A DNA stretch of 64,000 bases from a virus. Taxonomy: Duplodnaviria; Heunggongvirae; Uroviricota; Caudoviricetes. The stretch covers positions 273,301 to 337,300 of IMG/VR virus record IMGVR_UViG_3300026302_000005; one strand, written 5' to 3'. How positions within the stretch are numbered: position 1 is the first letter of the stretch; the number at the start of each line of letters is the position of its first letter. The notes below the pieces were generated by a model. The model had not been told where the DNA came from, did no database searches, and saw only the letters and a program-made list of their open reading frames with translations. Made by a program: the position numbers and the translations under genes. Positions 1 through 64,000 of this stretch are shown here, one piece after another.

Positions 1-18064: not shown

Positions 18065-18163
18065 CGATTCTGGGAACCACGGGCTGCTCGGGCTTCTTGA
18101 CGGGAACCGGAATCACGCCCATTTGGCGCAATTCGAATTCGATGTTCCCGGGCAGCGTTTCCA

Positions 18164-18685
18164 TCACTCATCCTTTAGCTTTGGAAGTCCCAACCGATCA
18201 GACTGGTCAAATTCTTCCAATGCAATTTTGACCTTCTCGAACCAGGCGGCTTCGACAGCTTCATCGGCACCAACATACCCGATGTCATGGCGTTCGTCAA
18301 TGATGATTCGCCGCCCAATGACTTCGACCTCAACGATCCCACAGGTCCCGGCACACATAGCCTGGGTCGCGTTTGGCCGGATCACGGCAGAGGTGCCACC
18401 GAGTTCACACTCGAAATCGATCTTGCACATGTAGCCGATGATCCCATGGCGGGGCGTCGTCGTATACATCGGTCGTGGTGCATCCTCAGGGATCACATCC
18501 TCCGGGACCATGTAGCGAATAGACCCATCGGATTCAACCTGTGCGAGTCCACCGTAGCCGTTGGTCATGATTGCAGGACCACCAATGGGGAGGTCTCCCG
18601 GATCGGCACGTCCCCATACTTCCACATTGGTCCATCCGTCGCCCAGCAACCGAGCAATCGTTTGTATCTGAATCAGAGTGGCCAT
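18164..18685 (-). CDS. hypothetical protein (173 aa)
   Basis: ORF. Confidence 0.4.
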   Translation of the reverse strand: MATLIQIQTIARLLGDGWTNVEVWGRADPGDLPIGGPAIMTNGYGGLAQVESDGSIRYMVPEDVIPEDAPRPMYTTTPRHGIIGYMCKIDFECELGGTSAVIRPNATQAMCAGTCGIVEVEVIGRRIIIDERHDIGYVGADEAVEAAWFEKVKIALEEFDQSDRLGLPKLKDE

Positions 18686-18969
18686 CAGGATTGTTCCTTT
18701 GTCATAAACGGGTAATATCCGGTGCTGGCCGGAATATCCTCATCGGCTTCCCACATAAGGACTTGGCCATCATACCACCATTCCGAATCAGCACAGTGTT
18801 TCATGGCATCCTCTAGGGATTCAAACCCGACTGTGTGATGCCCTATGGATTTGTGCCGACACACCTGGCCGGGAACGAGGTCCTCGGATGGACGGGGGGA
18901 TGGACGAAATACCATCGGGTGAAATCGACCGGTCCCCGAGTGATGCAGGATAGTGCAATGATAGCTCAT
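18685..18969 (-). CDS. hypothetical protein
   Basis: ORF. ATGA overlap with the downstream small gene. Confidence 0.35.
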   Translation of the reverse strand: MSYHCTILHHSGTGRFHPMVFRPSPRPSEDLVPGQVCRHKSIGHHTVGFESLEDAMKHCADSEWWYDGQVLMWEADEDIPASTGYYPFMTKEQS

Positions 18970-19118
18970 TCTGGTGGTGCTCCAATTCCCATTTTGACTT
19001 CGACCAGAGTGACGATCACCGAATCACCAATCGTATCACCCGATCCCACGAGCTTGTCGATTTGGAATTTCGTGAAACCCACGGCGGCGAGCAGTCGTTT
19101 TGCATCAGCAGTAGTCAT
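18966..19118 (-). CDS. small hypothetical protein (50 aa)
   Basis: Not in the track. ATGA overlaps on both sides. Confidence 0.3.
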   Translation of the reverse strand: MTTADAKRLLAAVGFTKFQIDKLVGSGDTIGDSVIVTLVEVKMGIGAPPE

Positions 19119-19345
19119 GATGTGACCTCTTCGGCATTCTTCTTCAACGTTCGCACGATCAGATCATATGCGATCCGCAGATTCTGATCAGTTGCATCTC
19201 GGTGCAGAACAGCGTGATTTGGACAGATTTTGCGAAACCGATCCTGCTGCTCTTCCGTGCATTGCTCCAACAGGCGGTTGATCTCCGCCTGTAGAGCATT
19301 GTGCATGATGCTGGTTGCTGATGGATAGTCCATCAGATGTGGCAA
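19115..19345 (-). CDS. hypothetical protein (76 aa)
   Basis: ORF. Confidence 0.35.
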   Translation of the reverse strand: MPHLMDYPSATSIMHNALQAEINRLLEQCTEEQQDRFRKICPNHAVLHRDATDQNLRIAYDLIVRTLKKNAEEVTS

Positions 19346-20418
19346 TCCACAATCGTCAGCCGCATGGTCGGGGTCTTCATGGCGTCATCCAGGATGGCCT
19401 GGAATTCGGTCTCCCATGCACCCGCGTCCTTCTCGTCCGACACCATACCGAACCAGCCCATCTTGCCAGATTCGTTCCAGGTGCCGTTGTAGATGGCAGC
19501 GAATGCCGTGAGCGGCTTGACCGTGCCGACGTAATCATCCTCGGTCTTCATGGTTTCGGCATTCCAGCCCCACATGAAGTTGGCCGATCCGTTGACCTTC
19601 TTGATCTCATCCTCATCCTGGCCAGCTTTGGCAAGCTCCACCAGATACTTCGGGTATTCTTGACGGAACCAACGGCGGCGTTCCGCGATCTTGTCAGCCT
19701 TCATGCGGTCCCAGTTGATATCCACCAGGAGTGCAGTGTCCAGCCCACCCGTGTCGGGCTTGTCTTCCATGCCCCAGGACCGCTTGCCGCGATCACCCCC
19801 AGCACCATCCTTGACGAACAGCCGTTCGCTGTAGCGGCCACCGATGACCCACCAGTCCCACTGTGCGTTCGGGTTCGTCCGGTCGATGATGCGGGCGATA
19901 TCGCCATTCTCGTCCAGTTCGATCCAGCCGTATTTGGTTTCGTCGGCGGGCACCGATCCGAGCACCTTGTAGCTGTGCCAGTAATCGACGAACTCCGCGA
20001 ACGTCATGCATTCGGCCACTGAGATTTCGACCTCTTCCGATCCTTCCGGATAGTTCGGGGTGCGGGCATGATAGACGTCGGTGCCCCAGTTGTCCCTGGT
20101 CACCCGGCGTCCATCGGAAAGTTCACGGTCGTTGAAGAAGCCCTTCGACTTGAGATCGGCCTCTTCGACATCGGTCAGTTCCCGCCACAGCGAGTTGTCC
20201 CAGGCAGAAATCAACGTGCCATCGGCCAGTCGGAGCATCGACCGGGTGCGTTCCGGGTTGTTGTATTCTGCACGGGACCGCTCGGTGATGTCGATGTTCT
20301 GAACGAACTCGTTGTCCAATCCAGTGCATTCGAATTCGTGATACGGGGCCAGGGCCCGCTCCACGGTATCATCGGGGTCGGCGTCATTGGTGAAGACTGC
20401 AAGTGCAAAGTGGCTCAT
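19333..20418 (-). CDS. hypothetical protein (361 aa)
   Basis: Long ORF with no recognised motif. Confidence 0.5.
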   Translation of the reverse strand: MSHFALAVFTNDADPDDTVERALAPYHEFECTGLDNEFVQNIDITERSRAEYNNPERTRSMLRLADGTLISAWDNSLWRELTDVEEADLKSKGFFNDRELSDGRRVTRDNWGTDVYHARTPNYPEGSEEVEISVAECMTFAEFVDYWHSYKVLGSVPADETKYGWIELDENGDIARIIDRTNPNAQWDWWVIGGRYSERLFVKDGAGGDRGKRSWGMEDKPDTGGLDTALLVDINWDRMKADKIAERRRWFRQEYPKYLVELAKAGQDEDEIKKVNGSANFMWGWNAETMKTEDDYVGTVKPLTAFAAIYNGTWNESGKMGWFGMVSDEKDAGAWETEFQAILDDAMKTPTMRLTIVDCHI

Positions 20419-21641
20419 TTGATGTGTCCCATGGTTTGATAGGCGAGGTTGATCAGATATTCGCGGGAGGCCGAAAACTCAACACCTGCCCAAACGTCAC
20501 GCAGTTGTCTCAGAATTTTACCCATTTCCGGGCCAGGTGTAAAGCCCAAATCGATCAGGTCTTGACCGGTAATGGGAAATTCCGGAACGGCCATACCTTC
20601 GATATCCCGATACAGCGTGTTGAACCCGGTAGAACTCGGCCCTGTAGTGACTGGCTCCTTTCGGTTCATGATCGCAATCCACGCCAGAACATCCGACTTC
20701 TGATGAGTTGCCAGCATCTGCGTGGATGTGATTCGCGTGGGTGGAGTATCAAAGAACCGCTTAGCAAACAGCACCGGGTTCAGTTCTTCGCGGGAAACCT
20801 TGTAGCGATCTCGCAGCAGTGCCACGGCTTCTCCAATACCTGCTTGGGTTTTGGGAAAGCTTGCCGTCAGCATCACTGCGGGTCGGGTATCCGGTATGGG
20901 GATCAACAGGTTGCTGTCAACCGATGACAGTCCGATATGATCCAGCACTCCGGCACGTTTCATGCGGTTGAACTGACCCCAAGCTGGAGTTGTGCCCATT
21001 TGCAGGATTTTTCCGATTTCCGCCCAGATGCGCTCACCACTGATTTGCTCCAGACCCTTTGCGGTTTCCCGGAAGATTGGATAGAGCAGATCATCATCCC
21101 TGAATTTGGCATTACCTGCCATCTTGGCACAGAACCGAAAATACCGCAGAATTCGCAGATAGTCTTCGCGAATGCGATCCTCGGGGGCCCCGACGAACCG
21201 AATCGTGCCTTCATGCAGATCGGCCATGCCGTTGTGATAATCATGAACCACCAGGTTCACGTCCAGATACATCGCGTTCATGGTGAAGTCTCGACGCAGA
21301 GAATCAGTCATCCAATCCTCAGTGAACGCAACCTCGGCATGACGACCATCCGTGGCCACATCCACACGCAGGGTGGTGACTTCGATGTTTTCATTGCCCA
21401 CAACAACCGTCACGGTGCCGTGCTTGAGCCCGGTCGGCACAACTTGCAGACCAGCCTTTTCCATGATGGTGATGACGGCTTCTGGACGGGCTGTGGTGGC
21501 GATATCCCAGTCCTTGGGATCGCGGGCCATGATCAGGTCACGAACGGCACCACCGCAGATGCGACCTTCATGGCCAGCACCATCCAGCACCCACATCACA
21601 TGCAGAGCAGCAGGGTTGATATCGCTCAGATTAAACTGCAT
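20415..21641 (-). CDS. cca: tRNA nucleotidyltransferase (CCA-adding enzyme / poly(A) polymerase family head domain)
   Basis: Head-domain motif GGAVRDLIMARDPKDWDIATTARPE. Start taken at ATG 21641 (MQFNLSD); the track start at 21728 is a TTG. Confidence 0.7.
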   Translation of the reverse strand: MQFNLSDINPAALHVMWVLDGAGHEGRICGGAVRDLIMARDPKDWDIATTARPEAVITIMEKAGLQVVPTGLKHGTVTVVVGNENIEVTTLRVDVATDGRHAEVAFTEDWMTDSLRRDFTMNAMYLDVNLVVHDYHNGMADLHEGTIRFVGAPEDRIREDYLRILRYFRFCAKMAGNAKFRDDDLLYPIFRETAKGLEQISGERIWAEIGKILQMGTTPAWGQFNRMKRAGVLDHIGLSSVDSNLLIPIPDTRPAVMLTASFPKTQAGIGEAVALLRDRYKVSREELNPVLFAKRFFDTPPTRITSTQMLATHQKSDVLAWIAIMNRKEPVTTGPSSTGFNTLYRDIEGMAVPEFPITGQDLIDLGFTPGPEMGKILRQLRDVWAGVEFSASREYLINLAYQTMGHIK

Positions 21642-21835
21642 TTTCGATCTTCCGTTCCACAACCACACAATCTCGGGGGCACGTGTTGTAGGCCAGCATA
21701 CGCTGGTCTTCACCATGAAATTCCGCAACCACTTCTGGGCAAACCGGATATTTTCCGGACCAGAGCAGTTCGTTGTCGAAGCGGCGGTGTTCGAAAATCA
21801 TGACGGGCTCCTATTGGAACCCACCTATACCCGTA

Positions 21836-22453
21836 TTATCCTGGAATGTCAATCGGAAATCCACTCCGACCGAACTTGTGGACTTCGTTCCCTGCCGAGT
21901 CCCAGCCGTATCTTTCCTGTCGTGCGTATAGCTCCAGGTATGGGCCATCAAACAGACCCTCGATCATCCCGTATTGCTCATCTGGTTTACGGGAGTTCTC
22001 ACGCTTACCGGCAACCAACAGATCACGGGTGGATCGGTTCTTGAGGCTTGCAAGGGTCTGGAAATTCTTGGTGGTTGCGACCAGACAGGGCTCCAGGTTC
22101 TTCCTGGTGATGTAGCCTCCGCCGAATGCACGTTTGCCGGTTTCGGGATTGACCTTGTTCCATTCCCAGGCCAACCCGGAGTATTTGAATCCCCATGCCT
22201 CAATTACATCTCGGGCTTGGAAGATCGTCGGCCAGGTGGCCCACAGGAAGAGAACTGCACCATCAGGATGGATCATATCCCGGACGGGTTGCTCCATGAT
22301 ATGCTCGACTGGGGAGACGGGAGTCAGGTAGTGTCGCCCTGGACTCTTACCCTGACCTTTTGCCGAATAGGTTTTGAACTGCCAATCGGGATCGGCAAGG
22401 ATTACCCGATAGGTGTGCTTTGGAACGTCGTGGAAATTCAGATATGCTGTCAT
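21836..22453 (-). CDS. MT-A70 family DNA N6-adenine methyltransferase
   Basis: Motif ILADPDWQF (DPPW-type). Start at ATG 22453; the track ORF to 22555 overlaps the upstream gene. Confidence 0.6.
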   Translation of the reverse strand: MTAYLNFHDVPKHTYRVILADPDWQFKTYSAKGQGKSPGRHYLTPVSPVEHIMEQPVRDMIHPDGAVLFLWATWPTIFQARDVIEAWGFKYSGLAWEWNKVNPETGKRAFGGGYITRKNLEPCLVATTKNFQTLASLKNRSTRDLLVAGKRENSRKPDEQYGMIEGLFDGPYLELYARQERYGWDSAGNEVHKFGRSGFPIDIPG

Positions 22454-22480
22454 AGGGGGGATATGGTGTTCCCCCCTATG
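22449..22480 (-). promoter_or_regulatory. perfect 10-bp inverted repeat (CATAGGGGGG-N10-CCCCCCTATG) overlapping the methyltransferase start codon
   Basis: Read directly. It could sequester the ATG, or act as a terminator-like structure for the upstream gene. Confidence 0.4.
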
Positions 22481-22490
22481 ATGTTCAAGG

Positions 22491-22862
22491 TCACGCGGCT
22501 TCGTTTTCGCGTTCTGCCAGCTTCCGGGCGATGCCCATGGCCTTGGTCGCAGCACGAACCTGCATCAGCATGTCAGCCTCTTCCCGAAGGTAACGACGTG
22601 CAGCAGCGGCATCCGGGCTGTAGGTCGGGTTCGGGCCGATCTGGGTGCGCTTCGGCTGGGTGACGATGCGATTGGTCTCGCCACGACCACGGTAAGCATA
22701 GAGGAACGGCTTGCGATTGGCTTTGGCCGACCGGATTTGCACGATCAGGGCCTTGTAGATGGCCTTCCATTGTGCCACCCAGGCCATATAGTCCTGGCGA
22801 TCCTTGATGGAATCGGCCACCGCAATGAAGTCGTCGGTCGAGAGAGTTGCGTATTTCGTCAT
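22491..22862 (-). CDS. hypothetical protein
   Basis: ORF. Confidence 0.4.
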   Translation of the reverse strand: MTKYATLSTDDFIAVADSIKDRQDYMAWVAQWKAIYKALIVQIRSAKANRKPFLYAYRGRGETNRIVTQPKRTQIGPNPTYSPDAAAARRYLREEADMLMQVRAATKAMGIARKLAERENEAA

Positions 22863-23464
22863 GATTTTGATCCTTCCTGATCAGTTGCGTCCACTGTGGA
22901 CAGATGTGCTTTGGATTCCGCGAAAAGGTCATACGATGCCCATCCCGTGGTTGATTCGTTTACGGGACCACCGGCAGCAGCTTCCTGCTGTTTACGGTGT
23001 TCCGTGAAGATATGCAAGGCTTTCCAACCCGCAGACTTTCCTTCGTATGGAGTCTTCATTCCGTAGAAGGTCTCGGCATGGCACTTACCACAAGATGCGG
23101 CAACCGCCGTGCAATCCCCACAGTGCCATCCGTGGAGGTGTTCGGATTTCCAATAGTCCCAGTTGTGATCTTTTGCAAATGCATCGATCTCTTCCTGATC
23201 GGTTCCATCCGGCATGCGAGCATCACCCTCGGGCGTATACAGCATATCGTGAATTTGCTGACACACCTGGTCCACTGTGAGATGATCGGTCTCGTCTCGC
23301 CAGTATTTCCGGTTGGACCGAAAGTGCAGTGTTGCCAGTCTTTCGGTGATCTCGTTCAGTATGAAGCGGAGCTTTGCGATCTCATGATCCTTCGCATCAT
23401 ACTCGGGTAGATCGGGCTGGATCAGCCCTTTCGCCCATTTCAGTTCTTCTTCGGTATAAGCCAT
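22859..23464 (-). CDS. hypothetical Cys-rich protein (HGWHCGDCTAVAASCGKCH)
   Basis: ORF. Confidence 0.45.
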   Translation of the reverse strand: MAYTEEELKWAKGLIQPDLPEYDAKDHEIAKLRFILNEITERLATLHFRSNRKYWRDETDHLTVDQVCQQIHDMLYTPEGDARMPDGTDQEEIDAFAKDHNWDYWKSEHLHGWHCGDCTAVAASCGKCHAETFYGMKTPYEGKSAGWKALHIFTEHRKQQEAAAGGPVNESTTGWASYDLFAESKAHLSTVDATDQEGSKS

Positions 23465-23466
23465 GG

Positions 23467-23916
23467 TTATCCTCCAAATTTGGCTTGCAGGCGGGCATAC
23501 TGCTCCCGCTCTGCGGCTTCTTGTTTTGCTTTCCGATCTTCTTCTTCACGAACTTTTTTGGCCTCGGCGGCAGCTTTGAGCCGTGCCGCTTCCGCCTGTT
23601 TCCGACCCAGGTATTCGGGATCGAAGAAGTCCACAAAGTTCACGTTATACTCCGTGGTCTCGTTGCCGTCACACCGACTGTAGTAGGAACCGTTGAGTTG
23701 AACCATACCATCGATGATCCGGAAATCATCATAGCTGTAGCTGGACCGATGCCAGGTAGCATTGGTTTGTGCCAGCGCCTCCAATGCGTTGAACAATTGG
23801 TTTGCCCGGAGATTGATCCGTTCGAACAGATCGGAAATCGCATAGAGGGTTTCCGGCGTTTCGGTCAATTGGGTCTCTTCCGGATATTCCGGGTTGGGTT
23901 GAGTCAGTTCACACAT
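23467..23916 (-). CDS. hypothetical protein with a charged coiled-coil C-terminus
   Basis: ATG at 23916 with a GGAAGGAA RBS. Confidence 0.4.
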   Translation of the reverse strand: MCELTQPNPEYPEETQLTETPETLYAISDLFERINLRANQLFNALEALAQTNATWHRSSYSYDDFRIIDGMVQLNGSYYSRCDGNETTEYNVNFVDFFDPEYLGRKQAEAARLKAAAEAKKVREEEDRKAKQEAAEREQYARLQAKFGG

Positions 23917-24487
23917 CAGATTGTTCCTTCCACAGTTTGATGATGGCTTTGCCACGACGATCCAGGTTCTTCCACTTCGATTTGAACCCAATGCTTTCCA
24001 GGCCCCCGAACATCACCGCGTTCGAAGTCAGTTCGGCCAAACCGGCAAGGAGTTGGGTTGCGGCTTCCGGTCGTGCAGCAAATTCCGCGACACCCTCGTC
24101 CTTCAACAGGTGGACGTCCATGTCTTCGCCGATCAGGCGAGAGACAAGCTGGTCGTCGTCAGAAAAACGTATGCCTTTTTCTGACACGAGATGATCGAAA
24201 ATCTCCTGGGAGACTTTGGCATGATTGGGAAAATGTTGCTTGCCATCGGCATCCACCGTGCGGCAATAGGGCTTGCCGCAATCATGATAGATCAGATATG
24301 TGATGGTGGTTTGGAACGGCAGCAGGCGGTTCAACAGAATGGGAGAGCGAGCCCACTCGGGGAGCTTCCATTCGAACCGCAAGGGCTTCTGATCGCGAAG
24401 GTGCTGGATCAGATCGAGGTAATGGAAAGCAACGGATCGACCATGTTCGGCCACTGATTGCTTTTCAAATTGGTAGCAGGCTTCCAT
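23909..24487 (-). CDS. HD-domain phosphohydrolase-like protein
   Basis: AEHGRSVAFH ... YHDCGKP (H...HD motif). Confidence 0.45.
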   Translation of the reverse strand: MEACYQFEKQSVAEHGRSVAFHYLDLIQHLRDQKPLRFEWKLPEWARSPILLNRLLPFQTTITYLIYHDCGKPYCRTVDADGKQHFPNHAKVSQEIFDHLVSEKGIRFSDDDQLVSRLIGEDMDVHLLKDEGVAEFAARPEAATQLLAGLAELTSNAVMFGGLESIGFKSKWKNLDRRGKAIIKLWKEQSDV

Positions 24488-24569
24488 AGCCTGGTTGAGT
24501 TCAGCGAGGGTGTTGGGCTTGTCAATCTACAACATGATGGTGGTCCTTATGAGGGTTGAGATGATCCGG

Positions 24570-24884
24570 TTATGCAGCCGGATCATCGTGGGGTTGGCAG
24601 GAGAGTTCCGTGATGACGCCGGTTTGAACACCGTCATCAGAAAGCATTTCGTTCAGCCCGGTAACGACGGGGCTGGTAGGGGTGAGTTCCATCTCACACA
24701 CATCAGCGGTCTCGAACGTAACACCGTCGTATACGAGTGTTTGACACGTATCGGTGACCACACCGGAGGACAACATACAAACCGTGGCAAGAATCTCAAA
24801 CATGACAGACTCCCTGGTTGATTCGTTTTCGATGTGTGTAATATACAAGAAACCGACCGGTGAGTCAACACCAATCGGTTTCAT
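24570..24884 (-). CDS. hypothetical protein
   Basis: ORF. Confidence 0.35.
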   Translation of the reverse strand: MKPIGVDSPVGFLYITHIENESTRESVMFEILATVCMLSSGVVTDTCQTLVYDGVTFETADVCEMELTPTSPVVTGLNEMLSDDGVQTGVITELSCQPHDDPAA

Positions 24885-24911
24885 GCAGAAATTTTGTGTT
24901 GGCCGACGAAT

Positions 24912-25160
24912 CTACAACCGAGCATCCTCTAGGATCGCGACACGCAGTTCTTCGATCTGGGCACCCGTCAGGGTGAGATCACCGAAGTCCAGCGGCTTAC
25001 TGTGACCAGCCTGAATGGCAGCTTCCATCGCCAGGACTTCACCAGCCACATCCTCCAGGGACGCAGCCTTACCAGCATCGGTCAGATCAAAGCGCACATC
25101 CACAAGACCGGCAGCGGCCTTGAGCTTGTAGAGGGCTTGAAGTTGTTCGACATTCGACAC
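24912..25160 (-). CDS. hypothetical protein
   Basis: ORF. Confidence 0.35.
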   Translation of the reverse strand: MSNVEQLQALYKLKAAAGLVDVRFDLTDAGKAASLEDVAGEVLAMEAAIQAGHSKPLDFGDLTLTGAQIEELRVAILEDARL

Positions 25161-25601
25161 GATGGCATTCCCTAGTTCGATCTATTTAGAGCGTGAACCT
25201 TCCATTCACCAGGAGTATACGAACTCTCTATCATCGGGCGGATGACTGTCAGCCACGGCAGGCCACGATGGTGAGGGTAAGACCCGGGTCGGCCTCCACT
25301 CGTCACCCAGAAGGGTTAAGGGCCGCAGAGCCCCCATCATCACTATCCGGTCTGATCATTGCCGTAGATCATTCCTTGGTCCTTACCTTTCGGTTTAGTG
25401 GCGTAGGATACACCATATCGCGGGCTGTTCAGCACACATGCTGCGTTCAACTGTCGGAAGCATTCCTGCAACGGACGTTCTATGCCGCCAGGGGATTACT
25501 CCCTCGGGCCAACCCTCACCACACAATCTATGGTATGGAGATTATGATGTCAAGACCCGGGCGTCCTAAATAGTTGGTCAACCCGTAGGAACTCATGTGC
25601 G

Positions 25602-26744
25602 ATGAAACTTCTTGATCTCTTTGAAAAAACCCGGGTTAACATTGAGGTGTTGGACCTCATCGCATCCAGCATAATCGCCCATGCCAAGTATGAAATAGCC
25701 CATGGGGAAACCTTCATGGTCAAGTTGGACTCCAAGGTGGTCGAGCAACTGAGATCGCGATTCGGTGAAGAACAAGCGATCCTCGCAGAATACATCAGCA
25801 AGTATGTGCCGGTGGTTTTCCAAAACAAGAGCGGTGGTGCGCTTGGTGCATTCTACCAGCATGCAGCACAACACAATGATAGCAGGGATGACGTGATCAG
25901 CGTATTCATCCCACAGGACCCATCAAATCCCGGTGCCGCAATATCACCCAGACAGCTACAGCAGAACCGTGCTGTGAAATCATCCCTCATGCATGAACTT
26001 CGACATGTGGCCCAGAGAACCCAATTCGGAGCGTATTACCAGAAACAAGTCACCGACATGTCAAGCTTTGACACCAGTGGATCGGATGGAAAGCTGGCCA
26101 AATACCGGGTCGATCCCATGGAGATTGATGCTGCATTCACGCACATCATAAACAACAACTCCGACATCGACGATCCTCGGGAATTCGCCAAGAAAGTCGT
26201 TGCCGATCTCTCCGCTTACAAAACCCTCACCGATCAGCAGCGTCAGCACTACTACCGAAAAGCCGCTACCTATGCGGTTGATCGGGGCACCCAGGATGGA
26301 CATCGTGATGATCTCCAAGGTCGATTGACAAAGAAGAAGAAACTCCGGGCTGATGAGATCGGAGCGGTTCTGAAAGATGCAATCAAACCGCTGTCACAGT
26401 TGTCCAGTATCGGCATGGGCATGAATTACAACACGACATTCCCCGGTCCAGTGATAGTCAATGGACATCTCAAAATGACCAGGGGAGACATGCCTGTAGA
26501 TCGCCCCGACCTGTTCATATTCGGTGCATCACTGATCTACAAGTGGATGAAAGACAACACAATCGATCTCTCAATCGATGATCTATTCGGAAAGATCAGA
26601 TCAGTCCCCGATGAGTGGTGGAATTCTGCAATCGAACTCGTCAATACCCATGGTATGTTCGAGCGACTGGACAGAAAATTCCTGGCTGGCTTGGTCAAAA
26701 CCCTCCAGCAGGATTATCAAGATCGAACGATGCGGGATATTTGA
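25602..26744 (+). CDS. hypothetical protein with an HExxH motif (MHELRHV), putative zincin-like metallopeptidase
   Basis: HELRH motif. Plus-strand gene. Loosely similar architecture to the 27805..29004 product. Confidence 0.35.
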   Translation: MKLLDLFEKTRVNIEVLDLIASSIIAHAKYEIAHGETFMVKLDSKVVEQLRSRFGEEQAILAEYISKYVPVVFQNKSGGALGAFYQHAAQHNDSRDDVISVFIPQDPSNPGAAISPRQLQQNRAVKSSLMHELRHVAQRTQFGAYYQKQVTDMSSFDTSGSDGKLAKYRVDPMEIDAAFTHIINNNSDIDDPREFAKKVVADLSAYKTLTDQQRQHYYRKAATYAVDRGTQDGHRDDLQGRLTKKKKLRADEIGAVLKDAIKPLSQLSSIGMGMNYNTTFPGPVIVNGHLKMTRGDMPVDRPDLFIFGASLIYKWMKDNTIDLSIDDLFGKIRSVPDEWWNSAIELVNTHGMFERLDRKFLAGLVKTLQQDYQDRTMRDI

Positions 26745-26983
26745 CGACCCATCTCCAGCAGAACTTGATCTTCTCGTGCTGCCTCGGCCAATAGCCGTGC
26801 TTCACGACCGGCCTGCTTCCCGGCCTCGTAGCAATAGCTCGCACAGGCATCTCCCGGCAAGCAGTGTCCACCAGTCCACCCACAGCGATAGCCACTGCTG
26901 CTGGTGCCCAGGGGGTGTGCAGTGACGATCTCCTGCAACGGGCAATCTGCTCCGTATCCGGGGTGGGTGGGATAGTTGGTCAT
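26717..26983 (-). CDS. hypothetical protein
   Basis: ORF. Confidence 0.3.
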   Translation of the reverse strand: MTNYPTHPGYGADCPLQEIVTAHPLGTSSSGYRCGWTGGHCLPGDACASYCYEAGKQAGREARLLAEAAREDQVLLEMGRQISRIVRS

Positions 26984-27324
26984 TGGAACCCCGTCTCCAG
27001 GCTTTGCTTGGCATTCGCTTCTGCCTGCTCTGGTGTGTGCCCCTCAGCGATATCCGCCAGGAACCACAACCGTGCAGTCTCATGCAGATGGTGGACTTCG
27101 TATACCTTCATGGGCGGTTTGGTTGCCGATGCCTTGGCATAGACAGCTTCCGACACGCTCTTCCAATGGGCTTGAGCTTGTGCCATCAGATCATGATCCT
27201 TGGCCAACATAAGCTGGGCCTTCTTGACCAGTTCCTGGATGTGAGCCCGAGTAGCCGGAACTTGGGTCGGGGAGTATTTCTCTCCAGTCATCGAATCGAT
27301 AGGATTGATGGTGCGATCACTCAT
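26980..27324 (-). CDS. hypothetical protein
   Basis: ORF. Confidence 0.35.
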   Translation of the reverse strand: MSDRTINPIDSMTGEKYSPTQVPATRAHIQELVKKAQLMLAKDHDLMAQAQAHWKSVSEAVYAKASATKPPMKVYEVHHLHETARLWFLADIAEGHTPEQAEANAKQSLETGFQ

Positions 27325-27704
27325 GCCGAGTCTCCATACAGATGGTTCAGATGTCGTTTCAACCGCTGGACCTCAGCTTCCGCCTCGGACTTCAACTGAT
27401 GCGGGGTCTTACCATTCTGTCGTTGCAAAGTCAATACCAGTGGCCCAGCAACATGATGGGTGAACATGATTTCCGCGTAGTTGTTGAGTTCTTCTGGATG
27501 CCCCAGCACCTCGGCCATGTATTCGGCCATATACTGGATCGGACCACCCGAGAGGTTCATGGTGAGTTTTCCATCCACCATGTGCATCTCGACCAACCTG
27601 GTGTTCTCGAAGTCGGCCATAGCGATTGCATGAAGACGCATAACCTCGTCTTTGAGTTGGTCTACCGACAATACGTCCAGGTCTTCACGGGTCAGTCGGG
27701 TCAT
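27321..27704 (-). CDS. hypothetical protein (127 aa)
   Basis: The track ORF to 27869 overlaps the suppressor tRNA. The first ATG downstream of the tRNA was used. Confidence 0.35.
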   Translation of the reverse strand: MTRLTREDLDVLSVDQLKDEVMRLHAIAMADFENTRLVEMHMVDGKLTMNLSGGPIQYMAEYMAEVLGHPEELNNYAEIMFTHHVAGPLVLTLQRQNGKTPHQLKSEAEAEVQRLKRHLNHLYGDSA

Positions 27705-27726
27705 GAGATGGGTCTCTGAATGATGA

Positions 27727-27803
27727 TGGCGGCTCCGGTGGGACTCGAACCCACGACCAACAGTTTTAGAGACCGCTGCTCTAACCAACTGAGCTACGGA
27801 GCC
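27727..27803 (-). tRNA. amber suppressor tRNA (anticodon CTA, reads UAG); Trp-like body (loop CTCTAAA versus E. coli tRNA-Trp CTCCAAA; discriminator G)
   Basis: Acceptor GGCTCCG/CGGAGCC, D-arm GCTC-AGTTGGTTA-GAGC, anticodon stem GCGGT/ACTGT, T-arm GTGGG-TTCGAGT-CCCAC. Confidence 0.7.
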
Positions 27804-27804
27804 A

Positions 27805-29004
27805 TTGCATAAATACATACGTGTTTCTGATAGAAGAGTCAACCCCATAATGCGCCTGTTACAACTCATTGAAGGGACTTCCGACTACATTGACAGGGCA
27901 AAGGATGCTCGTCGAAACATAAGTCTGGATTCCGTTGTTCAAAAAGCCTTGGATATGGCACAGACCGGTCAGTTTACAGAAGAGAGAACTAGGGCCATCA
28001 ATTTTGCTGCCGAAGTAATCCGATCCGGTAAACCCGCCGCTGTGGTGGGTAGAGAATGGGGCTATAAACCGCACAAATCGTTTAACCACAAACATATTGG
28101 ATTGCGACTGTTGATGCGGGCATATACGGTGCTTGGGGGCACACGATCTGGTGTTGATTTCCAATCCCTGATCGAAGCCCCTATTGGAGACTTTGGCACC
28201 ATCGGAGATTTCTCCGATCCCAACGCCTCGATCCCAAACGCTGCGGATCGTCGTGCTGTTACTGCTGAACCGATGATTCGTCGTATCAAGCTGGCTTGGG
28301 AAAAGACGCCATTTCTGTTCAACCTGTTTTTTGCCAACGTTCCCGGAGCCCAAAAGTGGGTAGAGCAGGGATATGTGAGTGCCGGAACTGTTCGATCCGA
28401 GTTTCCGGACATGGCCAGTCGTATCATGGCTGGAAAAGCAGACAAAGCAATCACTGTGGTATTCACCAACAACCTGGGGGATGCCGGGATCAGCTTTACC
28501 CCGTGGATCATGGCACACCGTATCAGCCACGCAATGGTGGTTCCCAACAATACGAATGATCCTCGGCAGGGTGTTCAGAACCGGGCATTCTACACGGGAT
28601 CGGAGAAACTATACACGTTCACCAACAGTCTGATCTATCAGATGTTCTCAAGGTCAACGGTTAGAGTGGGGTCTGATACCCATGAGCAGATATATCGGCA
28701 CATCTACGAATATATCGGCACCATGAAGTCTGCCAGATCGAAACTGCTGGCCCGACCAAATGAATTCTATCACGAACTGTTTGCCCAATACCTACTGAAT
28801 GGAGACATTACGTTCAATGCCTTCACTCCGGAATTTCTGCTGAACTTTGCGGAAGACTCGGGCACCGGGGAACAGCCCCATATCGAGCACCTCGATACCA
28901 TGCTGGGTGAAATGAATGAGACCCTTGCGGGTCTCAAACAGGAACTCCTGAACAGCTTTACGGCTGGGCTATCCCACGCTCAGGGCAAAGTCATCTTCAT
29001 GTGA
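27805..29004 (+). CDS. hypothetical protein (399 aa)
   Basis: Plus-strand ORF. Possible paralog of 25602..26744 with a degenerate H-motif (HRISH). Confidence 0.45.
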   Translation: MHKYIRVSDRRVNPIMRLLQLIEGTSDYIDRAKDARRNISLDSVVQKALDMAQTGQFTEERTRAINFAAEVIRSGKPAAVVGREWGYKPHKSFNHKHIGLRLLMRAYTVLGGTRSGVDFQSLIEAPIGDFGTIGDFSDPNASIPNAADRRAVTAEPMIRRIKLAWEKTPFLFNLFFANVPGAQKWVEQGYVSAGTVRSEFPDMASRIMAGKADKAITVVFTNNLGDAGISFTPWIMAHRISHAMVVPNNTNDPRQGVQNRAFYTGSEKLYTFTNSLIYQMFSRSTVRVGSDTHEQIYRHIYEYIGTMKSARSKLLARPNEFYHELFAQYLLNGDITFNAFTPEFLLNFAEDSGTGEQPHIEHLDTMLGEMNETLAGLKQELLNSFTAGLSHAQGKVIFM

Positions 29005-30112
29005 TCTGTTCCCATGGGTAGTCGTCATAGCCGAAATGCCCACGTGCAGCGGTCTGACGATAAAGGGGACGACGGAGATCGAACCGCTTGATGATGCCGG
29101 AGGGCGACAAGTCGATGGCGTAGTCTTCCAGGATTTCCCGGACCTCTTCCTCGTTCATACCATCCACATGCACCGAAACAGGCTTGGCAACACCGATGGC
29201 ATACCCAACTTGCACTTCGATGTCTCGCATACCATAGACGGCCTTGCAGAGCGTCTTTGCCACATGGCGGGCTGCATAGGCGGCAGATCGGTCAACCTTG
29301 GTCGGGTCTTTGCCAGAGAAAGCGCCACCACCGTGGCGAGCCATACCACCGTAGGTATCGATAATGATCTTCCGACCGGTCAAACCGGAGTCTGCAATTG
29401 GTCCACCAATCGTCCACGGCCCAGCCGGGTTGAGGAAGTATTTCGTATTCGGGGTGACCAGGTTCTGGTATGGCTCAAGCCCACGACGAACCACATCTTC
29501 CAGGTTCGAACGAATCAGACCATACATGCGTTCGGTAACATCGGTATGCACCGATGACAGAACCACGGTGTCGATCTCGATGGGCTCACCCGTATCGTTG
29601 TCATACCGTATCGTGACTTGTGACTTCGCATCCGGTCCCAGCGGGCCCTGACGACGATCCATCTTATGGGCATTGGTGATCGAGCGGGCCACCATCAACG
29701 GCAACGGCATCATCTCGGGCGTATCGTTGCAGGCATACCCGAACATCAGGCCCTGATCACCGGCACCCAGGTTCTCACCATCAGCGGTAACACTGTCACC
29801 GATCTCCCGGGACTGCTCCGTGATGTTGTGAATCTGCTTGACCTTCCACGGATCAAACCCCCATTGAGGATCATCATATCCAATGGCCGTCAGCGTATCT
29901 CGGACGATCTTGCTGATGTCGAGTTCTGCATTGGTGGTCAGTTCCCCGAACACCATAACAGTATCGCCTTTGACAGCAGATTCGATGGCAACACGGCTCA
30001 TCGGGTCCTGACGAAGGCATTCATCAAGAACGGCATCGCTGATCTGGTCACAGACCTTATCAGGGTGGCCATCAGCCACACTCTCCGACGTGAATAGGTA
30101 GGAACCTTTCAT
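28997..30112 (-). CDS. metK: S-adenosylmethionine synthetase
   Basis: N-terminus MKGSYLFTSESVADGHPDKVCDQISDAVLD and GGGAFSGKDPTKVDRSAAYAARHVAK are diagnostic of MetK. Confidence 0.9.
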   Translation of the reverse strand: MKGSYLFTSESVADGHPDKVCDQISDAVLDECLRQDPMSRVAIESAVKGDTVMVFGELTTNAELDISKIVRDTLTAIGYDDPQWGFDPWKVKQIHNITEQSREIGDSVTADGENLGAGDQGLMFGYACNDTPEMMPLPLMVARSITNAHKMDRRQGPLGPDAKSQVTIRYDNDTGEPIEIDTVVLSSVHTDVTERMYGLIRSNLEDVVRRGLEPYQNLVTPNTKYFLNPAGPWTIGGPIADSGLTGRKIIIDTYGGMARHGGGAFSGKDPTKVDRSAAYAARHVAKTLCKAVYGMRDIEVQVGYAIGVAKPVSVHVDGMNEEEVREILEDYAIDLSPSGIIKRFDLRRPLYRQTAARGHFGYDDYPWEQIT

Positions 30113-30459
30113 AGATACTCCTGATAGTGATATTGCAGATGAACCAGAGATATGGGGACTGATCCAAGATTTTCAACCACCCGGGACGTCATTCGATCCA
30201 GAAATTTGATGAACCGTGGGCACCCCAGCAGCCCAGGTCCGGTGAGATGGTTGAACCGGAATGGATCGGCTGGATCGATGGTCTTAGCCTGCTCGATTCG
30301 TCGTATCCATCGAGCACCATAGGTCTTACGAACATACTGCCGAACCACGGCAAGCTTGTTAAGGCTCAACCGATTCAAACCAATGCTATCGTTTCCGACT
30401 AGCATGAGTTCCGCTCTGGTTGGATGTAAGGCTGGGTATTGAAGTGCTTCTAGATTCAT
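30109..30459 (-). CDS. hypothetical protein
   Basis: ORF. Confidence 0.35.
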   Translation of the reverse strand: MNLEALQYPALHPTRAELMLVGNDSIGLNRLSLNKLAVVRQYVRKTYGARWIRRIEQAKTIDPADPFRFNHLTGPGLLGCPRFIKFLDRMTSRVVENLGSVPISLVHLQYHYQEYL

Positions 30460-30490
30460 ACGAATCAGTTAGTATACCTGAATATGGATG

Positions 30491-31051
30491 TCAAGTCGAT
30501 TTTGTTGCAGGTCGTGGACGAGATGCGTTTTTACCAATCGTGCTGGAATCATCCGGATCAGATGGAGAAAACACGTAAGGCTTTTTATGCAGCCGTGAGT
30601 TGCCACCGGCATCCGCCATCTTCTTGGAGTTGAATGACACAGAGTCCAGACCCCAATCGTCAACGCTACCATCCTGGTTGATCATGGTGATTTTTTCACC
30701 ATCACTGAACACGATGGCTTTCTGATCATACGCCTTCATCAGCTTGATGCCCATCTCACGAAACCGGTCAAGAGCATCCGGGGGTAGATGTTTGGCTCGG
30801 GGGAAGATCAGCAGCGATTGTTCCGGAATGCCATCCCATTCCCCCGTTTGGCGAATGTATCCGACCGGTAGCTTAGACAGGTCGGTCTTCATGCACTGCA
30901 AGGCCAGTTTGTTCTGGGAGGTGCTACGGTATTCACGCTCCGGGCTAATCGCAATGAAGGGGGTTCCATCAACGACATGGGTGACGATTCGGGACAATCC
31001 TGCCCGCTCTTCAATCCCTGCCAGTCGTTTGATTTCAGCAATGTAATCCAT
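30491..31051 (-). CDS. hypothetical protein (186 aa)
   Basis: ATG at 31051 with an AGGAGAA RBS. Confidence 0.45.
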   Translation of the reverse strand: MDYIAEIKRLAGIEERAGLSRIVTHVVDGTPFIAISPEREYRSTSQNKLALQCMKTDLSKLPVGYIRQTGEWDGIPEQSLLIFPRAKHLPPDALDRFREMGIKLMKAYDQKAIVFSDGEKITMINQDGSVDDWGLDSVSFNSKKMADAGGNSRLHKKPYVFSPSDPDDSSTIGKNASRPRPATKST

Positions 31052-31076
31052 AGTGGTTCTCCTATGGATATTTATG

Positions 31077-31105
31077 GAAAAGGGGCCCCAGTGGGGCCCC
31101 TTCTG
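31077..31105. terminator. GC-rich perfect hairpin (AGGGGCCCC-AGT-GGGGCCCCT) downstream of the flotillin gene
   Basis: Inverted repeat with T-rich flanks. Confidence 0.5.
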
Positions 31106-31124
31106 ATTATCACTGGTGGGAGGA

Positions 31125-32849
31125 TTACTTCCCGGTCTTGCGGTCACCCATCGGTGCGCCACGCGGGTCTTGGGCCGGGGCGGGCTTTGCGGTGTTCAGT
31201 TTGCGCAGGAAGTCACTGTCGGCCAGGTCGATGGCCGTATCCAGCGGATCACGTGCGGTCTTCGGCGTCGAGATGCCGTCGAGAACCCCATTCAGCCCCT
31301 CGCTGATGTTGACCCCGGCCTGTTGACCAAGAGCTTGAACCAGCGGGAGTTGCAGGCCCATGCTGAGGATCGCGTCTGCGACTTGACCAGCAGCACCACC
31401 ACCGTTGCCAGTGGATTCGCCACCACCGATGTTTCCGCCGCCCATGCCGGTAACGTTGGTCAGGGTGATGCGGTCGATGTTCTGGGCAGGAGCCACCATT
31501 TCGGCGATGATCGCGGGCAGAGCTTCGAGGCGAGCCAGTTGCAGCTTCATCTCGATGATTTCCCCGGTCAGGGCGTTTTCGGCGGCGACCAGTGCGGTCT
31601 TACCTTCGGCTTCGGCCAGGGAGATGGCCAGGGAGCCTTCGGCTTCGGCCTTCTGGGCATCAGCTTTCGCCTTTGCACCGATCAGCACTGCATCAGCGTC
31701 GGCCTGGGCTTTGGTCAGCACCGCAGCAGCCGTATCTTCGGCAGCAGCACGTTGGGTTGCAGCAGCCACACGGGTAGCAGTTGCGGTCTTCTCGGCTTCC
31801 TGTTCGGCCTGGATGATCGCGATCTTCTTGTTACGGTCGGCCACGGCGACTTCACCAGCAGTCTTGACGGCTTCTGAGGCGGAGACCGCTTCGGCACGAG
31901 CAAGGTCGGCTTTGGCACGAGCTTCGGATTCCGCCATGGACTTCTCGTTGACCGCGATCTTACGATCTTGTTCAGCGATTTCCAGGGCCTGCTCTTGGGC
32001 GATACGTGCAGCCTCTTCGCGGCGAGTTGCTTCGGATTGGGCAACAGCGATTGCGGCCTTCGATTCAGCCGTCGCAGTGGACACGGCTTGCTCTTGGGCG
32101 ATCTTCGCTTCTTCCGTCTTCTTCTTGATGGCCAGTTCTTCAAGAACCGCAGTCTGCTCGGTCGTGGCAACCTGCACACGAGCTTCCGATGCGATCTGGG
32201 CGCGTTTCTTTTCGGAGTCAGCCACGACCTGGGCCAGCTTCTGCATACCAACGGCGTTGAAGGCGTTGTTGGCATCCATCTTGTTGAACGGGGTCTGGTC
32301 CAGCATGGTCAGCGATACCGATTCCAGTTCCAGGCCGTTCTGCACGAGGTCTTTGTCCACGGCATCCTGCACCTTTTGGACGAATTCCGCCCGCTTCTCG
32401 TGCAGTTCATCCATGGTCATCTGGGCACCGACCGAACGCAGGGCGTCAACCAGCTTGTCTTCGACCAGCGAACGCAGAGCCTGCGGATCGGACGTCGAGT
32501 TGCCAAGGGTCTTTGCAGCCTGGGTGATGCCTTCTTCATCCGGTTTGACACGGACGTAGAACTTGGTGCCCACATCGACACGCATACGGTCGGCGGTGAT
32601 CAGGGCTTCGGCACCAGAGCGAATGATCTCCAGACCGAGGGTCTTCATGTTGACCCAGGTCAGTTCGTGCATCATCGGGATGATGAGTGCGCCACCGTTC
32701 TGGATGACTTTCTTGCCACCAGCACCGGTGCGGATCATGGCCCGCTCGGGGGTGGTGCGCTTGTAGAGCCGAGCGATGATGAAACCGAAGATGACGATGG
32801 TCACCAGGGCAATCACTGCCGGAACTCCGAGGGTTAGAAGCGTGTTCAT
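31125..32849 (-). CDS. flotillin / SPFH (band 7) family protein, YqiK-like
   Basis: N-terminal TM helix, SPFH domain (IIPMMHELTWVNMKTLGLEI...), long Ala/Glu-rich coiled coil. Confidence 0.75.
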   Translation of the reverse strand: MNTLLTLGVPAVIALVTIVIFGFIIARLYKRTTPERAMIRTGAGGKKVIQNGGALIIPMMHELTWVNMKTLGLEIIRSGAEALITADRMRVDVGTKFYVRVKPDEEGITQAAKTLGNSTSDPQALRSLVEDKLVDALRSVGAQMTMDELHEKRAEFVQKVQDAVDKDLVQNGLELESVSLTMLDQTPFNKMDANNAFNAVGMQKLAQVVADSEKKRAQIASEARVQVATTEQTAVLEELAIKKKTEEAKIAQEQAVSTATAESKAAIAVAQSEATRREEAARIAQEQALEIAEQDRKIAVNEKSMAESEARAKADLARAEAVSASEAVKTAGEVAVADRNKKIAIIQAEQEAEKTATATRVAAATQRAAAEDTAAAVLTKAQADADAVLIGAKAKADAQKAEAEGSLAISLAEAEGKTALVAAENALTGEIIEMKLQLARLEALPAIIAEMVAPAQNIDRITLTNVTGMGGGNIGGGESTGNGGGAAGQVADAILSMGLQLPLVQALGQQAGVNISEGLNGVLDGISTPKTARDPLDTAIDLADSDFLRKLNTAKPAPAQDPRGAPMGDRKTGK

Positions 32850-32873
32850 GTGAGTTGTAGCTCCACTAGAAGG

Positions 32874-33632
32874 TTACGATTGAAGGCGAGATTGGGCGGT
32901 ATCAAGGCGAAGAGCCTCATAGACCGGCCCCGGTCCACGAAGAACCAGAACGTCGGTTCCTTGTGGTAGTTCAGGCTCCCCAGCATACGGGATCACCCGG
33001 ATGTTGTGGAGGTTTCCATGCCGGTCGCGGACATCGGCACGAGCAGGAAGATCAACACGGGCAGTGCCAATGGCAATCTTTCCGACCGAGCCACCGAGCG
33101 AGCGGCGTGATATGATATCGGTGGTGGTCTTGGGGATCAGACTGGCGAATGCACGACTGATCCACTTGGTGCCGATCAGGGCCGGGACAAACGCCGCAGC
33201 CGATGCGATCCATCCGAACAGCATGAACCCGAGCAGGCTTTGCAGAACGAACTGACCCAGGAAGCCGACGATGGAAAAGCTTGCAGCAAATCCGATCAGC
33301 CACACCATCAGCGGGACCGAACCGATTTCAAACCATTTGAGAACAGATTCGAGGGCTGACACATCGCCAACATCTGCGACATTCGCATCTGCATCAGCAC
33401 CACCCATGTCGAAGGCAATACGAATGTCCCCTTCGACATCGGCCACGTTGACATCGATTTCCGGGTCCAGGTCGATGTCAGCATCACTGTCACCACCGAG
33501 AATAGAGAACCCCGTGGTGATCGACATGATCACTTCCAACACCAGCACAGCCAGCAGGAGAGCCGCCGCAATGCCGAATGGATAGAGCGGGCCACCAGAG
33601 GTAAAGAGCAGTTCCATAGAGAGTTGTCCCAT
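32874..33632 (-). CDS. NfeD-like / YqiJ-like membrane protein (partner of flotillin)
   Basis: Multi-TM N-terminal region plus a C-terminal OB-like segment (GTDVLVLRGPGPVYEAL), located immediately upstream of the flotillin gene. Confidence 0.55.
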   Translation of the reverse strand: MGQLSMELLFTSGGPLYPFGIAAALLLAVLVLEVIMSITTGFSILGGDSDADIDLDPEIDVNVADVEGDIRIAFDMGGADADANVADVGDVSALESVLKWFEIGSVPLMVWLIGFAASFSIVGFLGQFVLQSLLGFMLFGWIASAAAFVPALIGTKWISRAFASLIPKTTTDIISRRSLGGSVGKIAIGTARVDLPARADVRDRHGNLHNIRVIPYAGEPELPQGTDVLVLRGPGPVYEALRLDTAQSRLQS

Positions 33633-33651
33633 CGTTGTCCCTCGTTTCGAA

Positions 33652-34152
33652 TCAGGTTGGGTTGCTTATCGCATGTGGTTCAGCATTCGTCAATGGCAAG
33701 TCGTAGACCACTACATGACGATCTTTCATTGCGAACTCAATGATCTGGGAGATAGTTTTCCAATCACCCCCACCCAGGGACGATCCGATCCGAGGAATCG
33801 CCACAACCGGGATGTCATGATAGTCGTCATCGATATTCTCTGTGATCCAGTCGTAGACTTGAACAAAGATCGATTCGATTCCCTGGTAGCTCACATACTG
33901 TTTGCCATCACGACCGAACCACTCCTGGGACACCGCATTGGCGATGAACTTCCCCTTGGTTGGCACCCAGACGATCTGCCCGACACGGAGACCGGATAGC
34001 TCGTATGCGGCCCGATATCCGGCATATGCTTCGGGGTAGACTTCACGAATGGCCTTCGCCACCCCCGAGCCCATCACGCCCTGAGCGTTGCAGCCGTGAA
34101 GGATGATGGGTTCATCAGCGACCATGAGATCGCCCGTTTTGTAGATCAACAC
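33652..34152 (-). CDS. macro-domain protein (ADP-ribose binding / O-acetyl-ADP-ribose deacetylase-like)
   Basis: Motif ILHGCNAQGVMGSGVAKAI. The probable start is a TTG at 34152. Confidence 0.65.
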   Translation of the reverse strand: MLIYKTGDLMVADEPIILHGCNAQGVMGSGVAKAIREVYPEAYAGYRAAYELSGLRVGQIVWVPTKGKFIANAVSQEWFGRDGKQYVSYQGIESIFVQVYDWITENIDDDYHDIPVVAIPRIGSSLGGGDWKTISQIIEFAMKDRHVVVYDLPLTNAEPHAISNPT

Positions 34153-34260
34153 TGTGGGAGTTCCTGAAATGGTAAGGGCCTACGCTTTCACGTAAGCCCC
34201 CTGTTGTGTCTGGTATTCTGTAACAGACAATTTAGGCAGGGGAGCCCGAATTGTCAAGGG

Positions 34261-34776
34261 TCAGAGACCCAATTTTCGCAAGGCCACCGGTGTCAGAGCA
34301 GAAATCATGTCGGCACCCAGTTGTTCCGCCGTGGGGGTCTTCCCTTCGGATATCAGCTTGGCTGATTTGCTGGTTGCGGCCACGTAGATGCCCTCGATTG
34401 GTCCACCCACGTAGGACATAGCGTCCATCACGTAATCTTCTCGGGACGGCATTGCACCCCGCAGCACGGCCTGTGCGGTCTTCGGGATCAGGATCGCATA
34501 CAGCATGTTGGCCGCAGCAATGCTGTCGATCTCAATCTGAACACCCTGAACAGTGATCGTGGCACCATTCACAAATCGTGCAGCCAGGTTGAACCCACCA
34601 TCGATGATGTTGTTGGCTGTTTGGATCGGGCTGGTGACAGCCGACACCCCGGCCCGAGCAACCATACCGGCACCCCCAACAGCCGCACCCACGGCGGTGT
34701 CCACGGTATCAGCGGCAAACCCGGTCAATCCAGTCGGGTCAAGATCAGTGATCGATTTGAATAGGCTTCCAAACAT
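34261..34776 (-). CDS. hypothetical Ala/Gly-rich protein
   Basis: ORF. Confidence 0.4.
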   Translation of the reverse strand: MFGSLFKSITDLDPTGLTGFAADTVDTAVGAAVGGAGMVARAGVSAVTSPIQTANNIIDGGFNLAARFVNGATITVQGVQIEIDSIAAANMLYAILIPKTAQAVLRGAMPSREDYVMDAMSYVGGPIEGIYVAATSKSAKLISEGKTPTAEQLGADMISALTPVALRKLGL

Positions 34777-34790
34777 GATGTATCCTTCGG

Positions 34791-34994
34791 TCAGATTGCG
34801 GGTTCAAGGCGTTGTGCGCCACAGGTCAGTGCGAAATACGCTTCCGCACCAGTGGTGTCGTGGACAACATCGACCCGGTTCGTTCCGTTGCAGGTTTTCA
34901 CCGTCACAGTTTCTCCAAGTTTGGCAAAACCCGGGGCTCCCATTCCGGTAATCCGTAGTTTGTCACCAACCTTGGTCTCAGAAAACTTGATCAT
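34791..34994 (-). CDS. small hypothetical protein
   Basis: ORF. Confidence 0.3.
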   Translation of the reverse strand: MIKFSETKVGDKLRITGMGAPGFAKLGETVTVKTCNGTNRVDVVHDTTGAEAYFALTCGAQRLEPAI

Positions 34995-35218
34995 CCATGG
35001 ACCCCTTCGTCATGATCGTGTCCACAATGCTCGCAATTATGCGTTTCTTTTTCGAAAGCGTCAAGCGCAATCTGATTGAGATTACCAATAATCTCAGCCA
35101 GATTCAACACGAGGATGCGAATGCGATCCAATTGCAGGCGAAGCTGCGTCTCAGCGACCTCGCCATACAAGGTTTCCAGGAGGTCTGTTGCTTCTTTGGC
35201 CAGTGGGTGTGATGCCAT
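34991..35218 (-). CDS. small protein with a C-terminal Cys/His metal-binding tail (CEHCGHDHDEGVHG)
   Basis: ORF. Confidence 0.3.
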   Translation of the reverse strand: MASHPLAKEATDLLETLYGEVAETQLRLQLDRIRILVLNLAEIIGNLNQIALDAFEKETHNCEHCGHDHDEGVHG

Positions 35219-35219
35219 G

Positions 35220-36194
35220 CTAGATGCCCTTTTTGATAAGCCGCTCGAACTCTCGAAGCCGCTTGTAAACGGAGATCAATTCGACAATCGTCGGCCACGA
35301 TTTCACCAGAAACTGCAAGCTGGTTTCGACCCGACCGAATGCACGAACGATCTGTTGAACCACACCCAGTGTAACCAGTCCACCGGCGATGGTAGGTGCC
35401 AGAGCCAGATATGGGACGATCACCATACCTTGGAAGTATGACCAACGAAACATGTTGAAATACATGTAGTGGAAGTAGGATCGGTAGTGAACCTTGCGGA
35501 CACGATCATATAGGTCCGTTAGCACGGGTTTGTCGATCATGATGGGATCATTCTCGGCCAACACCAGCCGCTTTCGATATGCAGCCTCTTCCTTTTGAAT
35601 GTCATACTCGATGCCAGGGAGCTTATAGCCCACGATGGCCAGCGCAATGGTGCCACCCAGTGCTGCAATGATCGCCACCCACACCAGACCGTGGGATACC
35701 TCTCCCACCCATGGAAGCATGGTAACGCTCTTGGACAATTCCCATAGAATCGGGACGAAGGCCACAAGGGTCAGGATGGCATCCAACAGACCAACACCCA
35801 GGCTTTCCATGATCCTGGCAAACTTCAAGGTGTCTTCCTGAACTCGCTGCGATGCCCCCTCGATGGTTCGAGCTTTCCCGTAGTGTTCGTGGTAGTATTC
35901 GGTCATACTGGTGCGCCACCGGAAAATCCAGTGGGACGTGAAGAAGTCTTTGGCAACCGAGATGACCACCCATAGCCCAGCTATACCAGCGAATGTGAAC
36001 AGCAAACTGATGAACTCGGCTTCGGTAACCGATCCAGGTTCAGTCAGAGCCTTCTGTAGGACGTCGTAGAAGGAACCAAACCACTCGTTGATCTGGACGT
36101 CAAGCTGAACCATCCACCAGGATGCGATGATGATCACCCCAGTCCCCATGATACTCCAGGGTAGCCACTTACGGGTATAGAAAAATCTGAACAT
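35220..36194 (-). CDS. sbmA: SbmA/BacA-family inner-membrane peptide transporter homolog
   Basis: Blocks RWRTSMTEYY, EGASQRVQEDTLKFA, AAYRKRLV and FHYMYFN match E. coli SbmA (recalled from memory). Confidence 0.65.
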   Translation of the reverse strand: MFRFFYTRKWLPWSIMGTGVIIIASWWMVQLDVQINEWFGSFYDVLQKALTEPGSVTEAEFISLLFTFAGIAGLWVVISVAKDFFTSHWIFRWRTSMTEYYHEHYGKARTIEGASQRVQEDTLKFARIMESLGVGLLDAILTLVAFVPILWELSKSVTMLPWVGEVSHGLVWVAIIAALGGTIALAIVGYKLPGIEYDIQKEEAAYRKRLVLAENDPIMIDKPVLTDLYDRVRKVHYRSYFHYMYFNMFRWSYFQGMVIVPYLALAPTIAGGLVTLGVVQQIVRAFGRVETSLQFLVKSWPTIVELISVYKRLREFERLIKKGI

Positions 36195-36253
36195 GGTGAA
36201 GCTCCAATGAGGATACTGTCACATATAATCATGGGGGGATCGGATGTAAAGGG

Positions 36254-36796
36254 TCAGGTGTTCCGGTCGTAGTGACTGGCCCTGACTTGCTCAGGTCGAA
36301 TGACTATCGCCGCTTTTGGGAGATGAATCAGGACCTCATGTTCTACAATCCCAGACATGATATCACCCTCGCTGTCGTCATGATACTCAGCGGGTAGGTC
36401 TGGGAAGTAGAACAACACGTTCGCGGCTGGAAAATGCGATTCTATGATGATCGTTGGTAGACCATCACCTATGGTGTCGCCATAGAAATACTCCACCATG
36501 TCTTCATTGGTAGACCACGATGACACCAACCCGGTTTCATACCGGATTGGGCGTTTCTGTTCGATCAGTGTCACCCAATCCTGCTCGGGTATCGCAGTAG
36601 AACGGTATACCGTTCCTATTGAGGTCCGGACCATGCTTTTCAGTTCAGGGGCATGCTGTAGTAGAAAGTCTGTCAGAAACTTTTTGGTTCCGTCCACCCT
36701 AGCAGATGGTCGCATGGTGGACCACCTATGCAGCATATTGAGAAGATCACTTTGTGATTCCCAATCTACCCGCTCTACCAGATCACGAAGTTTCAT
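36254..36796 (-). CDS. hypothetical protein
   Basis: ORF. Confidence 0.4.
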   Translation of the reverse strand: MKLRDLVERVDWESQSDLLNMLHRWSTMRPSARVDGTKKFLTDFLLQHAPELKSMVRTSIGTVYRSTAIPEQDWVTLIEQKRPIRYETGLVSSWSTNEDMVEYFYGDTIGDGLPTIIIESHFPAANVLFYFPDLPAEYHDDSEGDIMSGIVEHEVLIHLPKAAIVIRPEQVRASHYDRNT

Positions 36797-37475
36797 TCCA
36801 CAACTCGTCCATGAAGCCTTTCATGTATTTACTGGCCGTCATGGTGCGGTTCGTGCCATGATGCTGAACTCGATCATCTTGGAATCGAATCGTCACAGTC
36901 TTATCACCACGCATTCCCGAGCCGACCTGAGCCTTGCGATCCGCAGCCATGTCCGCGTGTTGTGCGCCCTCTGCCATGCCATCCAGGCGGGCTTCCAGGG
37001 CCTCACGAGCCTCACGATAGCTGGTATCACGGGAACGGGTCTGACGGGCCTCCAGGAGCCCCGTGGGGACGTGTGTGAGCCTACAACTGTTCTGGTGCTT
37101 GTTCCGGTGTTGTCCACCAGCACCGGAGCCGCTGAACCATTCAACCTGGAAGTCAGAATCTTCGCGACAAAGATATGCGGGGTCAACCTGGCGATCTGGG
37201 TCAAGAACAGCAACGATGACCGTGCTGGTATGGACGCGACCGCGACGTTCGGTTGGGGGAACTCGTTGGATGCGATGGCCACCGGCAGCATACTCCAACC
37301 CAGATAGATCATCACCGATTACGGTAATCCGGATTCCGTGCTGGCCGTTATCCTCGGTTAGGTGTAGTCACCCATAGCGCACCGCCATGCGGCGATAGGC
37401 TTGTGCAAGGTCCTGCACAAACAGTTGGCTGTCTTTTCCACCTTCGGCGGATTTGATCTCAATGATCTTTTTCAT
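36783..37475 (-). CDS. prfH: RF-H (PrfH)-like peptide chain release factor homolog lacking RF domain 1; in-frame TGA at codon 36 (37368..37370) aligned to a conserved Trp of RF1
   Basis: GGQ motif (SGSGAGGQHRNK). PxT-type motif (GGHRIQRVPPTE). The upstream segment MKKIIEIKSAEGGKDSQLFVQDLAQAYRRMAVRYG-[TGA]-LHLTEDNGQHG aligns with RF1 [34 protein letters not shown]. RBS GGAGA upstream of ATG 37475. Confidence 0.6.
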
Positions 37476-37661
37476 GATCTTTTCTCCAAGGGGCTCGAAG
37501 GTGGGGCATATCCCAAATCGAGCGAATGCGTTGAACCCGGCCCCCACGTCGCACCAGCAACAGGGGACCTAGTATTTCGTCACGAGTGATGATTGGCATC
37601 CAGGATATGATACGAATCAGGTGTTCATCATCCTGGAGGAACCATCGACGAAATCGCATGG

Positions 37662-37994
37662 TCAACCCTCGGTTTGGGTGTCACTGATGGATGCGTTCTT
37701 GGCCTCTTCCAGAACCTTGGCGGTCTGTTCAACCACCTGCGTAGCCCAACCCGGCTGACGAAGCAACATGACAAGGCCCAGCATCAACAGATGTCCGTCC
37801 GTCAGTGGGGCATCATCGGGTAGGATCGGGGTCACAATCTGAACCTGATTGTCGTCTTTGATGACCAACGCATAGGCATTGGACAAATCGACCAATCCTG
37901 GGTTCATGGCCTCCGGTTCGGCGGAGTCGTAATTGTCATTCATGATGGTGTTCCTTTCAGAACATGAGTTAGGAGATGGGGTAATAAATGTCAA
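37662..37994 (-). CDS. hypothetical protein
   Basis: ORF. Confidence 0.35.
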   Translation of the reverse strand: MTFITPSPNSCSERNTIMNDNYDSAEPEAMNPGLVDLSNAYALVIKDDNQVQIVTPILPDDAPLTDGHLLMLGLVMLLRQPGWATQVVEQTAKVLEEAKNASISDTQTEG

Positions 37995-38000
37995 CCGTAG

Positions 38001-38780
38001 TCAGAACAAATCTGGTAGTTCTCGGCTACTACTATCGGGACGGTATGGATCGGTGAATACAACAGTGTTGCCCCGAAGCATATAGTTGCCACCATGGAGG
38101 TCCAGACGGATATCCCCACCACGGATTGGATACCGGATAATCCGATACATGATGGATACCAGATCAGCCGGGGCAATCCCTCGGAACCGTTCCTGGAAGT
38201 AATCCTCGTCGGCACCCCACACATCCTGGATGGCCATCTGAACTTCCCATACAGCGTCATTGGCGGCATCGTTCCCAAATGCAGGTTTGAGTCGTTCCAT
38301 CCGAACTGCCATGGCAGGAATACCGGTCTTCGGTTCCAGGTCCACCGGGCGTCCAACAAACCGTGGTAGATACTTGTTCGGACCCTGACGATCACAGAAA
38401 TCCAGGAAGGTGCGATATCCGATGTCGTCTTTAGCAAACACCTTGAGCACATAATCCATCTTCGGATGGGCAAACACCTTGGCGTATTGTCCTTCACGGC
38501 CAAGCCGTTGAAAACCTAGCTGGTTCAAATAGGTGGTGATCGGCTGGGATTGAGAATCATTGCGGAACCCATCACCAACGTGGGTCAGAGCAGACTTTGC
38601 ACCGGTGAGTTCATTCAGTTTCATGATCGTATTTAGGATCGTCATCCGGCAGTGGGATATCTGGCACCGGACGTAACTCCATGATGTCGTGGTAGAAGAC
38701 GGACCGACGGATAAGCTTGTCCTCATACGTCTGCAACATGGCCAAAACGCGATTGAGAGCATGCCACTGCCCTCGTTCAA
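38001..38780 (-). CDS. protein kinase-like fold protein (start uncertain; probably internal, near 38624-38645)
   Basis: Lys-containing strand YAKVFAHPKMDYVLKVF and a catalytic-loop-like LDLHGGN. Confidence 0.35.
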   Translation of the reverse strand: MNEGSGMLSIAFWPCCRRMRTSLSVGPSSTTTSWSYVRCQISHCRMTILNTIMKLNELTGAKSALTHVGDGFRNDSQSQPITTYLNQLGFQRLGREGQYAKVFAHPKMDYVLKVFAKDDIGYRTFLDFCDRQGPNKYLPRFVGRPVDLEPKTGIPAMAVRMERLKPAFGNDAANDAVWEVQMAIQDVWGADEDYFQERFRGIAPADLVSIMYRIIRYPIRGGDIRLDLHGGNYMLRGNTVVFTDPYRPDSSSRELPDLF

Positions 38781-38786
38781 AGTCAG

Positions 38787-39149
38787 TCATGGAAGCTCGA
38801 TGGTGTCTCGGATGGCAGCAAAATCCATATCCATCCATTTGTCCATGAACTCCTGCGGTGCAGGCGGCACATCATCCAGGCTTGCTACAGGGGTGAACTC
38901 CCAGCCGAATGAACCGTTGTAGTATTCGATCTGGAGCTTCATACGGCGGCGAACATCGTCCGGAGTGGCACCCTGCACACACAGATCGTGCTCCAGGGCC
39001 TGACCGATCCACACCGGGATGTCATTGTCCCGGAAAATCAAAACTCGCATCATCGTATCCTGATTATTGGCGGAAGCGGTGGGATTCGAACCCACGGACC
39101 CCGAAGGGCCGACAGTTTTCAAGACTGTAGGCATAAGCCACTCGCCCAC
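38787..39149 (-). CDS. hypothetical protein
   Basis: ORF. It may be shortened by overlap with tRNA-Ser. Confidence 0.3.
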   Translation of the reverse strand: MGEWLMPTVLKTVGPSGSVGSNPTASANNQDTMMRVLIFRDNDIPVWIGQALEHDLCVQGATPDDVRRRMKLQIEYYNGSFGWEFTPVASLDDVPPAPQEFMDKWMDMDFAAIRDTIELP

Positions 39150-39155
39150 GCTTCC
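39068..39155 (-). tRNA. tRNA-Ser (anticodon TGA), class II
   Basis: Acceptor GGAAGCG/CGCTTCC, anticodon stem ACAGT/ACTGT, loop CTTGAAA. Confidence 0.75.
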
Positions 39156-39251
39156 ATTCGATGTCCTCGGGGGGTGTGCAGATGCAGTGACCGTTTCCCG
39201 AGGCTCACATGATCTATTTAGTCGAGGTGGTCTGTTACGTCAAGAGGGATT

Positions 39252-39339
39252 TGGCGGAAGCGGGGAGATTCGAACTCCCGGAACCCGAAGGCTCGTCTGT
39301 TTTCGAAACAGGTGCAATCGTCCACTCTGCCACGCTTCC
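39252..39339 (-). tRNA. tRNA-Ser (anticodon CGA), class II
   Basis: Acceptor GGAAGCG/CGCTTCC, loop TTCGAAA. Confidence 0.65.
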
Positions 39340-39372
39340 ATAACGACTATTTAGCGCAACCCTATAGGTATG

Positions 39373-40119
39373 TCAATCGTATGTCATACCAAGAAACTGA
39401 AAAATCTGGGTCAAATCCCCACGATAGTTTTCCAGGTCACCGGTTTGACCGGATCGGTTGTCCATGATGTAGGTGGTGTTTCCGGGCTCGGTAATGATGG
39501 ATTTGAACATCTCACTGGGAACACACACAGAATCGCCAATCAGTGTCGGGTTTTTGTTGAGGATAGCACCGGTCACAATGTAGGTCGGAGCTTCTTCGCG
39601 ATCCGCCACTATCGACCGGGCCAGAAACTCTAACCGACGCCATATGCCCCGGTTGAACCCTGGGTTCTGTGGGACCACGTTGCTGAGATAGAATGTCTGG
39701 AGCATGCTTACGCTATCCTCCATCATGTCCCCGGCTGGAACCATATGTCCGCGATCATATCCAGAACCACGGTAGTCGGATGGAGTTGATGCATGATCCT
39801 GGAGCAATCCCGGATCGACCCGGAATACGTCGGTGCGTGGCTCTATTCCATCGACCTCACTGGCCACCAGGTTTTCAAACGTCAAGATCGGTATTTTGCA
39901 GCGAGTGTCATAGATGATCGCGTAGTTGATACGACAGATCGTGATCAACCCCTCTCGATCAGACATCAGTTCAAACGGGAAGAACTGCGGACACCGACTC
40001 TGCTGTAGCCCATCGTAGTAGTTGGGGATGTCCGTGTAAACGGGGTTCTCAATGTATTCGGCCCTGACACCGATGGGTGTCAGGGCCAACAACAAGGCAA
40101 GGATCGCTCTGATGATCAC
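39373..40119 (-). CDS. secreted DNA/RNA non-specific endonuclease (NucA / Serratia nuclease family)
   Basis: Signal peptide MIIRAILALLLALTPIGVRA. Catalytic DRGHMVP motif. Confidence 0.7.
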   Translation of the reverse strand: MIIRAILALLLALTPIGVRAEYIENPVYTDIPNYYDGLQQSRCPQFFPFELMSDREGLITICRINYAIIYDTRCKIPILTFENLVASEVDGIEPRTDVFRVDPGLLQDHASTPSDYRGSGYDRGHMVPAGDMMEDSVSMLQTFYLSNVVPQNPGFNRGIWRRLEFLARSIVADREEAPTYIVTGAILNKNPTLIGDSVCVPSEMFKSIITEPGNTTYIMDNRSGQTGDLENYRGDLTQIFQFLGMTYD

Positions 40120-40715
40120 AGATCAGGCTCGTCGATCAGGTTCAGGACATACCGCAGGGCCATGGCACCAAGCTGGATCGCCTCCTTGCGGGCTTCCGGC
40201 GACGTGCCGGTATCGGCCTTCACGTGTTCCCAAAGCTCCTCGAACTCCTCGCGGATCACCGAGCTTGCCTCATGGGGGGAGTTCAACGGCGCATGAATCG
40301 ATGCTGCACGGCGGGCCTCGTTGGCGATGTCCAGGGCGATTCGCAGAATGGCGTCACCATCATCGTCATCACTTCCATCTTCGAAGCCAGCATCATTCGG
40401 ATCGAAGTAGTCCATGCTGGACATAGCTTCCTGGATCGCCCGATGGAGTCCGTCCATGTCGCTGCTGTCGGAGACGATCAGGACAACCCCTCCATTGCCG
40501 TTCATGAGGTCATACTCATTGAACTGTGGTTCAACCGCAGGGGCAACCGGCGATGATGGATTCATACGACCCTCGATCAGATCGGCGAGATCGGGAGCCC
40601 CCTGTTGAAGTTTGGCGATGATGTCTTCGAGTAGGCTACGTGCAGTTGTTCCCATCGGGGGTCTCCAGGTTCGGGTTACAAGATGGCATATAAAGGTCAT
40701 CATCGGTGAGTTCAA
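40116..40715 (-). CDS. highly acidic protein, putative nuclease inhibitor / immunity protein (NuiA-like role)
   Basis: The product is D/E-rich. The gene lies immediately upstream of the nuclease gene and is coupled to it by an ATGA overlap. Confidence 0.35.
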   Translation of the reverse strand: MNSPMMTFICHLVTRTWRPPMGTTARSLLEDIIAKLQQGAPDLADLIEGRMNPSSPVAPAVEPQFNEYDLMNGNGGVVLIVSDSSDMDGLHRAIQEAMSSMDYFDPNDAGFEDGSDDDDGDAILRIALDIANEARRAASIHAPLNSPHEASSVIREEFEELWEHVKADTGTSPEARKEAIQLGAMALRYVLNLIDEPDL

Positions 40716-40929
40716 CCCCGGTTACGACTTTTAGTATCGTCCGTGGGGGAACTTCGGTAGCAACCAGCTTCACACGTTGGATGTCTCGTTTGGGAATGTC
40801 ATAGTGGGGCCTTCTGCCACCATGATACCAATGTCGAGCAATACCAAGTTGCTCAGCCATCGCATGCAGGTTCTCGACCGAATACGGAACACACACGAGG
40901 TGTCGCATCCGATCAAACAGATAGATCAT
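40636..40929 (-). CDS. DUF4031-like protein (HYDI motif)
   Basis: YHGGRRPHYDIPKRD. Confidence 0.35.
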   Translation of the reverse strand: MIYLFDRMRHLVCVPYSVENLHAMAEQLGIARHWYHGGRRPHYDIPKRDIQRVKLVATEVPPRTILKVVTGVELTDDDLYMPSCNPNLETPDGNNCT

Positions 40930-41183
40930 GGAAGTTTGATCTTGTCGAGGATCGCAAAGGGGATCATGTCGGTCAGATCATCCATTCGCCGCCATGCCAC
41001 GATCTTGGTGGAAACATCAAAGTGAAACAGACCATTGATGACCACCATGTATCCGTTGGAGATTTTCCGGCTGCTGTGGATCGCATAGAGCGAACCATGG
41101 ACGGGTTTCTCGAAAAGAATCAGAACGGCCTCTCCATCCGGTGGAGGTGTCTCATCATAATCGACCCAGCCGTGGTTGCTCAT
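40926..41183 (-). CDS. hypothetical protein
   Basis: ORF. Confidence 0.3.
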   Translation of the reverse strand: MSNHGWVDYDETPPPDGEAVLILFEKPVHGSLYAIHSSRKISNGYMVVINGLFHFDVSTKIVAWRRMDDLTDMIPFAILDKIKLP

Positions 41184-41244
41184 CCCAATCTCCCATCATA
41201 ATCGGCCTCTGTTGTGGCACTACTATCAGGTTATAGACTGGATG

Positions 41245-41457
41245 TCAACGCCTTCCCCAAGGATCACCCCAAGATGCGTAGTCGGCGTGTTCTGATTTGG
41301 CCGATTGAAGAGCTTCGATGAGGTTTCCGATATCCCCGACTGGGATCGTGACGGATGTGGTATCGGGCTCGTTGTCCCAAGCTTGTGGGTTCTTGACGGT
41401 GATCGTTACACTGTTGTTGTGATACGACACCCGGGTGTTACCGATGTAGTGGGTCAT
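41245..41457 (-). CDS. hypothetical protein
   Basis: ORF. Confidence 0.3.
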   Translation of the reverse strand: MTHYIGNTRVSYHNNSVTITVKNPQAWDNEPDTTSVTIPVGDIGNLIEALQSAKSEHADYASWGDPWGRR

Positions 41458-41772
41458 TCAACACCCCGTGCCATTTCCAGAGGTTCCACCGTGAGTCGAA
41501 ATGATGGTAGAATCGCCGACTTCGATCTTTGTTCCACGAGGGGGCTGGGTAAGTCGATAGATCACCACCGCGTCGTCAAGAAGGTCTTGTGGTGTTTTAG
41601 GCGGCACCGGAACATACCATTCACCGGTCACGATCCACTGCTCATCGCGGGGCTGATAGCCACTATCGCTGACCTGGATGATACGACGCTTGCCAGTTCT
41701 GGAGTGAACCTGGTATCGATGGATACCGGTATCCCGGACTGTATTCCAATGACCGAAACCAAACATGATCAC
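41458..41772 (-). CDS. hypothetical protein
   Basis: ORF. Confidence 0.35.
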   Translation of the reverse strand: MIMFGFGHWNTVRDTGIHRYQVHSRTGKRRIIQVSDSGYQPRDEQWIVTGEWYVPVPPKTPQDLLDDAVVIYRLTQPPRGTKIEVGDSTIISTHGGTSGNGTGC

Positions 41773-41780
41773 ACCACCTG

Positions 41781-42161
41781 CTATTCTGATAGTTGATAGA
41801 TTCTGGCACCGGTGGAGACTGACATTGCCGGATACAACGAGGTGACGAGCTTTTCCATATCCGGATCGGGCACATCAACCATCAAGACTGTGGAAAGGGT
41901 GCGACCGCGTAGACCCTCGGAACGACTGGAACAGATGACCAGCGTCGGCCCACCAGCTTCCCAAACTTTGAACATCTTATTGTCGGTGGTTCGTTTGCCA
42001 AAGAACAGATCGTTGATCGCACATATACGGTCTACCAATGCTTTGGGGTATTTGCCGGGACCGTGAACAAGCGCGAGTGTCGAATAGTTGACCAACTTGT
42101 CCTCTTTGATCAGTAATAGAAAGAGGAGTCCTAGATCAGATATCTTGATTGGCGTAGTCAT
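41781..42161 (-). CDS. hypothetical protein (126 aa)
   Basis: The track ORF to 42269 overlaps tRNA-Ser. ATG 42161 has a GAGG RBS. Confidence 0.35.
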   Translation of the reverse strand: MTTPIKISDLGLLFLLLIKEDKLVNYSTLALVHGPGKYPKALVDRICAINDLFFGKRTTDNKMFKVWEAGGPTLVICSSRSEGLRGRTLSTVLMVDVPDPDMEKLVTSLYPAMSVSTGARIYQLSE

Positions 42162-42179
42162 CAGAACCTCATGTGGTGT

Positions 42180-42267
42180 TGGCGGATGGTGAGGGATTCG
42201 AACCCTCGGAACCTTTCGGTTCTCTCCCTTAGCAGGGGAGTGCGATAGACCGCTCTGCCAACCATCC
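42180..42267 (-). tRNA. tRNA-Ser (anticodon GCT), class II
   Basis: Acceptor GGATGGT/ACCATCC, anticodon stem CTCCC/GGGAG, loop CTGCTAA. Confidence 0.75.
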
Positions 42268-42349
42268 AAATGTAACCTGCATGTTCCCCAGCTAAGGGAT
42301 CAGGGTGCTACCCAATCTGCGTCCGGTTACCCGACTCCAATTCGAAATC

Positions 42350-42437
42350 TGGCGGAGTCGGGGGGATTCGAACCCCCGGAACCTTTCGGTTCGCTCGCTT
42401 TCCAAGCGAGTGCCATCAGCCTCTCGACCACGACTCC
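42350..42437 (-). tRNA. tRNA-Ser (anticodon GGA), class II
   Basis: Acceptor GGAGTCG/CGACTCC, anticodon stem CTCGC/GCGAG, loop TTGGAAA. Confidence 0.7.
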
Positions 42438-42448
42438 ATACGATCTAT

Positions 42449-42847
42449 TTAGTGTAGTTCGGTTTCCCTGTCAATAGGGTTCATCGTTTTGATCTCAACA
42501 ATCTCCAGATCATCGAGCAGTTCGACCGCACGACCATGCTTGGTTTGCAGATTCCACTCAAAATCCTTGATGGTCAACTTGTCGGCTTTTTCTGTGGCAT
42601 GCTCCAGATCACGAGCCCATATCTCGGCCCACCCATCAGTGGGATCGGCATACTCTTGATCCTCATCCTCATCCCACTCTTCGGCGATGGCCAAAATCTC
42701 AAACGGGTGGAAATTCGGGTCCAACGAATCATCCCAGAAACCACGGCTTCGGACGATCTGTTCTACCACCCCATATCCCGGGGCATTTGCAAGATCAGAA
42801 AGTTCTGCTGCGGAGAATGACTGACGCATTATTCCAGGTCCACACAC
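42449..42847 (-). CDS. hypothetical acidic protein
   Basis: ORF. Confidence 0.4.
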   Translation of the reverse strand: MCGPGIMRQSFSAAELSDLANAPGYGVVEQIVRSRGFWDDSLDPNFHPFEILAIAEEWDEDEDQEYADPTDGWAEIWARDLEHATEKADKLTIKDFEWNLQTKHGRAVELLDDLEIVEIKTMNPIDRETELH

Positions 42848-43188
42848 CTTTGAAGATTCGCCTCGATGTCACCGACAATGCGAAGACCGTCAACACCATC
42901 GGTAACCAGGGTGATGGACCTATCCGGACCGGGTTCGCCCTCAAGCTGGCAACCGGTCAGATCGACTTGGAATGCCTCGTCGCCCATCTTGTCGGATATC
43001 CACGCGATGTCACAGGTTCCTTCACCGAAACTCACCCGGTCATGAAAAATCTGATATACCTCAATCGTTCCCTGGCAGATTTCGGTTTTGCCATAGGAAC
43101 CCATGATGGTGTCGCGGAAGAGGGGGTCGAGGGGGTCGGCTAGAGCCGGAGTAGAAATCAACATCAGCATTACGGCCAGAGACTTCAT
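42829..43188 (-). CDS. hypothetical secreted protein (signal peptide)
   Basis: N-terminus MKSLAVMLMLISTPALA. Confidence 0.4.
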   Translation of the reverse strand: MKSLAVMLMLISTPALADPLDPLFRDTIMGSYGKTEICQGTIEVYQIFHDRVSFGEGTCDIAWISDKMGDEAFQVDLTGCQLEGEPGPDRSITLVTDGVDGLRIVGDIEANLQRCVDLE

Positions 43189-43203
43189 ACGATCCTCGTG
43201 TTT

Positions 43204-43278
43204 TGGTAGGTCCTAAGGGGATCGAACCCTTGGCCTTCTCGATGTCAACGAGACGCTCTACCACTGAGCTAAGGACCT
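43204..43278 (-). tRNA. tRNA-Val (anticodon GAC)
   Basis: Acceptor AGGTCCT/AGGACCT, D-arm GCTC-AGTGGTAGA-GAGC, loop TTGACAT. Confidence 0.7.
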
Positions 43279-43283
43279 ATGAT

Positions 43284-43357
43284 TGGTAGCCAGTGAGGGA
43301 ATCGAACCCCCGTTCTCTGCGTGTAAAACAGTTGCCCTACCATTGGACGAACCGGCC
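43284..43357 (-). tRNA. tRNA-Val (anticodon TAC)
   Basis: Acceptor GGCCGGT/ACTGGCT (with G-U pairs), loop TTTACAC, 4-bp anticodon stem. Confidence 0.5.
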
Positions 43358-43405
43358 ATGCCCCGAACCTCTCATTCGGACGGACCATCAAGTGGTCTCA
43401 AAACT

Positions 43406-43481
43406 TGGTGGAGCTTAGGGGACTCGAACCCCTCGCCTCCTGCTTGCAAGGCAGGCGCTCTCCCAGATGAGCTAAAGCCCC
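43406..43481 (-). tRNA. tRNA-Ala (anticodon TGC)
   Basis: GGGGCTTTAGCTCATCTGGGAGAGCG...CTTGCAA, close to bacterial tRNA-Ala. Confidence 0.8.
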
Positions 43482-43615
43482 AAGATGACGGACAAAGGAG
43501 TTGGCATTGGGGTTGGTTTGATTGGATGTCAAGAACCCACTGCCTATCGGCCCGTCATGAACGTATTTAGAGAAGGTCTTCTGATTCGTCAATAGGCAAT
43601 TCGAAAAATCTTCAT

Positions 43616-43882
43616 CTACTCGTTCAGAAGAAGTCGAGCCATGTCATCGGTCATGATTCCGAAAAACCTTGGGTAGCATCCCACCATCAGTGGAACCCCA
43701 TTGGGAAACTGGGTCATATCGATGCCCATGTCTTGCATGATCTGGAGAAATTCTTGGGCCGCAGTCGTCCGGGATGCATAGCACCCCATCTCACTCTCGA
43801 ACACATGTTGGTTCACCACAGGCTCATATGTATCGCCTACCTGCAAACCAATGATCAACGCATATGAGGTGAGTGATAACAT
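43616..43882 (-). CDS. hypothetical protein
   Basis: ORF. Confidence 0.35.
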   Translation of the reverse strand: MLSLTSYALIIGLQVGDTYEPVVNQHVFESEMGCYASRTTAAQEFLQIMQDMGIDMTQFPNGVPLMVGCYPRFFGIMTDDMARLLLNE

Positions 43883-43906
43883 GGCGAATCACCTAAACCG
43901 GTGTGT

Positions 43907-43982
43907 TGGTGGAGCCTACGGGACTCGAACCCGTCACCTTCTGAATGCCATTCAGACGCTCTCCCAGATGAGCTAAGGCCCC
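43907..43982 (-). tRNA. tRNA-Ala (anticodon GGC)
   Basis: Acceptor GGGGCCT/AGGCTCC, loop ATGGCAT. Confidence 0.75.
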
Positions 43983-44050
43983 ATTACACGGGGACCCCGT
44001 AAGGACCCCCGTGTGTAGTATATGCATATTTAGCAGCAATTGGCTAAATG

Positions 44051-45952
44051 TCAACCCCCACGAACAAGGGGTTTTTGTTTCGGAATAACCGCAGGCACGA
44101 GGGGGGACGGCCCTGCCAGATCGCCGACAACGCTCAGCATCCGCCCCAGACGACCTTCGATCAGTTCCTGGGTCACAGGAACACCCATAGACGCAGCCAG
44201 AGACAGGCTGATCCGGATGGCGTTCTTGATCTGCCGCCCGTTGACCGGGTAGGTCTTGGCCATGTAGGGCAGATCGACCTTGATCCCATCGAGACCCGCA
44301 GCCGACAGGATGTTGGTCCATACGGTGTGACGGATGTCATCGGTGAAGTCCGGGTATTTCAGGATCACGCTGATACGGGACAGCACAGCCGTGTCGAAGT
44401 CAGCGACTCGGTTGGTGGTCAGGAACAGCACACCGTTGTGGTATTCCAGCAGACAGAGGAAAACCCCGACCATGGCGTTCCGCACGATGTCGTCCTTGCT
44501 GCGGGCTTCCAGGAAGATGTCCGCTTCGTCCAGCAGCAGCACCGCGTTCCAGGCCGTGACCATCTCCAGGACCTCCTGGAGGGTTTCCTCGACCTCTTTC
44601 GGGGTGACACCGAGTTCTCCCACACTGATCGAGTAGAGCGGGCGATGCAGGATTTCTGCCACCGACTCAGCCGTCAGAGTTTTGCCCAGGCCCGGGGTGC
44701 CGTGGAGCAGGAAGATCGCACCACCACCCTTGCCGGAGATGATGTCAGAGAACATATCTTCGGACTGCTCGACCAGAGACCGAACCTCAGCCTTGACATC
44801 GGGGTCAAGAACCAGAAGATCATAGGCGTCATCACGGAATGCAATCGGCGACAAGCCGGAGTAGCGGAACGTGCCCCACTTCTTCTTGGACATGCTGAAC
44901 CCCTTCACATACCCAGGGGTCGTGAACAGGTAATCGCCGGGAACTTCTTCCAGGTCTTCTTCGGACTCAAAGCTGGTCCGATCCCACCGATCCTGGTCCA
45001 CAATCTGTTCGTGCATGGCCAGGTCGATCATGCAGCGACCATTGGCGGTCATCTGAACGCTGCTCCAGCCCGCTTTGACCTCGATCTTGCCGGTATAGGA
45101 CAGATACTGCGGGGCGTGGACATGAGCCTGCCACACCTGACCGCGACGGCTCAGCTTTGTCAGTTCGTCTTCGGTTGCCACATGAACGGGAAGATCGGAA
45201 AGAACGGCATCACCACGGAAACCACTGATGGACACCGATTCGAACGACTTCCCGAAGTATTTCCCGTTGCTGGTGTAGCGAACCATCTTGACCGCGAAGT
45301 AGGGACCAGCAAAGCCGAAGCCATATTCGGTATCCGTAACCACGGCACCTTCCAGTTCGTCGTCGCCCGATCCGCCAAAGGCGATCTTGACCCCCTTCTT
45401 GAAATGCATGCTCAGCAGATCATAGGAAATCTTCCCCATCTCGACCATGCGCTGGTAGATATCCCGGGTCTCCTGAATCTGACCTTGCAGGAATGCGATG
45501 AATTCCGCCACCTGTTCGGCTTCACGTTCGGACTCATCAGCACCCTCAAACCCGTCGAGTTCATCGATCAGCTTGGATACCTCCACCAGTGTATCATTGG
45601 ACCGGTGGAACTCACGAATCTCAGAATGCTGCCGGAGGAACGACCGAAGCCCGGAGGACTGCGGGAGCAGTCGGAGCATCAGGCTGTCAAACATCGGGAC
45701 GCCATCCCAGTTGAAGCGGAGCACCCGCTCAACGACGAATGCCGAATGCACACTCACCGTGGTGACCTGAACACACTTGTAATCGATGGTCTCCTCACGG
45801 GACCGACCGACGACGTATTCCGCTGGCGGCGGGGTCGTTTTCGTTGCGGCCACAGCGGCTGCTTTGCTTACCACGTCGTGCCCAAGCCCGGTCATGGGAA
45901 GCGACTTCTTTCCATTGGCCTTGTTGGACTTCTTACCTTTGCTCTTTCCCAC
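44051..45952 (-). CDS. AAA+ ATPase (C-terminal AAA module; N-terminal about 400 aa of unknown function)
   Basis: Walker A LLHGTPGLGKT, Walker B LLLDEAD, sensor TTNR. Confidence 0.65.
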   Translation of the reverse strand: MGKSKGKKSNKANGKKSLPMTGLGHDVVSKAAAVAATKTTPPPAEYVVGRSREETIDYKCVQVTTVSVHSAFVVERVLRFNWDGVPMFDSLMLRLLPQSSGLRSFLRQHSEIREFHRSNDTLVEVSKLIDELDGFEGADESEREAEQVAEFIAFLQGQIQETRDIYQRMVEMGKISYDLLSMHFKKGVKIAFGGSGDDELEGAVVTDTEYGFGFAGPYFAVKMVRYTSNGKYFGKSFESVSISGFRGDAVLSDLPVHVATEDELTKLSRRGQVWQAHVHAPQYLSYTGKIEVKAGWSSVQMTANGRCMIDLAMHEQIVDQDRWDRTSFESEEDLEEVPGDYLFTTPGYVKGFSMSKKKWGTFRYSGLSPIAFRDDAYDLLVLDPDVKAEVRSLVEQSEDMFSDIISGKGGGAIFLLHGTPGLGKTLTAESVAEILHRPLYSISVGELGVTPKEVEETLQEVLEMVTAWNAVLLLDEADIFLEARSKDDIVRNAMVGVFLCLLEYHNGVLFLTTNRVADFDTAVLSRISVILKYPDFTDDIRHTVWTNILSAAGLDGIKVDLPYMAKTYPVNGRQIKNAIRISLSLAASMGVPVTQELIEGRLGRMLSVVGDLAGPSPLVPAVIPKQKPLVRGG

Positions 45953-46737
45953 TACAGGACACTCCTCATCATATCTTCATGTTCAGCAGATTTCTGCAAC
46001 CGTCGCTCTGCAAAGCGATCTCGCACTTCCTGGATAGCACGGGTTTCCTCATCCCGCAAGACCCGAATTTCAGATTGGATCATATCTTCTACCTGCGAAA
46101 TCTCAAGGAATCTCGTGGGTGTAATATGTTCCATCGTCACTTGGTCGCGTTCGATGAACAATTTCCCCCGATTACCACCGAGATATTCGTAGGTCGAAAC
46201 ACCCTTTACCGAATCAACAACCTCCACATAGAGACGCGATTCGGTTTCACGGATCACACGGACCAGCATACCAGCGGTTCTACCGTGCGGGCGGTAATAG
46301 GATGACTTGGCCCGAATCGCCACCAACCGTTCGACCTTAGCCCGCTTCTCGGCTTCGGCCTGGACAAGCTTCTCATACAAAGCCGATCCGGTCTGTTCCC
46401 AATACTCCCGGGCCTGCTTGGTGAACTGGTAGGGTTGATCATACCAAGCAAAGATACCGGCACGACCAAAGCTGTCTTTCTCTTCTGGTGGTTTCTTGAC
46501 CTGAACAGCCCAACCCCATTTCCAGAACGAGTGAGAGATATCGGTTCGGCCATCCATGTGCTGCTCGAACCAGTCATGCGATTTGGGAACCATCGCAGAC
46601 ATATCGCGATGGAACAACGAGTAGGACCTGGACCCCACATGAGATGCCACACATAGACCGAGGTTTTCTTCGATCATACGCTTCAACACCATCAGGTGCT
46701 TGAGCGTGGGCTTCGCCGGTTCGATCTCTCGTGTCAT
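45952..46737 (-). CDS. hypothetical protein (261 aa), coupled to the AAA+ ATPase
   Basis: ORF with a 1-nt stop/start overlap. Confidence 0.45.
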   Translation of the reverse strand: MTREIEPAKPTLKHLMVLKRMIEENLGLCVASHVGSRSYSLFHRDMSAMVPKSHDWFEQHMDGRTDISHSFWKWGWAVQVKKPPEEKDSFGRAGIFAWYDQPYQFTKQAREYWEQTGSALYEKLVQAEAEKRAKVERLVAIRAKSSYYRPHGRTAGMLVRVIRETESRLYVEVVDSVKGVSTYEYLGGNRGKLFIERDQVTMEHITPTRFLEISQVEDMIQSEIRVLRDEETRAIQEVRDRFAERRLQKSAEHEDMMRSVL

Positions 46738-47849
46738 ATCAGATTTCCCATAACCGCATCAACCACAGTCTGCCGCCACGGCTTCAAGAAAGTCGCAGCC
46801 TTCTCATAGGCCCACCGCTCGACCAACTTGACGGCTTCGGTGAACCGCACATCATAGTCGGCTTCGGTGATCACCGTATACGGCTTTTCCAATGCATCCA
46901 ATCGTTCGAGTAGGTTGTGATGGAATTTCATCCGACCTTCATCATCCAGCACCCGGGTTCCATCCTGAACACGCGGGACCGTCGGTGCCAGCACCAGATA
47001 ATGGTCGATGGTCGATTGCCCTGATGCAACCCTGTCGGCCTGAGAGCAGGCTTCGCCCAGATAGATGGGAGCAAACATGCTGGTGACAATCGCCTCGGTA
47101 TCGGTGAAGCTGACAAACTCGCCGGATTTCTGTGCGCTCCAGATCATCGATTGTTGCATCCACACGATGTTGTTGAAATCCTCCATCGTCAAGTCTGGAC
47201 GAGCTTCACTGATGATCCGACCCCACTCGGGGGCATAGGTCGTGTTGAAGTGCTTTGCCAGCTTCTTGACCATCGTAGACTTGCCGGTGGATTCCGCACC
47301 CATCACGGCAACCGTGAGGCCGATGTCAGCTTTGGCCCAATCACTGACCATGTGGAAGTTTGCAAACGGAGCGGTGCGAACCATTGTTGCACTGATCGGG
47401 AACAGTTCTCGGTCAGGATCGATGGGAAACCACGTTGCCTTGGCTGTTCCCGCCCGAGGCCACCGCTTGTTGATCTGATCAGCGATCTCTGCACCATACC
47501 GATCCGATGTGAATACACGATCTGCATCCCACAGATACACCTGGTTCTGGTCCATCCAGAAATCCCAAAATGCCTTGTCCGTGATGGTGCCGGTGGTATC
47601 GGAGTTCGTCGGGCGGTCGTAATCCTGGTCACGAACGATTCTCCACGACTTCCCAGGAACCTTGGGAAGGGAGTTGAGGTAGTTGTGAACCCACCCATAC
47701 CGCTGTTCATATGTGAAGCAGTCCTTCACGGAATCACCCAAGAGGACGGTGAGTTCGGTGCAGTTGGACCAGGCCATGCGGAGCATGAATTCGTGTCCCT
47801 TAGTGAGGGGCATAAAGCGACCGAGTGTGATACCTTTGTTCATGACCAA
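46734..47849 (-). CDS. nadR: NadR-like bifunctional NMN adenylyltransferase / ribosylnicotinamide kinase
   Basis: N-terminal nucleotidyltransferase motif GRFMPLTKGHEFM (HxGH type) plus C-terminal P-loop GAESTGKST. Confidence 0.7.
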   Translation of the reverse strand: MVMNKGITLGRFMPLTKGHEFMLRMAWSNCTELTVLLGDSVKDCFTYEQRYGWVHNYLNSLPKVPGKSWRIVRDQDYDRPTNSDTTGTITDKAFWDFWMDQNQVYLWDADRVFTSDRYGAEIADQINKRWPRAGTAKATWFPIDPDRELFPISATMVRTAPFANFHMVSDWAKADIGLTVAVMGAESTGKSTMVKKLAKHFNTTYAPEWGRIISEARPDLTMEDFNNIVWMQQSMIWSAQKSGEFVSFTDTEAIVTSMFAPIYLGEACSQADRVASGQSTIDHYLVLAPTVPRVQDGTRVLDDEGRMKFHHNLLERLDALEKPYTVITEADYDVRFTEAVKLVERWAYEKAATFLKPWRQTVVDAVMGNLI

Positions 47850-47863
47850 TCTCCTATCCGCCC

Positions 47864-47892
47864 CATATAACAGGTCTTGATGGCGGCGTCAA
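47864..47892 (-). promoter_or_regulatory. sigma70-like promoter for nadR (TTGACG-17 nt-TATATG) followed by a GGAGAT RBS
   Basis: Read directly on the minus strand between the pnuC terminator and the nadR ATG. Confidence 0.4.
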
Positions 47893-47917
47893 CAAAAAAG
47901 GCCCGCCTAAGCGGGCC
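47891..47917 (-). terminator. rho-independent terminator after pnuC (GGCCCGC-TTAG-GCGGGCC plus TTTTTTGTT)
   Basis: Hairpin plus T-run on the minus strand. Confidence 0.6.
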
Positions 47918-47939
47918 CTTTCGCAATTGCAGTGAATGA

Positions 47940-48794
47940 TCACCAGGAAGCATATCCGGCGTTGTGAGGCACAATGGTCCCATCCGAACTGGTCGAGTTT
48001 TCGGCATCCCACCGGCGCTTGATACCCGCGACAGCCGCTGCACGATCCTCTTTCCATTCGCGATACCAGGACACGAGACCGTATGTGGCCAAGCACAGGA
48101 AGATCACGTAGAGACCGGAGGTCACATAGAGTTCTTTCTGCCAGTAGACGGGGATCGCGATGATGTCCACGGTGATCCAGAGCAGCCAGTTCTCCAGATA
48201 CTTGCGAAGCATGATGATGCTGGCGATGATGCTGAGCCACATGATGGTGGCGTCGGCCACGGCGAAGTCTGCACCAGCAGCAACCATCTTGGGAACCCAC
48301 CAGGCCATAGCCGCCACAAAGAGAACCACCCACAGAGCCCGAGCCTTGTAGTCCAGGACCTTGATCTTCATGCTGTCGGTCGGGCTCAGCGTGGCTTTGA
48401 CATCACCAAACTTGTTGCCAACCCAGTCCCAGATGGTCGGACCCCACTTCCACATGACGAAGCCGACGATCTGGAGCGGGGCATAGAATGCCCATTGCAG
48501 ATACATGTCGGAAAGCAGGTTGTATTCCTTGAACAGATAGCCGAACAACAGAACACCGGCGAGGCCGAACCAGTAGTTGATCAGCTTCTGCTTTGCCAGC
48601 AGATAGACGTTGACCAACAAAAGGGCCGAAGCGGTAAACTCGATCAGGCCGAGCCAAGAGTTGAAGTAGTTGAAGATCATGCCAGCGTTGAACAACACAA
48701 CGGTGAGGAAGATCGAGGCGAAAGCGGCACCCAAGATCGCGATCTTGGTGTCGCGAGCGAAGTTCGGACCATGCCGGTCACAAAAATCGGACAT
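47940..48794 (-). CDS. pnuC: PnuC-family nicotinamide riboside transporter
   Basis: Multi-TM protein with Trp-rich PnuC-like segments. ATG 48794 has a GGGAGA RBS (the track start at 48854 is a GTG). Adjacent to nadR. Confidence 0.65.
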   Translation of the reverse strand: MSDFCDRHGPNFARDTKIAILGAAFASIFLTVVLFNAGMIFNYFNSWLGLIEFTASALLLVNVYLLAKQKLINYWFGLAGVLLFGYLFKEYNLLSDMYLQWAFYAPLQIVGFVMWKWGPTIWDWVGNKFGDVKATLSPTDSMKIKVLDYKARALWVVLFVAAMAWWVPKMVAAGADFAVADATIMWLSIIASIIMLRKYLENWLLWITVDIIAIPVYWQKELYVTSGLYVIFLCLATYGLVSWYREWKEDRAAAVAGIKRRWDAENSTSSDGTIVPHNAGYASW

Positions 48795-48850
48795 GGTAGT
48801 CTCCCAATGGAAAGGTTGGAGGTGACCGGTATTGGTCACCCCCGTTGTGA

Positions 48851-48988
48851 TCACTCGGTCGCGACGGCTTCGTCGTCCATGCTGTGCAGGAACGATTCGG
48901 TCATGTTCATCACGGTGAATGCGAGGACAAGAGCCACGACAACCAGCGCGATTTTCTTCGGTCCGAGAGATTTGAGTTTTTCGATCAT
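48851..48988 (-). CDS. small membrane protein (45 aa)
   Basis: Not in the track. RBS AAGGA. Single TM helix. Confidence 0.3.
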   Translation of the reverse strand: MIEKLKSLGPKKIALVVVALVLAFTVMNMTESFLHSMDDEAVATE

Positions 48989-49035
48989 ATGAAAGTCCTT
49001 GCGGCGGAATTGCCTGGGTCTCCTATACGGACGAA

Positions 49036-49197
49036 TCAGGAGAATGTCAAGATCAATCCTTGCACCACGAACACAAACACGATGACCCCCAGGATGGCGG
49101 GGAGACCCGTCATCTTGTCGGCAGTGGATTCGGAGATTTTCGGGTAGGCAGTGATAGCCCGGTCGAACATCTCAGCAGCTTTGCTTTTTTCAGCCAT
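49036..49197 (-). CDS. small tail-anchored membrane protein (53 aa)
   Basis: Not in the track. C-terminal TM helix. Confidence 0.3.
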   Translation of the reverse strand: MAEKSKAAEMFDRAITAYPKISESTADKMTGLPAILGVIVFVFVVQGLILTFS

Positions 49198-49221
49198 GGT
49201 CGTTGTCCTATGATTGACCGG

Positions 49222-49590
49222 TCAGACCGGAGTTCCCTCGTATCGTGCAAGCGGGTAGTAATCGGTCAGATCGGCCTGAGCCGAAAGAAGCCGATCTTGA
49301 GCCCGATTGGCATTGATCTCCGCAAAGCGGAGTTCTCGCTCGAACCAGTCCTCCGGTGGTTTGACCACCAAGGTCCACTCGAACTCGGCACCGAACCACC
49401 GATCACCGGCCAGGCTCGCCCCTCGGTAACTCAACCAGGTCTCAACGAACCGGTTGAACTGGGTTTCCCCGCCTTCACGATCCTCCAGATGACCACATTC
49501 ATCATCATCGCTGTTCGGGGACACATCGATCAGATCGTATTCGAACTCTTTGTCACCGACCTCTCGGTGTTTCAGCCATACTTTTCCCAT
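49222..49590 (-). CDS. hypothetical protein
   Basis: ORF. Confidence 0.4.
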   Translation of the reverse strand: MGKVWLKHREVGDKEFEYDLIDVSPNSDDDECGHLEDREGGETQFNRFVETWLSYRGASLAGDRWFGAEFEWTLVVKPPEDWFERELRFAEINANRAQDRLLSAQADLTDYYPLARYEGTPV

Positions 49591-49597
49591 ATCGACC

Positions 49598-50089
49598 TCA
49601 TTTCATCAGAGGAAAATCACGCAGGATCGGACGCAGAACATCCTTGAACCCGAACACATATGCCGCCGTGATTTCTGCACGGAAGCACAGCATCATACCG
49701 TTGCCTGTCGGCACCGGAGGATGATCCTCGGGGTGCTTGATCAGGTCCGCATACTCCCGGTGCAACAGGTAGGGGTAGGTGGGATCGACCGACAGTGCTG
49801 CCGGGTGATCCATAGCCTGAGCCATGGTCACAGCAGTCTGGATTTCCATCAAAGAACCAGACAACGTGATGGTGGTGCCGAACCCATCGGCAGAACGAAC
49901 CCACCAATTGAAGTTACGCTCCACTGTCATATCGGTGAGCGGGTCGGTGCGGCCCGCAAGTCTGCGCTGCACATCGTAGGTGAACTTGTTTGCCGCATGG
50001 GCCCCATGAGCCACGGCCTTGCCCGGGTTCATACTGTCCAGGTCGTTCCGCATCAACAGATACAGATAGGGTGCAGGTGCATCAGCCAT
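49598..50089 (-). CDS. PTH2-family peptidyl-tRNA hydrolase-like protein
   Basis: Motif YLLMRNDLDSMNPGKAVAHGAHAA matches the PTH2 signature (vvRtDL.M..GKiaaQ.aHAa). Strong RBS AAGAGGAG upstream of ATG 50089. Confidence 0.55.
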   Translation of the reverse strand: MADAPAPYLYLLMRNDLDSMNPGKAVAHGAHAANKFTYDVQRRLAGRTDPLTDMTVERNFNWWVRSADGFGTTITLSGSLMEIQTAVTMAQAMDHPAALSVDPTYPYLLHREYADLIKHPEDHPPVPTGNGMMLCFRAEITAAYVFGFKDVLRPILRDFPLMK

Positions 50090-50510
50090 CGATTGGCTCC
50101 TCTTTGGGTTTCTGAGTGTCACGGATGAAGAAGATGCCCAGTGGGTATCCATTCGACACGTTGCATTCGGTTGCGTATCCGACGAGCGTGTATCGCCCAC
50201 CGTAGTAGATTTTGATGATCGCCTCGGCTTCGCTGCGGCTCATGGTCTGCCAGTTCTGCTTCCGACCACGCATGGCCTCGGCCCACTTCTCAGGTTCCCA
50301 GCCCGCCATGCGGTCCGAATAGACACCATCAACAGTGCGATCACCCGATTTGAAGTCCCGCCACAGGTAATAGCCACTGAACCCATAAGGAGATTCTTGC
50401 GGCGTCCGATTGTGTAGCCCAGGAGATACCCAGTCGTATTTCGGTCCACCGTAATAGGCGCGATATTGGTCAAAGCGATATGAGTCGCCTTCGAGGCGGG
50501 TTACGGCCAT
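50082..50510 (-). CDS. hypothetical protein
   Basis: ORF. Confidence 0.4.
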   Translation of the reverse strand: MAVTRLEGDSYRFDQYRAYYGGPKYDWVSPGLHNRTPQESPYGFSGYYLWRDFKSGDRTVDGVYSDRMAGWEPEKWAEAMRGRKQNWQTMSRSEAEAIIKIYYGGRYTLVGYATECNVSNGYPLGIFFIRDTQKPKEEPIDG

Positions 50511-50551
50511 GCGATTCTCCTGGTGACAGTTTTCTTACACATACGGGGTAT

Positions 50552-50848
50552 TCACTTGGTTGTCAACCCGATCTCTTCTGGAAGTTTGTTCCCCTTGTCA
50601 TGATTGCATCGTTCATGAGCAGCCCTGGTGTTCTCGAACTCATCGGCTCCACCTCTGGACACCGGGATGTAGTGGTCCAGGGTTTGATCATCCCCCATGG
50701 GCTGACCGCAATAGAAACACATACCCCGTTGCATCTTGGTTCGTGTCTTCAACCAAGATCGATGTCTATTCGTGTTGAGTATTCCACGAACCACAGCAGA
50801 GGGTTTGCGCAACCGGAACTTCTTCATGAGCCACTCCCTATTGAACAA
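50552..50848 (-). CDS. HNH endonuclease (98 aa)
   Basis: CFYCGQPMGDDQTLDHYIPVSRGGADEFENTRAAHERCNHDKGNK. Confidence 0.7.
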   Translation of the reverse strand: MFNREWLMKKFRLRKPSAVVRGILNTNRHRSWLKTRTKMQRGMCFYCGQPMGDDQTLDHYIPVSRGGADEFENTRAAHERCNHDKGNKLPEEIGLTTK

Positions 50849-51008
50849 CCATCAGTATGGAGAAAACCTGATTACTGTCAACACTAATATTCGGGCTTGG
50901 CATTATCAAACTATCATGCTAAAAGAGAATCACTGTCTCCCCAACTGCGGGGGGTTTACGCAAGTGGCCCCCCGACCCTTTTGCTAAATATGAGCGGGGG
51001 GAGATACC

Positions 51009-51299
51009 ATGAGCCAACCACCCGAAATTGCCGAATATAGAGATGCAGGATGCGTGTTCCGGCTTCACCGTGATACACGGGTTCTACAAGTCATCGGCAC
51101 TCCTGCGGAAGCCAGACAAACCATTGTTCGACTACGCCGAGAAGGTTGGCTTCCGAAGAACCTAAGAGCCATCCGGTTTTCAGGCGATCCTGCAATACTG
51201 TTGGTCGGCCCACACCTCACCATCTACATCACCACCAGACCGGCCCCCACTGAGAAGCCAGCCCCATCCTTCGTAGATATCGTTAAGGGCCTGAACTAA
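51009..51299 (+). CDS. hypothetical protein
   Basis: Plus-strand ORF. Confidence 0.35.
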   Translation: MSQPPEIAEYRDAGCVFRLHRDTRVLQVIGTPAEARQTIVRLRREGWLPKNLRAIRFSGDPAILLVGPHLTIYITTRPAPTEKPAPSFVDIVKGLN

Positions 51300-52069
51300 C
51301 CAGCCATCACCATCAACATCAAATCCTGGGCCGACATCGGCTCAGTCGGATGGGTGAGGTCAATCTCCAATCCAGGAATCACCCGTTCCCACGATTTGAG
51401 AGATCGGCATTTCTGAATCATCCCACCGCGATGTTCTATCGGGACCAACGATAGCACTGTGGATTTACAGATAGGTCCCCCATATCGGCGTTGAACCACA
51501 CCAGGCGGGCGATATTCTGTGGATTCTTTCATCGGATTGACCGGATCATACACGACTATCCGGTATCCCAACTCGGGGTAGAGCCAGGATTGTATCCGAG
51601 TATACACGTAGTTCTCAACCAGTGAACCATCATCCTGGACCCGGATGGATCGACAAGGCTGGTTGTAGCCAGGGTTGCTGCTGGGTATCCGATCAATCAC
51701 ACAACCATTCTTGGGCCCGAGATTGACATATGACCGGGATCGCATATCAACCAGGAAGAACCGGAGGGCATAGGTCATGTCCTGATCCTGAATGGTATGT
51801 CCAATTGGGTATACGATCATCCACTTGTCGGTATCCATGGCAGGCCAACCATGTGCCCGCATGGTTCCAGGCCGACACTCGATCAAATTGCTGAGGATTT
51901 TGGATGGGGTCTTGTCGCAGTTGTCCTGCACCCGTATCTGACTGATCCCTGGTGGAAATATCGACCTATCATTACTCCTGACAGCATCGATCCAGCCGCA
52001 GACGTGCTCGGCTGGAGGGATGTCAATTAGTGGGTCATCTGGGAGTATCAGCATACCCCCAGATATCAC
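51296..52069 (-). CDS. hypothetical protein (257 aa)
   Basis: ORF. Confidence 0.45.
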   Translation of the reverse strand: MISGGMLILPDDPLIDIPPAEHVCGWIDAVRSNDRSIFPPGISQIRVQDNCDKTPSKILSNLIECRPGTMRAHGWPAMDTDKWMIVYPIGHTIQDQDMTYALRFFLVDMRSRSYVNLGPKNGCVIDRIPSSNPGYNQPCRSIRVQDDGSLVENYVYTRIQSWLYPELGYRIVVYDPVNPMKESTEYRPPGVVQRRYGGPICKSTVLSLVPIEHRGGMIQKCRSLKSWERVIPGLEIDLTHPTEPMSAQDLMLMVMAG

Positions 52070-52084
52070 ACTACCGAGTAGATG

Positions 52085-52624
52085 TCAACTATCGATTCCT
52101 GGTGCGGTATCGCGGGGAAGCTCGATCACGTTAGGATCGGGTGTCGGCTTCTGGATGTTCTCGGAGGGCGGCGGCAACGCATGGATATCTGGGTGGTCGC
52201 GTTCGTCCAGCGATGGGTCGAATGGGTTCTCGATTATCACCCCGGGCGAATCAGTCCCCATGGCCTCATTCAGGGCTTCCTGTAGGTCTTCCGCCATTTC
52301 CTGGTCCCAGGGCCAAGAAAAGCTGCGGGGGTATTCCAGCCCGTCCCACATCAGGACCATATAGATGCGCTCGCCCTCTACGAAGTGGTGGGTCAGGATT
52401 TGAGCTTGCTCGACCACGGGCCGCTGGAACGGAAACATCAGTTCGACCGGTCGGGCCCGAGACAACAAGTCCACATTCATCATGAACAACCCCGGCAACG
52501 TGAACAGGAAGCCGAATACGATCATGGCTCGGCGATACGGGAACTCACGAACCACACCGAGAAATGCAATGACCGCAGCCACAATAGCCAAGGTGGTATA
52601 GATGATGGTGCCTTCAATCAGCAT
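52085..52624 (-). CDS. membrane-anchored protein with a Pro-rich C-terminal region (TonB/TolA-like architecture, weak)
   Basis: Two N-terminal hydrophobic helices and PPPSENIQKPTPDPNVIELP. Confidence 0.3.
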   Translation of the reverse strand: MLIEGTIIYTTLAIVAAVIAFLGVVREFPYRRAMIVFGFLFTLPGLFMMNVDLLSRARPVELMFPFQRPVVEQAQILTHHFVEGERIYMVLMWDGLEYPRSFSWPWDQEMAEDLQEALNEAMGTDSPGVIIENPFDPSLDERDHPDIHALPPPSENIQKPTPDPNVIELPRDTAPGIDS

Positions 52625-52633
52625 GATGTGATC

Positions 52634-53302
52634 CTATTCCTGGAAGTAGGGTGGGATGGAAGGCGTGGTGGATGCTGCCCCGACACTCCTGATCGGCACA
52701 TACAGGTGGTTCAGACTATCCGGATCAAGCGTCCCGTCGGCATTCAACCTGAACCGAACGATGGTGAGTTCTTGACCGATCTTGACTAGGTTCAGTTTCG
52801 TCTGCACGATCTGGGTGGGCTTTTCCTTGGACTCAGCACCGTCATCGTAGGTGATCGTGATGATCGCCGTAACTTCGACCGTCGGGTGGTTCCCAGCATT
52901 TCCAAACCAATGGATGTTGAATGCCCATTCCCCAGGAGGGACGCCACGAGAGAACATGACCTCATAGTTGCGCCCGGAGATGTCTGCGTAGCTCCCAAGG
53001 TCATCTCGCACCAGGCTCAATACCACGCCGTTCTTGTTGGAGTATCCAACCGGTGGTAGCCCGGGGGATAGTCCCCACAGATCGATATCAGCGTTGTATT
53101 CATCAGGCCAGTAGATTTCGACCCGAACATTCCCACGATCCCGACGGGTGTCCTCAGCAACACTGCTGAGTTCTGGATTGTTTGGTTGTAGAATCAGGAT
53201 GATCAGGATGGCCAGAAATCCACCCAGGAGGCCGAGGACGATATCTCGGAACGCCACACTATGTTCTGGTTCGTCTGAACTATCATCAAACCGGCTCATC
53301 AT
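52634..53302 (-). CDS. ExbD/TolR-like biopolymer transport protein homolog (N-terminal TM anchor plus an extended periplasmic domain)
   Basis: N-terminal segment EHSVAFRDIVLGLLGGFLAILIILIL resembles the ExbD/TolR EINxxPxIDVxLVLL region. Overlaps the upstream MotA/TolQ-like gene by ATGA. Confidence 0.4.
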   Translation of the reverse strand: MMSRFDDSSDEPEHSVAFRDIVLGLLGGFLAILIILILQPNNPELSSVAEDTRRDRGNVRVEIYWPDEYNADIDLWGLSPGLPPVGYSNKNGVVLSLVRDDLGSYADISGRNYEVMFSRGVPPGEWAFNIHWFGNAGNHPTVEVTAIITITYDDGAESKEKPTQIVQTKLNLVKIGQELTIVRFRLNADGTLDPDSLNHLYVPIRSVGAASTTPSIPPYFQE

Positions 53303-53886
53303 GCCCTCAGTATGGTTGTGAACATCTTGGATAGATCAACACGAATCAGATACAGGTTGATCATGTTCCACATCATGCATACGAGACCTGCAAGTGTGGT
53401 GTTGAACGCAGTGGTCAAACCGGACAGAAGCATCACGATGACGCCCTGGGACGCAGTTGGGTCACCAATCACAGAGGGGTCAACGTTGCTGAACGACAAA
53501 AGGATACCGATGACCGTTCCGAACAGCCCGAGGCTGACGAACAGAGTTCCCGCCAGCTTGGATATTCCCAGGTATTGACTGAATTCCTCAGCGATCAGGT
53601 CGCGTTGTTCCGCATCTCGACCATTCGCGGCATAGCTCTGGTAGACGAGGGTTCGGTCGGGGATGGTCTTCCATGACTGGTGAATGGACCAGATCGTAAA
53701 GAAGTTTGCCACCAGCGATCCCGCGAAGAGCACGATGATGAAGTGAGTGATGTAAGTCTGATCGATCAGGAACCGATCAAGCACACCGTTGTAGAATGCC
53801 GTGGCGGCTACCGCCACTAGGAATGAGTTGATGACAACCCACCGAGACAGAATAGTTGACTTCACAGACAGCATCGCATACTCCAT
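53299..53886 (-). CDS. MotA/TolQ/ExbB-family proton channel protein
   Basis: Signature LGLFGTVIGILLSF ... AFNTTLAGLVCMMWNMI in TM2-TM3. Three predicted TM helices. Confidence 0.6.
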   Translation of the reverse strand: MEYAMLSVKSTILSRWVVINSFLVAVAATAFYNGVLDRFLIDQTYITHFIIVLFAGSLVANFFTIWSIHQSWKTIPDRTLVYQSYAANGRDAEQRDLIAEEFSQYLGISKLAGTLFVSLGLFGTVIGILLSFSNVDPSVIGDPTASQGVIVMLLSGLTTAFNTTLAGLVCMMWNMINLYLIRVDLSKMFTTILRA

Positions 53887-54040
53887 GGTTGGCTATGCCG
53901 GTAACGACTAACACAGGTCCAGGCATAGCTCAATGGGTATTTACACAGCAGTCATTTTTTCTGTCATGGTTTTGTAACGAAAAAGGACCGCCCTTTTGCA
54001 CTCATTGAGTGTGGCGGTCCGTGACATCGTGTGGGGAATT

Positions 54041-54115
54041 TGGTGCTGGTGGGGAATTTTGAAATCCCGGCCTCCGACATACCAAGTCGATGCTCTGCCT
54101 CTGAGCTACACCAGC
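54041..54115 (-). tRNA. tRNA-Thr (anticodon GGT)
   Basis: Acceptor GCTGGTG/CACCAGC, anticodon stem TCGAC/GTCGG, loop TTGGTAT. Confidence 0.65.
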
Positions 54116-54248
54116 ATATGTCGGACTAACCGTGGTCCAACGCGGGCTGATTGCGGAGCCATCCGACCGACACCGGGAGTTCCACCCAGGAGACCATGGC
54201 CAACAAGTGACCGATGCTACATCGAGGCTCTCCGGCCTCTGTCAGAAT

Positions 54249-54323
54249 TGGAGCGGGTGAAGGGGGTCGAACCCTCGGCCTTCTGGATGGCAACCAGACG
54301 CTCTACCACTGAGCTACACCCGC
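54249..54323 (-). tRNA. tRNA-Gly (anticodon GCC)
   Basis: GCGGGTGTAGCTCAGTGGTAGAGCG...TTGCCAT. Confidence 0.8.
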
Positions 54324-54379
54324 ATACCTTCGCCCGGAAGCGAAGGGGGCCGCACCCCGTAGGGCTTGGCGTTGAATCT

Positions 54380-54453
54380 TGGAGCGGGTGATCGGATTTG
54401 AACCGACCTCTTTAGCTTGGAAGGCTAAGGCACAACCCCTATACCACACCCGC
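54380..54453 (-). tRNA. tRNA-Gly (anticodon TCC)
   Basis: Acceptor GCGGGTG/CACCCGC, anticodon stem TTAGC/GCTAA, loop CTTCCAA. Confidence 0.65.
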
Positions 54454-54500
54454 GTTACAAATCTATTTAGGACCTCAGATCGATTCTGTCAACAGGTGAA

Positions 54501-55844
54501 TCAAAAAAGATGTGAAATTCCTTCCATCGACTGGCCAGGTTGTCGCCATGGGTAGTCCAACGCCTCGTGTGGAATGGTATCCCTGACAAGTCCATGATAA
54601 AACCTGTTGGGCATACTGTAGTAGACAAACGCATCTGGAATGGTGTCTCGCAGATGCGACAGGTGTCGGTTCAGATTGTCAGATCGAACATAGTGGGGCC
54701 TAAGGATAGAGGTTGGCTCATACCAATAGATATTCGATAGTGAGTAGATCACCTGTTTGTGTCCACGAAATGTATCAACGAAATCGGCTCGTCCATAGCC
54801 GGTCATGATATCCAGGTTGTGGAGGTGATAGCGATGTCGGTATGCATTGAAGAAGCTGAGCCACTCCGAGGTGCCACCAAACCGATCCATCATCCCGGCC
54901 CAGAGTGTATCCAAATCCCCATCGACAACCACAGCCCTGGGGCCTGATATGGATTTTGCAAGAATATCACGTGGGTGCCGACCGTCCCAGTCATCCAGCA
55001 TGTATCGGTAGAGGGATTGGGCTACTGTTGAGCAATCGAATAGGACGAACTTGAAATCATCTGCCAGATCGGATTCTCGGGCTAGTTCGAACGGCATGAA
55101 CCCACTGGCCGGAACGACGATCCGTGAAACTCGTTCGTAACCCCGGGTGAATTCCCATACAGGTCGGTCTGTGTTCATCAAGTAAAATTTGGTTTGAGCT
55201 TCGGAGATTTTGCGTTCAACCTTTTCTATGTTGTAATAGAAGGCTTGGTCTGGATACACAAAAAATCGGCTGTGTCTCTCCTTGTTATTGAACGGACGAC
55301 ACCCACCGTTGGCCATACCAAAGGCAACCAGATCGGCACCCGGGGCCGGGTTGGTAACGTTGACCATACCCTCACCGATTCGGGCCCACTTCGGCGTATA
55401 GTCATCGTGGTAGTTTTCAGAGCTTCGCTCGATCACCGGCTTGATACCAGGAGTCGGTTTGTGCCAAACACCACTGGTGGTCCTAAACTTCTCCAGGTTC
55501 ACGATAAACGCTTGATCATGAAGTTCGTAATACCGTTCCCCGCGATCCAATACATGACCAATCACGGCGGTATCCTGATCGACGGTCGTCAGACTTCTCC
55601 AGACGTTTCTCATGAATGAAGCCGTAATATGGCTACCATACTTGAAGAACAACCCCCACTTGCTGGTCGAGGTTTTGGACAAAGCCAAGAGTTCATCGAT
55701 GCTGCTGGCTATCGTAACCTGATCGATATCAAGTGGTGATCGAAAGGCCGTGATGACGTCTCCGAACTGATCCAACAGGTTGAGGCAGATGCTGTTGGTC
55801 AGCGGATCATCCGACTGATCCATGCAAACAAAGATGTGTATCAT
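54501..55844 (-). CDS. hypothetical protein (447 aa), coupled downstream of the AspH-like oxygenase
   Basis: Long ORF. Confidence 0.5.
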   Translation of the reverse strand: MIHIFVCMDQSDDPLTNSICLNLLDQFGDVITAFRSPLDIDQVTIASSIDELLALSKTSTSKWGLFFKYGSHITASFMRNVWRSLTTVDQDTAVIGHVLDRGERYYELHDQAFIVNLEKFRTTSGVWHKPTPGIKPVIERSSENYHDDYTPKWARIGEGMVNVTNPAPGADLVAFGMANGGCRPFNNKERHSRFFVYPDQAFYYNIEKVERKISEAQTKFYLMNTDRPVWEFTRGYERVSRIVVPASGFMPFELARESDLADDFKFVLFDCSTVAQSLYRYMLDDWDGRHPRDILAKSISGPRAVVVDGDLDTLWAGMMDRFGGTSEWLSFFNAYRHRYHLHNLDIMTGYGRADFVDTFRGHKQVIYSLSNIYWYEPTSILRPHYVRSDNLNRHLSHLRDTIPDAFVYYSMPNRFYHGLVRDTIPHEALDYPWRQPGQSMEGISHLF

Positions 55845-55845
55845 A

Positions 55846-56613
55846 TCAATGATTCCTGAGATAGCCGCTGATTACTGCCCACTGAAAGTCTGTAGTTCGA
55901 CAACCACTATCCCGGGCATGTGCAATCATGTGAATGCGGAGTGTATCGGATCGGTTCCATACAGCATGTGTGTTATGGACGTCCAGGAACCGCACATCAC
56001 CTGGAGCCCAAGGGATGATACCCTTACCCTCGATGGCCATATCACAACCTGGTGGGTTGTTCAGACACAGGTTAACCGCAGACATACCCGGACGTGGGGA
56101 ATCACTGTGTGGCAGGATGAACCCACCCGGTTCCAAATACATGAATCGCACCCGAAGGAACTTCTCGAACGGGAATACATCCTGGAACCACTTTGCGGTC
56201 ACTGGTGCCGCTGCACAGGCCACGGTCCACCGGTAGGGGGCTTCCATGACATCCGAATATCCGTATTGATTCGCATCATTGGTCTTGTCATACTCGATGC
56301 CATGCAGTGCTATCGATTTCCACCCGACATGCGATCCGCCACGATGGCCAACCGACCAGGGATACAGGGCCAATCCTTCCTGATACATCTGCTCAAATGG
56401 CGGCTCAATATCCATGCGGACACTGGTGTTGGTGGATTGAGTTCTGATCCATGTGAAGAACTCATCAATCTCCGCTATCGAGAAGTCATCTCGATTCAGC
56501 GGATTGTGCTTGGAGAAGAACCGGAAGAACCGATATCGGGCGACATCATCAGGCTGCGGTGCCCACGGGAGATGTTCGTTTTGGTCAAAGAAGTCGATCA
56601 AACGCTGATCCAT
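55846..56613 (-). CDS. Asp/Asn beta-hydroxylase family 2OG-Fe(II) oxygenase (AspH/LpxO-like)
   Basis: ILPHSDSPRPGMSAVNLCL...FLDVHNTHAVWN...RIHMIAHA aligns with the AspH catalytic-domain HxD...H pattern. Confidence 0.6.
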   Translation of the reverse strand: MDQRLIDFFDQNEHLPWAPQPDDVARYRFFRFFSKHNPLNRDDFSIAEIDEFFTWIRTQSTNTSVRMDIEPPFEQMYQEGLALYPWSVGHRGGSHVGWKSIALHGIEYDKTNDANQYGYSDVMEAPYRWTVACAAAPVTAKWFQDVFPFEKFLRVRFMYLEPGGFILPHSDSPRPGMSAVNLCLNNPPGCDMAIEGKGIIPWAPGDVRFLDVHNTHAVWNRSDTLRIHMIAHARDSGCRTTDFQWAVISGYLRNH

Positions 56614-56631
56614 CAGGTTCCCCGTGCGTAT

Positions 56632-56708
56632 TGGTGCCCCCGACAGGATTCGAACCTGTAACCTTCGGTGTAGGAAACCGATGCTCTATCCAGTTGAGCT
56701 ACGAGGGC
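56632..56708 (-). tRNA. tRNA-Arg (anticodon CCT)
   Basis: Acceptor GCCCTCG/CGGGGGC, D-arm GCTC-AACTGGATA-GAGC, loop TTCCTAC. Confidence 0.75.
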
Positions 56709-56732
56709 ATACGGGGATATTTAGGAACCCTA

Positions 56733-56933
56733 TCAAGGGTTTTCAACCGGCCCTGGGGCGAATTGTGCGAGGAATTGAAGCTCCAACGTATCGTGATGAC
56801 AGATGAGTTCCATACGCTGGTCTTGTTCTGAATCAGTTTCGCCATCACCCCATTCGGCATTGACCTCTCGGGCTCGTGCGGCAAGCTGTAAGGCATATGC
56901 ATTCACAACGTCTCGCAATGCGATGCGGGTCAT
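56733..56933 (-). CDS. small hypothetical protein
   Basis: ORF. Confidence 0.3.
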   Translation of the reverse strand: MTRIALRDVVNAYALQLAARAREVNAEWGDGETDSEQDQRMELICHHDTLELQFLAQFAPGPVENP

Positions 56934-57292
56934 CAGTTTCTCCCAAAGATCATACGTTCGTCGTCTTCATCCGCGAACAGAACCTCACCGGATCGAATGC
57001 GAGCAACAACACTATCGATCACATCACACGCCCCAATCAGATCGGCTTCGTGAATGACGTAGCGGCTACTGTGGGCGGGCCCAATCGGGCCACGACGATA
57101 GACTTCCTGCCACACGATGCGGGCCACCTCGTTTTCGGTTTTCCCGATCATGGTAAACGAATCATACCGCTTGGACTGCTCCAATGCGTGACGGACCAGG
57201 TTGATCCCGATGTGATCGACCAACGCGGTCAGATCACTGGTCGGGGTGACGTTCAGGATGAGGTCGGCCCGAAAGGATGCAATCTCGCCCAT
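56933..57292 (-). CDS. hypothetical protein
   Basis: ORF. Confidence 0.4.
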   Translation of the reverse strand: MGEIASFRADLILNVTPTSDLTALVDHIGINLVRHALEQSKRYDSFTMIGKTENEVARIVWQEVYRRGPIGPAHSSRYVIHEADLIGACDVIDSVVARIRSGEVLFADEDDERMIFGRN

Positions 57293-57771
57293 CAGTTGGT
57301 CCTATCGTTCAATTTGGCGGTGATTTCCATGTAGAACCGCTGATACCGCTCCATACGGGCGATGTCTTTCTCGGTGATCCCTTTGAGGCGGCGGATGTCG
57401 GTGTTGTCCCGAAGGTCGGCCAGTTTGACCAGCATGGCATCGACGTTGCCAAAGACGCCATCTTTGTATTCATCCAGGGTCTGCCCCGGCATCTTGGTCA
57501 AAGCACGGATGCCGTCGATGATACGGTCGGTCATCCCGGCCATAATCAAATCCTGGAAGGTAACACTGGTGTCTTCGATCACATCGTGACCCAGGGCGAT
57601 GCACTGGAGTTCTTCGTCATCGCTTTCCAGATAGGTCATCACCCGCAGCGGGTGGAGGGCATAGGGCTTGCCGCCCTTGTCGAACTGACCGGCGTGGGCG
57701 TTGGTCATGATAACCAGCATTTTGCTCAGAAGTTCGCCACGATTCGCCATGATCATCTCCATTCGTTTCAT
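57292..57771 (-). CDS. HD-domain (p)ppGpp hydrolase-like protein (SpoT/MESH1-type small alarmone hydrolase)
   Basis: HAGQFDKGGKPYALHPLRV ... ALGHDVIEDT motifs. Confidence 0.6.
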   Translation of the reverse strand: MKRMEMIMANRGELLSKMLVIMTNAHAGQFDKGGKPYALHPLRVMTYLESDDEELQCIALGHDVIEDTSVTFQDLIMAGMTDRIIDGIRALTKMPGQTLDEYKDGVFGNVDAMLVKLADLRDNTDIRRLKGITEKDIARMERYQRFYMEITAKLNDRTN

Positions 57772-57805
57772 CCCGTATACAGGGATTCAACTGGGATGTC
57801 AACAC

Positions 57806-58324
57806 CTACATCTCACGCCATGTGCTAGGGTTGCCGTATAGTTTATTGATCATAACACGGTCTTGTGGATCATTAAGTGACCATACAACCCGATTCGCTA
57901 TACCCTCGACATGCTTTGCCCATCCATCGACGACATAGGTATCATCCACGACCGCAAAGTCATGACCATCACAGATGTTGGCGATTTCCGTAGCTTCGGG
58001 GTTATCATCTACCCAGAACCCGCGCACCCGGCCACGGCCAGGTAGGGCCTCGGCCACCATCCGAGCCCAACTGGTGCAGATCGCCCAGTCGCCGCCGTTG
58101 GCTAGGGTTGACGCTTCGCCTTCGTCTTCGTCGGGAATACGGCCACCATAAGCGTCTTCATCCCCAAAGGTCTGCTCCAGCCATGCTTTCAGACTGGGAT
58201 CACCCGGTGGGGGAGCCTGCAATGTATGGAAACGATGGTCGCGGAAACCATTGTCTTCAAGCAGGAGATCGGTCAGGGTTAGGTTCAGGTTCATGCTGGT
58301 ATTTAGACGAATCGGAGGTGGCAT
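57806..58324 (-). CDS. hypothetical protein
   Basis: ORF. Confidence 0.45.
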   Translation of the reverse strand: MPPPIRLNTSMNLNLTLTDLLLEDNGFRDHRFHTLQAPPPGDPSLKAWLEQTFGDEDAYGGRIPDEDEGEASTLANGGDWAICTSWARMVAEALPGRGRVRGFWVDDNPEATEIANICDGHDFAVVDDTYVVDGWAKHVEGIANRVVWSLNDPQDRVMINKLYGNPSTWREM

Positions 58325-58329
58325 GACCC

Positions 58330-58900
58330 ACCCCCGATGGTGCAGTTGATAGGTAGACTAGACCGCCACGCCGCACCCCACCATACCATATCATACCGAA
58401 CCAGACCAGACCGGACCTTGACCGCCTTACCACAACTTACCTCGCCACACCTGTCCATACCACACCATGACCGCCAAACCTTACCAATCCCGACCGGACC
58501 GCGCCTCGACCGCCCCCGCCTTACCATAGCTTACCACACCTACCCACCCCAAACCATAACCGCCCTACCACACCGTGACTAACCTAACCTTCCGTTCCAT
58601 GACCGCCATACCCCGCCTTACCAAACCGCACCTGATCATACCATACCTCGACCGCCTCGCCGTGCCAAACCGCACCGCACCCAACCATACCATACCTCGA
58701 CCGCCTCACCTCACCCCACCACCCTGAACTTATCATACCACACCTTGACCGCCAAACCCTACCTTATATTACCGGACCACACCGGACCATACCCCGACCG
58801 CCAAACCTTACCAATCCCGACCGGACCACGCCTCGACCGCCCCGCCTTACCACACCTATCCGCCCCAAACCACGACCGCCGTGACCAATCTGCCCCGACT
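58330..58900. repeat. strand-asymmetric C/A-rich (G-poor on the plus strand) noncoding region with degenerate ACCGCC / CTTACCA repeats and a direct repeat of about 80 bp
   Basis: ccaaaccttaccaatcccgaccggacc[gc]gcctcgaccgcc... occurs at about 58476-58565 and about 58800-58882. No ORFs. Confidence 0.6.
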
Positions 58901-59418
58901 TATGCCGGAACAGAAACACCCGCCTGCTCGATCTGAACCGCAATATCCTCGATGCTGATTGGATCGATATCGCTCATCGTGCAAACCCCACGATATCGCT
59001 TGAGCCACGCCCGTAGGTCCTGAGCGGCCTGTTCATGAAGCTCCTGCTTAATGAACGGATCATCCAGGTCCATTGGCACATACCCACCCCCGGTCGAACG
59101 GGATACCCGGGGTGAGATCACAGCAGGAACTTCCACTTCACGAACCCGAATTGTGCTGGTGATCGTAGGGTTGATCGGTGTCGTCGAGTAGGCGACGGTG
59201 ATCCGCAACCCGGAGACGAACTCTCGTGCCAGCTTCAACCGATACAGTTGTGCAGCATCTTCATCACTGACCGCGAAGAACCAACCATGGGCTTCATGAT
59301 TCGGCTGAGTTTCCAACCAGGAAACGAACTCGGACGGGACATAAATGTCCCGCCCTGTCGCCACCAGATATTCGTCAACGATCCGCTGACGCATGTCTTT
59401 GGTGAATCGTAGTGTCAT
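58900..59418 (-). CDS. hypothetical protein
   Basis: ORF. Confidence 0.45.
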   Translation of the reverse strand: MTLRFTKDMRQRIVDEYLVATGRDIYVPSEFVSWLETQPNHEAHGWFFAVSDEDAAQLYRLKLAREFVSGLRITVAYSTTPINPTITSTIRVREVEVPAVISPRVSRSTGGGYVPMDLDDPFIKQELHEQAAQDLRAWLKRYRGVCTMSDIDPISIEDIAVQIEQAGVSVPA

Positions 59419-60257
59419 GCAGCCCTCCGCTGACGCTCGAAGCGCACCGCTTCCAGAAGCTCTTCTGTGATGTCGTCGAACGGAATCGGATTCCGCATCG
59501 CATCTTCCTGAGCCTCACGGGAACCTTCGGCGACGATCTCGTCCCACTCGTCCTGGAAGGTGGAGTCTTCTGCTGTGGTCACCTGGAAAGTGCCATGGCT
59601 CCCAGCGCCCTTTTCCTGACGGAAGTCGCCGATTCCGACGATGACCCCGGCGTTCGCCACCAGGGAGACGATGGATGATGCGTTCAGCGGTGGGTTGACA
59701 TAGGCGATGTCAAACTCCGAGCACCACTGGGGCAGATACGCACGGGTGCGAACGTCGGGTGTCCGGTTGATGTCTGCGGACCGCACCACGTCCATCTTCA
59801 TGAACGGGACACCCCAGATCGGGATGTGGGACTGCGGGAGGAACACCAGTCGCTTGACCGATGTCTTCGTCACGTTGGGGGTTTCCAGAGCAGCCGTCGC
59901 CATGGCCGCTTTGATGGCCGGTGCAGGGAAGCCGAGGAACGTCGGTCCATCCGAAAGCCGAACGGTGCTGTCCCAGAACTCCTGCTCCGGGTTGTGCTTC
60001 ATCTGAGCGGCCTTTTCGGCGGCAGTTTTCTTGGGAGACCCGAGAAGAAGGTCACGCATGACCTTCGAAGACATGCTGTTGAAATACAGCGGGGTGCGAC
60101 CGATGATCCGAAGCCGGATACGGCCCTGCTTCAACGGATCGATTTCAAGGGTGGTGGTTTTCGTGGTAGACGTAGCCATGGTGTATAGTCCTTGCCTGCC
60201 CATCATGGGGCACTGAGTTGATTTGACTTGGGATTTCCGCGACCTCAAAACCATCAT
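59415..60257 (-). CDS. hypothetical protein (280 aa)
   Basis: ORF. Confidence 0.45.
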   Translation of the reverse strand: MMVLRSRKSQVKSTQCPMMGRQGLYTMATSTTKTTTLEIDPLKQGRIRLRIIGRTPLYFNSMSSKVMRDLLLGSPKKTAAEKAAQMKHNPEQEFWDSTVRLSDGPTFLGFPAPAIKAAMATAALETPNVTKTSVKRLVFLPQSHIPIWGVPFMKMDVVRSADINRTPDVRTRAYLPQWCSEFDIAYVNPPLNASSIVSLVANAGVIVGIGDFRQEKGAGSHGTFQVTTAEDSTFQDEWDEIVAEGSREAQEDAMRNPIPFDDITEELLEAVRFERQRRAA

Positions 60258-60299
60258 ACCGTTTTACTTGGTTTTGACAAGAATCATCTAGCATGACTA

Positions 60300-60809
60300 C
60301 TAAGTTGGTGTCAATGGCATAAACCACCTGGTCTTTCGATCATACCGGATGTGCTGATAGAACTCGTAGAGATCGCTGAATCGCAGGGTGGGCTCAGGAT
60401 GTAACGTGCGAAAGTATTCAGCGATATCTGGATTGGATTCCGCATATCGTGCGGTGTGGGTCACATCCATGTCCTGTTCGATCTTGTAGTCGTATACGGT
60501 CTTGCCGATCCACAGAATGTTCCGATGGGGATCGTAAGTCCGATGATTCTCCACCCGACTTTTTCGGATGAGATCGGCCCGATCATCACCGGTCTTTCGA
60601 TACTTCCGCTTCAATCCATGCAGAAATGCATTGAGAGAAATGCCATGTCGGTATCCGGAGACGTCCACGGCTATTGCTTCGGTTCGGGTGTTGTCTCCCA
60701 GGGTCAACCCCTGGAAGACATATTCGTGCCATACCTCATGGGTGATGGGATCAATCCGCATCAGTTGCAGTTGTCGGTGCCGGTCGCAGCCGACAAGGCA
60801 TTCCCACAT
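60300..60809 (-). CDS. putative zinc metallopeptidase-like protein (HEVWH motif)
   Basis: HExxH motif; located downstream of the LemA-like gene. Confidence 0.35.
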   Translation of the reverse strand: MWECLVGCDRHRQLQLMRIDPITHEVWHEYVFQGLTLGDNTRTEAIAVDVSGYRHGISLNAFLHGLKRKYRKTGDDRADLIRKSRVENHRTYDPHRNILWIGKTVYDYKIEQDMDVTHTARYAESNPDIAEYFRTLHPEPTLRFSDLYEFYQHIRYDRKTRWFMPLTPT

Positions 60810-61357
60810 TCCACGCCGGTTTTGAAGGCGTCTTGAGCACGAGCGGTCGAGATGACCGGGTAGTCGTCCTCGGTGCCCAGCGGATAACCGACGTTGATCG
60901 ACGGATACCCGGCGATGCTCATCCAGGTGCCCTGCCAGAAGGTGCCCAGGGCGGTGATGTAGGCCCGCTTGGCATCGACCAGCTTGGTCTGCTCCGTGGC
61001 AAAATCATTCCGACCAGCCTCGACGATGCGCTGAATCTGCGTATACATGCCCGGGTCGAGATTCGGGAAGGTTTCCTGGATCGCCAGGAAGTTGGCATTG
61101 GCACCATCAGCACCATAGCGGGCCTGCAACGATCCGGTCAGCAGTCCTTCGATCTGCTCGGTCGCAATGGTCGTCACGCCCACGGCTTCGGCAACCTTCT
61201 GACCGTATTGGGCCAGGATGTTCTCGTTGTTCTCGTAGGACGTGTGGATGTGCGCCTCGGCCCGGTTGCCGTAGTTGTAGGCGCTGATGTAGCTGGGAAC
61301 CGACACCAGGGTGACAAGTCCGAAGATGGCACCGGCAGAGATCAGGGCGATTTTCAT
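60761..61357 (-). CDS. LemA-family membrane protein
   Basis: N-terminal TM MKIALISAGAIFGLVTLV; FPNLDP...YN...AGYP resembles the LemA C-terminal region. ATG 61357 has an AAGGAA RBS. Confidence 0.4.
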   Translation of the reverse strand: MKIALISAGAIFGLVTLVSVPSYISAYNYGNRAEAHIHTSYENNENILAQYGQKVAEAVGVTTIATEQIEGLLTGSLQARYGADGANANFLAIQETFPNLDPGMYTQIQRIVEAGRNDFATEQTKLVDAKRAYITALGTFWQGTWMSIAGYPSINVGYPLGTEDDYPVISTARAQDAFKTGVECGNALSAATGTDNCN

Positions 61358-61551
61358 CAGTTGGTTTCCTTCGATTGCTGTGAAAGTTTCCAGCGGATTG
61401 CTGGGTCGTATTTCGGCGGGCAGAACACCAGCCCGAGGATGATGAACACCAGAACAGCGGACCACCCAAGCATAGAACAGATCGCGGTGGCAATCAGGAT
61501 CAGAGCGACTTGGGTCTGCGGGCTGGTGATGTCGGCGAGGTTCTTGAACAT
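61357..61551 (-). CDS. small membrane protein
   Basis: ORF with TM helices. Confidence 0.3.
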   Translation of the reverse strand: MFKNLADITSPQTQVALILIATAICSMLGWSAVLVFIILGLVFCPPKYDPAIRWKLSQQSKETN

Positions 61552-61618
61552 GGGTATTCCTTACGCTGGGTCATGTATCAGGGTTGATCTGCATTTGCAA
61601 GGGGGAACTTTCGTCGGT

Positions 61619-62812
61619 TTAGCTCCGATACCGACGAAAGCTGGAGTGTGAGTTGGAGTGGCCGAAGAAGTCATGCTCGTGAAAGGCATACAGCATTCCA
61701 CCCGCCGCCATGATCGACATGATCGCCATGAAGATGATTGCACCCGTGCTGGGCTCAACCTCATTGGCAAGGTATTCAAACTCTTCCATGGACCGACGTT
61801 CGAAGTGTGTCATGACGACGTTTTGAACGTTGCCCATAAAGGCACTGGCCGATCCCCACCACTCGGGGTTGTCAAGTAGTTCGTCACGCAGGGTCACGTT
61901 GAAGATGTCATACTTGGCCCACGAGTGAATGAACACCCATTCCGGACCAGCCGACACATTGCCCTGTGGGAACCCGGCGACAATCACGATGTCGTTCTTG
62001 TTCGCACCTTCCCATTGGGTCAGCAGCATCTCTGCATATGACGGGTTGCCCGCACTGGTCATGACCAGCACCATGTTGGCTTGCCGTTCCGGCCCGAGGG
62101 TTTTCAAGATTTCCGACAATTCGGCATTCCACGCGGCCAGGGGCTGGGGAAGCTCGACGCCATCCAACAGCACTCGATCCACTCGATAGTGGTCATAGAT
62201 GGCAATGGGATACTCCAAATCAGGAACGCGGCTTTGCTCACCAGCCACCGAAACTTCGCCGGAGTTGAACAGCCCGAAGTTTGCCGCCTTGACGTAATTC
62301 TTGTAGGTATTGGTGCGGCTCACCGGATCACCCGGGCGGATGTCCAGCCACCGCTGGGGATCGGGATACCGGGCAAGACACACACTTTCCCGGGTGCTGG
62401 AGCAGTCAACATGCTTGATGCGAAACTCTCCGATGTTGGACTGTGCATCCCAATACATGTCGGTGCCAGTGTCGTAGCAAGTTTGGCATGTGGTGGATGA
62501 AGAGTTGCCGATCTTGGTAGTGCGACAGTTGCACTGATACGGACGGCGATATTCGTCCAGCGTCCGCGTGGCTCCGGTGATTTCTCCGTTCCAGAGTTCG
62601 GTGTCGGCCATCTGTGCGTATCGACCGGCCTCATACATCCCGTAGGAGAGAACCAGCGACACGACCATACCGCAGGCGATTTCCGGAAGCGTGATTCGCT
62701 TCGGATACAAGAAGTGACCGATCAGCATGGCCACGAAGGGGATAAACGTAATCAGCAAGATGGTCATCAGCGGTTCTCCCGTGCAGCGTTGTTCAATTTC
62801 GCCAAGTCCCAT
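61619..62812 (-). CDS. hypothetical membrane protein (397 aa; TM helices at both termini)
   Basis: ORF. Confidence 0.45.
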   Translation of the reverse strand: MGLGEIEQRCTGEPLMTILLITFIPFVAMLIGHFLYPKRITLPEIACGMVVSLVLSYGMYEAGRYAQMADTELWNGEITGATRTLDEYRRPYQCNCRTTKIGNSSSTTCQTCYDTGTDMYWDAQSNIGEFRIKHVDCSSTRESVCLARYPDPQRWLDIRPGDPVSRTNTYKNYVKAANFGLFNSGEVSVAGEQSRVPDLEYPIAIYDHYRVDRVLLDGVELPQPLAAWNAELSEILKTLGPERQANMVLVMTSAGNPSYAEMLLTQWEGANKNDIVIVAGFPQGNVSAGPEWVFIHSWAKYDIFNVTLRDELLDNPEWWGSASAFMGNVQNVVMTHFERRSMEEFEYLANEVEPSTGAIIFMAIMSIMAAGGMLYAFHEHDFFGHSNSHSSFRRYRS

Positions 62813-63036
62813 TTGGCCTTGGTTGCGATGTCGCTCAAAACCCGCTCAACATGGGTGGGTTGACGTCTCCCGGTCTCAGCGTTATGCCAAACCGTGCTGC
62901 CACCCCGATACTGCACGACACTCGGTTCCAGCAGTCCGAAAAGACGCTGCCACCGCACCGTGATAAGCATGTCCCCGGTAGGGAGAAACTCCACTGTTCC
63001 GGCAGAGTGTTCGACTATCTTATTGGACATCAGCAT
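62767..63036 (-). CDS. hypothetical protein
   Basis: ORF. Confidence 0.3.
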   Translation of the reverse strand: MLMSNKIVEHSAGTVEFLPTGDMLITVRWQRLFGLLEPSVVQYRGGSTVWHNAETGRRQPTHVERVLSDIATKAKWDLAKLNNAARENR

Positions 63037-63500
63037 TTCTCCTGAGGTTTCAACTTACCCGTGGCATTCCGGCGCAGTCTAGCCAACATCGGACTGATTG
63101 TCAAGTTCTGTTTTTCCTTATGCCGGATAACCTCTTCCAACACGAACAGGGTGAACCCGAGACTGGTGACCTGAAATCCCAACTTCTTGGTGGTTGCTTT
63201 GAAGTTGCCAACTGCGATGCTTCCCGGTCGGAACTCATCCGGTATCACCCCGGGCTTCTTCTTGGTCTGCTTCTGGGATTTCTGTAAGGTTGCCTGTTCC
63301 GCCAGGGTATCAAGCTGTGACCGCGTGGCCTCATGCTGTATCCGCATATACCGGTGAATGGCTTCAACCGCCTTCAACGTAAGATCGCCGAAACGGGTTG
63401 TTGTTTTGTCCTGATGTGTCCACACCACGTCATCCAGCTTTCCACCGGCATCCTTGATGAGGTCCCACAGAACACGTTGATACTGTGATTGGATGTCCAT
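63030..63500 (-). CDS. hypothetical protein
   Basis: ORF. Confidence 0.4.
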   Translation of the reverse strand: MDIQSQYQRVLWDLIKDAGGKLDDVVWTHQDKTTTRFGDLTLKAVEAIHRYMRIQHEATRSQLDTLAEQATLQKSQKQTKKKPGVIPDEFRPGSIAVGNFKATTKKLGFQVTSLGFTLFVLEEVIRHKEKQNLTISPMLARLRRNATGKLKPQEKC

Positions 63501-63505
63501 GATGG

Positions 63506-63700
63506 TCAGCCAGCTATACTGAACGAATCGATGTCAGCTTGCAGCTTTTCCATGATCATGTCGCAGACGATCTCATACACATCGTCCGGGTCATCGTCCG
63601 GATCAAGCTGTGCTGTCATGCTGGCAGAGAACCGGGCACTCTCGTAGTTGCCCAGGTTGATCGTCAATGCCCGCTCAATGGTTAGTTCAGATATCCGCAT
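63506..63700 (-). CDS. small acidic hypothetical protein
   Basis: ORF. Confidence 0.3.
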   Translation of the reverse strand: MRISELTIERALTINLGNYESARFSASMTAQLDPDDDPDDVYEIVCDMIMEKLQADIDSFSIAG

Positions 63701-63757
63701 AGGAGTCCTCCATCCGCATCATATATCAACGCGATGGAGAACTACAAGGGGGAATTA

Positions 63758-64000
63758 TCAGCGAGACGCAGCGAGTTTGCGAAGGAGTGCCTTCTGCTGA
63801 TCTACGGACAGTTTGTTGAAGTCATCCAACAGTTTGTCACCGTCTTTCGCAACACGACTGAACGGTCCACCTTCGTGGATACGGTCGATCTCCTGCTCTA
63901 CTTCCTGCTCCTGATCGATAAGGGCTCGTCGAGCAGCTTCACGCTCTTCTGCCGTCAGTGATCCGACATTACGTCCGATACCATGATTGTTGCCCTCATC
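63758..64000 (-). CDS. hypothetical protein, 5' partial (enters from beyond the window end)
   Basis: Open minus-strand frame to the window edge, ending in TGA at 63758-63760. Confidence 0.35.
   Translation of the reverse strand, partial: DEGNNHGIGRNVGSLTAEEREAARRALIDQEQEVEQEIDRIHEGGPFSRVAKDGDKLLDDFNKLSVDQQKALLRKLAASR

Follow-up and report, generated by a model that had tools for sequence, protein, structure and literature searches.

The window analyzed here, a 64,000-nucleotide stretch of DNA, is part of a tRNA island in the genome of an uncultivated jumbo phage of about 376 kb, which probably infects an alphaproteobacterium. Together with 20 kb of flanking sequence, about 84 kb of this genome was inspected. 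ARAGORN finds 28 tRNAs in the window which, together with one interrupted tRNA-Pro, makes 29 tRNA genes, all on the same (minus) strand. The interrupted tRNA-Pro(CGG) lies at 4436..11121 with five Leu isoacceptors, Thr, two His, two Asn, two Tyr and Phe (ARAGORN, Rfam). Two copies of tRNA-Met(CAU) are found at 17144..17309, tRNAs for Ser (four), Val (two) and Ala (two) are interspersed with protein genes at 39068..43982, and Thr, two Gly and Arg(CCU) tRNAs lie at 54041..56708. The suppressor tRNA reported in an earlier note on this DNA is indeed present at 27727..27803; it is an amber suppressor with a CUA anticodon (ARAGORN; Rfam tRNA, 70.2 bits), and its resemblance to Met, Trp, Arg and Asn tRNAs is equivocal. 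The same note held that many of the tRNA genes lack an encoded CCA. This is false: all 28 ARAGORN tRNAs, the amber suppressor included, and the interrupted tRNA-Pro end with N-CCA in the DNA.

A class II tRNA nucleotidyltransferase (CCA-adding enzyme) of 408 aa is encoded on the minus strand at 20415..21641, with an ATG start downstream of a GGAAG Shine-Dalgarno-like sequence. This assignment, already proposed on inspection of the sequence, is directly supported by the Pfam model PF01743 (109.9 bits, E 1.4e-31); the protein also carries the RNA-binding domain PF12627 (Pfam) and matches PHROG 2244. The class II motifs A to E are complete: motif A (GGAVRD, residues 30-35, and DWD, 44-46), motif B (RRD, 116-118, within RRDFTMN, 116-122), motif C (DYHNGMADL, 134-142), motif D, the nucleotide-selecting template EDxxR (EDYLRILRYFRF, 159-170, the same as TRNT1 in the alignment), and motif E (GERIWAE, 202-208). 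The alignment with human TRNT1 spans residues 23-406, body and tail included (E 3.6e-65), with one single-residue gap over residues 23-124, a part that takes in the stretch between motifs A and B with the flexible loop required to add A76; matches to poly(A) polymerases cover the head only (residues 6-216). The best NCBIfam match is CCA tRNA nucleotidyltransferase at 176 bits against a cutoff of 290, and pcnB scores 143 against 305. The window enzyme has the head motifs in common with TRNT1 and other class II CCA-adding enzymes but falls below the NCBIfam equivalog cutoffs, and for this reason a CCA-adding rather than an A-adding, CC-adding or poly(A) activity is proposed from the motifs and the TRNT1 alignment only. 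The enzyme is 33-37% identical to proteins annotated as tRNA nucleotidyltransferases in phages of Caulobacter, Brevundimonas, Sinorhizobium, Agrobacterium and Roseobacter, and IMG/VR yielded no relative so close that it had an exact 8-residue pattern in common. The start of the minus-strand gene for a 361-aa protein (phrog_10079; 19333..20418) overlaps by 4 nt with the stop of the CCA gene, and co-translation of the pair is therefore probable; this neighbor is absent beside the CCA genes of Caulobacter phage CcrPW and Sinorhizobium phage Phosso. Since every phage tRNA gene encodes its CCA, the enzyme is not needed for maturation, which favors a repair role: it may repair or maintain damaged tRNA 3' ends rather than mature the phage tRNAs.

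The window also encodes, at 49598..50089 on the minus strand, a 163-aa homologue of Pth2-fold peptidyl-tRNA hydrolases. The PTH2 assignment of the earlier note holds by family profile and fold, although not by the protein's own PF01981 score, which is below the cutoff (18.0 bits against 23) and comes from the N-terminal 40 residues only. The window protein alone had no NCBIfam match, and a precomputed PF01981 match exists for 24 of the 55 other homologues listed. Searched against the PDB, a profile of 49 sequences matched the Pth2/Bit1 entries 1rlk, 1xty, 1q7s and 2zv3 (E 2.5e-5 to 9e-4), and the top 12 Foldseek matches of the AF2 model (pLDDT 95.3) were all Pth2/Bit1 (probability 1.00, TM-target 0.70-0.82). 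K24 and D102, invariant across the 49 homologues, align with K18 and D86 of 1xty, the catalytic Lys and Asp of S. solfataricus Pth2. The fold, the GK...HA motif and this Lys and Asp are therefore kept with respect to archaeal and eukaryotic Pth2 (human Bit1/PTRH2), but the window protein is about 45 aa longer than archaeal Pth2, with insertions, and only 15-21% identical to solved Pth2 structures. Its subfamily is phrog_1866, carried in PHROGs as "unknown function". Such a hydrolase would recycle tRNA from peptidyl-tRNA or N-blocked aminoacyl-tRNA.

The CCA enzyme, the PTH2-like gene and a release factor gene had been described as a translation toolkit in one phage region. All of them do lie inside the window, but they are 12-28 kb apart with unrelated accessory genes between them, they form no operon, and their protein neighbors are not conserved. 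We would use "toolkit" for their co-occurrence, with no functional unit implied. The same alphaproteobacterial phages carry both the CCA enzyme and the PTH2-like gene: at least 21 of the 25 listed PTH2-like records are among the 25 listed CCA records. The broader proposal that the phage remodels or repairs the translation apparatus is reasonable and already in print for jumbo phages, with Iyer et al. 2021 (PMC7824862) reporting CCA enzyme and PTH2 there under the same repair and rescue interpretation and Al-Shayeb et al. 2020 (PMC7162821) listing CCA enzyme, RF1 and RF2. The arguments first given for it, namely tRNAs lacking CCA, an RF-H factor and repair of PrrC/RloC damage, were wrong. A CCA enzyme cannot mend the anticodon-loop cuts made by PrrC/RloC, and a scan of ~66 window proteins turned up no RNA ligase, Pnkp, RtcB or RlaP-type partner; in this set a DNA ligase is the sole ligase, and the phosphatase resembles NinI. 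It is possible, if somewhat unlikely, that the CCA enzyme, Pth2 and the release factor make up a dedicated counter-defense kit against host tRNA- or ribosome-targeting nucleases and toxins, dealing with tRNA whose 3'-CCA has been trimmed or extended, with acetylated aminoacyl-tRNA and with ribosomes that cleaved tRNA has jammed. With CCA encoded in all tRNA genes, repair is the sole obvious job of the CCA enzyme; at least 29 own tRNAs would fit the replacement of a depleted pool; and the jumbo-phage CCA and PTH2 genes have already been read in this way in print (PMC7824862). Such a kit is harder to reconcile with the lack of the repair partners just listed among the scanned proteins, with genes that are scattered without conserved neighbors, with anticodon-loop cuts that are beyond a CCA enzyme, and with a release factor which keeps full stop-codon specificity, unlike the rescue factors ArfB or PrfH. 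A kit of this kind and the explanation that we favor below can both hold.

The release factor gene is the new element at this locus, the combination of CCA enzyme, PTH2 and tRNAs in jumbo phages being already published. The earlier note had named an RF-H-like factor. A GGQ-bearing release factor homologue does exist at 36783..37298, extended here to 36783..37475 (minus strand; 230 codons including one in-frame UGA), but it is not RF-H: HMMs, PDB matches and AF2 modeling identify an RF1-like release factor without domain 1. The protein matches PF00472 (55.7 bits) and also PF03462 (PCRF, 33.3 bits). The PrfH model TIGR03072 gives 39 bits against a cutoff of 166.65; the RF1 (prfA) models, matched from model position ~170 on, give 131-134 bits (cutoffs 400-423), and prfB 60. 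The PDB matches are to RF1 (4e-35), RF2 (1e-15) and PrfH (1e-4; 9mor, E 1.2e-4), and with no RtcB partner either, the PrfH identity was rejected. In the PDB alignments the protein begins at RF1 position ~87-112, and none of the upstream ORFs has PCRF similarity. The PPT (PxT) motif (residues 73-75; 37251..37259, minus strand), in the context RIQRVPPTE, and the GGQ motif (residues 120-122; 37110..37118, minus strand) are kept throughout the family alignments, and the AF2 model of a family member (P0061) superposes on domains 2-4 of ribosome-bound RF1 with a TMq of 0.86-0.90. Bacterial RF1 (prfA) and the phage factor thus have domains 2-4, PxT, GGQ and the RF1-type decoding region (RIQRVPPTE...HTS) in common, whereas the phage factor lacks the ~110-residue domain 1, its tripeptide is invariantly PPT, and its gene has an in-frame UGA. 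Like PrfH/RFH, it is a class I release factor homologue with GGQ and no domain 1. However, PrfH has an altered tripeptide and an obligatory upstream rtcB (PMC1586002), whereas the phage factor has the RF1 PxT and no rtcB neighbor; Pfam gave no match for the two ORFs upstream of it (110 and 259 aa) or for the one downstream (180 aa), and the next gene is an SbmA/BacA-like transporter. Domain 1 is not required for codon-specific release (PMC1586002). Without this RF3/L11-interacting domain, the phage factor may terminate at UAA and UAG independently of RF3. The family comprises at least 255 viral contigs plus copies in alphaproteobacterial isolate assemblies; in 38 of 60 related loci the gene sits among same-strand tRNA genes, and no protein neighbor is conserved.

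The in-frame TGA, the most unusual feature here and one that the earlier note did not remark on, is codon 36 of the gene (37368..37370, minus strand; context GGG TGA C). It aligns with a Trp of RF1, and we infer that it is a programmed readthrough site. RF1 homology runs on both sides of it in the same frame. The TGA is present at the same site in 78 of 78 IMG/VR loci, always after a Gly codon, and in 6 copies from bacterial assemblies, which brings the total to 84 independent assemblies, cultured isolates included. It is invariant although the median pairwise identity in the family is 65%. Both halves are under purifying selection, with a pN/pS of 0.30 for the codons ahead of the UGA and of 0.32 for the bulk of the sequence behind it. 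The first possible restart codon lies anywhere from 4 to 148 codons downstream of the UGA; therefore no downstream start codon is conserved. In rare relatives belonging to one lineage (L081/L082), TGG (Trp) replaces the TGA. The base after the internal TGA is U in 0 of 76 genes, while the real terminators, TAA in 70 of 76, are followed by U in 34 of 76; a +4 U makes termination stronger (PMC5289835). Taken together, these features suggest that the full-length RF1-like factor would be made only via readthrough of the conserved UGA, for which near-cognate tRNA-Trp is the simplest candidate and would put back the ancestral Trp. An internal stop, and products that gene callers mostly cut to 155-193 aa, could also betray a pseudogene or an assembly error, just as genes lying far apart without conserved synteny could be a chance juxtaposition of accessory genes. 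This we consider most improbable, given the same TGA in 84 independent assemblies, selection on both sides of the stop, decoding and catalytic motifs kept family-wide, a gene found repeatedly inside tRNA arrays, and the co-occurrence of CCA and PTH2-like genes across phage genomes. As far as the release factor gene is concerned, the pseudogene reading is effectively refuted already.

In this phage TGA serves as a normal stop codon: 12 of the 17 conserved window genes terminate with it, and across these 17 genes there are 120 TGG codons and, outside the release factor site, not a single internal TGA or TAG. Among published huge phages, distant RF1 genes that lack domain 1 have one or two in-frame TGAs at other positions, and a 49-kb stretch of one such genome (LR756502) uses the standard code. 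Basal readthrough would give very little protein from those huge-phage homologues that have two UGAs; this speaks against our explanation and hints at an efficient dedicated decoder, although none was found. These data bear on the possibility of a code-switch module in the sense of Borges et al., in which a suppressor tRNA and a release factor reprogram stops for late genes and the TGA of the release factor gene is one recoded codon among others. An amber suppressor tRNA is present, an RF1 with a TGA suppressor has been described for TGA-recoded Jade phages (bioRxiv 10.1101/2021.08.26.457843), the TGA occupies a Trp position, in line with its meaning in code 4, some pipelines used code 4 for family members, and the two-TGA homologues suggest efficient UGA decoding. 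We nevertheless find such a module unlikely. In the 17 conserved genes TGA is the usual terminator, and internal TGA or TAG occurs nowhere but at the release factor site. A scan for same-frame split genes gave nothing convincing, no tRNA(UCA) was detected in the window, in the 20 kb of flanking sequence or within 3 kb of the release factor gene in 60 loci, and the LR756502 region is on the standard code. Moreover, the suppressor reads UAG, at which the RF1-like factor would terminate, making the two an antagonistic pair. The recoded gut phages of the Borges et al. preprint, whose modules consist of suppressor tRNA, RF1/RF2 and aaRS, do have a release factor and a suppressor in one genome as here; in contrast to them, the present phage shows no genome-wide recoding in the ~84 kb inspected, its UAG suppressor and UAA/UAG factor oppose each other, and its module is not beside lysis genes.

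Could the UGA instead be decoded by a dedicated device, either as selenocysteine or by an undetected phage or host suppressor tRNA? The codon is always UGA, multi-UGA lineages exist, and there is modestly more predicted structure near the UGA than in a control segment (mean folding z-score after the UGA of -1.9 as compared to -0.8), with no convincing RNA stimulator. Synonymous conservation is elevated after the UGA, but this is confounded by amino-acid variability there, and no downstream stem-loop or sequence motif conserved beyond coding constraint was found. The equivalent residue is Trp, not Cys, both in RF1 and in the TGG-bearing relative; neither tRNA-Sec nor tRNA(UCA) was detected in the window, the 20 kb of flanking sequence or the 60 release factor loci; and the UGA site differs from lineage to lineage. 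Dedicated decoding is, in our estimate, decidedly unlikely as a substitute for near-cognate tRNA-Trp.

UGA is recognized by RF2 only and not by an RF1-type factor. It follows that output of the phage factor would be set by competition between RF2 and tRNA-Trp, not by its own activity. On balance, we think it fairly probable that the phage carries dispersed translation-maintenance genes (CCA enzyme, Pth2, domain-1-less RF1, amber suppressor) and that RF1 synthesis proceeds via UGA readthrough. The UGA gate might either keep the RF1-like factor low or increase its level once RF2 becomes saturated. Such saturation could come, for instance, from phage mRNAs, of which about 75% end in UGA here; the extra RF1 activity could then take over UAA termination. 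Within one phage, the RF1-type factor and the amber suppressor tRNA would compete for UAG, an observation that counts against this explanation. In the large environmental family the proposed gate is one UGA at the conserved Trp codon 36, and in the huge-phage lineage one or two UGAs elsewhere. Whether phage domain-1-less RF1 genes are as a rule UGA-gated, tying synthesis of a UAA/UAG terminator to the status of RF2 and UGA decoding, we would put at about even chances.

A parallel is prfB, the RF2 gene, which is autoregulated via a programmed +1 frameshift at an in-frame UGA, a comparison based on textbook accounts of prfB and on PMC3521657. In both cases an in-frame UGA whose context makes for weak termination (UGA C in the phage gene) interrupts a release factor gene near its beginning, and the yield of full-length factor should therefore depend on the efficiency of UGA termination. 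The phage gene, however, continues in the same frame, by readthrough rather than a +1 shift, and the factor sensed (RF2) differs from the one encoded (RF1-type), so that cross-regulation or throttling rather than autoregulation would result. A viral class I release factor dependent on recoding of internal stop codons is the eRF1-like gene of Mimivirus/Megavirus, which needs one readthrough and one frameshift (Jeudy et al. 2012, PMC3521657). That case involves a eukaryotic virus, the archaeo-eukaryotic eRF1 fold and two types of recoding, as opposed to the bacterial RF1 fold and UGA readthrough only. The RF1 family has been said to have no recoding-based regulation (reviewer comment, PMC1586002), and we found no published description of a UGA-interrupted RF1 gene in the literature. 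If the general UGA gating holds true, it would amount to a recoding circuit new to the literature and without precedent in the RF1 family, a counterpart to the frameshift of prfB that works by cross-regulation. Large phages could use it to sense, or to time, shifts in the termination capacity of the host. A regulatory UGA would also be a compact natural sensor of RF2 activity or UGA suppression, a new instance of phage recoding and a handle on how tRNA-rich phages manage termination, with relevance to genetic-code engineering.

While the CCA enzyme, Pth2 and tRNAs add one more well-verified case to a published pattern, the release factor carries more weight, as a large RF1-derived family is systematically truncated by gene callers because of its conserved in-frame UGA. 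In phage annotation, RF1-like genes of this kind are now mis-called or tagged as pseudogenes.

The release factor that the earlier note had described as RF-H-like was located by a search for the GGQ motif, as an ORF at 36783..37298 (minus strand). The family call was wrong. The protein scores 39 bits against the PrfH model TIGR03072, whose cutoff is 166.65, and 131-134 bits against prfA models; in the PDB it matches RF1 at 4e-35, RF2 at 1e-15 and PrfH only at 1e-4. It keeps the RF1 decoding sequence RIQRVPPTE...HTS (PxT), whereas the tripeptide of PrfH is altered, and, again unlike the case of PrfH, rtcB is absent near its gene. The factor is an RF1 derivative. The RF1 match starts precisely at residue 1 of the called ORF. 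The frame extends upstream of this ORF: from an ATG at 37475, with GGAG ahead of it, 35 codons (MKKIIEIKSAEGGKDSQLFVQDLAQAYRRMAVRYG) lead to a TGA (37368..37370), and past this stop the same frame runs on into the called ORF. The alignment of the joined 230 residues with RF1 begins where domain 2 begins and extends to the C-terminus; in an ungapped reading, the TGA stands opposite the Trp of the RF1 '[KR]GW' element (ERKGW in T. maritima). Domain 1 is absent, and a split RF1 with domain 1 encoded upstream was rejected, as no PCRF similarity was found in the upstream ORFs. Domain 1 is dispensable for codon-specific release and serves the interaction with RF3 (PMC1586002). An AlphaFold model of P0061, a full-length relative 68% identical to the window's protein, has a pLDDT of 91.5 and superposes on domains 2-4 of ribosome-bound RF1 (TM-query 0.86-0.90, rmsd 2.2-3.1 Å), with RF1 ranked above RF2.

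Relatives of this protein, at 51-60% identity, were found on at least 255 IMG/VR contigs in our scan. Seventy-eight loci could be parsed; every one has TGA at the interrupting position, with no other stop and no sense codon among them, and the preceding codon always specifies Gly. Median pairwise protein identity in the family is 65% (76 distinct genes), and PPT, GGQ and the motifs around them are conserved. The 35 codons ahead of the UGA have a pN/pS ratio of 0.30, the bulk of the gene behind it one of 0.32. The distance from the UGA to the earliest codon at which translation could restart varies between 4 and 148 codons, and in several members that codon lies beyond GGQ. From the similar pN/pS on both sides and the scatter of restart codons we infer that the two parts are translated in one frame as one protein. 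Reinitiation after the TGA was rejected, the start codon not being conserved, as was a frameshift: in both the +1 and the -1 frame a TAA follows within 4-7 codons, and the zero frame alone continues. Most family members are recorded in the protein database as truncated products of 155-193 aa. The full-length entries have Trp at the UGA site; one of them (P0126) has a genuine TGG in its DNA, and two others have TGA, translated with code 4.

The internal TGA is followed by A, G or C, and by U in none of 76 genes. The real terminators of these genes are TAA in 70 of the 76, and the base that follows them is U in 34. A U at this +4 position strengthens bacterial termination (PMC5289835). In the window's own gene the internal site reads TGA-C and the real stop TGA-T. 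Reassignment of stop codons during infection would leave in-frame stops in other genes as well, and no genome-wide recoding of TGA or TAG was seen within the window. The 17 conserved window genes hold 120 TGG codons and no internal TGA besides that of the RF1-like gene, and 12 of them end in TGA, which is also the commonest terminator of the window (52 of 69 called genes). Judging from these genes, this phage does not use TGA as a sense codon. Two ORFs of 222 and 179 aa lie in the same frame at 52085..53302 (minus strand), separated by TAG (junction at 52634) plus 9 nt. Decoding of the TAG by the phage's own suppressor tRNA could in principle join them; each starts with its own membrane helix, so they are probably separate genes.

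An RNA stimulator downstream of the UGA was also looked for; only a weak difference in z-score and no conserved motif emerged. Conservation at synonymous sites peaks after the UGA, a signal confounded by the variable amino acids there. The Hirsh-type U11:A24 pair is present in some nearby phage tRNA-Trp genes and missing from others, and is uninformative. Neither tRNA(UCA) nor tRNA-Sec turned up within the window, within its flanks or next to the RF1-like gene in 60 loci; the 10-kb flanks on either side of the window also contain no structural genes and no tRNA-Trp.

The TGA is also present in copies from assemblies of Thalassospira xianhensis, Jiella sp. and Gemmobacter caeni, from Sphingobium and Sphingomonas MAGs and from a Pseudobdellovibrionaceae MAG. 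The occurrence of copies in bacterial assemblies points to alphaproteobacterial hosts. In the cultured alphaproteobacterium Gemmobacter caeni DSM 21823 the gene lies on a 446-kb contig, which may represent either a prophage or a jumbo phage assembled along with the bacterium; this copy would give a cultivable system. At this locus (L175; NZ_QBKP01000002.1, 380972..387646) the TGA-interrupted gene sits inside an array of eight tRNAs.

GenBank phages match the RF1-like factor at only 32-36% identity, and huge phages of Al-Shayeb et al. are among them. Four unannotated records, LR756502, LR745206, LR756501 and LR756504 (our loci L188, L189, L191 and L192; 635-735 kb, with ~30% G+C around the gene), carry mini-RF1 genes of 224-232 codons, in which domain 1 is missing and PPT and GGQ are present. 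Every gene contains one or two in-frame TGAs, at varying codons (39, 44, 46, 52 and 54); A or C follows the internal TGAs, and the terminator is TAA. The standard code fits a 49-kb stretch of LR756502 well, the longest ORFs being free of TGA and containing many TGG codons. The recurrence of in-frame UGA in phage mini-RF1 genes, whatever its position, is an argument that the stop codon itself is under selection, and the lineages with two UGAs hint at decoding more efficient than basal readthrough.

Production of the full-length factor would need the UGA to be decoded. The simplest decoder would be near-cognate tRNA-Trp, and its use would bring back the ancestral residue. Phage Qβ is a classical example of UGA being read through as Trp. 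UGA is read by RF2 only and not by a PxT-type factor, so that the yield would be set by competition between RF2 and tRNA-Trp and be insulated from the factor's own activity. Readthrough might limit the amount of a factor that acts without RF3 and could be harmful; or else saturation of RF2 might raise the level of the RF1-like factor, which would then take over UAA termination. Among release-factor genes, prfB is a known case of recoding. Another is the eRF1 gene of Mimivirus (PMC3521657), and the RF1 family was said by a reviewer of the 2006 PrfH paper to be without such a mechanism (PMC1586002). No description of an in-frame UGA in phage RF1 genes was found in the literature searched, which left most subscription journals uncovered, so that earlier reports are possible. 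What is new here is a domain-1-less RF1 derivative whose expression, on the comparative sequence evidence, depends on a conserved in-frame UGA.

The window has a G+C content of 53.9%, and almost all of its genes lie on the minus strand. Metagenomic contigs of ~376 kb (ENA ERZ27233589 k141_207220, 375,951 bp) encode proteins 99-100% identical to those of the window; a DNA-level search found nothing near-identical among GenBank phages. ARAGORN called 28 tRNA genes, all on the minus strand, of which Rfam supports 26. Rfam also gave one extra match of 109 nt (4436..4544, minus strand; 38.5 bits), a 29th tRNA that default ARAGORN missed; in intron mode the program calls it as tRNA-Pro(CGG), interrupted by 23 nt close to the anticodon arm. 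Cys and Met tRNAs lie just beyond the window edges, and the window is a tRNA island of a jumbo phage. The statement that many of these tRNA genes lack an encoded CCA is false: the discriminator and CCA are present in the DNA at the end of all 28 ARAGORN tRNAs and of the interrupted tRNA-Pro. At 10057..10773 and 17144..17309 (minus strand) are tandem isoacceptor duplicates, two each for His(GUG), Asn(GUU), Tyr(GUA) and Met(CAU), the copies being unlike in sequence and length. The best matches of the amber suppressor tRNA (27727..27803) are tied between Met, Trp, Arg and Asn tRNAs; it coexists with a UAG-reading RF1-like factor, which would compete with it for UAG. A full-length S-adenosylmethionine synthetase (MetK) is encoded ~1.2 kb from it (28997..30112, minus strand).

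The CCA-adding enzyme at 20415..21641 (minus strand) was borne out, coordinates included. GGAAG precedes its ATG at 21641, which overlaps the end of a 56-codon ORF, and similarity to characterised enzymes begins at residue 23. Pfam finds the PolyA_pol head domain (109.9 bits) and its RNA-binding domain, PHROGs assigns a tRNA nucleotidyltransferase, and in NCBIfam a CCA model ranks first with 176 bits, under its equivalog cutoff. The best solved relative is human mitochondrial TRNT1 (residues 23-406, E 3.6e-65); motifs A to E are all found, and motif D is the same as in TRNT1. Homologues were detected by tblastn in 204 phage records; the best matches (33-37% identity), mostly annotated as tRNA nucleotidyltransferase, come from tRNA-rich phages of Caulobacter, Brevundimonas, Sinorhizobium, Agrobacterium and roseobacters. 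Exact peptide patterns retrieved no close relatives from IMG/VR, and the gene has no conserved protein neighbours. The assignment is solid at the level of sequence, and the gene is a typical representative of a phage family already known. Since all the phage tRNA genes encode CCA, the enzyme is not needed for their maturation. In organisms with CCA-encoding tRNA genes, cca repairs trimmed or damaged 3' ends, and by analogy this would be its role here. Anticodon cuts by PrrC or RloC are beyond repair by a CCA enzyme, and the proposal to test it on tRNAs cleaved by such nucleases was thus misdirected. An MT-A70 family methyltransferase (21836..22555, minus strand) is encoded ~200 nt upstream.

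The PTH2 assignment (49598..50089, minus strand) held through family profile and fold, although the window's protein alone reaches 18 bits against PF01981, under the cutoff of 23, and has no NCBIfam match. A database search gave a family of 56 proteins including the window's own, and PF01981 is found in 24 of the other 55. K24, H31, D102 and P103 are invariant among 49 aligned sequences, and the profile matches four solved Pth2/Bit1 structures (E 2.5e-5 to 9e-4), aligning K24 with K18 and D102 with D86 of Sulfolobus Pth2. The AlphaFold model has a pLDDT of 95.3 and its best 12 PDB matches are all Pth2/Bit1 (TM-target 0.70-0.82). On the strength of the profile matches, the aligned K24 and D102 and the model's PDB matches, the protein is predicted to be a Pth2-fold enzyme with ~45 extra residues. 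Among the records listed, 21 of 25 homologues share alphaproteobacterial phages with the CCA enzyme; in phages of Caulobacter and Brevundimonas 10-30 kb separate the two genes, and in others the distance is far greater. About 750 nt from the PTH2-like gene, a NadR-like protein (cytidylyltransferase-like region plus AAA_28) adjoins a PnuC nicotinamide-riboside/NMN transporter (46734..48854, minus strand); they look like an NAD+ salvage pair.

A CCA-adding enzyme, RF1, RF2, RRF and tmRNA were listed for huge phages by Al-Shayeb et al. 2020 (PMC7162821), and Iyer et al. 2021 (PMC7824862) read the CCA enzyme and PTH2 in jumbo phages as adaptations to attack by the host that repair RNA and rescue ribosomes. 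The translation-toolkit concept is therefore already published, and the CCA enzyme and Pth2 homologue add members to known kinds. In the window the CCA, PTH2-like and RF1-like genes are 12-28 kb apart, with unrelated accessory genes between them: MT-A70 methylase, MetK, a flotillin/YqiJ pair, macro-domain and SbmA/BacA-like proteins, a non-specific endonuclease, an AAA ATPase, the NadR-like and PnuC proteins and an HNH endonuclease. The RF1-like gene has no conserved protein neighbours, only tRNAs; same-strand tRNAs lie within 3 kb in 38 of 60 loci. A tmRNA is near it in two of the 60, ~0.5 kb or less downstream, on IMG/VR phage contigs (L048, 4194..4650; L051, 4183..4604). Four long IMG/VR contigs carry both RF1-like and PTH2-like genes, one pair 5 kb apart, and another contig has a canonical PTH2 ~2 kb from the RF1-like gene. 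A toolkit gathered in one region thus finds some support as genome-level co-occurrence but not as a conserved neighbourhood; overall, the earlier note's observation was partly confirmed and its interpretation partly supported. An ATP-dependent DNA ligase (13734..15029, minus strand; PHROG 114, with DNA ligases as PDB matches) and a NinI-like Ser/Thr metallophosphatase (16005..16658, minus strand) sit between tRNA clusters; as candidate tRNA repair partners both were rejected, neither resembling an RNA-repair enzyme. No RNA ligase (Rnl), Pnkp or RtcB was found among the ~66 window proteins searched.

SbmA imports proline-rich peptides, which trap release factors on ribosomes. An SbmA/BacA-like inner-membrane peptide transporter (35220..36194, minus strand; PF05992, E 2e-131) is encoded two genes downstream of the RF1-like gene, a proximity that may or may not be coincidence. 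A flotillin/SPFH protein, a YqiJ (NfeD-like) membrane protein and a macro-domain protein follow in a row at 31125..34152 (minus strand). About 4.5 kb past the high window edge (L168, the locus covering that flank, 3967..5469) is a 500-aa protein with a faint ART-PolyVal match, followed by a cREC_REC domain protein, with TelA and radical SAM genes further out.

Follow-up and report, generated by a model that had tools for sequence, protein, structure and literature searches.

A predicted amber suppressor tRNA of likely tRNA-Trp ancestry in the tRNA set of a standard-code huge phage

Introduction

The closest analogue of the CUA tRNA gene analysed here is the pair of tRNA-Sup genes of XacN1, a cultured Xanthomonas jumbo phage of 385 kb (AP018399), which uses the standard code and carries two tandem CUA tRNAs in its tRNA array (Yoshikawa et al. 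2018, PMC5852040). In-silico read-through of all 18 amber stops of XacN1 revealed no targets to its authors (PMC5852040). Our tRNA gene comes from a stretch of 64,000 nucleotides of phage DNA (hereafter the window). As in XacN1, it is located inside a very large tRNA array, the code is the standard one and read-through targets were not found. The XacN1 Sup tRNAs are 78–80% identical to it and share the anticodon loop CTCTAAA and the T arm. However, the XacN1 genes form a tandem pair whose acceptor stems and discriminators (A73, G73) differ and whose anticodon stem is irregular, TAG stops are rare there (18 among 592 genes, against 13 of 83 in the window), and the flanking proteins that were compared are not homologous to those of the window. 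Unlike XacN1, our phage is known from metagenomes only. An apparent synteny with XacN1, suggested by a Band 7 protein and a large ORF located upstream of its Sup genes, was rejected, the large ORFs being not homologous. Within XacN1 (L001, 5913–6071), the tandem CUA tRNAs are identical over positions 8–65 and have entirely different acceptor stems and discriminators, as if the pair had been built for charging by different synthetases.

A CUA tRNA, a class-I release factor and translation genes are also found together in recoded phages (Lak, crAss-like, Agate, Jade and others), as they are here. In those phages in-frame TAG is present in many genes and the CUA tRNA is accompanied by RF2, whereas in our phage TAG is a normal stop in the genes examined and the release factor is of the RF1 type. 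It has been reported that TAG-recoded phages pair the CUA tRNA with RF2, that RF1 accompanies TGA recoding, that recoded stops cluster in structural and lysis genes, with code-change and replication genes and early regions left in the standard code, and that the route to recoding starts with codon depletion in low-GC phages (Borges et al., bioRxiv 10.1101/2021.08.26.457843). The same study reports standard-code relatives of recoded phages that carry suppressors, a category which our phage fits. An amber suppressor in a standard-code very large phage is an already known, unexplained habit.

The third comparable system is E. coli su7/supU, in which trpT carries the anticodon CUA. The route is the same as the one proposed here, namely the change of a tRNA-Trp from CCA to CUA by C35 to U, and both tRNAs have GGUCUC[C/U]AAAAC, G73 and the T loop TTCGAGT. 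The two are 71% identical overall. They differ in the D arm and in the acceptor stem, which is GGCUCCG in our tRNA and AGGGGCG in trpT; moreover, su7 arose from a host gene by mutation in the laboratory, whereas ours is a phage gene. The features that the preliminary description of this DNA attributed to E. coli tRNA-Trp (loop CTCCAAA, GGTCTC context, TTCGAGT and G73) match the trpT sequence of strain MG1655.

The window phage and its tRNA genes

The window has a GC content of 54% and contains 28 tRNA genes detected by ARAGORN, all 28 on the minus strand amid mostly minus-strand genes. All of these tRNAs encode CCA and follow bacterial discriminator rules, so that the G73 of the CUA tRNA is informative. 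ARAGORN finds no tRNA-Trp(CCA) in the window. The S-adenosylmethionine synthetase (MetK) encoded in the window is 100% identical to that on a contig of 375,951 bp, which identifies the source as a huge phage with a genome of about 376 kb. A megablast search with 20 kb of the window against GenBank phages gave no DNA-level match, and the CCA-adding enzyme of the window is 33–36% identical to those of Alphaproteobacteria jumbo phages.

Besides MetK and the CCA-adding enzyme, the window encodes an ATP-dependent ligase, a flotillin/YqiJ pair, an SbmA/BacA-like transporter, Macro domain, MT-A70, NadR-like and PnuC-like proteins, an AAA ATPase and a non-specific endonuclease. The gene content is made up of tRNA, auxiliary and early-type genes, and includes no structural or lysis genes. 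None of the window ORFs of at least 300 aa contains an aminoacyl-tRNA synthetase domain.

Structure of the CUA tRNA

The gene and its anticodon are located as follows.

27727..27803, minus strand: tRNA gene of 77 nt with anticodon CUA (predicted amber suppressor), G73 and encoded CCA (ARAGORN, Rfam and cloverleaf pairs)
27767..27769, minus strand: anticodon CUA, tRNA positions 34–36, TAG on the plus strand (ARAGORN and Rfam alignment)

ARAGORN places a 77-nt tRNA exactly at 27727–27803 on the minus strand, with anticodon cta at position 35. In a local run the Rfam tRNA model RF00005 scores it at 70.2 bits (E = 7e-16; gathering threshold 29 bits), which makes it the fifth-best of the 27 Rfam tRNA hits in the window. 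The alignment covers the full-length model (1–71) with no non-canonical pairs flagged and, independently of ARAGORN, puts C-U-A in the middle of the 7-nt loop CUCUAAA, after U33 (C32 U33 C U A A37 A38). The sequence reads GGCUCCG-UA-GCUC-AGUUGGUUA-GAGC-A-GCGGU-CUCUAAA-ACUGU-UGGUC-GUGGG-UUCGAGU-CCCAC-CGGAGCC-G-CCA.

The cloverleaf is canonical. The acceptor stem consists of 7 Watson-Crick pairs, the D stem of 4 bp, the T stem of 5 bp and the anticodon stem of 5 bp, two of which are G-U pairs. The D loop (9 nt) contains G18G19, the variable loop is TGGTC (5 nt), the T loop is TTCGAGT with the T-Psi-C sequence present, and the 3′ end has the discriminator G followed by the encoded CCA. ARAGORN, the RF00005 score and the pairing check thus bear out the canonical 77-nt tRNA with the loop CTCTAAA of the preliminary description, and both programs give the same CUA register and none other; the strand, which that description did not give, is minus. 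By its anticodon the tRNA is a predicted reader of UAG. A promoter and terminator scan around the gene found no expression signal adjoining it. A TTGACT-17-TATGTA motif nearby, spotted by eye, falls below the criteria of the promoter scan and we make no claim for it.

We consider it somewhat more probable than not (roughly 55%) that this gene encodes a structurally intact and probably functional amber suppressor, likely derived from a phage tRNA-Trp, which belongs as a sporadic accessory to the tRNA set of a standard-code phage of about 376 kb. A phage tRNA-Trp would have undergone the single change C35 to U (CCA to CUA), which is the route of classical E. coli su7/supU. After transcription and processing, a host synthetase would charge the tRNA, and the analogy to su7 suggests that the amino acid may be Gln and/or Trp. 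Charging of su7 with Gln and/or Trp is established E. coli genetics. The charged tRNA would compete with RF1 at UAG and cause partial read-through. Within the window and the relatives, UAG itself still acts as a true stop, and none of the genes there relies on its read-through. Because UAG is a minority stop, the tRNA looks tolerated or weakly useful, and it has the appearance of a sporadic accessory and not of a genome-wide code change. What the data show directly is the tRNA gene with its structure and anticodon, the use of the standard code in the window and the repeated, independent appearance of CUA tRNAs in related phages; Trp ancestry, charging and actual suppression are inferred.

Origin of the CUA tRNA

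The best whole-sequence matches of the CUA tRNA are a Morganella phage tRNA-Met (83%), the XacN1 Sup tRNAs (78–80%), phage Lys, Arg and Asp tRNAs and the E. coli tRNA-Ile. Matches of this kind say nothing about origin, since the T arm is generic and so is the D arm, which is of the Met/Ile/Lys type. Among E. coli tRNAs, trpT (71%) is hardly closer than aspT (70%). The support for a Trp origin comes therefore from a comparison with huge-phage Trp tRNAs and not from E. coli trpT.

For this comparison, 916 tRNAs of 82 related huge-phage loci, including 25 tRNA-Trp, served as reference. A position-specific naive-Bayes isotype classifier, built from the 674 non-redundant class-I tRNAs of these loci with the anticodon masked, has a leave-one-out accuracy of 90%. 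It ranks Trp first for the CUA tRNA (−57.8), ahead of Arg (−59.5), Phe (−61.2), Met (−61.8), Lys (−66.0), Leu (−76.5), Gln (−76.9) and Glu (−107.5). Of 642 non-Trp tRNAs, not one is classed first as Trp or scores as high for Trp as the CUA tRNA does. The Trp margin is +1.8 nats, where genuine Trp tRNAs usually have +11 to +30. Among the isotypes that are one anticodon change away (Trp, Lys, Leu, Gln and Glu), Trp is ahead by at least 8 nats. The acceptor strand reads GGCTCCG, against GGCTCGG in the Trp consensus of the panel.

The sequence context of the anticodon was searched in IMG/VR with the 17-nt pattern GTCT-NNN-AAACTGTTGGTCG, in which the anticodon is a wildcard, since a pattern that fixes C34 and A36 would be circular. 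Among the matches listed, the anticodon is CCA in at least 82, UCC (Gly) in at least 32, UGA (Ser) in at least 16 and another in at least 4, and only Trp tRNAs combine G73 with a short variable loop. G73 is present in 80/80 retrieved phage Trp tRNAs, as it is in the CUA tRNA. G73 is the major TrpRS determinant outside the anticodon. Descent from tRNA-Trp by C35 to U is what we regard as likely on these grounds. It is favoured because CCA needs a single change to become CUA, whereas Arg, Phe and Met would need two or three. Of the Trp derivation put forward in the preliminary description, the first rank of Trp, reached by 0/642 non-Trp tRNAs, stands; the margin is thin, a CCA orthologue was not found in the collections searched and E. 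coli trpT is no closer than aspT.

It is possible, with clearly less weight, that the tRNA is not derived from Trp and belongs instead to a horizontally spread jumbo-phage lineage of Sup tRNAs (XacN1-like), or comes from an Arg, Met, Lys or short Leu tRNA by more than one change. Sup1 and Sup2 of XacN1 are closer to it in overall identity than any Trp tRNA (78–80% against at most 75%) and have the same loop CTCTAAAAC and T arm GTGGGTTCGA-TCCCAC. However, the anticodon and acceptor stems of the XacN1 tRNAs differ, they classify as Met or Arg, apart from the CUA tRNA, and many isotypes of the window share the T arm. Arg, Phe and Met lie within 2–4 nats of Trp, the other CUA tRNAs of the panel classify as Asp, Met, Arg or Phe, and the anticodon-arm context is also seen in Gly and Ser tRNAs. 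Against Arg, Met and Phe stands the need for two or three anticodon changes where Trp needs one, and Arg tRNAs need A20 whereas the CUA tRNA has U20.

The exact acceptor stem and T arm are found again in tRNA-Leu(UAA/CAA) genes of Planctomycetota and Acidobacteriota, and the 3′ half of the CUA tRNA matched only such genes in bacterial genomes. A73 is the major LeuRS determinant in E. coli. A Leu origin was rejected: A73 is present in all of these look-alikes, the Leu score is lower than that of Trp by 19 nats, and the T arm is of a generic kind. We regard the match as a coincidence due to this widely shared arm.

CUA tRNAs in related phages

Two syntenic relatives of the window were identified through MetK, L021 (72% identity) and L022 (59%). 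In L021 the same variable slot contains a CUA tRNA (12873–12949), flanked by the MetK-adjacent opposite-strand ORF on one side and the homologue of window gene 24912–25160 on the other. It has a Gln/Glu-like D arm, A73 and an irregular anticodon stem. Its identity to the CUA tRNA of the window is 62.8%, compared with 89.8% for the syntenic tRNA-Ser(UGA), which makes it non-orthologous and suggests that the amber suppressor at this slot was independently gained or replaced. L022 has no tRNA in the slot.

The 916 tRNAs near the release-factor gene (see below) in the 82 related loci include six with anticodon CUA, none with UCA and one, dubious, with UUA. The six CUA tRNAs have all different bodies and classify as Asp, Met, Arg or Phe. 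CUA tRNAs thus appear recurrently and independently in related phages. A simple one-step neutral model, in which single anticodon changes occur in the tRNAs present, predicts CUA:UCA:UUA at 23:38:40, and the observed skew has P ~8e-4. Such a skew fits the purging of opal and ochre suppressors and the tolerance of amber ones, since TAG is a minority stop (11% in the 82 loci), and it argues that the CUA tRNAs are functional and not dead.

These data bear on a less favoured reading, in which a phage tRNA-Trp has just been hit by C35 to T, or is polymorphic at this position, has no selected role and will revert or decay. The CUA tRNA is a singleton: the same core (37–44 nt) with any anticodon has no match in IMG/VR and JGI metagenomes, and neither a CCA-anticodon orthologue nor a second copy was found in IMG/VR, JGI metagenome contigs or relatives, so the tRNA could be a very recent mutation. 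That it is one base from the Trp anticodon in a window without tRNA-Trp(CCA), and that no target genes were found in the window and related loci, points the same way. However, its body is far from typical phage Trp tRNAs (+1.8 against +11 to +30), which rules out a standard Trp gene that was copied only recently. The structural invariants are all preserved, the Rfam score is among the best of the window, and the amber-only bias together with the independent CUA tRNA of L021 argues for an active, at least tolerated, tRNA. A recent mutation without a role is, in our view, unlikely.

Stop codon usage

Codon-usage-scored gene calling in the window gives a coding density of 0.726 with code 11, which drops to 0.670 when TAG is read as sense and to 0.536 when TGA is; the standard code is therefore the best gene model. 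Length-only ORF density was not used to compare the codes, because removing any stop inflates it and it does not discriminate. The 83 genes of the window end with TGA (61), TAG (13) or TAA (9), and the median in-frame distance to the next stop is 19 codons after TAG against 18 after TGA. Three cases of a TAG followed by an in-frame ORF all resolve into separate genes.

60300–60809: TAG case 1, ends with TAG-TAG
52634–53302: TAG case 2, three codons before the ATG of a separate membrane protein
24912–25160 and 24570–24884: TAG case 3, with separate homologues in L021, two TGA stops between them and an own ATG in the downstream gene

In-frame stops were screened by all-against-all tblastn of the window and the 82 related loci, with the best-scoring frame only, as the unrestricted screen was swamped by antisense and off-frame alignments. 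Within best-frame homology the window has no in-frame TAG, its single hit being an artefact in an antisense frame of the release-factor gene, and no systematic in-frame TAG was found in about 525 kb of homology-covered sequence of the related loci. TAG makes up 19% of stops in CUA-bearing loci and 11% in the others. In the window and in the relatives examined, TAG acts as a regular stop. The preliminary description was right that TAG is not globally reassigned in the window, where code 11 is best and TAG ends 13/83 genes. Stop usage and in-frame TAG, which it had named as tests of recoding, were followed within the window and the 82 related loci, where the code-11 gene model and the best-frame screen both have TAG as a normal stop.

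The model of Borges et al. leads to another, quite unlikely explanation, namely that structural or lysis genes with in-frame TAG elsewhere in the genome of about 376 kb need the suppressor. Early and auxiliary regions would be standard in this model, and the phage suppressor would switch on the recoded late genes. The targeted or late suppression that the preliminary description suggested would be of this kind. Published recoded stops do cluster in structural and lysis genes, and the window consists of tRNA, auxiliary and early-type genes. The presence of CUA tRNAs of different origin in the same slot of our phage and L021 also hints at selection. However, conserved genes of the window and the 82 related loci contain no systematic in-frame TAG, and TAG is not depleted, neither in the window (13/83 stops) nor in the CUA-bearing loci (19% against 11%). 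The 54% GC of the genome does not agree with a recoding route that begins in low-GC phages, the accompanying factor is RF1-type where TAG-recoded phages carry RF2, L022 lacks a tRNA in the slot, and XacN1, which is fully sequenced, has CUA tRNAs but no targets.

The release-factor gene

The window also contains a release-factor gene with an unusual feature.

36783..37475, minus strand: short RF1-type release-factor gene of 230 codons, without domain 1, with PPT and GGQ and an in-frame TGA (Pfam PCRF tail and RF-1 domain; NCBIfam)
37368..37370, minus strand: in-frame TGA, codon 36 of this gene, at a conserved RF1 Trp (translation and alignment)

The gene scores 166 bits with the NCBIfam model prfA, 77 with prfB and 39 with PrfH. 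It aligns to residues 87–316 of T. maritima RF1, so that domain 1 is missing, and it encodes GGQ and an invariant PPT tripeptide of the RF1 PxT type. The SPF motif of RF2, as a recoding partner would have, is absent: the tripeptide is PPT and prfA outscores prfB (166 against 77 bits). Being RF1-type, the factor would terminate at UAG, which is opposite to the needs of TAG recoding. Judged by these motifs, the CUA tRNA and the RF1-type factor are not the known TAG-recoding module. The RF-like gene of the preliminary description thus exists (36783–37475) and proves to be RF1-type (PPT), expected to terminate at UAG. The link which that description drew between the tRNA and stop-codon recoding is not supported by the sequences covered, in which code 11 is best for the window and its conserved genes have no in-frame TAG, and the RF1 type of the factor contradicts it.

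The TGA at codon 36 is aligned to a conserved RF1 Trp (in 'ERKGW'). The N-terminal 35 residues before it are part of the decoding domain, and a working protein would therefore need read-through of the TGA. Relatives of the gene with 50–60% identity are encoded on 255 IMG/VR contigs, many of 350–578 kb. After correction of an alignment offset, an invariant Gly codon followed by TGA (GGN-TGA) was counted in 82/82 homologues examined (50–72% identity), with the next base mostly A. Because no opal-suppressor tRNA(UCA) is present among the 916 nearby tRNAs, a near-cognate tRNA-Trp is the likely decoder of this TGA. The gene looks like a case of programmed UGA read-through that gates a termination factor. 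Huge phages are known from the literature to encode RF1 and RF2; a description of an RF1-type gene with a conserved in-frame TGA was not found in the papers searched.

It is conceivable, though improbable, that the CUA tRNA and the short UGA-gated RF1-type factor are two arms of a phage termination-tuning system, which would set UAG read-through against termination and possibly control genes beyond the window. Synthesis of the factor, gated by the universally conserved in-frame UGA, would then depend on RF2 activity or on the supply of Trp-tRNA. Were this so, the phage RF1 with its conserved UGA gate would in its own right represent an undescribed case of programmed read-through or an undescribed sensor. 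The gene has more potential than the tRNA, and it would be a compact example of programmed read-through regulating a termination factor.

Suppressor tRNAs of phages are usually read as signs of an alternative code. Here an intact, predicted amber suppressor is present where UAG is an ordinary stop, beside an RF1-type factor that would oppose it, a case which cautions against taking a CUA tRNA by itself as a sign of recoding. Like XacN1, our phage lends support to the idea that in tRNA-rich phages amber suppressors emerge time and again and are tolerated. Such suppressors could provide the starting point for recoding at a later stage, or mildly manipulate termination in the host.

The pyrrolysine label

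ARAGORN names the CUA tRNA 'Pyl', which is the default label of the program for CUA. In a pyrrolysine tRNA the variable loop has 3 nt and the anticodon stem 6 bp, the D loop is very short, and G18G19 and T-Psi-C are lacking. This identity, for which only the CUA anticodon and G73 speak, is ruled out by the structure, in which the D loop has 9 nt and contains G18G19, the anticodon stem has 5 bp, the variable loop has 5 nt and TTCGA is present; moreover, no ORF of at least 300 aa in the window contains a synthetase domain.

Other features of the window and related loci

Isolated stops within strong alignments were seen in other huge-phage loci, namely a TAG against Gln at L076 7524 (346 bits) and a TAA against Gln at L029 3036 and L030 11611 (427 bits). 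Either true in-frame stops or truncated C-termini may account for them.

An auxiliary block on the minus strand (28997–36194) is syntenic in the window, L021 and L022, and comprises the SbmA/BacA-like transporter, the Macro domain protein, YqiJ, flotillin, two small ORFs and MetK. Such membrane and SAM-metabolism cargo is unusual in a phage.

Several tRNA genes of the window are themselves irregular. A tRNA-like sequence at 4436–4544 (minus strand) scores 38.5 bits with Rfam and was missed by ARAGORN; its D loop is enlarged by an insertion of 43 nt, its anticodon loop, GGAGCAA, has no U33, and it may be an interrupted or degenerate tRNA. The tRNA-Leu(CAA) at 9457–9535 (minus strand) is a short Leu gene without the long variable arm expected in a bacterial tRNA-Leu. 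Leu tRNAs of 77–79 nt without the long arm are also present in tRNA clusters on Thermoanaerobaculia and Acidobacteriota MAG contigs (L011 36–112, L017 2461–2769), and 74-nt Leu(UAA) look-alikes in Phycisphaerae genomes have the same acceptor stem as the CUA tRNA. At 10057–10773 and 17144–17309 (minus strand), the tRNAs for His, Asn, Tyr and Met are each present as two neighbouring genes, one conventional and one odd. The odd members include a tRNA-Asn of 86 nt with a long variable arm (10325–10410) and a tRNA-Met with a TGCGA T loop (17233–17309).

Follow-up and report, generated by a model that had tools for sequence, protein, structure and literature searches.

SbmA of Escherichia coli and BacA of Sinorhizobium are the closest described systems to the phage gene reported here. 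They are proton-driven importers of microcins, bleomycin, proline-rich peptides (Bac7), NCR peptides and antisense oligomers, and import by BacA shields rhizobia from NCR peptides (PMC8442886, PMC12912959). SbmA is composed of a six-helix core and a peripheral TM0 domain made up of helices 0a and 0b, and it dimerises via TM1/2 and TM5/6 (PMC8442886). According to PMC8442886 and PMC13316013, TM0 is not involved in the dimerisation and stays static in the transport cycle. The latter paper proposes that TM0 might stabilise the core in the membrane. It also proposes that the family descends from a YddA-like ABC transporter whose membrane domain persisted after loss of the ATPase, with TM0 being acquired, and it describes YddA as lacking the equivalents of E203 and E287. 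This 2026 structural paper still regards the physiological role of SbmA/BacA as unclear (PMC13316013).

In a 2025 distribution study, the reported occurrence of SbmA/BacA is limited to Pseudomonadota, chiefly Hyphomicrobiales and Enterobacterales, and word searches of its text turned up neither phages nor Pelagibacter nor short forms (PMC12003926). Likewise, no mention of a short form was found in the examined passages of the other family-wide study (PMC13316013). Our literature search found no report of a phage-encoded SbmA-like gene, and for the short subfamily (PRK12369) it found no characterised member, substrate or demonstrated transport activity.

Family membership and architecture

The gene lies on the minus strand of the 64-kb stretch of viral DNA analysed here (the window), together with a ribosome-binding site.

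35220..36194, minus strand: SbmA/BacA-family transporter gene, 324 aa, without TM0 or a nucleotide-binding domain (NBD); corresponds to the SbmA core TM1-6, residues 74-391
36202..36205, minus strand: GGAG Shine-Dalgarno sequence (ribosome-binding site), 7 nt 5' of the transporter ATG, read from the sequence

The first-pass annotation had called this gene an SbmA/BacA-like transporter and had named a lack of significant similarity to the family as the result that would speak against the call. The family search decides the matter clearly. The Pfam SbmA_BacA model PF05992 matches the protein with 438.6 bits (E = 2e-131), far above its gathering score of 24 bits and over its full length (residues 8-320 with profile positions 2-314 of 315). 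The E. coli SbmA structure 7p34 is matched at E = 1.5e-94, with query residues 2-318 aligned to SbmA residues 74-391. The annotation had also described several sequence blocks as matching SbmA almost residue for residue. Such blocks exist, the longest identical runs being YFHYMYFN (8), QRVQEDT (7) and EAAYRK (6), but the description was overstated, as the identity to E. coli SbmA is 48% overall (152 of 316 aligned positions).

Two curated models separate the phage protein from SbmA proper. The NCBIfam model NF009036 (PRK12369, a short "putative transporter") gives 416 bits, above its equivalog cut-off of 385, and aligns residues 1-321 with model positions 1-323 of 326. The SbmA equivalog model NF008306 gives 406.1 bits, below its cut-off of 492; the match covers model positions 81-398 of 413 and leaves out the N-terminal 80. 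By these scores, the phage transporter is a member of the short SbmA_BacA subfamily NF009036 and not an SbmA orthologue. It is, on the same grounds, a new phage-borne member of this curated short branch rather than a copy of SbmA. It resembles the Pelagibacterales (SAR11) members of NF009036 in length and architecture (324 aa; the model has 326 positions) and shares about 72% identity with the SAR11 proteins, whereas it resides in a genome of 52-54% GC (28% in SAR11), forms a distinct clade and has lost the gate Asp.

Since the alignment with SbmA starts at SbmA residue 74, the phage protein corresponds to the six-helix core alone, without the approximately 73 residues of TM0. The absence of this first segment of SbmA had escaped the first-pass annotation. 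The ORF spans exactly 35220-36194, from the ATG at 36194 to the TAG at 35222-35220, and is intact. The upstream gene ends at 36254, 59 nt away from the ORF, and the ORF is already extended upstream to its maximum; the upstream space is therefore too small for TM0. A miscalled start or a frameshift concealing TM0 was ruled out by the maximal extension, the 59-nt gap and the homologues with the same first residue.

The short architecture is not peculiar to this gene. A search of 1.84 billion cluster representatives yielded 189 at E <= 1e-30, and we inspected the best 150 of these 189 representatives for full coverage. An N-terminal extension is absent from 41 of the 47 full-coverage sequences found among them, and the remaining six are longer by 77 residues or more. 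Around the phage protein, the architecture lacking TM0 is thus the common one.

The AlphaFold2 monomer model (44 sequences, mean pLDDT of 82) contains six long helices. Foldseek ranked SbmA chains at the top with TMq values of 0.79-0.87, the best being 9g3g_B (TMq 0.87, rmsd 2.4 Å over 310 columns), followed by Rv1819c and other type IV ABC exporters. Pfam ABC_membrane_2 also matches the protein. No nucleotide-binding (ABC_tran) domain was found with Pfam in the transporter or the flanking genes, and the protein stops just after TM6. Compared with SbmA and BacA (SLiPT; 7p34, 9g3d-g), the predicted fold accordingly has the core TMD of the type IV ABC-exporter kind without an NBD, the whole core is homologous, and all five glutamates of the ladder are present. 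Unlike these proteins, it has six long helices instead of the eight TM helices that include TM0a and TM0b, a hallmark of SLiPT in the SbmA papers. It also differs from them in being phage-borne, in having its cellular kin in SAR11 rather than in Enterobacterales or Hyphomicrobiales, and in its gate residues (L, N and F). The ABC transporters BclA, Rv1819c and YddA share the membrane-domain fold with the phage protein (6tqe matches at E = 4e-10, and the Foldseek alignment covers the core), but the phage protein has no ATPase, either fused or nearby, and has a complete glutamate ladder. The completeness of the ladder, including the equivalents of E203 and E287 that YddA reportedly lacks (PMC13316013), places the phage protein on the proton-driven side.

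Genome setting and conserved gene module

The first-pass annotation took the gene to be encoded by a phage, and the gene content of the window (28 tRNAs, phage-type genes and PHROG families) supports this, with no capsid or terminase gene seen. Genes are tightly packed and predominantly on the minus strand, and rRNA and housekeeping genes are absent. The 28 tRNA genes were found with ARAGORN, and tRNAs are the only Rfam matches; no riboswitch or other Rfam element was found in the phage or SAR11 loci. Recognisable genes encode an ATP-dependent DNA ligase, a CCA-adding enzyme, an MT-A70 methyltransferase, a NadR-like enzyme and an AAA protein. The window proteins also match two PHROG families, 10079 and 2087. 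Homologues of the phrog_2087 protein occur in 492 phage records, and its best relatives, at about 30% identity, are from large phages (Xanthomonas X1 and XacN1, Agrobacterium Atu_ph07, Sinorhizobium Phosso and Burkholderia FLC9). The 10 kb past each window end contain small orphan ORFs and HNH, T5orf172, Hint, TelA and radical-SAM genes, and no cellular housekeeping gene was found there. Nucleotide searches against 50,697 phage records gave no match for the locus and only tRNA matches for a 24-kb stretch.

The identical transporter protein with the same neighbours is found in three independent assemblies, namely the 375,951-bp ENA contig ERZ27233589:k141_207220, a Logan contig of 44.6 kb and a JGI contig of 6.9 kb. 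From the gene content we strongly infer that the 376-kb contig is almost certainly a jumbo-phage-like genome. No capsid, portal or terminase gene was found among the largest window ORFs or in the 10 kb past both ends, and the sole structural-type match in the window search is a weak virion-protein-like one at 11368-12366. Because no capsid or terminase gene was seen, the phage assignment is drawn from gene content and does not amount to a demonstration.

The transporter belongs to a module with the order RF1-like gene, transporter, variable small ORFs, 171-aa protein, DarG-like macro domain, YqiJ/NfeD-like protein, flotillin and MetK. The RF1-like gene contains a conserved in-frame UGA that may be read through. 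The genes that follow the transporter in the window are as follows.

34991..35218, minus strand: 75-aa ORF with a His/Cys-rich C-terminal tail, HNCEHCGHDHDEGVHG; its ATG is 1 nt past the transporter TAG
34261..34776, minus strand: 171-aa protein, conserved module member, with orthologues in contigs L111, L113 and L118 between the transporter and the macro-domain gene
33652..34152, minus strand: DarG-like macro-domain protein (NF048014, 4.7e-16; PADLOC DarG, 3.8e-19; phrog_335, 2.1e-38; synteny)
32874..33632, minus strand: YqiJ/NfeD-like inner-membrane protein (Pfam YqiJ_N and YqiJ_OB; syntenic)
31125..32849, minus strand: flotillin-like (Band_7/Flot) membrane-scaffold protein (Pfam Band_7 and Flot; NCBIfam FloT, 1.1e-20, below cut-off)
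28997..30112, minus strand: MetK (S-adenosylmethionine synthetase), at the far end of the module (TIGR01034, 8e-130, above cut-off)

Orthologues of the transporter with 68-84% identity occupy the syntenic module in four contigs. These are the short contig L115 (84%), L111 as the closest syntenic relative (81%, GC of 52%), L113/L114 (72%, GC of 57%) and L118 (68%, GC of 40.5%). Judged by this synteny, the transporter is a stable resident of a jumbo-phage lineage whose members range from 40 to 57% GC. The 75-aa ORF, with a similar tail, is present in L111 and absent from L113 and L118. It has no Pfam or PHROG match and may be a translationally coupled partner of the transporter. The 171-aa protein has no match in Pfam, PHROG or PADLOC. 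The DarG-like macro-domain gene is a probable counter-defence gene. The flotillin-like gene is syntenic in L111 and L118, with L113 having a gene at the matching position, and MetK is syntenic in L113 and L118; the cellular matches of MetK show about 52% identity and come from mixed phyla, and neither they nor the phage MetK matches point to a host. No metabolic neighbour that would hint at the transporter substrate was found at the phage locus. Scans with promoter and terminator consensus sequences found no sigma-70-like promoter or terminator flanking the transporter (site counts were at or below the shuffle expectation), which fits co-transcription within the long minus-strand gene array.

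The transporter gene has a GC content of 52%, close to the 54% of the window, and the SAR11 loci, its closest cellular relatives, have a median of 28%. The Nei-Gojobori dN/dS ratios are 0.06 against L115 and 0.08 against L111, both approximate since dS is near saturation at 1.8-1.9. The gene is under strong purifying selection along its whole length and is selectively maintained.

These data bear on whether the gene is a functional phage gene at all. It might instead lie on cellular or plasmid DNA or on a chimeric assembly, or it might be a recently captured passenger with no function. Such an origin would agree with the lack of capsid, portal and terminase genes in the window and the 10 kb past its ends, and with a search of IMG/VR in which two other window proteins had no close relatives of the jumbo lineage. 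However, the gene order is shared by the three independent assemblies and by four diverged syntenic relatives. The window carries 28 tRNAs and dense, mostly one-strand genes without rRNA or housekeeping genes, it matches PHROG families typical of large phages, and one of its proteins has homologues in the 492 phage records, which include Atu_ph07, XacN1 and Phosso. Moreover, the GC content of the transporter matches the phage and not SAR11, and its dN/dS is below 0.1. We therefore consider a non-phage or functionless origin highly improbable.

Relatives in Pelagibacterales and in other phages

The best cellular relatives among 185,579 species genomes are nearly all Pelagibacterales, with 70-73% identity. 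The top database matches are mostly about 330 aa in length, and the few named ones are from Pelagibacter. In Pelagibacter HIMB4 the transporter gene has an NDUS4-like gene on one side and glpX/recJ on the other. This is a housekeeping context in which the transporter is not accompanied by an ATPase gene, and the neighbours (NDUS4-like, glpX and recJ) provide no clue to the substrate. The short SbmA-like transporter is a SAR11 core gene.

Copies of the transporter are also carried by 27 low-GC IMG/VR contigs, with 57-63% identity to the phage transporter. In the T4-like marine contig L013 the copy is flanked by genes for gp47-like and gp46-like nuclease subunits, with gp23 and UvsW close by, and another T4-like contig with a copy (L006) encodes gp32. 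The capsid protein of L013 is 76% identical to that of the Methylophilales phage Melnitz and 68-69% identical to those of the Pelagibacter phages Mosig and HTVC008M. A tblastn search of phage records found no transporter match in the Melnitz, Mosig and HTVC008M isolates. The contig L119 (81.6 kb, 31% GC) encodes a 321-aa copy along with a T7-like RNA polymerase, ClpP, ribosomal protein S21 and terminase.

Neighbour-joining trees were rooted on full-length SbmA, with the cellular sampling restricted to best matches. The jumbo-phage clade, consisting of the window protein, the proteins of the four syntenic phage contigs and one further sequence without context, has 83% bootstrap support and groups with its sister, the SAR11 sequences, at 97%, and the T4-like clade is separate with 100%. 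The L119-type copies were placed beside SAR11 sequences in a tree without bootstrap. Given this sampling, the topology suggests three independent phage acquisitions of the short transporter.

That tblastn search of the isolated-phage records gave four matches, none of which is a convincing phage copy. The Salmonella and Escherichia matches show SbmA-like identity and come from short records that carry no annotation. An annotated "phage" sbmA occurs once in the collection, in "Acinetobacter phage MD-2021a", and was rejected because it sits on a mislabelled bacterial chromosome contig with gatB, threonine dehydratase and a full-length sbmA.

Transport mechanism and role in infection

In the phage protein, all five ladder residues are kept: E120, E130, E203, E214 and E305 correspond to SbmA E193, E203, E276, E287 and E378. 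The residues equivalent to SbmA R190, R280, K281, R385 and Y116 are also kept. In SbmA, uptake is lost or almost lost when any ladder glutamate, R190, R280 or K281 is replaced by alanine, R385A changes it little, and Y116 is termed essential for MccB17 and MccJ25 (PMC8442886). Among 156 family members, both short and long, 63 columns do not vary; QRVQED and the E276-x2-YRK motif belong to these.

The gates are different. In SbmA numbering, the cytoplasmic gate residues Y285 and D288 are replaced by Leu and Asn, and Y368 of the first internal gate is replaced by Phe; among the SLiPT gate positions (Y285/D288', R280 of the second internal gate, and Y368), R280 alone is kept. Y285A abolishes uptake by SbmA (PMC8442886). 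The position of Y285 is Leu throughout the jumbo clade and His or Leu in the SAR11 copies. At the position of D288, the six jumbo-clade sequences have N, F, G, I, D and I, whereas the Asp is kept in 66 of the 68 SAR11 copies and 15 of the 17 copies from T4-like phages. Besides the gate Asp, the only positions altered in the jumbo clade that are otherwise near-invariant are W178, E282 and G286, and two of them are within the gate loop. The gate loop of the phage protein (the region of SbmA E282, Y285, G286 and D288) reads RKRLVLAEND. The L113 relative carries E203Q at the proposed first proton site.

We favour, with a probability of roughly 0.6, the reading that the protein is a proton-driven homodimeric importer that serves as a phage auxiliary gene. 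During infection, the transporter would insert into the host inner membrane and form a homodimer via TM1/2 and TM5/6, like SbmA. With protons relayed along E120, E130, E203, E214 and E305, their gradient would drive the alternation between outward-open and inward-open states, and a hydrophilic solute, possibly peptide-like, would be carried into the cytoplasm. As a host-derived uptake gene, it would supply the infected cell with more of a nutrient or cofactor for phage replication. A single gene that needs neither a binding protein nor an ATPase would be easy for phages to acquire, and this ease fits its presence in three unrelated phage types with a counterpart in the core genome of the nutrient-scavenging SAR11.

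Against the importer reading stand the proposal that TM0 may stabilise the core (PMC13316013) and the failure to find any short-subfamily member with a known substrate or shown transport activity. A further point against it is that the SbmA cytoplasmic gate is not conserved in the jumbo clade, which may leave room for a leak or channel role. The jumbo-clade protein could then be a regulated proton or solute leak, or a channel, with an altered gate and without coupled import. Possible roles would be tuning of the membrane potential, lysis timing or superinfection exclusion, perhaps together with the YqiJ/flotillin module. The clustering of jumbo-specific substitutions in the gate loop (E282, Y285, G286 and D288) and E203Q in L113 agree with such a role, as does the synteny of the transporter with the YqiJ-like protein and flotillin in four contigs. 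Y285, however, is also missing (His or Leu) from the core cellular copies of SAR11, the remaining relay and the 63 invariant columns are kept, and the whole gene is under strong purifying selection. There is no evidence for a functional link between the transporter and flotillin, and the transporter has no match among the PADLOC defence-system models. We therefore regard a leak or channel as unlikely.

A role closer to that of BacA has also to be considered. Import of antimicrobial peptides or microcins could protect the membrane of the infected cell until lysis or shift its peptide sensitivity, as the first-pass annotation had already suggested in part. The transport of microcins, bleomycin, Bac7 and NCR peptides by SbmA/BacA (PMC8442886, PMC12912959) is in line with this, and so is the conservation of Y116, the residue essential for MccB17 and MccJ25 (PMC8442886). 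However, the closest kin are free-living oligotrophic SAR11 and phages, whereas the peptide role is documented in eukaryote-associated organisms. Immunity, microcin and peptidase genes are absent from the neighbourhood, and the physiological role of SbmA is itself described as unclear (PMC13316013). Microcin, bleomycin or any other peptide as a substrate of the phage transporter would be an extrapolation from SbmA/BacA, and a protective or sensitising peptide importer appears rather improbable to us. Import of a signal and superinfection exclusion, which the first-pass annotation also raised, are speculative roles.

An importer acting as an auxiliary gene, the reading we prefer, has parallels in nutrient acquisition. 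The cyanophage gene pstS is a phage auxiliary metabolic gene for nutrient acquisition. Like pstS-type genes, the transporter is a host-like gene under purifying selection in several marine phage lineages and would plausibly boost uptake. The difference is that the phage locus supplies a complete secondary transporter in a single gene rather than a binding protein or one subunit. The features expected of an auxiliary gene are present, namely a phage-type context, SAR11 homologues with about 72% identity and selection in four syntenic contigs, with no structural gene seen in the window.

To our knowledge, complete inner-membrane transporters are rarely carried by bacteriophages. Here, one gene would suffice to give the infected cell an extra uptake route, and the gene is retained in at least three unrelated phage types and in jumbo relatives with GC contents from 40 to 57%. 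The SbmA core can exist in nature without TM0, the described hallmark of the fold, and the short form offers a minimal system for the study of proton-coupled alternating access. A phage-delivered importer could also be of interest to efforts to sensitise bacteria, given that SbmA brings peptide antibiotics and antisense oligomers into the cell.

More tentatively, short SbmA-like transporters with neither TM0 nor an ATPase may represent an undescribed, recurrent class of phage auxiliary genes. Jumbo phages, pelagimyophage-like T4 phages and phages with a T7-like RNA polymerase would have captured them independently, with a shared SAR11 uptake function as the target. A bolder version concerns the jumbo clade, in which the importer, having lost its gate, could now act jointly with the YqiJ/flotillin module as a device for membrane potential or exclusion. 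If the recurrent capture is true, the shared core uptake function of SAR11 would bring to light the physiological substrate that has long been sought for the SbmA/BacA family.

Genes adjoining the transporter

The SbmA/BacA-family transporter gene is directly followed by a small ORF, which starts 1 nt past the transporter stop codon:

34991-35218, minus strand, 75-aa ORF

The C-terminal tail of this ORF is rich in His and Cys (HNCEHCGHDHDEGVHG), and its counterpart in the related jumbo-phage contig L111 is a 79-aa protein with the terminal CGHCGSHDHSSHDHQEKD. The tail looks metal-binding, and it might be a clue to the transporter cargo, but two other related contigs, L113 and L118, lack the ORF. 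In the transporter orthologue of the jumbo-phage contig L113 (P0005 orthologue), Gln occupies the position equivalent to SbmA E203, which has been proposed as the first site of proton binding, and the remaining four ladder glutamates are intact. A full-length sbmA is found in CAKLQH020000002.1, a 254-kb GenBank record named 'Acinetobacter phage MD-2021a'. This record also includes gatB, threonine dehydratase, and pepO, and appears to be a contig from a bacterial chromosome under a phage label.

Other genes in the window

Other auxiliary genes (the DNA ligase, the CCA-adding enzyme, MetK and the NadR-like enzyme), a membrane-protein pair and a macro-domain gene are located in the window:

13734-15029, minus strand, ATP-dependent DNA ligase
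20415-21728, minus strand, tRNA CCA-adding enzyme
28997-30112, minus strand, MetK (TIGR01034, 8e-130)
31125-33632, minus strand, YqiJ/NfeD-like membrane protein and 574-aa flotillin (Band_7/Flot)
33652-34152, minus strand, macro-domain protein (NCBIfam, 4.7e-16; PADLOC DarG, 3.8e-19)
46734-47849, minus strand, NadR-like nicotinamide-nucleotide adenylyltransferase (phrog_3462)

The YqiJ/NfeD-like and flotillin pair resembles bacterial yqiJK and is kept in three or more of the related jumbo-phage contigs, and neither protein had a family match in PHROG. The macro-domain protein is similar to the ADP-ribosyl glycohydrolase domain of the DarG antitoxin and probably serves as a counter-defence against DarT-type DNA ADP-ribosylation. 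An ornithine/arginine decarboxylase gene is also present on L111.

tRNA genes and the interrupted release-factor gene

ARAGORN identified 28 tRNA genes in the 64-kb window, all on the minus strand and spread over 5587-56708. Leu is represented by five isoacceptors and Ser by four, and the tRNAs for His, Asn, Tyr, and Met are duplicated. An additional tRNA-like match of 109 nt (4436-4544; Rfam, 38.5 bits), which was not called by ARAGORN, may represent a tRNA that is degenerate or contains an intron. Two features concern stop codons:

27727-27803, minus strand, tRNA with a CTA anticodon, which would read UAG (ARAGORN label tRNA-Pyl; Rfam tRNA, 70 bits)
36783-37475, minus strand, truncated RF1-like release-factor gene, the second gene upstream of the transporter

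The CTA-anticodon tRNA is probably an amber suppressor. Despite its presence, 26 of the 114 crude ORFs in the window, including the transporter gene, end in TAG.

The RF1-like protein matches positions 115-344 of the 361-position prfA model (TIGR00019, 1.2e-48). The GGQ motif is present, and the PxT position reads PPT. The gene is broken by a single in-frame TGA at 37368-37370 ('VRYG*LHLTEDNG'). The in-frame TGA occurs at the identical position in the RF1-like gene of L111 (~8640-9325; 'DRLG*LHQTEDNG'), whose transporter is 81% identical, and in the independent assembly L003, indicating that it is conserved and not a sequencing error. The conserved TGA could be a means of regulating a phage release factor, by recoding or programmed read-through of UGA.

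Follow-up and report, generated by a model that had tools for sequence, protein, structure and literature searches.

An in-frame UGA within an RF1-type gene of a phage

Can a phage release-factor gene that carries a stop codon in its own frame be functional and, if so, how is its product made? This question is raised by a locus in a 376-kb phage genome, of which a stretch of 64,000 nucleotides (the window) was analysed. An initial interpretation from the letters alone (the sequence-only reading) had placed a release-factor gene at 36783-37475; these coordinates are correct once taken on the minus strand. There, from 37475 to 36783, an ATG opens 35 codons that are followed by an in-frame TGA and then by 194 codons in the same frame. 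The conceptual translation consists of MKKIIEIKSAEGGKDSQLFVQDLAQAYRRMAVRYG, the internal stop, LHLTEDNGQHG...GGHRIQRVPPTE...GGQ...NETS and the terminal stop. The features of the locus, in window coordinates, are as follows.

37484..37487, minus strand: Shine-Dalgarno sequence GGAG, 8 nt 5′ of the ATG (read from the sequence)
37475..37473, minus strand: start codon ATG (sequence)
37371..37475, minus strand: ORF segment 1, 35 codons (MKKIIEIKSAEGGKDSQLFVQDLAQAYRRMAVRYG), the start of RF1 domain 2 (translation)
Inside segment 1, minus strand: a5-tip region AEGGKD, which in RF1 reads the first stop-codon base
37368..37370, minus strand: internal TGA in the context GGG TGA C, at a conserved RF1 Trp position; proposed readthrough site
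36786..37367, minus strand: ORF segment 2, 194 codons that continue the frame, the remainder of domain 2 plus domains 3 and 4
37251..37259, minus strand: PPT tripeptide (PxT, the RF1-type "anticodon" motif) within GGHRIQRVPPTERRGRVHTS (translation)
37110..37118, minus strand: GGQ catalytic motif (SGAGGQHRNK), residues 120-122 (translation); the plus strand reads ttgtccacc
36783..36785, minus strand: terminal stop TGA, in an overlap with the next gene (ATG 36796..36794)

The ATG of homologous loci is likewise preceded by GGAG or AGGAG, and 81 of 85 homologs have a segment 1 of 35 codons. The TGA terminator of the window gene is atypical, TAA being the terminator of 79 of the 85. A Pfam search with the ORF upstream of the gene (37662..37994) gave no match.

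The product is an RF1-type release factor without domain 1

The protein matched two Pfam families above their cutoffs, PCRF at residues 4-88 (65.9 bits) and RF-1 at residues 106-206 (54.8 bits). The NCBIfam prfA model (TIGR00019/NF001859) aligned over positions 115-344 of 361, so that domain 1 (about 105 residues) is missing; the score of 165.8 bits falls below the equivalog cutoff of 423.25. The corresponding comparison with prfB gave 77 bits (versus ~166 for prfA). These matches corroborate the GGQ and PxT motifs and the absence of domain 1, all of which had been read from the sequence. The PxT tripeptide lies in a GGHRxQRVPxTE context (GGHRIQRVPPTERRGRVHTS), and this motif predicts specificity for UAA and UAG, not UGA, by the tripeptide rule. 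Across the family alignment, W36, P74, T75, E76, G120 and G121 are invariant and Q122 is nearly so.

Both the PCRF and the prfA alignments start at residue 4, and RF1 homology therefore lies on both sides of the TGA. In phmmer comparisons with solved RF1 chains (Thermotoga maritima 1rq0/2fvo and Escherichia coli 5o2r), segment 2 was colinear with RF1 and the RF1 Trp aligned exactly on the TGA, the position at which the sequence-only reading had placed it. An AlphaFold2 model was made for P0003, a homolog 62% identical to the window protein (pLDDT 90.5); it superimposed on domains 2-4 of ribosome-bound RF1 with TM scores of 0.86-0.89.

The gene had also been labelled RF-H-like, after PrfH, the factor of the RtcB-PrfH ribosome repair system. 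PrfH is likewise a class-I release factor homolog of about 200-230 residues without domain 1, but the label does not hold. The window protein keeps PxT and scored 38.8 bits against the PrfH model (TIGR03072, cutoff 166.65), over residues 105-192 only. The structurally solved PrfH (PDB 9mor) matched the window protein at E = 1.6e-4 and ranked 50th among fold matches to the P0003 model (TM 0.68). RtcB genes, the partners of PrfH, were looked for nearby: no RtcB domain was found among the window neighbours, nor rtcB in the gene table spanning 10 kb on either side in a close relative (L001). We conclude that the gene encodes a phage "mini-RF1," a class-I RF1-type release factor with PxT, GGQ and domains 2-4 but without domain 1. 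Release by this product at UAA and UAG would be expected to be canonical.

The internal TGA is conserved across divergent genes

In 174 of 177 distinct homologs, this codon is TGA; in none of them is it TAA or TAG. Earlier tallies had given 84 of 84 first loci and, after a second scan, 158 of 160, the other two belonging to a lineage with TGG. This lineage (P0074) has TGG at the TGA position, and another locus (L197) reads TGG-GCG-TGA, with an in-frame TGA two codons later. Among these genes, amino-acid identity goes down to about 50%, and the G+C content of the loci spans 29-68%. The genes come from phage contigs, metagenomes, prophages and megaplasmids of standard-code Proteobacteria; TGA copies are present in isolate genomes of standard-code Alphaproteobacteria (Thalassospira, Jiella and Gemmobacter) and on a megaplasmid of Bosea. 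In a more distant relative, found on Variovorax megaplasmids, the TGA occupies a second site, and further lineages have TGA at a second site or two TGAs.

The context of the TGA is also constrained. Its 5′ neighbour is a Gly codon (GGN) in 171 of the 174 genes, and the base 3′ of it is A in 124, G in 34, C in 16 and T in none. A non-U 3′ base and a preceding Gly favour UGA leakiness in E. coli. Over the 34 codons 5′ of the TGA, identity among 60 diverse homologs was 0.68, 0.78 and 0.39 at codon positions 1, 2 and 3, compared with 0.29 by the same measure in non-coding flanks. This coding-type pattern reflects purifying selection on the 34 codons and, with the alignments from residue 4, bears out the proposal that the upstream 35 codons are true release-factor sequence. 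The placement of the TGA is far beyond chance.

A single copy with a different arrangement, CTT TAG C, was seen in a Hahella metagenome-assembled genome (L171). No close relative of this copy was found in IMG/VR or JGI metagenomes. Cultured relatives were sought among phage records: megablast with the region gave no match, and the tblastn matches were all below 40% identity.

An in-frame stop in one contig usually suggests a pseudogene, or a sequencing or assembly error in which TGG is misread as TGA, and gene callers do treat these genes as broken: P0001 was truncated to 171 aa, and PGAP splits the Variovorax copy. This explanation is refuted by the comparative data and retains a negligible probability, given that the TGA is shared by independent, divergent genes, that both halves are under purifying selection and that further stops or frameshifts are absent. 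Since the UGA at codon 36 interrupts the frame, full-length product can arise only by readthrough. The earlier proposal that expression depends on decoding of the UGA is thus upheld by the conservation of the TGA and the RF1 homology on both sides of it: expression must depend on decoding this codon, most likely as Trp.

UGA also serves as a stop in the surrounding genes

The sequence-only reading had offered two explanations, UGA decoded as Trp or regulation by readthrough. The former could reflect a phage-driven change of code: late in infection UGA would generally be read as Trp, either by a tRNA-Trp(CCA) variant able to decode it or by a suppressor tRNA whose gene lies beyond the sequence analysed, and the in-frame TGA would tie the RF1-type factor to the switch, as one of its components or as a checkpoint. 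Such a change has been proposed for TGA-recoded gut phages, but there the code-change genes are themselves in standard code (Borges et al., 10.1101/2021.08.26.457843). The sequence considered here comprised the 64-kb window and, in the related loci, 10 kb on either side of the RF gene.

Within this sequence, TGA terminates 230 of 681 conserved neighbouring genes (34%); in the window it terminates 10 of 18. Comparison with the loci in all six frames produced many off-frame and antisense matches between close relatives, and the best frame per region was kept; over the 2.27 million aligned residues, the RF site was the only TGA spanned in more than four loci. The sequence-only reading had proposed a whole-genome search for other in-frame TGAs at conserved Trp positions; in the window and loci no further in-frame TGA is conserved, and the window genes were free of additional in-frame TGA or TAG codons. 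A codon-usage scan had nominated TGA at 49224 and 26396 and TAG at 52636, 28971, 24529, 24914 and 21813; these candidates were rejected as same-frame adjacent genes or non-coding sequence. ORF lengths under alternative codes were uninformative.

ARAGORN detected 954 tRNA genes in the related loci, none of them with the anticodon UCA, which was also absent from the 28 tRNA genes of the window. Many relatives do carry a tRNA-Trp(CCA) gene near the RF gene, as a code change might predict. A Hirsh-type D-arm (U11:A24) is linked to UGA reading, and a short anticodon stem of tRNA-Trp has been linked to it in other systems (PMC13092985). Among distinct phage tRNA-Trp sequences, U11:A24 is present in 17 of 24, and the 27:43 pair is mismatched in 9 of 24, leaving a 4-bp anticodon stem; these counts, which would favour a code change, stand without a background frequency and are not used as evidence. 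The terminator of the RF gene itself, which counts for a code change but equally for the readthrough proposed below, is TAA in 57 of 60 representatives versus 57% of neighbouring genes (p = 6e-11, uncorrected for phylogeny). Such a preference is expected if the gene is translated while termination at UGA is unreliable.

UGA as Trp across the whole genome is contradicted for the sequence available. A code change would, moreover, have to accommodate copies in prophages and megaplasmids of standard-code bacteria, and it leaves the frameshifting of a sister clade (below) unexplained. We consider it improbable. Within the sequence covered, the recoding is specific to this gene.

RNA structure near the UGA and the alternatives of selenocysteine and reinitiation

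RNAalifold over the family returned no family-wide consensus hairpin or structure, and a consensus-derived hairpin was weakly supported (68.7% paired versus 62% in shuffles). Taken over the whole family, structure is more pronounced in the 48 nt that follow the TGA than elsewhere in the gene (mean z = −0.61, p = 2e-4). In some subgroups a hairpin lies within a few nucleotides on the 3′ side of the UGA, and in one subgroup the hairpins are strong; neither their place nor their sequence is conserved. The window gene has no unusual structure 3′ of its UGA (z = +0.81).

The subgroup hairpins invite a reading of the UGA as a selenocysteine codon, which UGA can be. Against this, RF1 has Trp at this position, one lineage has TGG there, a search of Rfam and for SECIS elements gave no match, and the hairpins shift between genes and are lacking in the window. 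Alternatively, the two halves could be separate polypeptides produced by termination and reinitiation, but no start codon is conserved after the UGA, and the downstream starts chosen by gene callers differ from relative to relative. Both possibilities are very unlikely. Trp is the residue to be expected, since one lineage has TGG and W36 is invariant.

A sister clade carries a frameshift cassette at the equivalent position

In a sister clade of the same phage gene group, 34 loci encoding PxT-type mini-RFs require a +1 shift at a CTT-stop at the equivalent position, and the shifted products are colinear with RF1 domains 2-4. The cassette mostly has an SD-like GGAGG(G)GT upstream of the CTT-stop, and its stop is TGA, TAG or TAA in 23, 9 and 2 loci, respectively. 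With this cassette standing where the other genes have their TGA, these phage genes as a rule require recoding near codon 36. The sequence-only reading had drawn an analogy to the prfB frameshift; the presence of the SD-like, CTT-stop, +1 cassette in the sister clade shows that the analogy was apt.

The three stops bear on what such a site may do. They are more easily reconciled with a site that senses termination capacity, or one that sets a low yield, than with a sensor strictly specific for RF2. A fixed attenuator, in which the UGA would hold a potentially harmful release factor to a few percent of initiations whatever the conditions, with no signal to respond to, draws on the same observation, and also on the lack of a stimulatory structure in the window gene and on the toxicity of release factor overproduction in Bacillus subtilis, which is strong for RF2 and mild for RF1 (PMC12421855). 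However, a weak ribosome-binding site or promoter would suffice for this purpose, with no 35-residue peptide wasted. The recoding site has been kept at an early position in hundreds of divergent genes and in three mechanistic forms, which suggests that competition at the stop codon matters, and the cassette that the sister clade copies is that of prfB, a switch established as responsive to release factors (PMC5009743). An attenuator of fixed strength is therefore, in our judgement, unlikely, if a more serious contender than the explanations above.

Proposed mechanism

Our preferred reading, to which we assign a probability of roughly 0.6, is programmed readthrough of the UGA as Trp that couples mini-RF1 synthesis to the efficiency of RF2 termination. 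In this mechanism, near-cognate tRNA-Trp(CCA) would decode the UGA at codon 36 and restore the Trp of RF1. RF2 is the only release factor that reads UGA, so RF2 and tRNA-Trp would compete for this codon, and the outcome would set the yield of mini-RF1: little would be made when RF2 terminates efficiently, and more when RF2 is limiting or tRNA-Trp is abundant. Many relatives have a tRNA-Trp gene of their own. The UGA would thus gate translation early in the gene, or act as a sensor there, and would do by readthrough what the prfB switch does by frameshifting. Control would be cross-regulation rather than autoregulation, the gating codon being read by the other release factor. We infer the insertion of Trp, the dependence on RF2 and the regulatory purpose, including the role as a "sensor or switch" suggested by the sequence-only reading. 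The adaptive logic of the loop is speculative, as a PxT factor should not read UGA.

DISCUSSION

To our knowledge, recoding control of release factor synthesis, a textbook case, is known only for bacterial prfB. In that RF2 gene, a +1 frameshift (SD-like element, CUU UGA C) bypasses an early in-frame UGA, and yield is set by competition with termination. The window gene likewise has an early in-frame UGA that must be bypassed in competition with termination, and the cassette of its sister clade is built like that of prfB, in many cases from identical sequence elements. It differs in that its site reads GGG TGA CTA, with no CUU codon and with frame 0 continuing, so that readthrough rather than frameshifting is indicated. 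It differs also in that its site lies at codon 36 in domain 2 (codon 26 in domain 1 for prfB) and that its product is RF1-type and should not read UGA, so that any control would come from RF2. Readthrough of an in-frame UGA was proposed decades ago as a version of this control. According to Atkins et al. 2016 (PMC5009743), it has never been found in RF2 genes, and an RF1 counterpart with UAG is unknown. Our literature search on recoding in phage release-factor genes found no description of it.

Other viral systems show partial similarity. The A1 protein of coliphage Q-beta is an in-frame extended product made through a leaky UGA whose 3′ neighbour is not U, and normal tRNA-Trp reads that UGA at a few percent. 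In Q-beta, however, this UGA properly terminates the coat gene and readthrough extends the product at its C terminus, whereas the window UGA, at codon 36, interrupts a conserved domain, and the short product would presumably have no use. A release factor gene of a giant amoeba virus also requires stop-codon recoding, in this case readthrough plus frameshifting, as cited in PMC5009743. That gene belongs to a eukaryotic virus and codes for an eRF1 of eukaryotic type; its sequence is unrelated to that of the window gene, and its signals are not the same. RF1 and RF2 genes are found among tRNA and tmRNA genes in the large genomes of recoded phages (Borges et al., 10.1101/2021.08.26.457843) and huge phages (Al-Shayeb et al., PMC7162821). 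Those genes are described as being in standard code, with no internal stop, in contrast to the window family, in which an internal UGA is conserved while TGA serves as a stop in surrounding genes.

These results describe a phage-borne RF1-type family with obligatory early recoding, comprising about 175 distinct genes and hundreds of loci in public collections. Annotation pipelines truncate or split these genes, translate them with code 4 or call the antisense strand. A broader reading, which we offer tentatively and put somewhat short of even odds, is that phage mini-RF1 genes are widespread translational sensors and that the window gene is the first natural readthrough-gated release-factor gene. 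Mini-RF1 would then be made only when host RF2 lags at UGA and would take over termination at UAA and UAG, allowing the phage to monitor and rebalance the termination capacity of the host as it takes over the cell; the readthrough, second-site, double-UGA and CUU-stop frameshift forms would be interchangeable. If the proposed mechanism is true, the family would allow direct tests of how competition between RF2 and tRNA-Trp can serve as a signal, and it would suggest that large phages tune termination in addition to tRNA supply.

A phage RF1-type release factor gene is interrupted by an in-frame TGA

On the minus strand of the window, a ribosome binding site, an ATG and 35 codons lead into a TGA, beyond which the same frame continues, as the sequence-only reading had described.

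37487..37484, minus strand: Shine-Dalgarno sequence GGAG, 8 nt ahead of the ATG
37475..37473, minus strand: ATG start codon, opening 35 codons (MKKIIEIKSAEGGKDSQLFVQDLAQAYRRMAVRYG)
37370..37368, minus strand: in-frame TGA after codon 35, in the context GGG TGA C
37367..36786, minus strand: second ORF segment of 194 codons, frame unchanged past the TGA
36785..36783, minus strand: terminal TGA, overlapping the start of the next gene (ATG 36796)

With Trp at the TGA, the conceptual product has 230 residues, and its alignment to release factor HMMs gave Pfam matches to PCRF (residues 4 to 88) and RF-1 (residues 106 to 206). The catalytic GGQ and an RF1-type PPT tripeptide, the latter within GGHRIQRVPPTE, are present in the translation, and the missing domain 1, also noted earlier, was borne out by alignment to the NCBIfam prfA model (positions 115 to 344 of 361). 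The prfA score (166 bits, versus 77 for prfB and 39 for PrfH) falls far short of the equivalog cutoff, as nothing in the product corresponds to domain 1 (the first ~110 positions of the model). Product residues 2 to 225 align colinearly with solved RF1 chains of T. maritima and E. coli, and in these alignments the RF1 Trp falls exactly on the TGA. Since gene anatomy, domain matches and the Trp alignment agree, the original observation is correct in every detail.

The label RF-H-like (PrfH) that accompanied it is wrong. An AlphaFold2 model of P0003, a 62%-identical database homolog (mean pLDDT 90.5), superposed over its whole length on ribosome-bound RF1 (TM 0.86 to 0.89; rmsd 2.3 to 3.3 Å), whereas PrfH ranked 50 at best in the fold search (TM 0.68, 21% identity). 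A dedicated family was not found in PHROGs, where the best match was a full-length RF1-like profile (positions 111 to 338 of 355). Nor was an RtcB gene, the expected PrfH context, found among the neighbors in the window or in the related locus L001. Given these RF1-like matches and the rank of PrfH, we use the name mini-RF1: judged from sequence and predicted fold, the window gene is a phage mini-RF1 that comprises the decoding and catalytic parts of RF1 without domain 1. RF1 lacking domain 1 retains release activity in vitro and loses contacts used by RF3. Opposite the gene, an antisense ORF (window 36498-37307, plus strand) is open for 269 codons; its conservation is a by-product.

The TGA is conserved at a single codon

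To determine how widely the interruption occurs, we scanned IMG/VR viral contigs three times with queries from the window gene's family, and JGI metagenomes, GTDB species genomes and PLSDB plasmids once each; together with the first loci, these scans yielded 177 distinct gene sequences. The nearest database proteins are fragments of 156 to 193 residues with starts scattered downstream of the Trp position, and in four such loci (contigs of 154 to 263 kb, 58 to 77% identical) the DNA likewise has TGA at that codon. Across the family, 174 of 177 genes have TGA at the Trp codon, and none has TAA or TAG there. L197 reads TGG-GCG-TGA and is still interrupted, since a TGA follows; uninterrupted TGG was confined to the lineage of the database protein P0074. 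A Gly codon directly precedes the TGA in 171 of the 174 genes, and the following base is A in 124, G in 34, C in 16 and T in none.

Of 85 genes, 81 share the 35-codon length of the N-terminal segment. Among 60 representatives sharing <80% nucleotide identity around the site, the 34 codons 5′ of the TGA were 68%, 78% and 39% identical at codon positions 1, 2 and 3, against 29% in noncoding flanks, a pattern that indicates protein-coding selection in the frame running into the stop. This coding-type conservation, with RF1 chains aligning from residue 2, establishes the upstream segment as release factor sequence, as previously proposed. By these comparisons, the TGA is conserved and not accidental.

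Many database entries for the family nevertheless show an uninterrupted protein with W, called full-length (222 to 233 residues). The one such entry checked, P0003, comes from a short contig called with code 4, and its DNA has TGA; gene callers therefore probably account for most of the seemingly uninterrupted majority among database proteins. Protein-level surveys would miss the recoding, given such entries. On a plasmid of Bosea sp. RAC05 (L296 3995-4627), the gene table has no release factor gene there, just an antisense "hypothetical protein", and in Variovorax the gene is annotated as two separate CDS.

Within the sequence covered, the interruption does not reflect a change of genetic code

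A genome-wide reassignment of UGA to Trp would also place TGA at a Trp codon, but this explanation is not supported. Conserved genes in the loci around the release factor gene end in TAA (390), TGA (230) or TAG (61), and window genes in TGA (10), TAA (4) or TAG (4). The loci were also compared all against all with TGA left open and only the best frame counted for each region (2.27 million aligned residues). Apart from the release factor site, no TGA was spanned in more than four loci, and the few remaining ones came from tRNA genes, the ends of genes or matches out of frame. The search for other genes with an in-frame TGA, suggested in the sequence-only reading, thus found none conserved in the window or the neighboring loci. 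Other in-frame stop candidates in the window proved to be adjoining genes sharing a frame and were rejected. ARAGORN detected no UCA anticodon among 954 tRNA genes in these loci. Moreover, Thalassospira xianhensis, Jiella sp. and Gemmobacter caeni have the interrupted gene in isolate genomes and Bosea has it on a megaplasmid, and Variovorax megaplasmids carry a more distant relative whose TGA occupies a second site; all of these hosts are standard-code Proteobacteria. This evidence covers 64 kb of a 376-kb genome and, elsewhere, 10 kb on each side of the release factor gene. As far as sequence allows, the interruption is not a genetic-code change within these regions; late genes elsewhere could differ.

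Related mini-RF genes use other forms of recoding

The Variovorax megaplasmid copy (37% identity) has its TGA ~10 residues further on (..G*LNLE..), again after GGC. Through it we found 46 more IMG/VR loci encoding PxT-type factors without domain 1 that carry GGHRWQRVPPTE. Three of these have TGA at the second site, three at the Trp site, and two contain two in-frame TGAs. Second-site TGAs were seen in L297 (Variovorax plasmids) and L298 to L300; in L303 and L309, double TGAs lie 8 codons apart.

L305-L343 (IMG/VR; e.g., L318, L321, L310, L306): frameshift sister clade

In 34 of the 46 loci, the first ~37 codons end in CTT-stop and the remainder of the gene is shifted to the +1 frame, as in the prfB frameshift cassette. 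In most, an SD-like GGAGG(G)GT precedes the site by three nucleotides (e.g., CGGAGGGGT CTT TGA C), and the stop is TGA in 23, TAG in 9 and TAA in 2. Conceptually shifted proteins are colinear with RF1 domains 2 to 4 (prfA, 209 to 235 bits; prfB, 130 to 158 bits). No published description of these frameshift mini-RFs was found.

Within the window gene's own family, L171:5001-5260 (MAG Hahella sp., JANQMN010000065.1) has TGG at the Trp codon and, six codons on, TCT CTT TAG CCC followed by a +1-frame continuation. This site is prfB-like and is built on the RF1-specific stop. Because it comes from a single MAG, with no close relative found in IMG/VR or JGI metagenomes, an indel error is possible. 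Phage mini-RF genes thus need, as a rule, a recoding event near codon 36, and at least three mechanisms are represented among them.

RNA structure 3′ of the UGA is strong in one subgroup

Rfam gave no match in the region, and no family-wide consensus structure was found; a consensus-derived hairpin starting 6 nt past the TGA was only modestly above controls. Strong hairpins (−16 to −26 kcal/mol) occur 5 to 10 nt past the TGA in a subgroup whose genes contain a longer insert, with compensatory changes (CGCGTC/GACGCG, CGCATC/GATGCG, CACGTC/GACGTG). Over the family as a whole, structure is stronger in the 48 nt past the TGA than elsewhere in the gene (mean z = −0.61, P = 2e-4), although other regions dip equally. 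In the window gene these 48 nt show no unusual structure (z = +0.81), and a 3′ stimulator, though possible in the family, is not supported here.

Neighborhood of the gene in a very large phage

The window derives from a phage of very large size: a metagenomic contig of 375,937 bp encodes the exact product of the downstream ORF (P0001). The four protein-coding neighbors below occur in the same order in the relative L001.

33652-34152, minus strand: Macro-domain protein
35220-36194, minus strand: SbmA/BacA-like inner-membrane transporter (439 bits)
38001-38780, minus strand: kinase-like protein (PHROG 15752)
39373-40119, minus strand: secreted nonspecific endonuclease
27727-27803, minus strand: tRNA with CUA anticodon (amber suppressor), labeled "Pyl" by ARAGORN

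The window has 28 tRNA genes (5587-56708, all minus strand, several clusters), with His, Asn, Tyr and Met duplicated and five Leu isoacceptors. The CUA tRNA resembles tRNA-Trp in its anticodon arm and G73; such tRNAs also lie near the release factor gene in L001, L005, L052, L055, L067 and L078, adjoining a UUA-anticodon tRNA in L055. No in-frame TAG was found in window genes. An RF1-type factor would be a competitor of the CUA tRNA for UAG. In L005, L052, L055, L067, L074 and L078, tmRNA genes adjoin the mini-RF1 gene or lie within a few kb, in most cases 0.5 to 1.3 kb downstream, an arrangement suggestive of a small module for termination and ribosome rescue. Near the gene in L012 to L083 and L169, phage tRNA-Trp(CCA) genes comprise 24 distinct sequences. 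A mismatched 27:43 pair, leaving a 4-bp anticodon stem, occurs in 9 and U11:A24 in 17 of the 24. Both features have been linked elsewhere to UGA reading.

Readthrough as the most likely route to mini-RF1

UGA is the leakiest bacterial stop codon and is read through by insertion of Trp; termination at it is weaker when Gly precedes and when the next base is A or C. Mini-RF1 can be made only if the UGA of this particular gene is recoded, and readthrough with Trp inserted is the most likely mechanism: near-cognate decoding by tRNA-Trp(CCA) would be the simplest way to the full-length product and would restore the ancestral Trp. Because UGA is read by RF2 only, mini-RF1 yield would rise with falling RF2 efficiency and with greater tRNA-Trp supply; many relatives have their own tRNA-Trp gene adjoining the release factor gene. 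The terminator is TAA in 57 of 60 mini-RF1 representatives, versus 57% of neighboring genes (P = 6e-11, uncorrected for phylogeny), which fits a gene translated while UGA termination is unreliable.

The finding touches two known kinds of system, recoding-gated release factor genes and programmed UGA readthrough, and bears on the study of recoding and of translational takeover by phages. Huge phages carry RF1 and RF2 genes and tmRNAs (PMC7162821), and two TGA-recoded gut phages have RF1 genes, with their code-change genes said to be in standard code (10.1101/2021.08.26.457843). According to a 2016 review, in-frame-UGA readthrough, long considered, had not been found in any RF2 gene, an RF1/UAG counterpart was unknown, and the release factor gene of a giant amoeba virus, which needs readthrough and frameshifting, was the only such case noted (PMC5009743). 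A 2025 survey reports no programmed recoding in bacterial prfA (PMC12421855), and every CUU-stop +1 site in RECODE belongs to bacterial prfB (PMC10274946). Our full-text search found no description of a readthrough-gated phage release factor gene.

The idea that the window gene acts as a prfB-like sensor, advanced in the sequence-only reading, is well motivated by comparative evidence, and by analogy the sister clade's cassette, of a type responsive to release factor levels, supports a regulatory reading. The frameshift clade uses all three stops, however, and a PxT factor is mismatched with a UGA gate, which leaves room for a plain fixed attenuator instead of a regulated switch. Regulated readthrough would have a plausible purpose: mini-RF1 may provide extra UAA/UAG termination capacity once RF2 becomes limiting during the takeover.

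Follow-up and report, generated by a model that had tools for sequence, protein, structure and literature searches.

An uncultivated jumbo phage carries two neighbouring genes, one for a PnuC-type transporter and one for a NadR-like enzyme, that probably (a likelihood of roughly 70%) form a nicotinamide riboside (NR) salvage module of the NARP3 type, whose likely benefit is survival of NAD+-depleting immunity. The genes lie in a 64,000-nucleotide stretch of DNA (hereafter the window), which is a portion of a 375,951-bp (~376-kb) jumbo-phage contig. The pair is a distant new example of a two-gene NR-to-NAD+ route that has already been published and tested. In 2024, PnuC plus NadR was put forward as a way for phages to reconstitute NAD+ (bioRxiv 10.1101/2024.02.11.579819), and NARP3, consisting of Bas30_86 and Bas30_87 from Escherichia phage TrudiRoth and T5-like Salmonella and Escherichia phages, was described by Yan et al. 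(Sci Adv 2026, PMC13464706). That study (August 2026) demonstrated NR import, NAD+ production and phage rescue from Sir2-HerA and DSR1 for Bas30_86/87. The evidence included NR binding and the conversion of NR to NMN to NAD+ followed by HPLC, and rescue of T7 and lambda from the two defence systems was 10^3-10^4-fold; all tests of NARP3 used heterologous expression and none the native phage (PMC13464706). A preliminary description of the window, made from the sequence alone, had presented NR salvage through PnuC and NadR as a distinct solution to NAD+ depletion. This was right in substance but not new, given the 2024 proposal and the demonstration as NARP3. The domains and catalytic motifs, the predicted folds and the linkage of the genes all support its reading of the pair as a module for NR import and NR-to-NAD+ synthesis.

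The pnuC-like gene (47940..48794, minus strand) begins at an ATG at 48794, preceded by a GGGAG ribosome-binding site, and encodes a 284-aa protein that by homology is a Pnu-family nicotinamide riboside transporter. The protein matched PF04973 (PnuC), the profile that the preliminary description had named as a check, with an E-value of 1.5e-38 and 132.9 bits (gathering score 27.3); it also scored above the TIGR01528 cutoff (78.5 versus 42.45 bits) and matched phrog_1880 (4.6e-25) and, by phmmer, the PnuC structure 4QTN (2.1e-15). The AF2 model (pLDDT 86.7) places helices at residues 12-35, 47-67, 73-90, 94-129, 149-172, 178-195, 201-219 and 223-266, corresponding to seven core transmembrane helices and one additional N-terminal transmembrane helix, with a C-terminal tail of ~30 aa, and its sole significant fold match in the PDB is 4QTN. 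The Pnu family motif WxxW(x)3D/N (as defined in PMC5749112) is present as W203, W206 and D210. The gate Trp residues W115 and W243, at the ends of TM3 and TM7, are invariant across 31 PnuC homologues, and the P-x-Q-x-x-G motif retains, as Q108, the equivalent of Q94 in Bas30_87. Profile scores above the cutoffs, fold, motif and gate residues all place the protein in the PnuC family. Of the three NR-coordinating residues of Bas30_87, Q94 is kept and the other two differ: in place of N180 the window protein has D210, one of the two residues that the family motif permits, and in place of N45 it has Leu, followed three residues later by an Asn.

The nadR-like gene (46734..47843, minus strand) encodes 369 aa from an ATG at 47843, as in public gene calls; the longest open reading frame begins at a TTG at 47849, and an AGGAG ribosome-binding site lies at 47855..47851. 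The protein combines an N-terminal NMN adenylyltransferase (NMNAT) domain with a C-terminal ribosylnicotinamide kinase (RNK) domain (AAA_28, 7.5e-21 in Pfam). Since it begins directly at the NMNAT motif, it lacks the N-terminal HTH domain of the trifunctional enterobacterial NadR, and in this respect it resembles the H. influenzae, L. lactis and phage types, unlike the E. coli regulator. Profile evidence for the NadR assignment, a further check suggested in the preliminary description, was mixed. TIGR01526 was matched over its whole length (4.8e-48; residues 3-335 on profile positions 1-324) and phrog_3462 was matched at 1.8e-54, but the protein scored below both NCBIfam equivalog cutoffs (164.1 versus 341.15 bits for TIGR01526 and 133.4 versus 201 bits for NF005988), and it is thus a divergent member of the NadR family and not an equivalog by NCBI thresholds. 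The profile matches of both proteins are far stronger than chance would give. Structural comparisons are consistent with family membership. By phmmer the protein matched the NadR structures 8x7f (8.5e-27), 9x6f (1.2e-25) and 1lw7 (1.4e-25), and the AF2 model (pLDDT 93.9), whose fold matches NadR and archaeal NMNAT, aligned with 8x7f over 366 columns covering both domains (Foldseek E 3.6e-22, TM 0.72/0.76).

The catalytic motifs of both domains are intact. The NMNAT domain carries GRFMPLTKGH (GxFxPxT/HxGH, residues 8-17, with TKGH at 14-17) and ISATMVR (ISxTxxR, 139-145), and the RNK domain carries a Walker A motif (GAESTGKST, 180-188), a Walker B motif (FTDTEA, 245-250) and a lid (QDGTR, 293-297). 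Across 35 NadR homologues, G16, H17, R145, G182, E184, S185, G187, K188, D248, T249 and R297 are invariant. Mutagenesis of Bas30_86 had identified K10/F11, F110, S112/D115, E80/P84/G89, E230 and D275 as needed. The equivalents of F11, I141 and D275 of Bas30_86 are retained here, together with the core nucleotide-binding motifs. K10 aligns to Arg, which archaeal NMNATs have natively at this position (cf. the R11 mutants in 1m8g and 1m8f), and E230 aligns to Ile, as it does in the canonical NadR 8x7f. At the positions of K163, R167 and K168, which docking had named along with E230, the window protein has A, L and T, and alignments of the E80/P84/G89 loop are unreliable at 26% identity.

The Pnu family also includes thiamine (PnuT) and riboflavin (PnuX) carriers, and the transporter could instead carry another B-vitamin-like compound that is trapped by the P-loop kinase domain, in which case the pair would be something other than an NAD+ module. 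The Asp of WxxW(x)3D is the variant found in the thiamine carrier PnuT, Asn being present in N. mucosa PnuC and in Bas30_87, and the scores of the NadR-like protein under the equivalog cutoffs point the same way. Nonetheless, the transporter clears the cutoff for PnuC equivalogs, neither a thiamine nor a riboflavin family gave a score, and the partner protein retains the whole NMNAT domain, every catalytic motif included, and has the fold of NadR and archaeal NMNAT. Moreover, the Asp variant is common to the whole clade, including bacterial operons in which pnuC overlaps nadR. A substrate other than NR is therefore very unlikely.

Further evidence for a functional pair came from gene linkage. 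The preliminary description had the two genes side by side, and this was borne out: they lie on the same (minus) strand, 90 nt apart. A profile-based scan of IMG/VR yielded 78 viral loci with a NadR-like gene; a PnuC-like gene lay on the same strand no more than 3 kb away in 65 of them, and PnuC-like genes within this distance were always on the same strand. An exact-peptide scan of IMG/VR with a single NadR protein gave no match. Close homologues of both genes occur together on at least eight metagenomic contigs. Adjacent pnuC and nadR genes are also found in large cultured phages, including Rhizobium phage RHph_I1_18, Bacillus phage Kirov and Lysinibacillus LysYB1 (PHROGs 1880 and 3462); their NadR is 33-36% and their PnuC 38-48% identical to the window proteins. 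RHph_I1_18, which among cultured phages matches both genes best, shares the gene order seen here; it differs in that its pnuC and nadR overlap and adjoin baseplate genes.

The closest sequences are not from cultured phages but from pnuC-nadR operons in Pseudomonadota metagenome-assembled genomes (e.g., GCA_038531945.1, JBCBBH010000005.1), with identities of 48-51% for NadR and 50-55% for PnuC. These operons share the HTH-less NadR, the gene order and the WxxW(x)3D motif with the phage pair. They differ in three respects: the bacterial genes overlap by ~11 nt, without a spacer; the bacterial PnuC is 216-224 aa long, without the N-terminal helix and C-terminal tail; and the neighbouring genes are chromosomal (TonB receptor, GGDEF, LysR and bactofilin genes). 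The biochemistry expected of bacterial NadR and PnuC, known functionally for H. influenzae and L. lactis NadR, is the same, namely classical NR uptake with metabolic trapping.

Given these relatives in clearly bacterial neighbourhoods (48-55% identity for the two genes), the region might be a piece of bacterial chromosome or megaplasmid, with the pair serving ordinary host NR salvage, and no terminase or capsid gene was identified within the 64-kb window. The rest of the window argues strongly for a phage. It contains 28 tRNA genes scattered among short ORFs, nearly all of them co-directional; a PHROG search matched the virion structural protein family phrog_1383 at 1.4e-46, together with phrog_2087 and phrog_10079; a conserved protein has its best matches in the jumbo phages X1, XacN1, Atu_ph07, Phosso and FLC9; and HNH and T5orf172-type endonucleases are encoded. 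No bacterial housekeeping genes were seen in the window, and syntenic relatives were found on contigs of 190-260 kb. A bacterial origin of the region is thus extremely improbable. A megablast search with 46000..49200 gave no match among 50,697 phage records, indicating that the phage has no close cultured relative.

The preliminary description had also credited the pair with its own terminator and promoter. Candidates for both elements exist, namely a strong hairpin with a U-run (47921..47891) and a TTGACG box, but they are placed between the genes and split the pair. The intrinsic-terminator-like hairpin, AAAGGGCCCGC-TTAG-GCGGGCCTTT followed by a T-run (47891..47921, minus strand), lies 19 nt past the pnuC stop codon. 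Its RNA fold has an energy of -28.1 kcal/mol (z -3.2), none of 200 shuffled sequences was equally stable, and it ranks among the three strongest hairpin and T-run sites in the 64-kb window. The hairpin was found by reading the sequence, and was confirmed by folding and by a separate scan for hairpins with T-runs; a consensus promoter/terminator scan of 45800..49800 called neither the hairpin nor a promoter for either gene, and found no sigma-70-like site upstream of pnuC. The promoter-like element (47864..47892, minus strand) consists of a good -35 box (TTGACG, 47892..47887), a 17-nt spacer and a weak -10 box (TATATG, 47869..47864), and was missed by the consensus scan because the -10 box lacks the final T. 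In a related contig whose NadR is 72% identical (L009), a hairpin with a different stem (GGGGCCC-CGAA-GGGCCCC) occupies the equivalent site and is followed by the same TTGAC, which is also invariant in another relative (L008). A second terminator-then-TTGAC arrangement occurs at ~677 on the minus strand. Judged from its sequence, the TTGACG/TATATG element may act as a promoter. An Rfam search of 45800..49800 (E<=1) found no NAD+ riboswitch (nadA or pnuC motif) and no other credible RNA.

A terminator-like hairpin between pnuC and nadR means that co-transcription of the two genes is not assured. With a terminator and a promoter-like box separating them, pnuC is probably the last gene of one transcription unit and nadR the first of the next, and the terminator argues against obligatory co-expression. 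Downstream of nadR nothing terminator-like was found, and the nadR stop codon overlaps the start of the next gene (ATGA, 46737..46734).

That gene, ORF261 (45952..46737, minus strand), is a conserved neighbour with no Pfam, PHROG or NCBIfam match. Its homologues adjoin nadR in three related contigs (L013, L012 and L008), and in a fourth (L014) a homologue lies beside an AAA+ (DUF7025) gene without pnuC-nadR. Both ORF261 and the AAA+/DUF7025 gene were considered as module components and rejected, given that L014 keeps the two without pnuC-nadR and that ORF261 has no family match; judging by this relative, ORF261 is not part of the NAD module. The preliminary description had further pointed to a macro-domain gene. 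The gene is real (33652..34152; PF01661 at 30.1 bits, gathering score 22), but its best matches are DarG-type macrodomains and it lies 12.6 kb from the pair. Given this distance and the resemblance to DarG, nothing evident ties it to the module, and its inclusion was rejected as unsupported.

The window pair and NARP3 both consist of two adjacent same-strand phage genes for a PnuC-type NR transporter and an HTH-less NadR-like RNK and NMNAT enzyme; both transporters carry an additional N-terminal helix; and the enzymes share the same catalytic motifs and the same predicted chemistry from NR to NMN to NAD+. The Bas30_86-type protein is likewise below the TIGR01526 cutoff (270 bits), but it passes NF005988 (253 versus 201 bits), which the window protein does not. 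Identity between the systems is only 25-31% for PnuC and 26-29% for NadR, and the equivalents of the Bas30_87 residues N180 and N45 are Asp and Leu here. Gene organization also differs, with pnuC preceding nadR in the window and nadR preceding pnuC, with a 1-nt gap, in the Bas30-type locus of SH9; the window pair is instead divided by the 90-nt spacer with its terminator and TTGACG box. Lastly, NARP3 is carried by T5-like enterobacterial phages, whereas the carrier here is a ~376-kb jumbo phage, kin of Xanthomonas, Rhizobiales and Burkholderia phages. NARP2 (NadV/Nampt plus the NMNAT-Nudix protein NatV, vibriophage KVP40) and NARP1 (Adps plus Namat) likewise reconstitute NAD+ in phages against NAD+-depleting defence, but they use nicotinamide and PRPP, or ADP-ribose, as substrates, with other enzymes and no transporter. 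Among the ~77 window ORFs scanned there was no Nampt, Nudix, PRPP synthase, Sir2, ADP-ribosyltransferase or NAD-dependent ligase.

By analogy with NARP3, external NR would diffuse into the infected cell through the PnuC-like channel and would be phosphorylated to NMN by the kinase domain of the NadR-like protein, trapping it inside. The adenylyltransferase domain would then convert NMN and ATP to NAD+, so that the phage could keep or rebuild the NAD+ pool during infection. Homology with Bas30_86/87 suggests that the likeliest selective benefit would be surviving NAD+-depleting host immunity of the Sir2-HerA, DSR or Thoeris type.

The same biochemistry could instead provide general metabolic support, for replication or for NAD-consuming phage enzymes, regardless of host immunity. 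A 2024 study of jumbo phages reads clusters of pnuC, nadR and nadM as a capacity for independent NAD+ synthesis, and found pnuC in 68 of 174 "NAD-jumbo phages" (PMC11662467). The window itself is rich in metabolic and host-like genes, including those for SAM synthetase, a CCA-adding enzyme, SbmA/BacA and flotillin, in addition to its 28 tRNA genes, and Pfam and PHROG searches found no recognised anti-defence gene adjoining the pair. On the other hand, the only direct experiments on such a pair gave a counter-defence phenotype, and the DNA ligase encoded in the window creates no NAD+ demand, since it is ATP-dependent. The slot occupied by the pair is variable, with other cargo in L014, and on another phage contig (L010) the pair has Acb1 and a gene for a NatV-like NMNAT-Nudix protein nearby and so lies in an anti-defence setting; both features are typical of accessory counter-defence genes. 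We consider a purely metabolic role doubtful, though it retains appreciable weight. The metabolic-support and counter-defence roles are not mutually exclusive.

The relationships described above also suggest an evolutionary scenario, to which we give roughly even odds. NARP3 would be polyphyletic, with a Pseudomonadota pnuC-nadR operon captured independently by a jumbo-phage lineage outside the Enterobacteriaceae phages and then remodelled. The overlapping operon would have been split by a terminator and promoter, PnuC would have gained an N-terminal helix of the sort linked to trimer formation in N. mucosa PnuC, and the pair would occupy a swappable cargo slot upstream of the conserved ORF261-AAA+ (DUF7025) pair; in one related contig this slot holds two OMP beta-barrel genes. 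If this scenario is true, the phage could express the transporter and the enzyme from separate units or separately in time.

Identification of this pair as a NARP3-type module would carry the NARP3 route of counter-defence, defined by experiment, over to an uncultivated and distant lineage of jumbo phages. The divergent pair should be useful for testing which residues of Bas30_86/87 matter. That its closest kin are Pseudomonadota operons supports the view of NR-based NAD+ rebuilding as widespread and repeatedly acquired.

The interval 46734..48794 extends exactly from the stop codon of a nadR-like gene (46734..47843, minus strand; 369 aa from its ATG) to the ATG of a pnuC-like gene immediately upstream on the same strand (47940..48794; 284 aa). 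Assignment of the upstream gene, for which the preliminary description had proposed an HMM check, is confirmed: the protein matches the NMN/NR transporter family PF04973 with 132.9 bits against a gathering score of 27.3 (E 1.5e-38), exceeds the NCBIfam equivalog cutoff for PnuC (TIGR01528, 78.5 vs 42.45 bits), and also matches PHROG 1880, “PnuC-like”, and the solved PnuC structure 4QTN (2.1e-15). W203, W206 and D210 form the ligand motif of the Pnu family, WxxW(x)3D/N, the gate tryptophans are present, and the conserved Gln of helix 5 is kept as Q108, equivalent to Q94 of Bas30_87, the PnuC-type protein of the phage NAD+ reconstitution pathway NARP3. Eight membrane helices are predicted in its AlphaFold2 model (pLDDT 86.7), for which 4QTN is the sole significant PDB match. 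Relative to bacterial relatives (216-224 aa), the protein has a C-terminal tail and an extra N-terminal helix. This helix is shared with the 63%-identical PnuC of a related phage contig and aligns to its N-terminal counterpart in 4QTN, for which a link to trimerisation has been reported; it may affect oligomeric state.

The start codon of the nadR-like gene agrees with public gene calls and is preceded by AGGAG 7 nt upstream. Its product matches TIGR01526, “nadR_NMN_Atrans”, end to end (4.8e-48), as well as AAA_28 (7.5e-21), PHROG 3462 (1.8e-54) and four solved NadR structures, including 9x6f/9x6h, which the residue numbering identifies as the NadR-like NARP3 enzyme Bas30_86. NMN adenylyltransferase (NMNAT) motifs (GRFMPLTKGH, ISATMVR) are followed by ribosylnicotinamide kinase Walker A (GAESTGKST), Walker B (FTDTEA) and lid (QDGTR) motifs, and the key motif residues do not vary across 35 aligned homologues. 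Since the protein starts right at the NMNAT signature, it has no HTH domain. The AlphaFold2 model (mean pLDDT 93.9) superposes on 8x7f, 1lw7 and 6gy* over both domains (E 3.6e-22, TM 0.72/0.76), and its N-terminal half separately matches archaeal NMNATs. While these data support the NadR assignment proposed earlier, the protein falls below both NCBIfam equivalog cutoffs, one of which a Bas30_86-type protein exceeds, indicating a divergent NadR-family enzyme rather than an equivalog. Of the residues singled out in Bas30_86, some are not conserved: A, L and T stand at the positions of K163, R167 and K168, and Ile replaces E230, as it also does in a canonical NadR (8x7f). Together, the domain, family and structure matches place both ORFs and their family assignments far beyond chance.

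A phage NadR-PnuC operon was proposed in 2024 as a further route of NAD+ reconstitution (bioRxiv 10.1101/2024.02.11.579819), and jumbo-phage pnuC/nadR clusters were catalogued in the same year (PMC11662467). An experimental demonstration, and the name NARP3, followed in August 2026: Bas30_87 binds nicotinamide riboside (NR), Bas30_86 makes NMN from NR and NAD+ from NMN, and with both proteins NAD+ is restored and T7 and lambda are rescued from Sir2-HerA and DSR1 (PMC13464706). Hence, the earlier suggestion that NR salvage is a distinct solution to NAD depletion is supported as an interpretation, but it is not new. The window pair shares the architecture, domain content and core motifs of NARP3; for several individually mutated residues the correspondence is ambiguous. 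It is a genuine and intact, if divergent, jumbo-phage NR salvage pair of the NARP3 type. We put the probability of the biochemical assignment at roughly 0.85; a counter-defence role for this particular pair is somewhat favoured.

The exact PnuC-like and NadR-like proteins are found on a 375,951-bp contig. Assignment to a jumbo phage comes from the 28 tRNA genes in the window, the nearly uniform direction of its ORFs, PHROG matches that include a virion structural protein (1.4e-46), and a conserved window protein whose best matches are from jumbo phages of Xanthomonas, Sinorhizobium, Burkholderia and Agrobacterium. No other NAD-pathway genes were found among the ~77 window ORFs scanned, and the DNA ligase (13734..15029, minus strand) is ATP-dependent. 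The minus strand also encodes a CCA-adding/poly(A) polymerase-family enzyme (20415..21728) and an Endonuclease_NS non-specific endonuclease (39373..40119); other parts of the window contain MT-A70 methyltransferase, HNH and T5orf172/MUG113 domains.

The macro-domain gene noted previously at 33652..34152 (minus strand) is real, but its inclusion in the NAD module is not upheld. It lies 12.6 kb away within a membrane-protein gene cluster, so nothing ties it to the module, and this stand-alone domain best matches DarG antitoxin macrodomains (PDB 5m3i, 5m31; NCBIfam NF048014, 59 bits over the macro part). Judging from these matches, its product may reverse DarT-type ADP-ribosylation of DNA; if so, the gene would be a counter-defence candidate in its own right, distinct from the NAD module. 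The surrounding host-like inner-membrane genes (31125..36194, minus strand) encode SbmA/BacA (peptide transporter match, E 2e-131), YqiJ and flotillin/SPFH proteins and are followed by a SAM synthetase gene (28997..30112, minus strand); this is unusual phage cargo.

The NAD pair was also said to have its own terminator and promoter. A terminator-like and a promoter-like element are found, but they split the pair rather than bracket it. A GC-rich hairpin of 12 bp with a trailing U-run (47921..47891) lies 19 nt past the pnuC stop; it folds at -28 kcal/mol (z -3.2) and is one of the window's three strongest sites of this type. Directly beyond it are TTGACG, a 17-nt spacer, a weak -10 (TATATG), and the AGGAG and ATG of nadR. 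In the relative L009 (NadR 72% identical), a hairpin with a different stem sequence occupies the same place next to the same TTGAC, which argues that the structure is conserved. A third relative, L012, has a hairpin plus TTGACA-17-TACATT in its spacer, and in a fourth, L013, the gap between the genes is only 28 nt. No riboswitch was found around the pair (Rfam, 45800..49800). Two further strong hairpin+T-run terminators lie on the coding strand at ~640..680 and ~53950..53990 (minus strand; -25.3 and -20.0 kcal/mol), and the one at ~677 is directly followed by TTGACT, the same punctuation as in the pnuC-nadR spacer. Immediately upstream of pnuC and oriented like it are two very small ORFs (45 and 53 aa; within 48851..49197, minus strand), each with one hydrophobic helix. 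Public gene calls for contigs L001 and L002 include both, and the stretch separating them from pnuC contains a perfect inverted repeat of 7 bp (GGTGACC-AATACC-GGTCACC).

Downstream, the nadR stop overlaps the start (ATGA) of ORF261 (45952..46737, minus strand), which has no family match and adjoins a gene for an AAA+ ATPase with DUF7025 that is weakly similar to the anti-phage ATPase IteA (region 44051..46737, minus strand). These two genes are a conserved pair in the related contigs L012, L013 and L014. The slot just upstream of them holds pnuC-nadR in the window, L012 and L013, and two OMP beta-barrel genes in L014, suggesting that the NAD pair is exchangeable cargo on a conserved backbone; the slot looks like a cargo-exchange hotspot.

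A release-factor-like gene (36783..37475, minus strand; Pfam RF-1 5.7e-15, PCRF 5.5e-8) encodes a GGQ motif (SGAGGQHRNK) and no N-terminal domain. A single in-frame TGA (37370..37368; GGG TGA CTA) breaks the gene at a position that is presumably Trp/Phe in RF1/RF2. Homology resumes in frame downstream, which does not agree with a prfB-style +1 frameshift; the TGA could reflect readthrough/recoding, an autoregulatory stop, or a pseudogene. One tRNA (27727..27803, minus strand) has the amber-suppressor-type anticodon CTA (labelled Pyl by ARAGORN), the 27 others lying between 5587 and 56708, and TAG is the rarest stop in window ORFs of at least 100 aa (7, vs 43 TGA and 10 TAA). The CTA tRNA, scarce TAG and release-factor-like gene hint that this phage manipulates stop codons, as other large phages have been described to do.

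The pnuC-nadR pair is common in viruses: NadR-like genes occur in 800 phage records and PnuC-like genes in 154, and 65 of 78 IMG/VR NadR-like loci have a PnuC-like gene within 3 kb, always on the same strand (65/65) and in either order. In L010, a 103-kb phage contig (ENA ERZ27315062 k141_821607), five small ORFs separate the two genes, and an Acb1 (anti-CBASS) gene and an NMNAT-Nudix (NatV-like) gene lie within 6 kb, placing NR salvage in an anti-defence neighbourhood beside part of a NARP2-like route. The window proteins are 48-51% (NadR) and 50-55% (PnuC) identical to those of operons in Pseudomonadota MAGs, where the genes overlap in plainly bacterial neighbourhoods; 33-36% and 38-48% identical to those of the best cultured phage, Rhizobium phage RHph_I1_18; and 26-29% and 25-31% identical to the Bas30-type pair. 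That both genes have diverged equally from the bacterial operons and share their gene order suggests that they were acquired as a unit. The locus is of modest interest for the apparent separate origin of the pair from Pseudomonadota operons, its swappable cargo slot, the conserved terminator and promoter-like element that split the pair, and the extra PnuC helix.

Follow-up and report, generated by a model that had tools for sequence, protein, structure and literature searches.

MotAB, ExbBD, TolQR, GldLM and ZorAB form a small group of machines in which a flow of ions is made to do mechanical work. The closest described relatives of the system reported here are the 5:2 motors TolQ–TolR and ExbB–ExbD, whose third partners are TolA and TonB. 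A variation on this design has been described by Williams-Jones et al. (2025; PMC12204202), in which a TolQ-like gene stands without an adjacent tolR or exbD and an Asp-bearing pore helix is fused to another periplasmic domain, vWA, the partner being predicted to lie inside the pentamer; the available text of that paper does not connect the system with phages. Here we describe three adjacent genes, A, B and C, from a 64,000-nt window of viral DNA (IMG/VR record IMGVR_UViG_3300026302_000005, positions 273,301–337,300). We read them, with a probability of roughly 0.6, as encoding a TolQR/ExbBD-like proton-driven inner-membrane machine with a new axle and a new third partner.

Examination of the ORF list and a re-check of the letters confirmed three intact reading frames on the minus strand of positions 52,085–53,886 (Table 1), and every sequence feature that the first-pass annotation had described for this interval was found there. 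Among them is the ATGA that it had read as coupling the first two genes: the stop codon of A overlaps the start codon of B by 4 nt (GGCATGATGAGC), an arrangement by which B is, as far as sequence can tell, translationally coupled to A. Other gene callers begin A at Met5, giving a product of 191 aa, and a scan for promoters and terminators yielded nothing above shuffled expectation. Compared with the closest relative of the locus (L087), A, B and C show pN values of 0.19–0.26 against pS values of 0.70–0.80; because pN lies far below pS, all three genes are under purifying selection. The source of the window is a probable giant phage. Twenty-eight tRNA genes, all on one strand, accompany the locus in the window, as does an AAA ATPase gene whose best relatives are in Rhizobium phages; a 375,951-bp contig encodes proteins identical to C and, apart from a start called further downstream, to A, and near relations of the A–B–C locus lie on two IMG/VR contigs, 204 and 360 kb long. 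A megablast search of GenBank phages with the 6-kb region matched tRNA-sized stretches only.

Table 1. Features of the A–B–C locus and its downstream neighbours, in positions of the 64,000-nt window
Feature	Position	Strand	Description
Gene A	53299-53886	-	195 aa; predicted MotA/TolQ/ExbB-family channel subunit, Pfam PF01618
Channel-forming helix hairpin of A (putative), residues 99-170	53377-53592	-	Pfam-matched segment; TolQ/ExbB register
A T124 codon	53515-53517	-	codon checked
A T164 codon	53395-53397	-	codon checked
Gene B	52634-53302	-	222 aa; putative axle subunit
Membrane helix of B, residues 14-38	53189-53263	-	AF2 model helix at 14-38
B Asp20 codon	53243-53245	-	codon checked
Beta-sandwich domain of B (modelled), residues 58-186, eight strands	52745-53131	-	putatively periplasmic
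Gene C	52085-52624	-	179 aa; third membrane protein, two helices
C helix 1, residues 6-25	52550-52609	-	hydrophobicity
C helix 2, residues 34-51	52472-52525	-	hydrophobicity
Pro-rich tail of C, residues 144-179	52088-52195	-	family motif PFExSxDxREPxFYALPQPxxPxK
Gene D, 257-aa ORF	51296-52069	-	downstream of A-B-C, same strand
HNH protein	50552-50848	-	Pfam HNH, E 2.7e-11; downstream of A-B-C

The three genes form a conserved cassette of phages and bacteria. A word-indexed protein search recovered only four relatives of A and three of C, and since relatives were so few we made local profiles from the retrieved loci. The A–B–C order is kept in ~79 of 86 genome loci, nearly all of them alphaproteobacterial (Azospirillum, Skermanella, Geminicoccaceae)—the other ~7 have no detectable C, some being ended by a contig edge—and in 50 of 57 IMG/VR viral contigs, which range from 35 to 71% GC; a C homologue follows B in 55 of these 57 viral loci. 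No other neighbour is kept in more than 24 of 80 genome loci, and no fourth conserved gene emerged from those loci or from the viral loci that were clustered. A TatA-like gene that follows B in Skermanella was considered as a stand-in for C and rejected, occurring in one locus only. In the classical temperate Rhizobium phage 16-3, the unannotated genes p038, p040 and p042 are homologues of A (here ~138 aa), B and C in the same order, with the small genes p039 and p041 between them and a trypsin-like protease gene upstream, a linkage repeated in 14 viral loci. The order is also kept in RHph_TM3_3_14B and in an unrelated phage-like contig (L093), while another contig (L092) carries A, B and a C-like ORF undetected by the C profile.

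The cassette is present in no fewer than 57 IMG/VR contigs and 10 GenBank rhizobiophages, and its carriers range in genome size from 55 kb to that of jumbo phages. Within phage genomes its neighbours are early or metabolic genes rather than structural or lysis ones, and the B tree has phage lineages at its deep branches. The first-pass annotation had considered such a module unusual in a phage, which these counts contradict as a statement about frequency; it stands as a statement about what has been described, since we found no annotation or paper describing the cassette, and a literature search on the A–B–C family and on phage-borne MotA/ExbB systems returned nothing relevant.

Comparison of A with Pfam PF01618 (MotA_ExbB) gave 33.5 bits over residues 99–170 (gathering cut-off 22.9; E = 4.1e-8). 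Because this score is above threshold, A is by sequence a MotA/TolQ/ExbB-family protein, as first proposed, and PF01618 is also found in the A homologues of Azospirillum and related phages. The TM2–TM3 signature behind that proposal lies at residues 119–127 (LGLFGTVIG) and 160–168 (AFNTTLAGL). In an alignment of 85 family sequences, N20, G120, G123, T124, G127, T164, G167 and W173 are conserved, T124 in 99% and T164 in 100%. In the register of the A-family profile these two threonines fall on the TolQ and ExbB motifs GTV and AT, with the last two helices of A aligned to TolQ TM2–TM3, and their counterparts are the pore threonines of TolQ (T145/T178) and ExbB (T148/T181; E. coli numbering). Alignment scores for the profile are 22.5 bits with TolQ, 15.9 with ExbB and 2.3 with MotA. 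In two respects A departs from TolQ and ExbB. The glutamate at TolQ E173 and ExbB E176 has no conserved equivalent, and A has an extra N-terminal helix and almost no cytoplasmic domain: four membrane helices are predicted, as in MotA (about residues 16–33, 46–67, 110–132 and 149–180), with both ends cytoplasmic, a topology supported by the charge distribution. The cytoplasmic loop spans only ~40 residues and is nearly absent in some phages, and the whole protein is only 124–137 aa in some.

B carries a single N-terminal hydrophobic helix (HSVAFRD20IVLGLLGGFLAILIILIL) followed by ~170 more residues. The N-terminal edge of this helix holds Asp20, invariant in 47 of 47 sequences; ExbD, TolR and MotB have their Asp in a like place, and the B profile sets Asp20 on ExbD D25, TolR D23 and MotB D32 at a non-significant ~3 bits; because the score is so low, the likeness of this helix to those of ExbD, TolR and MotB rests on one invariant residue and its context. 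The anchor had been called ExbD/TolR-like, which holds insofar as a single helix bears an invariant Asp in the equivalent place, but not as family membership: PF02472 (ExbD), named in the first-pass annotation as the model that should recognize it, matches neither B (E ≤ 1) nor any of 45 family members (E ≤ 0.1). No match to B was found in Pfam, NCBIfam, PADLOC or PHROG, MotB and OmpA models included, and PHROGs gave none for A, C or the downstream 257-aa protein, D. More than 100 B homologues were identified, with 2,091 cluster representatives at E ≤ 1e-3, and among these ~2,100 representatives none has a Pfam domain or a functional name. The helix of B is flanked by an acidic N-terminal side and a slightly more basic C-terminal side, a charge pattern from which the positive-inside rule, taken by itself, would predict a cytoplasmic location for the rest of the protein, the sandwich domain included. 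The N terminus of E. coli ExbD is similarly acidic in sequence, and that end of ExbD is cytoplasmic; we infer that the B sandwich is periplasmic.

In the structural model, the large domain of B has the fold class of a beta-sandwich and not the ExbD/TolR fold. The nearest solved fold that it resembles is TerD (PDB 2kxt, 2qz7), at 11–12% identity. Foldseek searches of PDB and BFVD with B returned no convincing match, and the B profile found nothing among PDB sequences. Pfam TerD matches neither B nor the 45 family members, and when the B profile was compared by hhalign with an alignment of TerD/TerE/TerZ-type proteins the probability was 0.7%; on these two results we reject a TerD homology by sequence. 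TerD proteins are soluble and cytoplasmic, whereas B is membrane-anchored. A weak match to Pfam DUF2135 in 8 of 45 B proteins (best E = 3.3e-4) is a hint only. The invariant positions of the domain include D72, D74, W76, G86, Y87, R99, D100, D101, G103, E114, N129, E178 and T180, and the acidic residues among them (D72, D74, D100, D101, E114, E178) make Ca2+ binding a candidate property only.

Beyond its two hydrophobic helices, C has a conserved LLS+P+PV motif, then a small beta-beta-beta-alpha-beta domain (about residues 67–135) and a tail with nine prolines in its C-terminal 36 residues. Because the loop between the helices is strongly basic, the C-terminal part is predicted to be periplasmic. 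C shares 34% identity (E = 5e-19) with an Azospirillum protein adjoining B; it has no Pfam match, its profile found nothing among PDB sequences, and an AF2 model built from three sequences (pLDDT 53.5) was too poor for a fold search. The description of C as a Pro-rich membrane partner reminiscent of TonB and TolA is right about a membrane protein linked to B, as the genome and viral loci above attest, but the kinship falls away. Force transducers of the TonB/TolA type have one N-terminal helix bearing the SHLS/His motif, a spacer that is Pro-rich or helical, and a TonB_C/TolA domain at the C terminus. C has two helices, without a conserved His in either; its Pro-rich stretch is the end of the chain, with no globular domain beyond it, and C shows no similarity to TolA of E. 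coli. On these grounds C is not a TonB or TolA homologue.

Taken as a proton-driven machine, the trio might work as follows. A, a minimal TolQ/ExbB-like subunit, would form a ring with T124 and T164 lining the pore, and B would contribute central helices within that ring, probably in a 5:2 assembly. Asp20 would be the proton-binding site through which A–B is coupled to proton flow, and the sandwich of B would replace the ExbD/TolR or OmpA-like domain on the periplasmic side. C, anchored by its two helices and reaching into the periplasm, would likely serve as adaptor or output subunit and so fill the part that TonB or TolA plays elsewhere, though related to neither, with the conserved motif of its Pro-rich tail as a candidate contact with an envelope target. 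As in TolQR and ExbBD, the genes are adjacent and coupled and output is expected on the periplasmic side; because A has almost no cytoplasmic domain, the work would have to be periplasmic. The design principle, a TolQ-like ring with a non-ExbD partner, appears common to A–B and the vWA systems as the available text of PMC12204202 presents them; those have a vWA domain and usually heterologous pairs, whereas here there is a putatively TerD-like sandwich, one B gene and a dedicated two-helix C.

The biological role of such a cassette may be sought in the infected cell, where it would be expressed as an accessory, non-structural set acting on the host envelope. Leading guesses are that it keeps the envelope intact or conditions it during infection, or that it excludes other phages. 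Powering entry of the phage's own DNA, one of the roles first suggested, is implausible because integral membrane proteins can be made only after entry. A tentative extension of the proton-driven reading, less likely than not, is that A–B–C represents an unrecognized branch of the 5:2 ion-driven motor superfamily, spread chiefly by phages, which would exert proton-powered force on a generic envelope component through the TerD-like axle domain and a new two-helix transducer, and so exclude rivals or hold the envelope until lysis. The trio would then be, as far as we have found, the first virus-encoded motor of its class, and possibly also the smallest.

How far the trio might instead belong to a described system can be judged against Zorya, whose ZorA–ZorB is likewise a MotAB-like pair tied to mobile elements and phage biology, and whose layout the first-pass annotation found loosely echoed in the 257-aa and HNH genes that follow C. 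A Zorya-like defence or superinfection-exclusion switch, with A–B sensing an incoming phage and triggering those two proteins as effector, would agree with the HNH gene nearby, with ZorA models being the top scorers for A in PADLOC and NCBIfam (E about 3e-7) and with the occurrence of the cassette in two settings in which exclusion genes are frequent, temperate phages and IMG/VR contigs derived from prophages. Yet the ZorA matches cover the channel hairpin only, at 23–27 bits against cut-offs of 500–700; A has its short loop where ZorA has a long cytoplasmic tail, B has no C-terminal OmpA-like peptidoglycan-binding domain of the MotB/ZorB type, and the trio comes without ZorC, ZorD and ZorE, no ZorC, ZorD or other effector being conserved beside it in the 80 genome loci and the clustered viral loci. 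D occurs only in the two closest relatives, at 25–29% identity, and is absent from two others (L089, L091), and the HNH gene comes and goes among relatives. Because both are lineage-specific and not conserved partners, the resemblance in layout is accidental, and their distribution led us to reject D and the HNH protein as effectors; such a switch is distinctly improbable. Exclusion by a non-Zorya mechanism falls under the proton-driven reading that we prefer. The trio could also be an ordinary host-captured Ton/Tol system that energizes outer-membrane receptors or Pal, a highly improbable reading even though the gene order (channel, axle, Pro-rich anchored protein) mimics exbB–exbD–tonB and the A profile lies nearer TolQ and ExbB than MotA. 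PF02472 matches 0 of 45 B proteins, TIGR exbB and tolQ models score A at 12–21 bits, far under their cut-offs of 135–221, C departs from TonB and TolA as set out above, and across the 80 genome loci no gene for a TonB-dependent receptor, TolB or Pal was linked to the trio. Membership of the trio in the Ton/Tol family is refuted.

Two further readings would do away with mechanical output or with the motor altogether. Unplugged MotAB-type channels leak protons, as MotB plug mutants do, and A–B might be a gated leak with C as its gate, lowering membrane potential at a chosen moment to time lysis, shut off the host or bring about abortive suicide; A lacks a domain for cytoplasmic output, and a short helix (residues 43–50), right after the membrane helix in the AF2 model of B, lies where a plug would sit. 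A simple leak, however, has no need of the specific partners that the conserved 130-residue B sandwich and the periplasmic motifs of C suggest; in Azospirillum the cassette occupies core-like chromosomal contexts, sometimes in two copies, and in most phages lysis genes are not adjacent. We consider a leak unlikely. An equal degree of doubt attaches to the view that there is no motor, A being a diverged membrane protein in which a MotA_ExbB-like hairpin is all that is left, and B and C being envelope proteins that chance to be co-transcribed, for example a Ca2+-binding or stress module akin to Ter. The apparent resemblance of the B domain to TerD, a Ca2+-binding stress protein, speaks for it, as does the lack of a significant sequence link from B to ExbD, TolR or MotB, and the ter operon has been implicated in phage inhibition and colicin resistance, according to the available text of PMC8123226. 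Against it, B has no sequence homology to TerD, and a TolQ-type hairpin with both threonines, an invariant Asp, a 4-nt overlap and a fixed order in distant genomes together make up the signature of an A–B stator.

Each earlier discovery of a new partner set for motors of this kind exposed new cell biology. If our reading of A–B–C as a proton-driven machine is true, the trio adds to them a branch whose axle domain and third subunit are both new; the small size of the ring subunit A would suit it well to studies of structure and mechanism. Some 2,100 B-type clusters and the C-type proteins that adjoin them, now labelled hypothetical, could receive a family-level annotation. Direct tests are possible, since phage 16-3 and Azospirillum brasilense alike lend themselves to genetics. 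The many phages that carry the cassette suggest that viruses routinely install a proton-powered device in the host envelope, a step absent from current descriptions of infection.

The first-pass annotation had read the first two genes of the minus-strand trio as a proton-channel pair, and for A, the TolQ/ExbB-like channel subunit, membership of the MotA/ExbB family is borne out by Pfam (MotA_ExbB, 33.5 bits against a gathering threshold of 22.9, E 4.1e-8, residues 99-170). The ZorA, ExbB and TolQ models of PADLOC and NCBIfam matched only the hairpin of A, with scores far under their cut-offs; against E. coli proteins, the A profile scored 22.5 bits for TolQ, 15.9 for ExbB and 2.3 for MotA. Alignment of 85 family members drawn from the fetched loci revealed conserved N20, G120, G123, T124, G127, T164, G167 and W173, of which T124 and T164 fall, by profile alignment, on the GTV and AT motifs of TolQ/ExbB, motifs that hold the pore residues T145/T178 of TolQ and T148/T181 of ExbB (E. 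coli numbering). Hydrophobic segments and charge counts predict four helices, with both termini cytoplasmic and a cytoplasmic loop of ~40 residues. These sequence features indicate that A combines a MotA-like topology with a TolQ/ExbB-like channel and almost no cytoplasmic domain; A proteins of other phages have just 124-137 aa.

The ExbD/TolR-like label given to B, the putative axle subunit, was not upheld: ExbD matched none of 45 relatives of B, and B itself matched nothing in Pfam, NCBIfam, PADLOC or PHROGs. Its family is nonetheless large, with at least 100 relatives in a word-indexed search and, among 1.84 billion cluster representatives, 2,091 profile matches at E<=1e-3 (1,519 at E<=1e-10), of ~150-260 aa among the matches listed; source annotation calls B relatives only 'hypothetical protein'. 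The sole membrane helix has Asp20 at its N-terminal edge; this residue is invariant in 47/47 sequences, and the B profile places it in register with ExbD D25, TolR D23 and MotB D32 in a match too short for significance. B thus has a pore helix of the stator-axle type, with neither an ExbD/TolR domain nor an OmpA-like one. The likeness of its predicted beta-sandwich to TerD is at most at the level of fold: Foldseek against the PDB gave no significant match for B, its profile found no PDB sequence, and aligning that profile to one built from TerD, TerE and a TerD-family protein gave a probability of 0.7%. Separately, 8/45 B proteins (alignment A2) weakly match Pfam DUF2135 (best E 3.3e-4), a YfaP-type domain, which hints that this domain and B's sandwich are remotely related.

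C, the third membrane protein, matched no Pfam family and no PDB sequence; against the gene after B in Azospirillum it shows 34% identity (E 5e-19). In the C family, a short loop with 2.9 Lys+Arg per ~9 residues and nearly no acidic residues connects two hydrophobic helices; this strongly basic loop, together with an N-terminus free of positive charge, predicts that the C-terminal two thirds are periplasmic. Helix 2 is followed by a conserved LLS+P+PV motif, then by a small domain, beta-beta-beta-alpha-beta in a low-confidence AF2 model, and finally by the motif PFExSxDxREPxFYALPQPxxPxK. C had been likened to TonB/TolA, and it is indeed membrane-anchored and Pro-rich (9 prolines among the last 36 residues of the window's C protein), but its two helices without conserved His, the lack of anything globular beyond the Pro-rich stretch and the absence of similarity to E. 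coli TolA rule out membership of either family, although C may serve an equivalent purpose.

We find the three genes together across phages. Among 57 viral contigs from two pattern-limited IMG/VR scans, B occurs in 56, C in 55 and A in 50, and 50 contigs keep the complete trio in A-B-C order; contig GC ranges from 35 to 71%, and a search for a consistent extra partner in these loci found none. In GenBank, tblastn places B in 10 rhizobiophage records. The C-family profile picks up p042 of phage 16-3 (E 1.7e-13) and its counterpart in Rhizobium phage RHph_TM3_3_14B (E 2.4e-12); phage 16-3 therefore encodes the full trio (p038, A; p040, B; p042, C). A trypsin-like protease gene lies upstream in 14 viral loci of the 16-3 type, to which the association is limited; in these temperate phages it abuts A with overlapping stop and start (L002 3148-4591, phage 16-3 p036-p038; L001 2994-4126), and the serine protease is probably periplasmic. 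Two phage-like contigs, L093 (55 kb; A, B and C) and L092 (69 kb; A, B and a C-like ORF missed by the C profile), both surround the module with DNA-metabolism genes.

Bacteria carry the cassette too. Scanning one genome per species, we found 453 stretches encoding B relatives, the best 80 of which are mostly labelled Alphaproteobacteria (Azospirillum, Skermanella, Arenibaculum, Geminicoccaceae and others). A precedes B in 81/86 loci, two GenBank rhizobiophages included, and C follows it in 79/86; no further neighbour is common to more than 24/80 genome loci. The flanking genes (ABC transporter, yajQ, hisS, sox genes) resemble core chromosomal ones, and Azospirillum has two paralogous A-B-C cassettes ~24 kb apart on a ~1.8 Mb chromid (L023/L037, L026/L055, L029/L038; H28-H34). 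One bacterial A-B subclade, with the B motif VARDML, has no detectable C (L006, L033, L020); in Skermanella stibiiresistens (L006 7322-8903) an 82-aa TatA/B/E-family gene occupies the place after B. A neighbour-joining tree of B places the window beside other contigs of jumbo phages, in a clade made up solely of phages; the bacterial sequences sampled, which were skewed to Azospirillum relatives, form a nested clade.

In the window, a tRNA cluster (Thr, Gly, Gly; 54041-54453) lies upstream of A, B, C and D (a 257-aa ORF), which are co-directional. The coupling of A to B by ATGA is confirmed, the stop of A overlapping the start of B; 9 nt separate B from C, and 15 nt separate C from D. D and the HNH gene are neighbours, not parts of the module, and the proposed Zorya-like layout accordingly dissolves: D is confined to the two closest relatives (29% and 25% identity, where B has 68% and 60%) and absent from the further relatives L089 and L091, and the HNH gene is patchy, present in L087 and not in L088. 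The 96-aa ORF has 71% identity in L087 and 48% in L088, and matches part of a longer L091 ORF. The oxygenase/447-aa pair also lies upstream of A in L087 and L088, reflecting lineage synteny. Homing-type endonuclease genes are variably present around the module (the window's HNH gene; L087 6650-7297 and 10497-10775); L087 has an additional HNH_3 gene upstream of A, and in RHph_TM3_3_14B a Seg-like endonuclease gene interrupts A-B (L001 4126-4884).

Protein-coding features of the window
Feature	Position	Strand	Remarks
A	53299-53886	-	ORF, 195 aa
B	52634-53302	-	ORF, 222 aa
C	52085-52624	-	ORF, 179 aa
D	51296-52069	-	ORF, 257 aa
96-aa ORF	51009-51299	+	between D and HNH; opposite strand to A-D
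HNH gene	50552-50848	-	beyond D and the 96-aa ORF
Asp/Arg beta-hydroxylase-like oxygenase	55846-56613	-	Pfam 6.8e-14
447-aa protein	54501-55844	-	next after oxygenase; no family match
200-aa protein	49598-50200	-	weak PTH2 (peptidyl-tRNA hydrolase), E 0.0035; phrog_1866, 1.1e-14
PnuC nicotinamide-mononucleotide transporter	47940-48854	-	Pfam 2.2e-38; phrog_1880
AAA_28 protein	46734-47849	-	adjoins PnuC
Flotillin/SPFH protein	31125-32849	-	574 aa; Pfam Flot 1.4e-30, Band_7 7.7e-16
SAM synthetase	28997-30112	-	all three MetK domains
CCA-adding/poly(A) polymerase-type nucleotidyltransferase	20415-21728	-	
ATP-dependent DNA ligase	13734-15029	-	

A jumbo-phage origin of the window is suggested by its 28 tRNA genes, every one on the minus strand (5587-56708), a 375,951-bp contig whose proteins include ones identical to C and, bar a later called start, to A, numerous ORFs without family match, an AAA ATPase whose top relatives are in Rhizobium phages, and close relatives of the locus on IMG/VR contigs (204 and 360 kb). 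One tRNA, with a CUA anticodon (27727-27803; ARAGORN label 'Pyl'), is a possible amber suppressor. A further membrane-organising protein of host-like character, the flotillin/SPFH protein, is encoded in this accessory region. The AAA_28 protein is taken to be NadR-like, and its pairing with PnuC recurs in L087; L089 has a gene similar to the 200-aa PTH2-like one near the module.

How might the three products work together? On the reading with the best support, A would build a ring of the TolQ/ExbB type around two B helices, with Asp20 facing the Thr ring for proton coupling, B's sandwich would sit in the periplasm, and C would act as a peripheral transducer or adaptor on the periplasmic side. 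The charges flanking B's helix form an ambiguous pattern, although the N-terminus of E. coli ExbD is acidic to a similar degree. Since A has essentially no cytoplasmic face, the output of such a motor must be periplasmic. PMC12204202 offers a precedent in which TolQ-like rings pair with vWA proteins, Asp-helix partners that take the place of TolR/ExbD, and general plasticity has been noted in non-flagellar Exb/Tol-type systems (PMC12505986). The module is placed among early or accessory genes; as its products are integral membrane proteins, it cannot drive the phage's own DNA entry, one of the roles first suggested. The most plausible roles would be envelope conditioning or maintenance, or exclusion of other phages.

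Neither this family nor any MotA/ExbB-type module carried by a phage turned up in full-text literature searches; the new elements are B and C, grouped around an A of recognisable type. The cassette is compact and occurs widely in phages, and both phage 16-3 and Azospirillum offer systems in which to test it.
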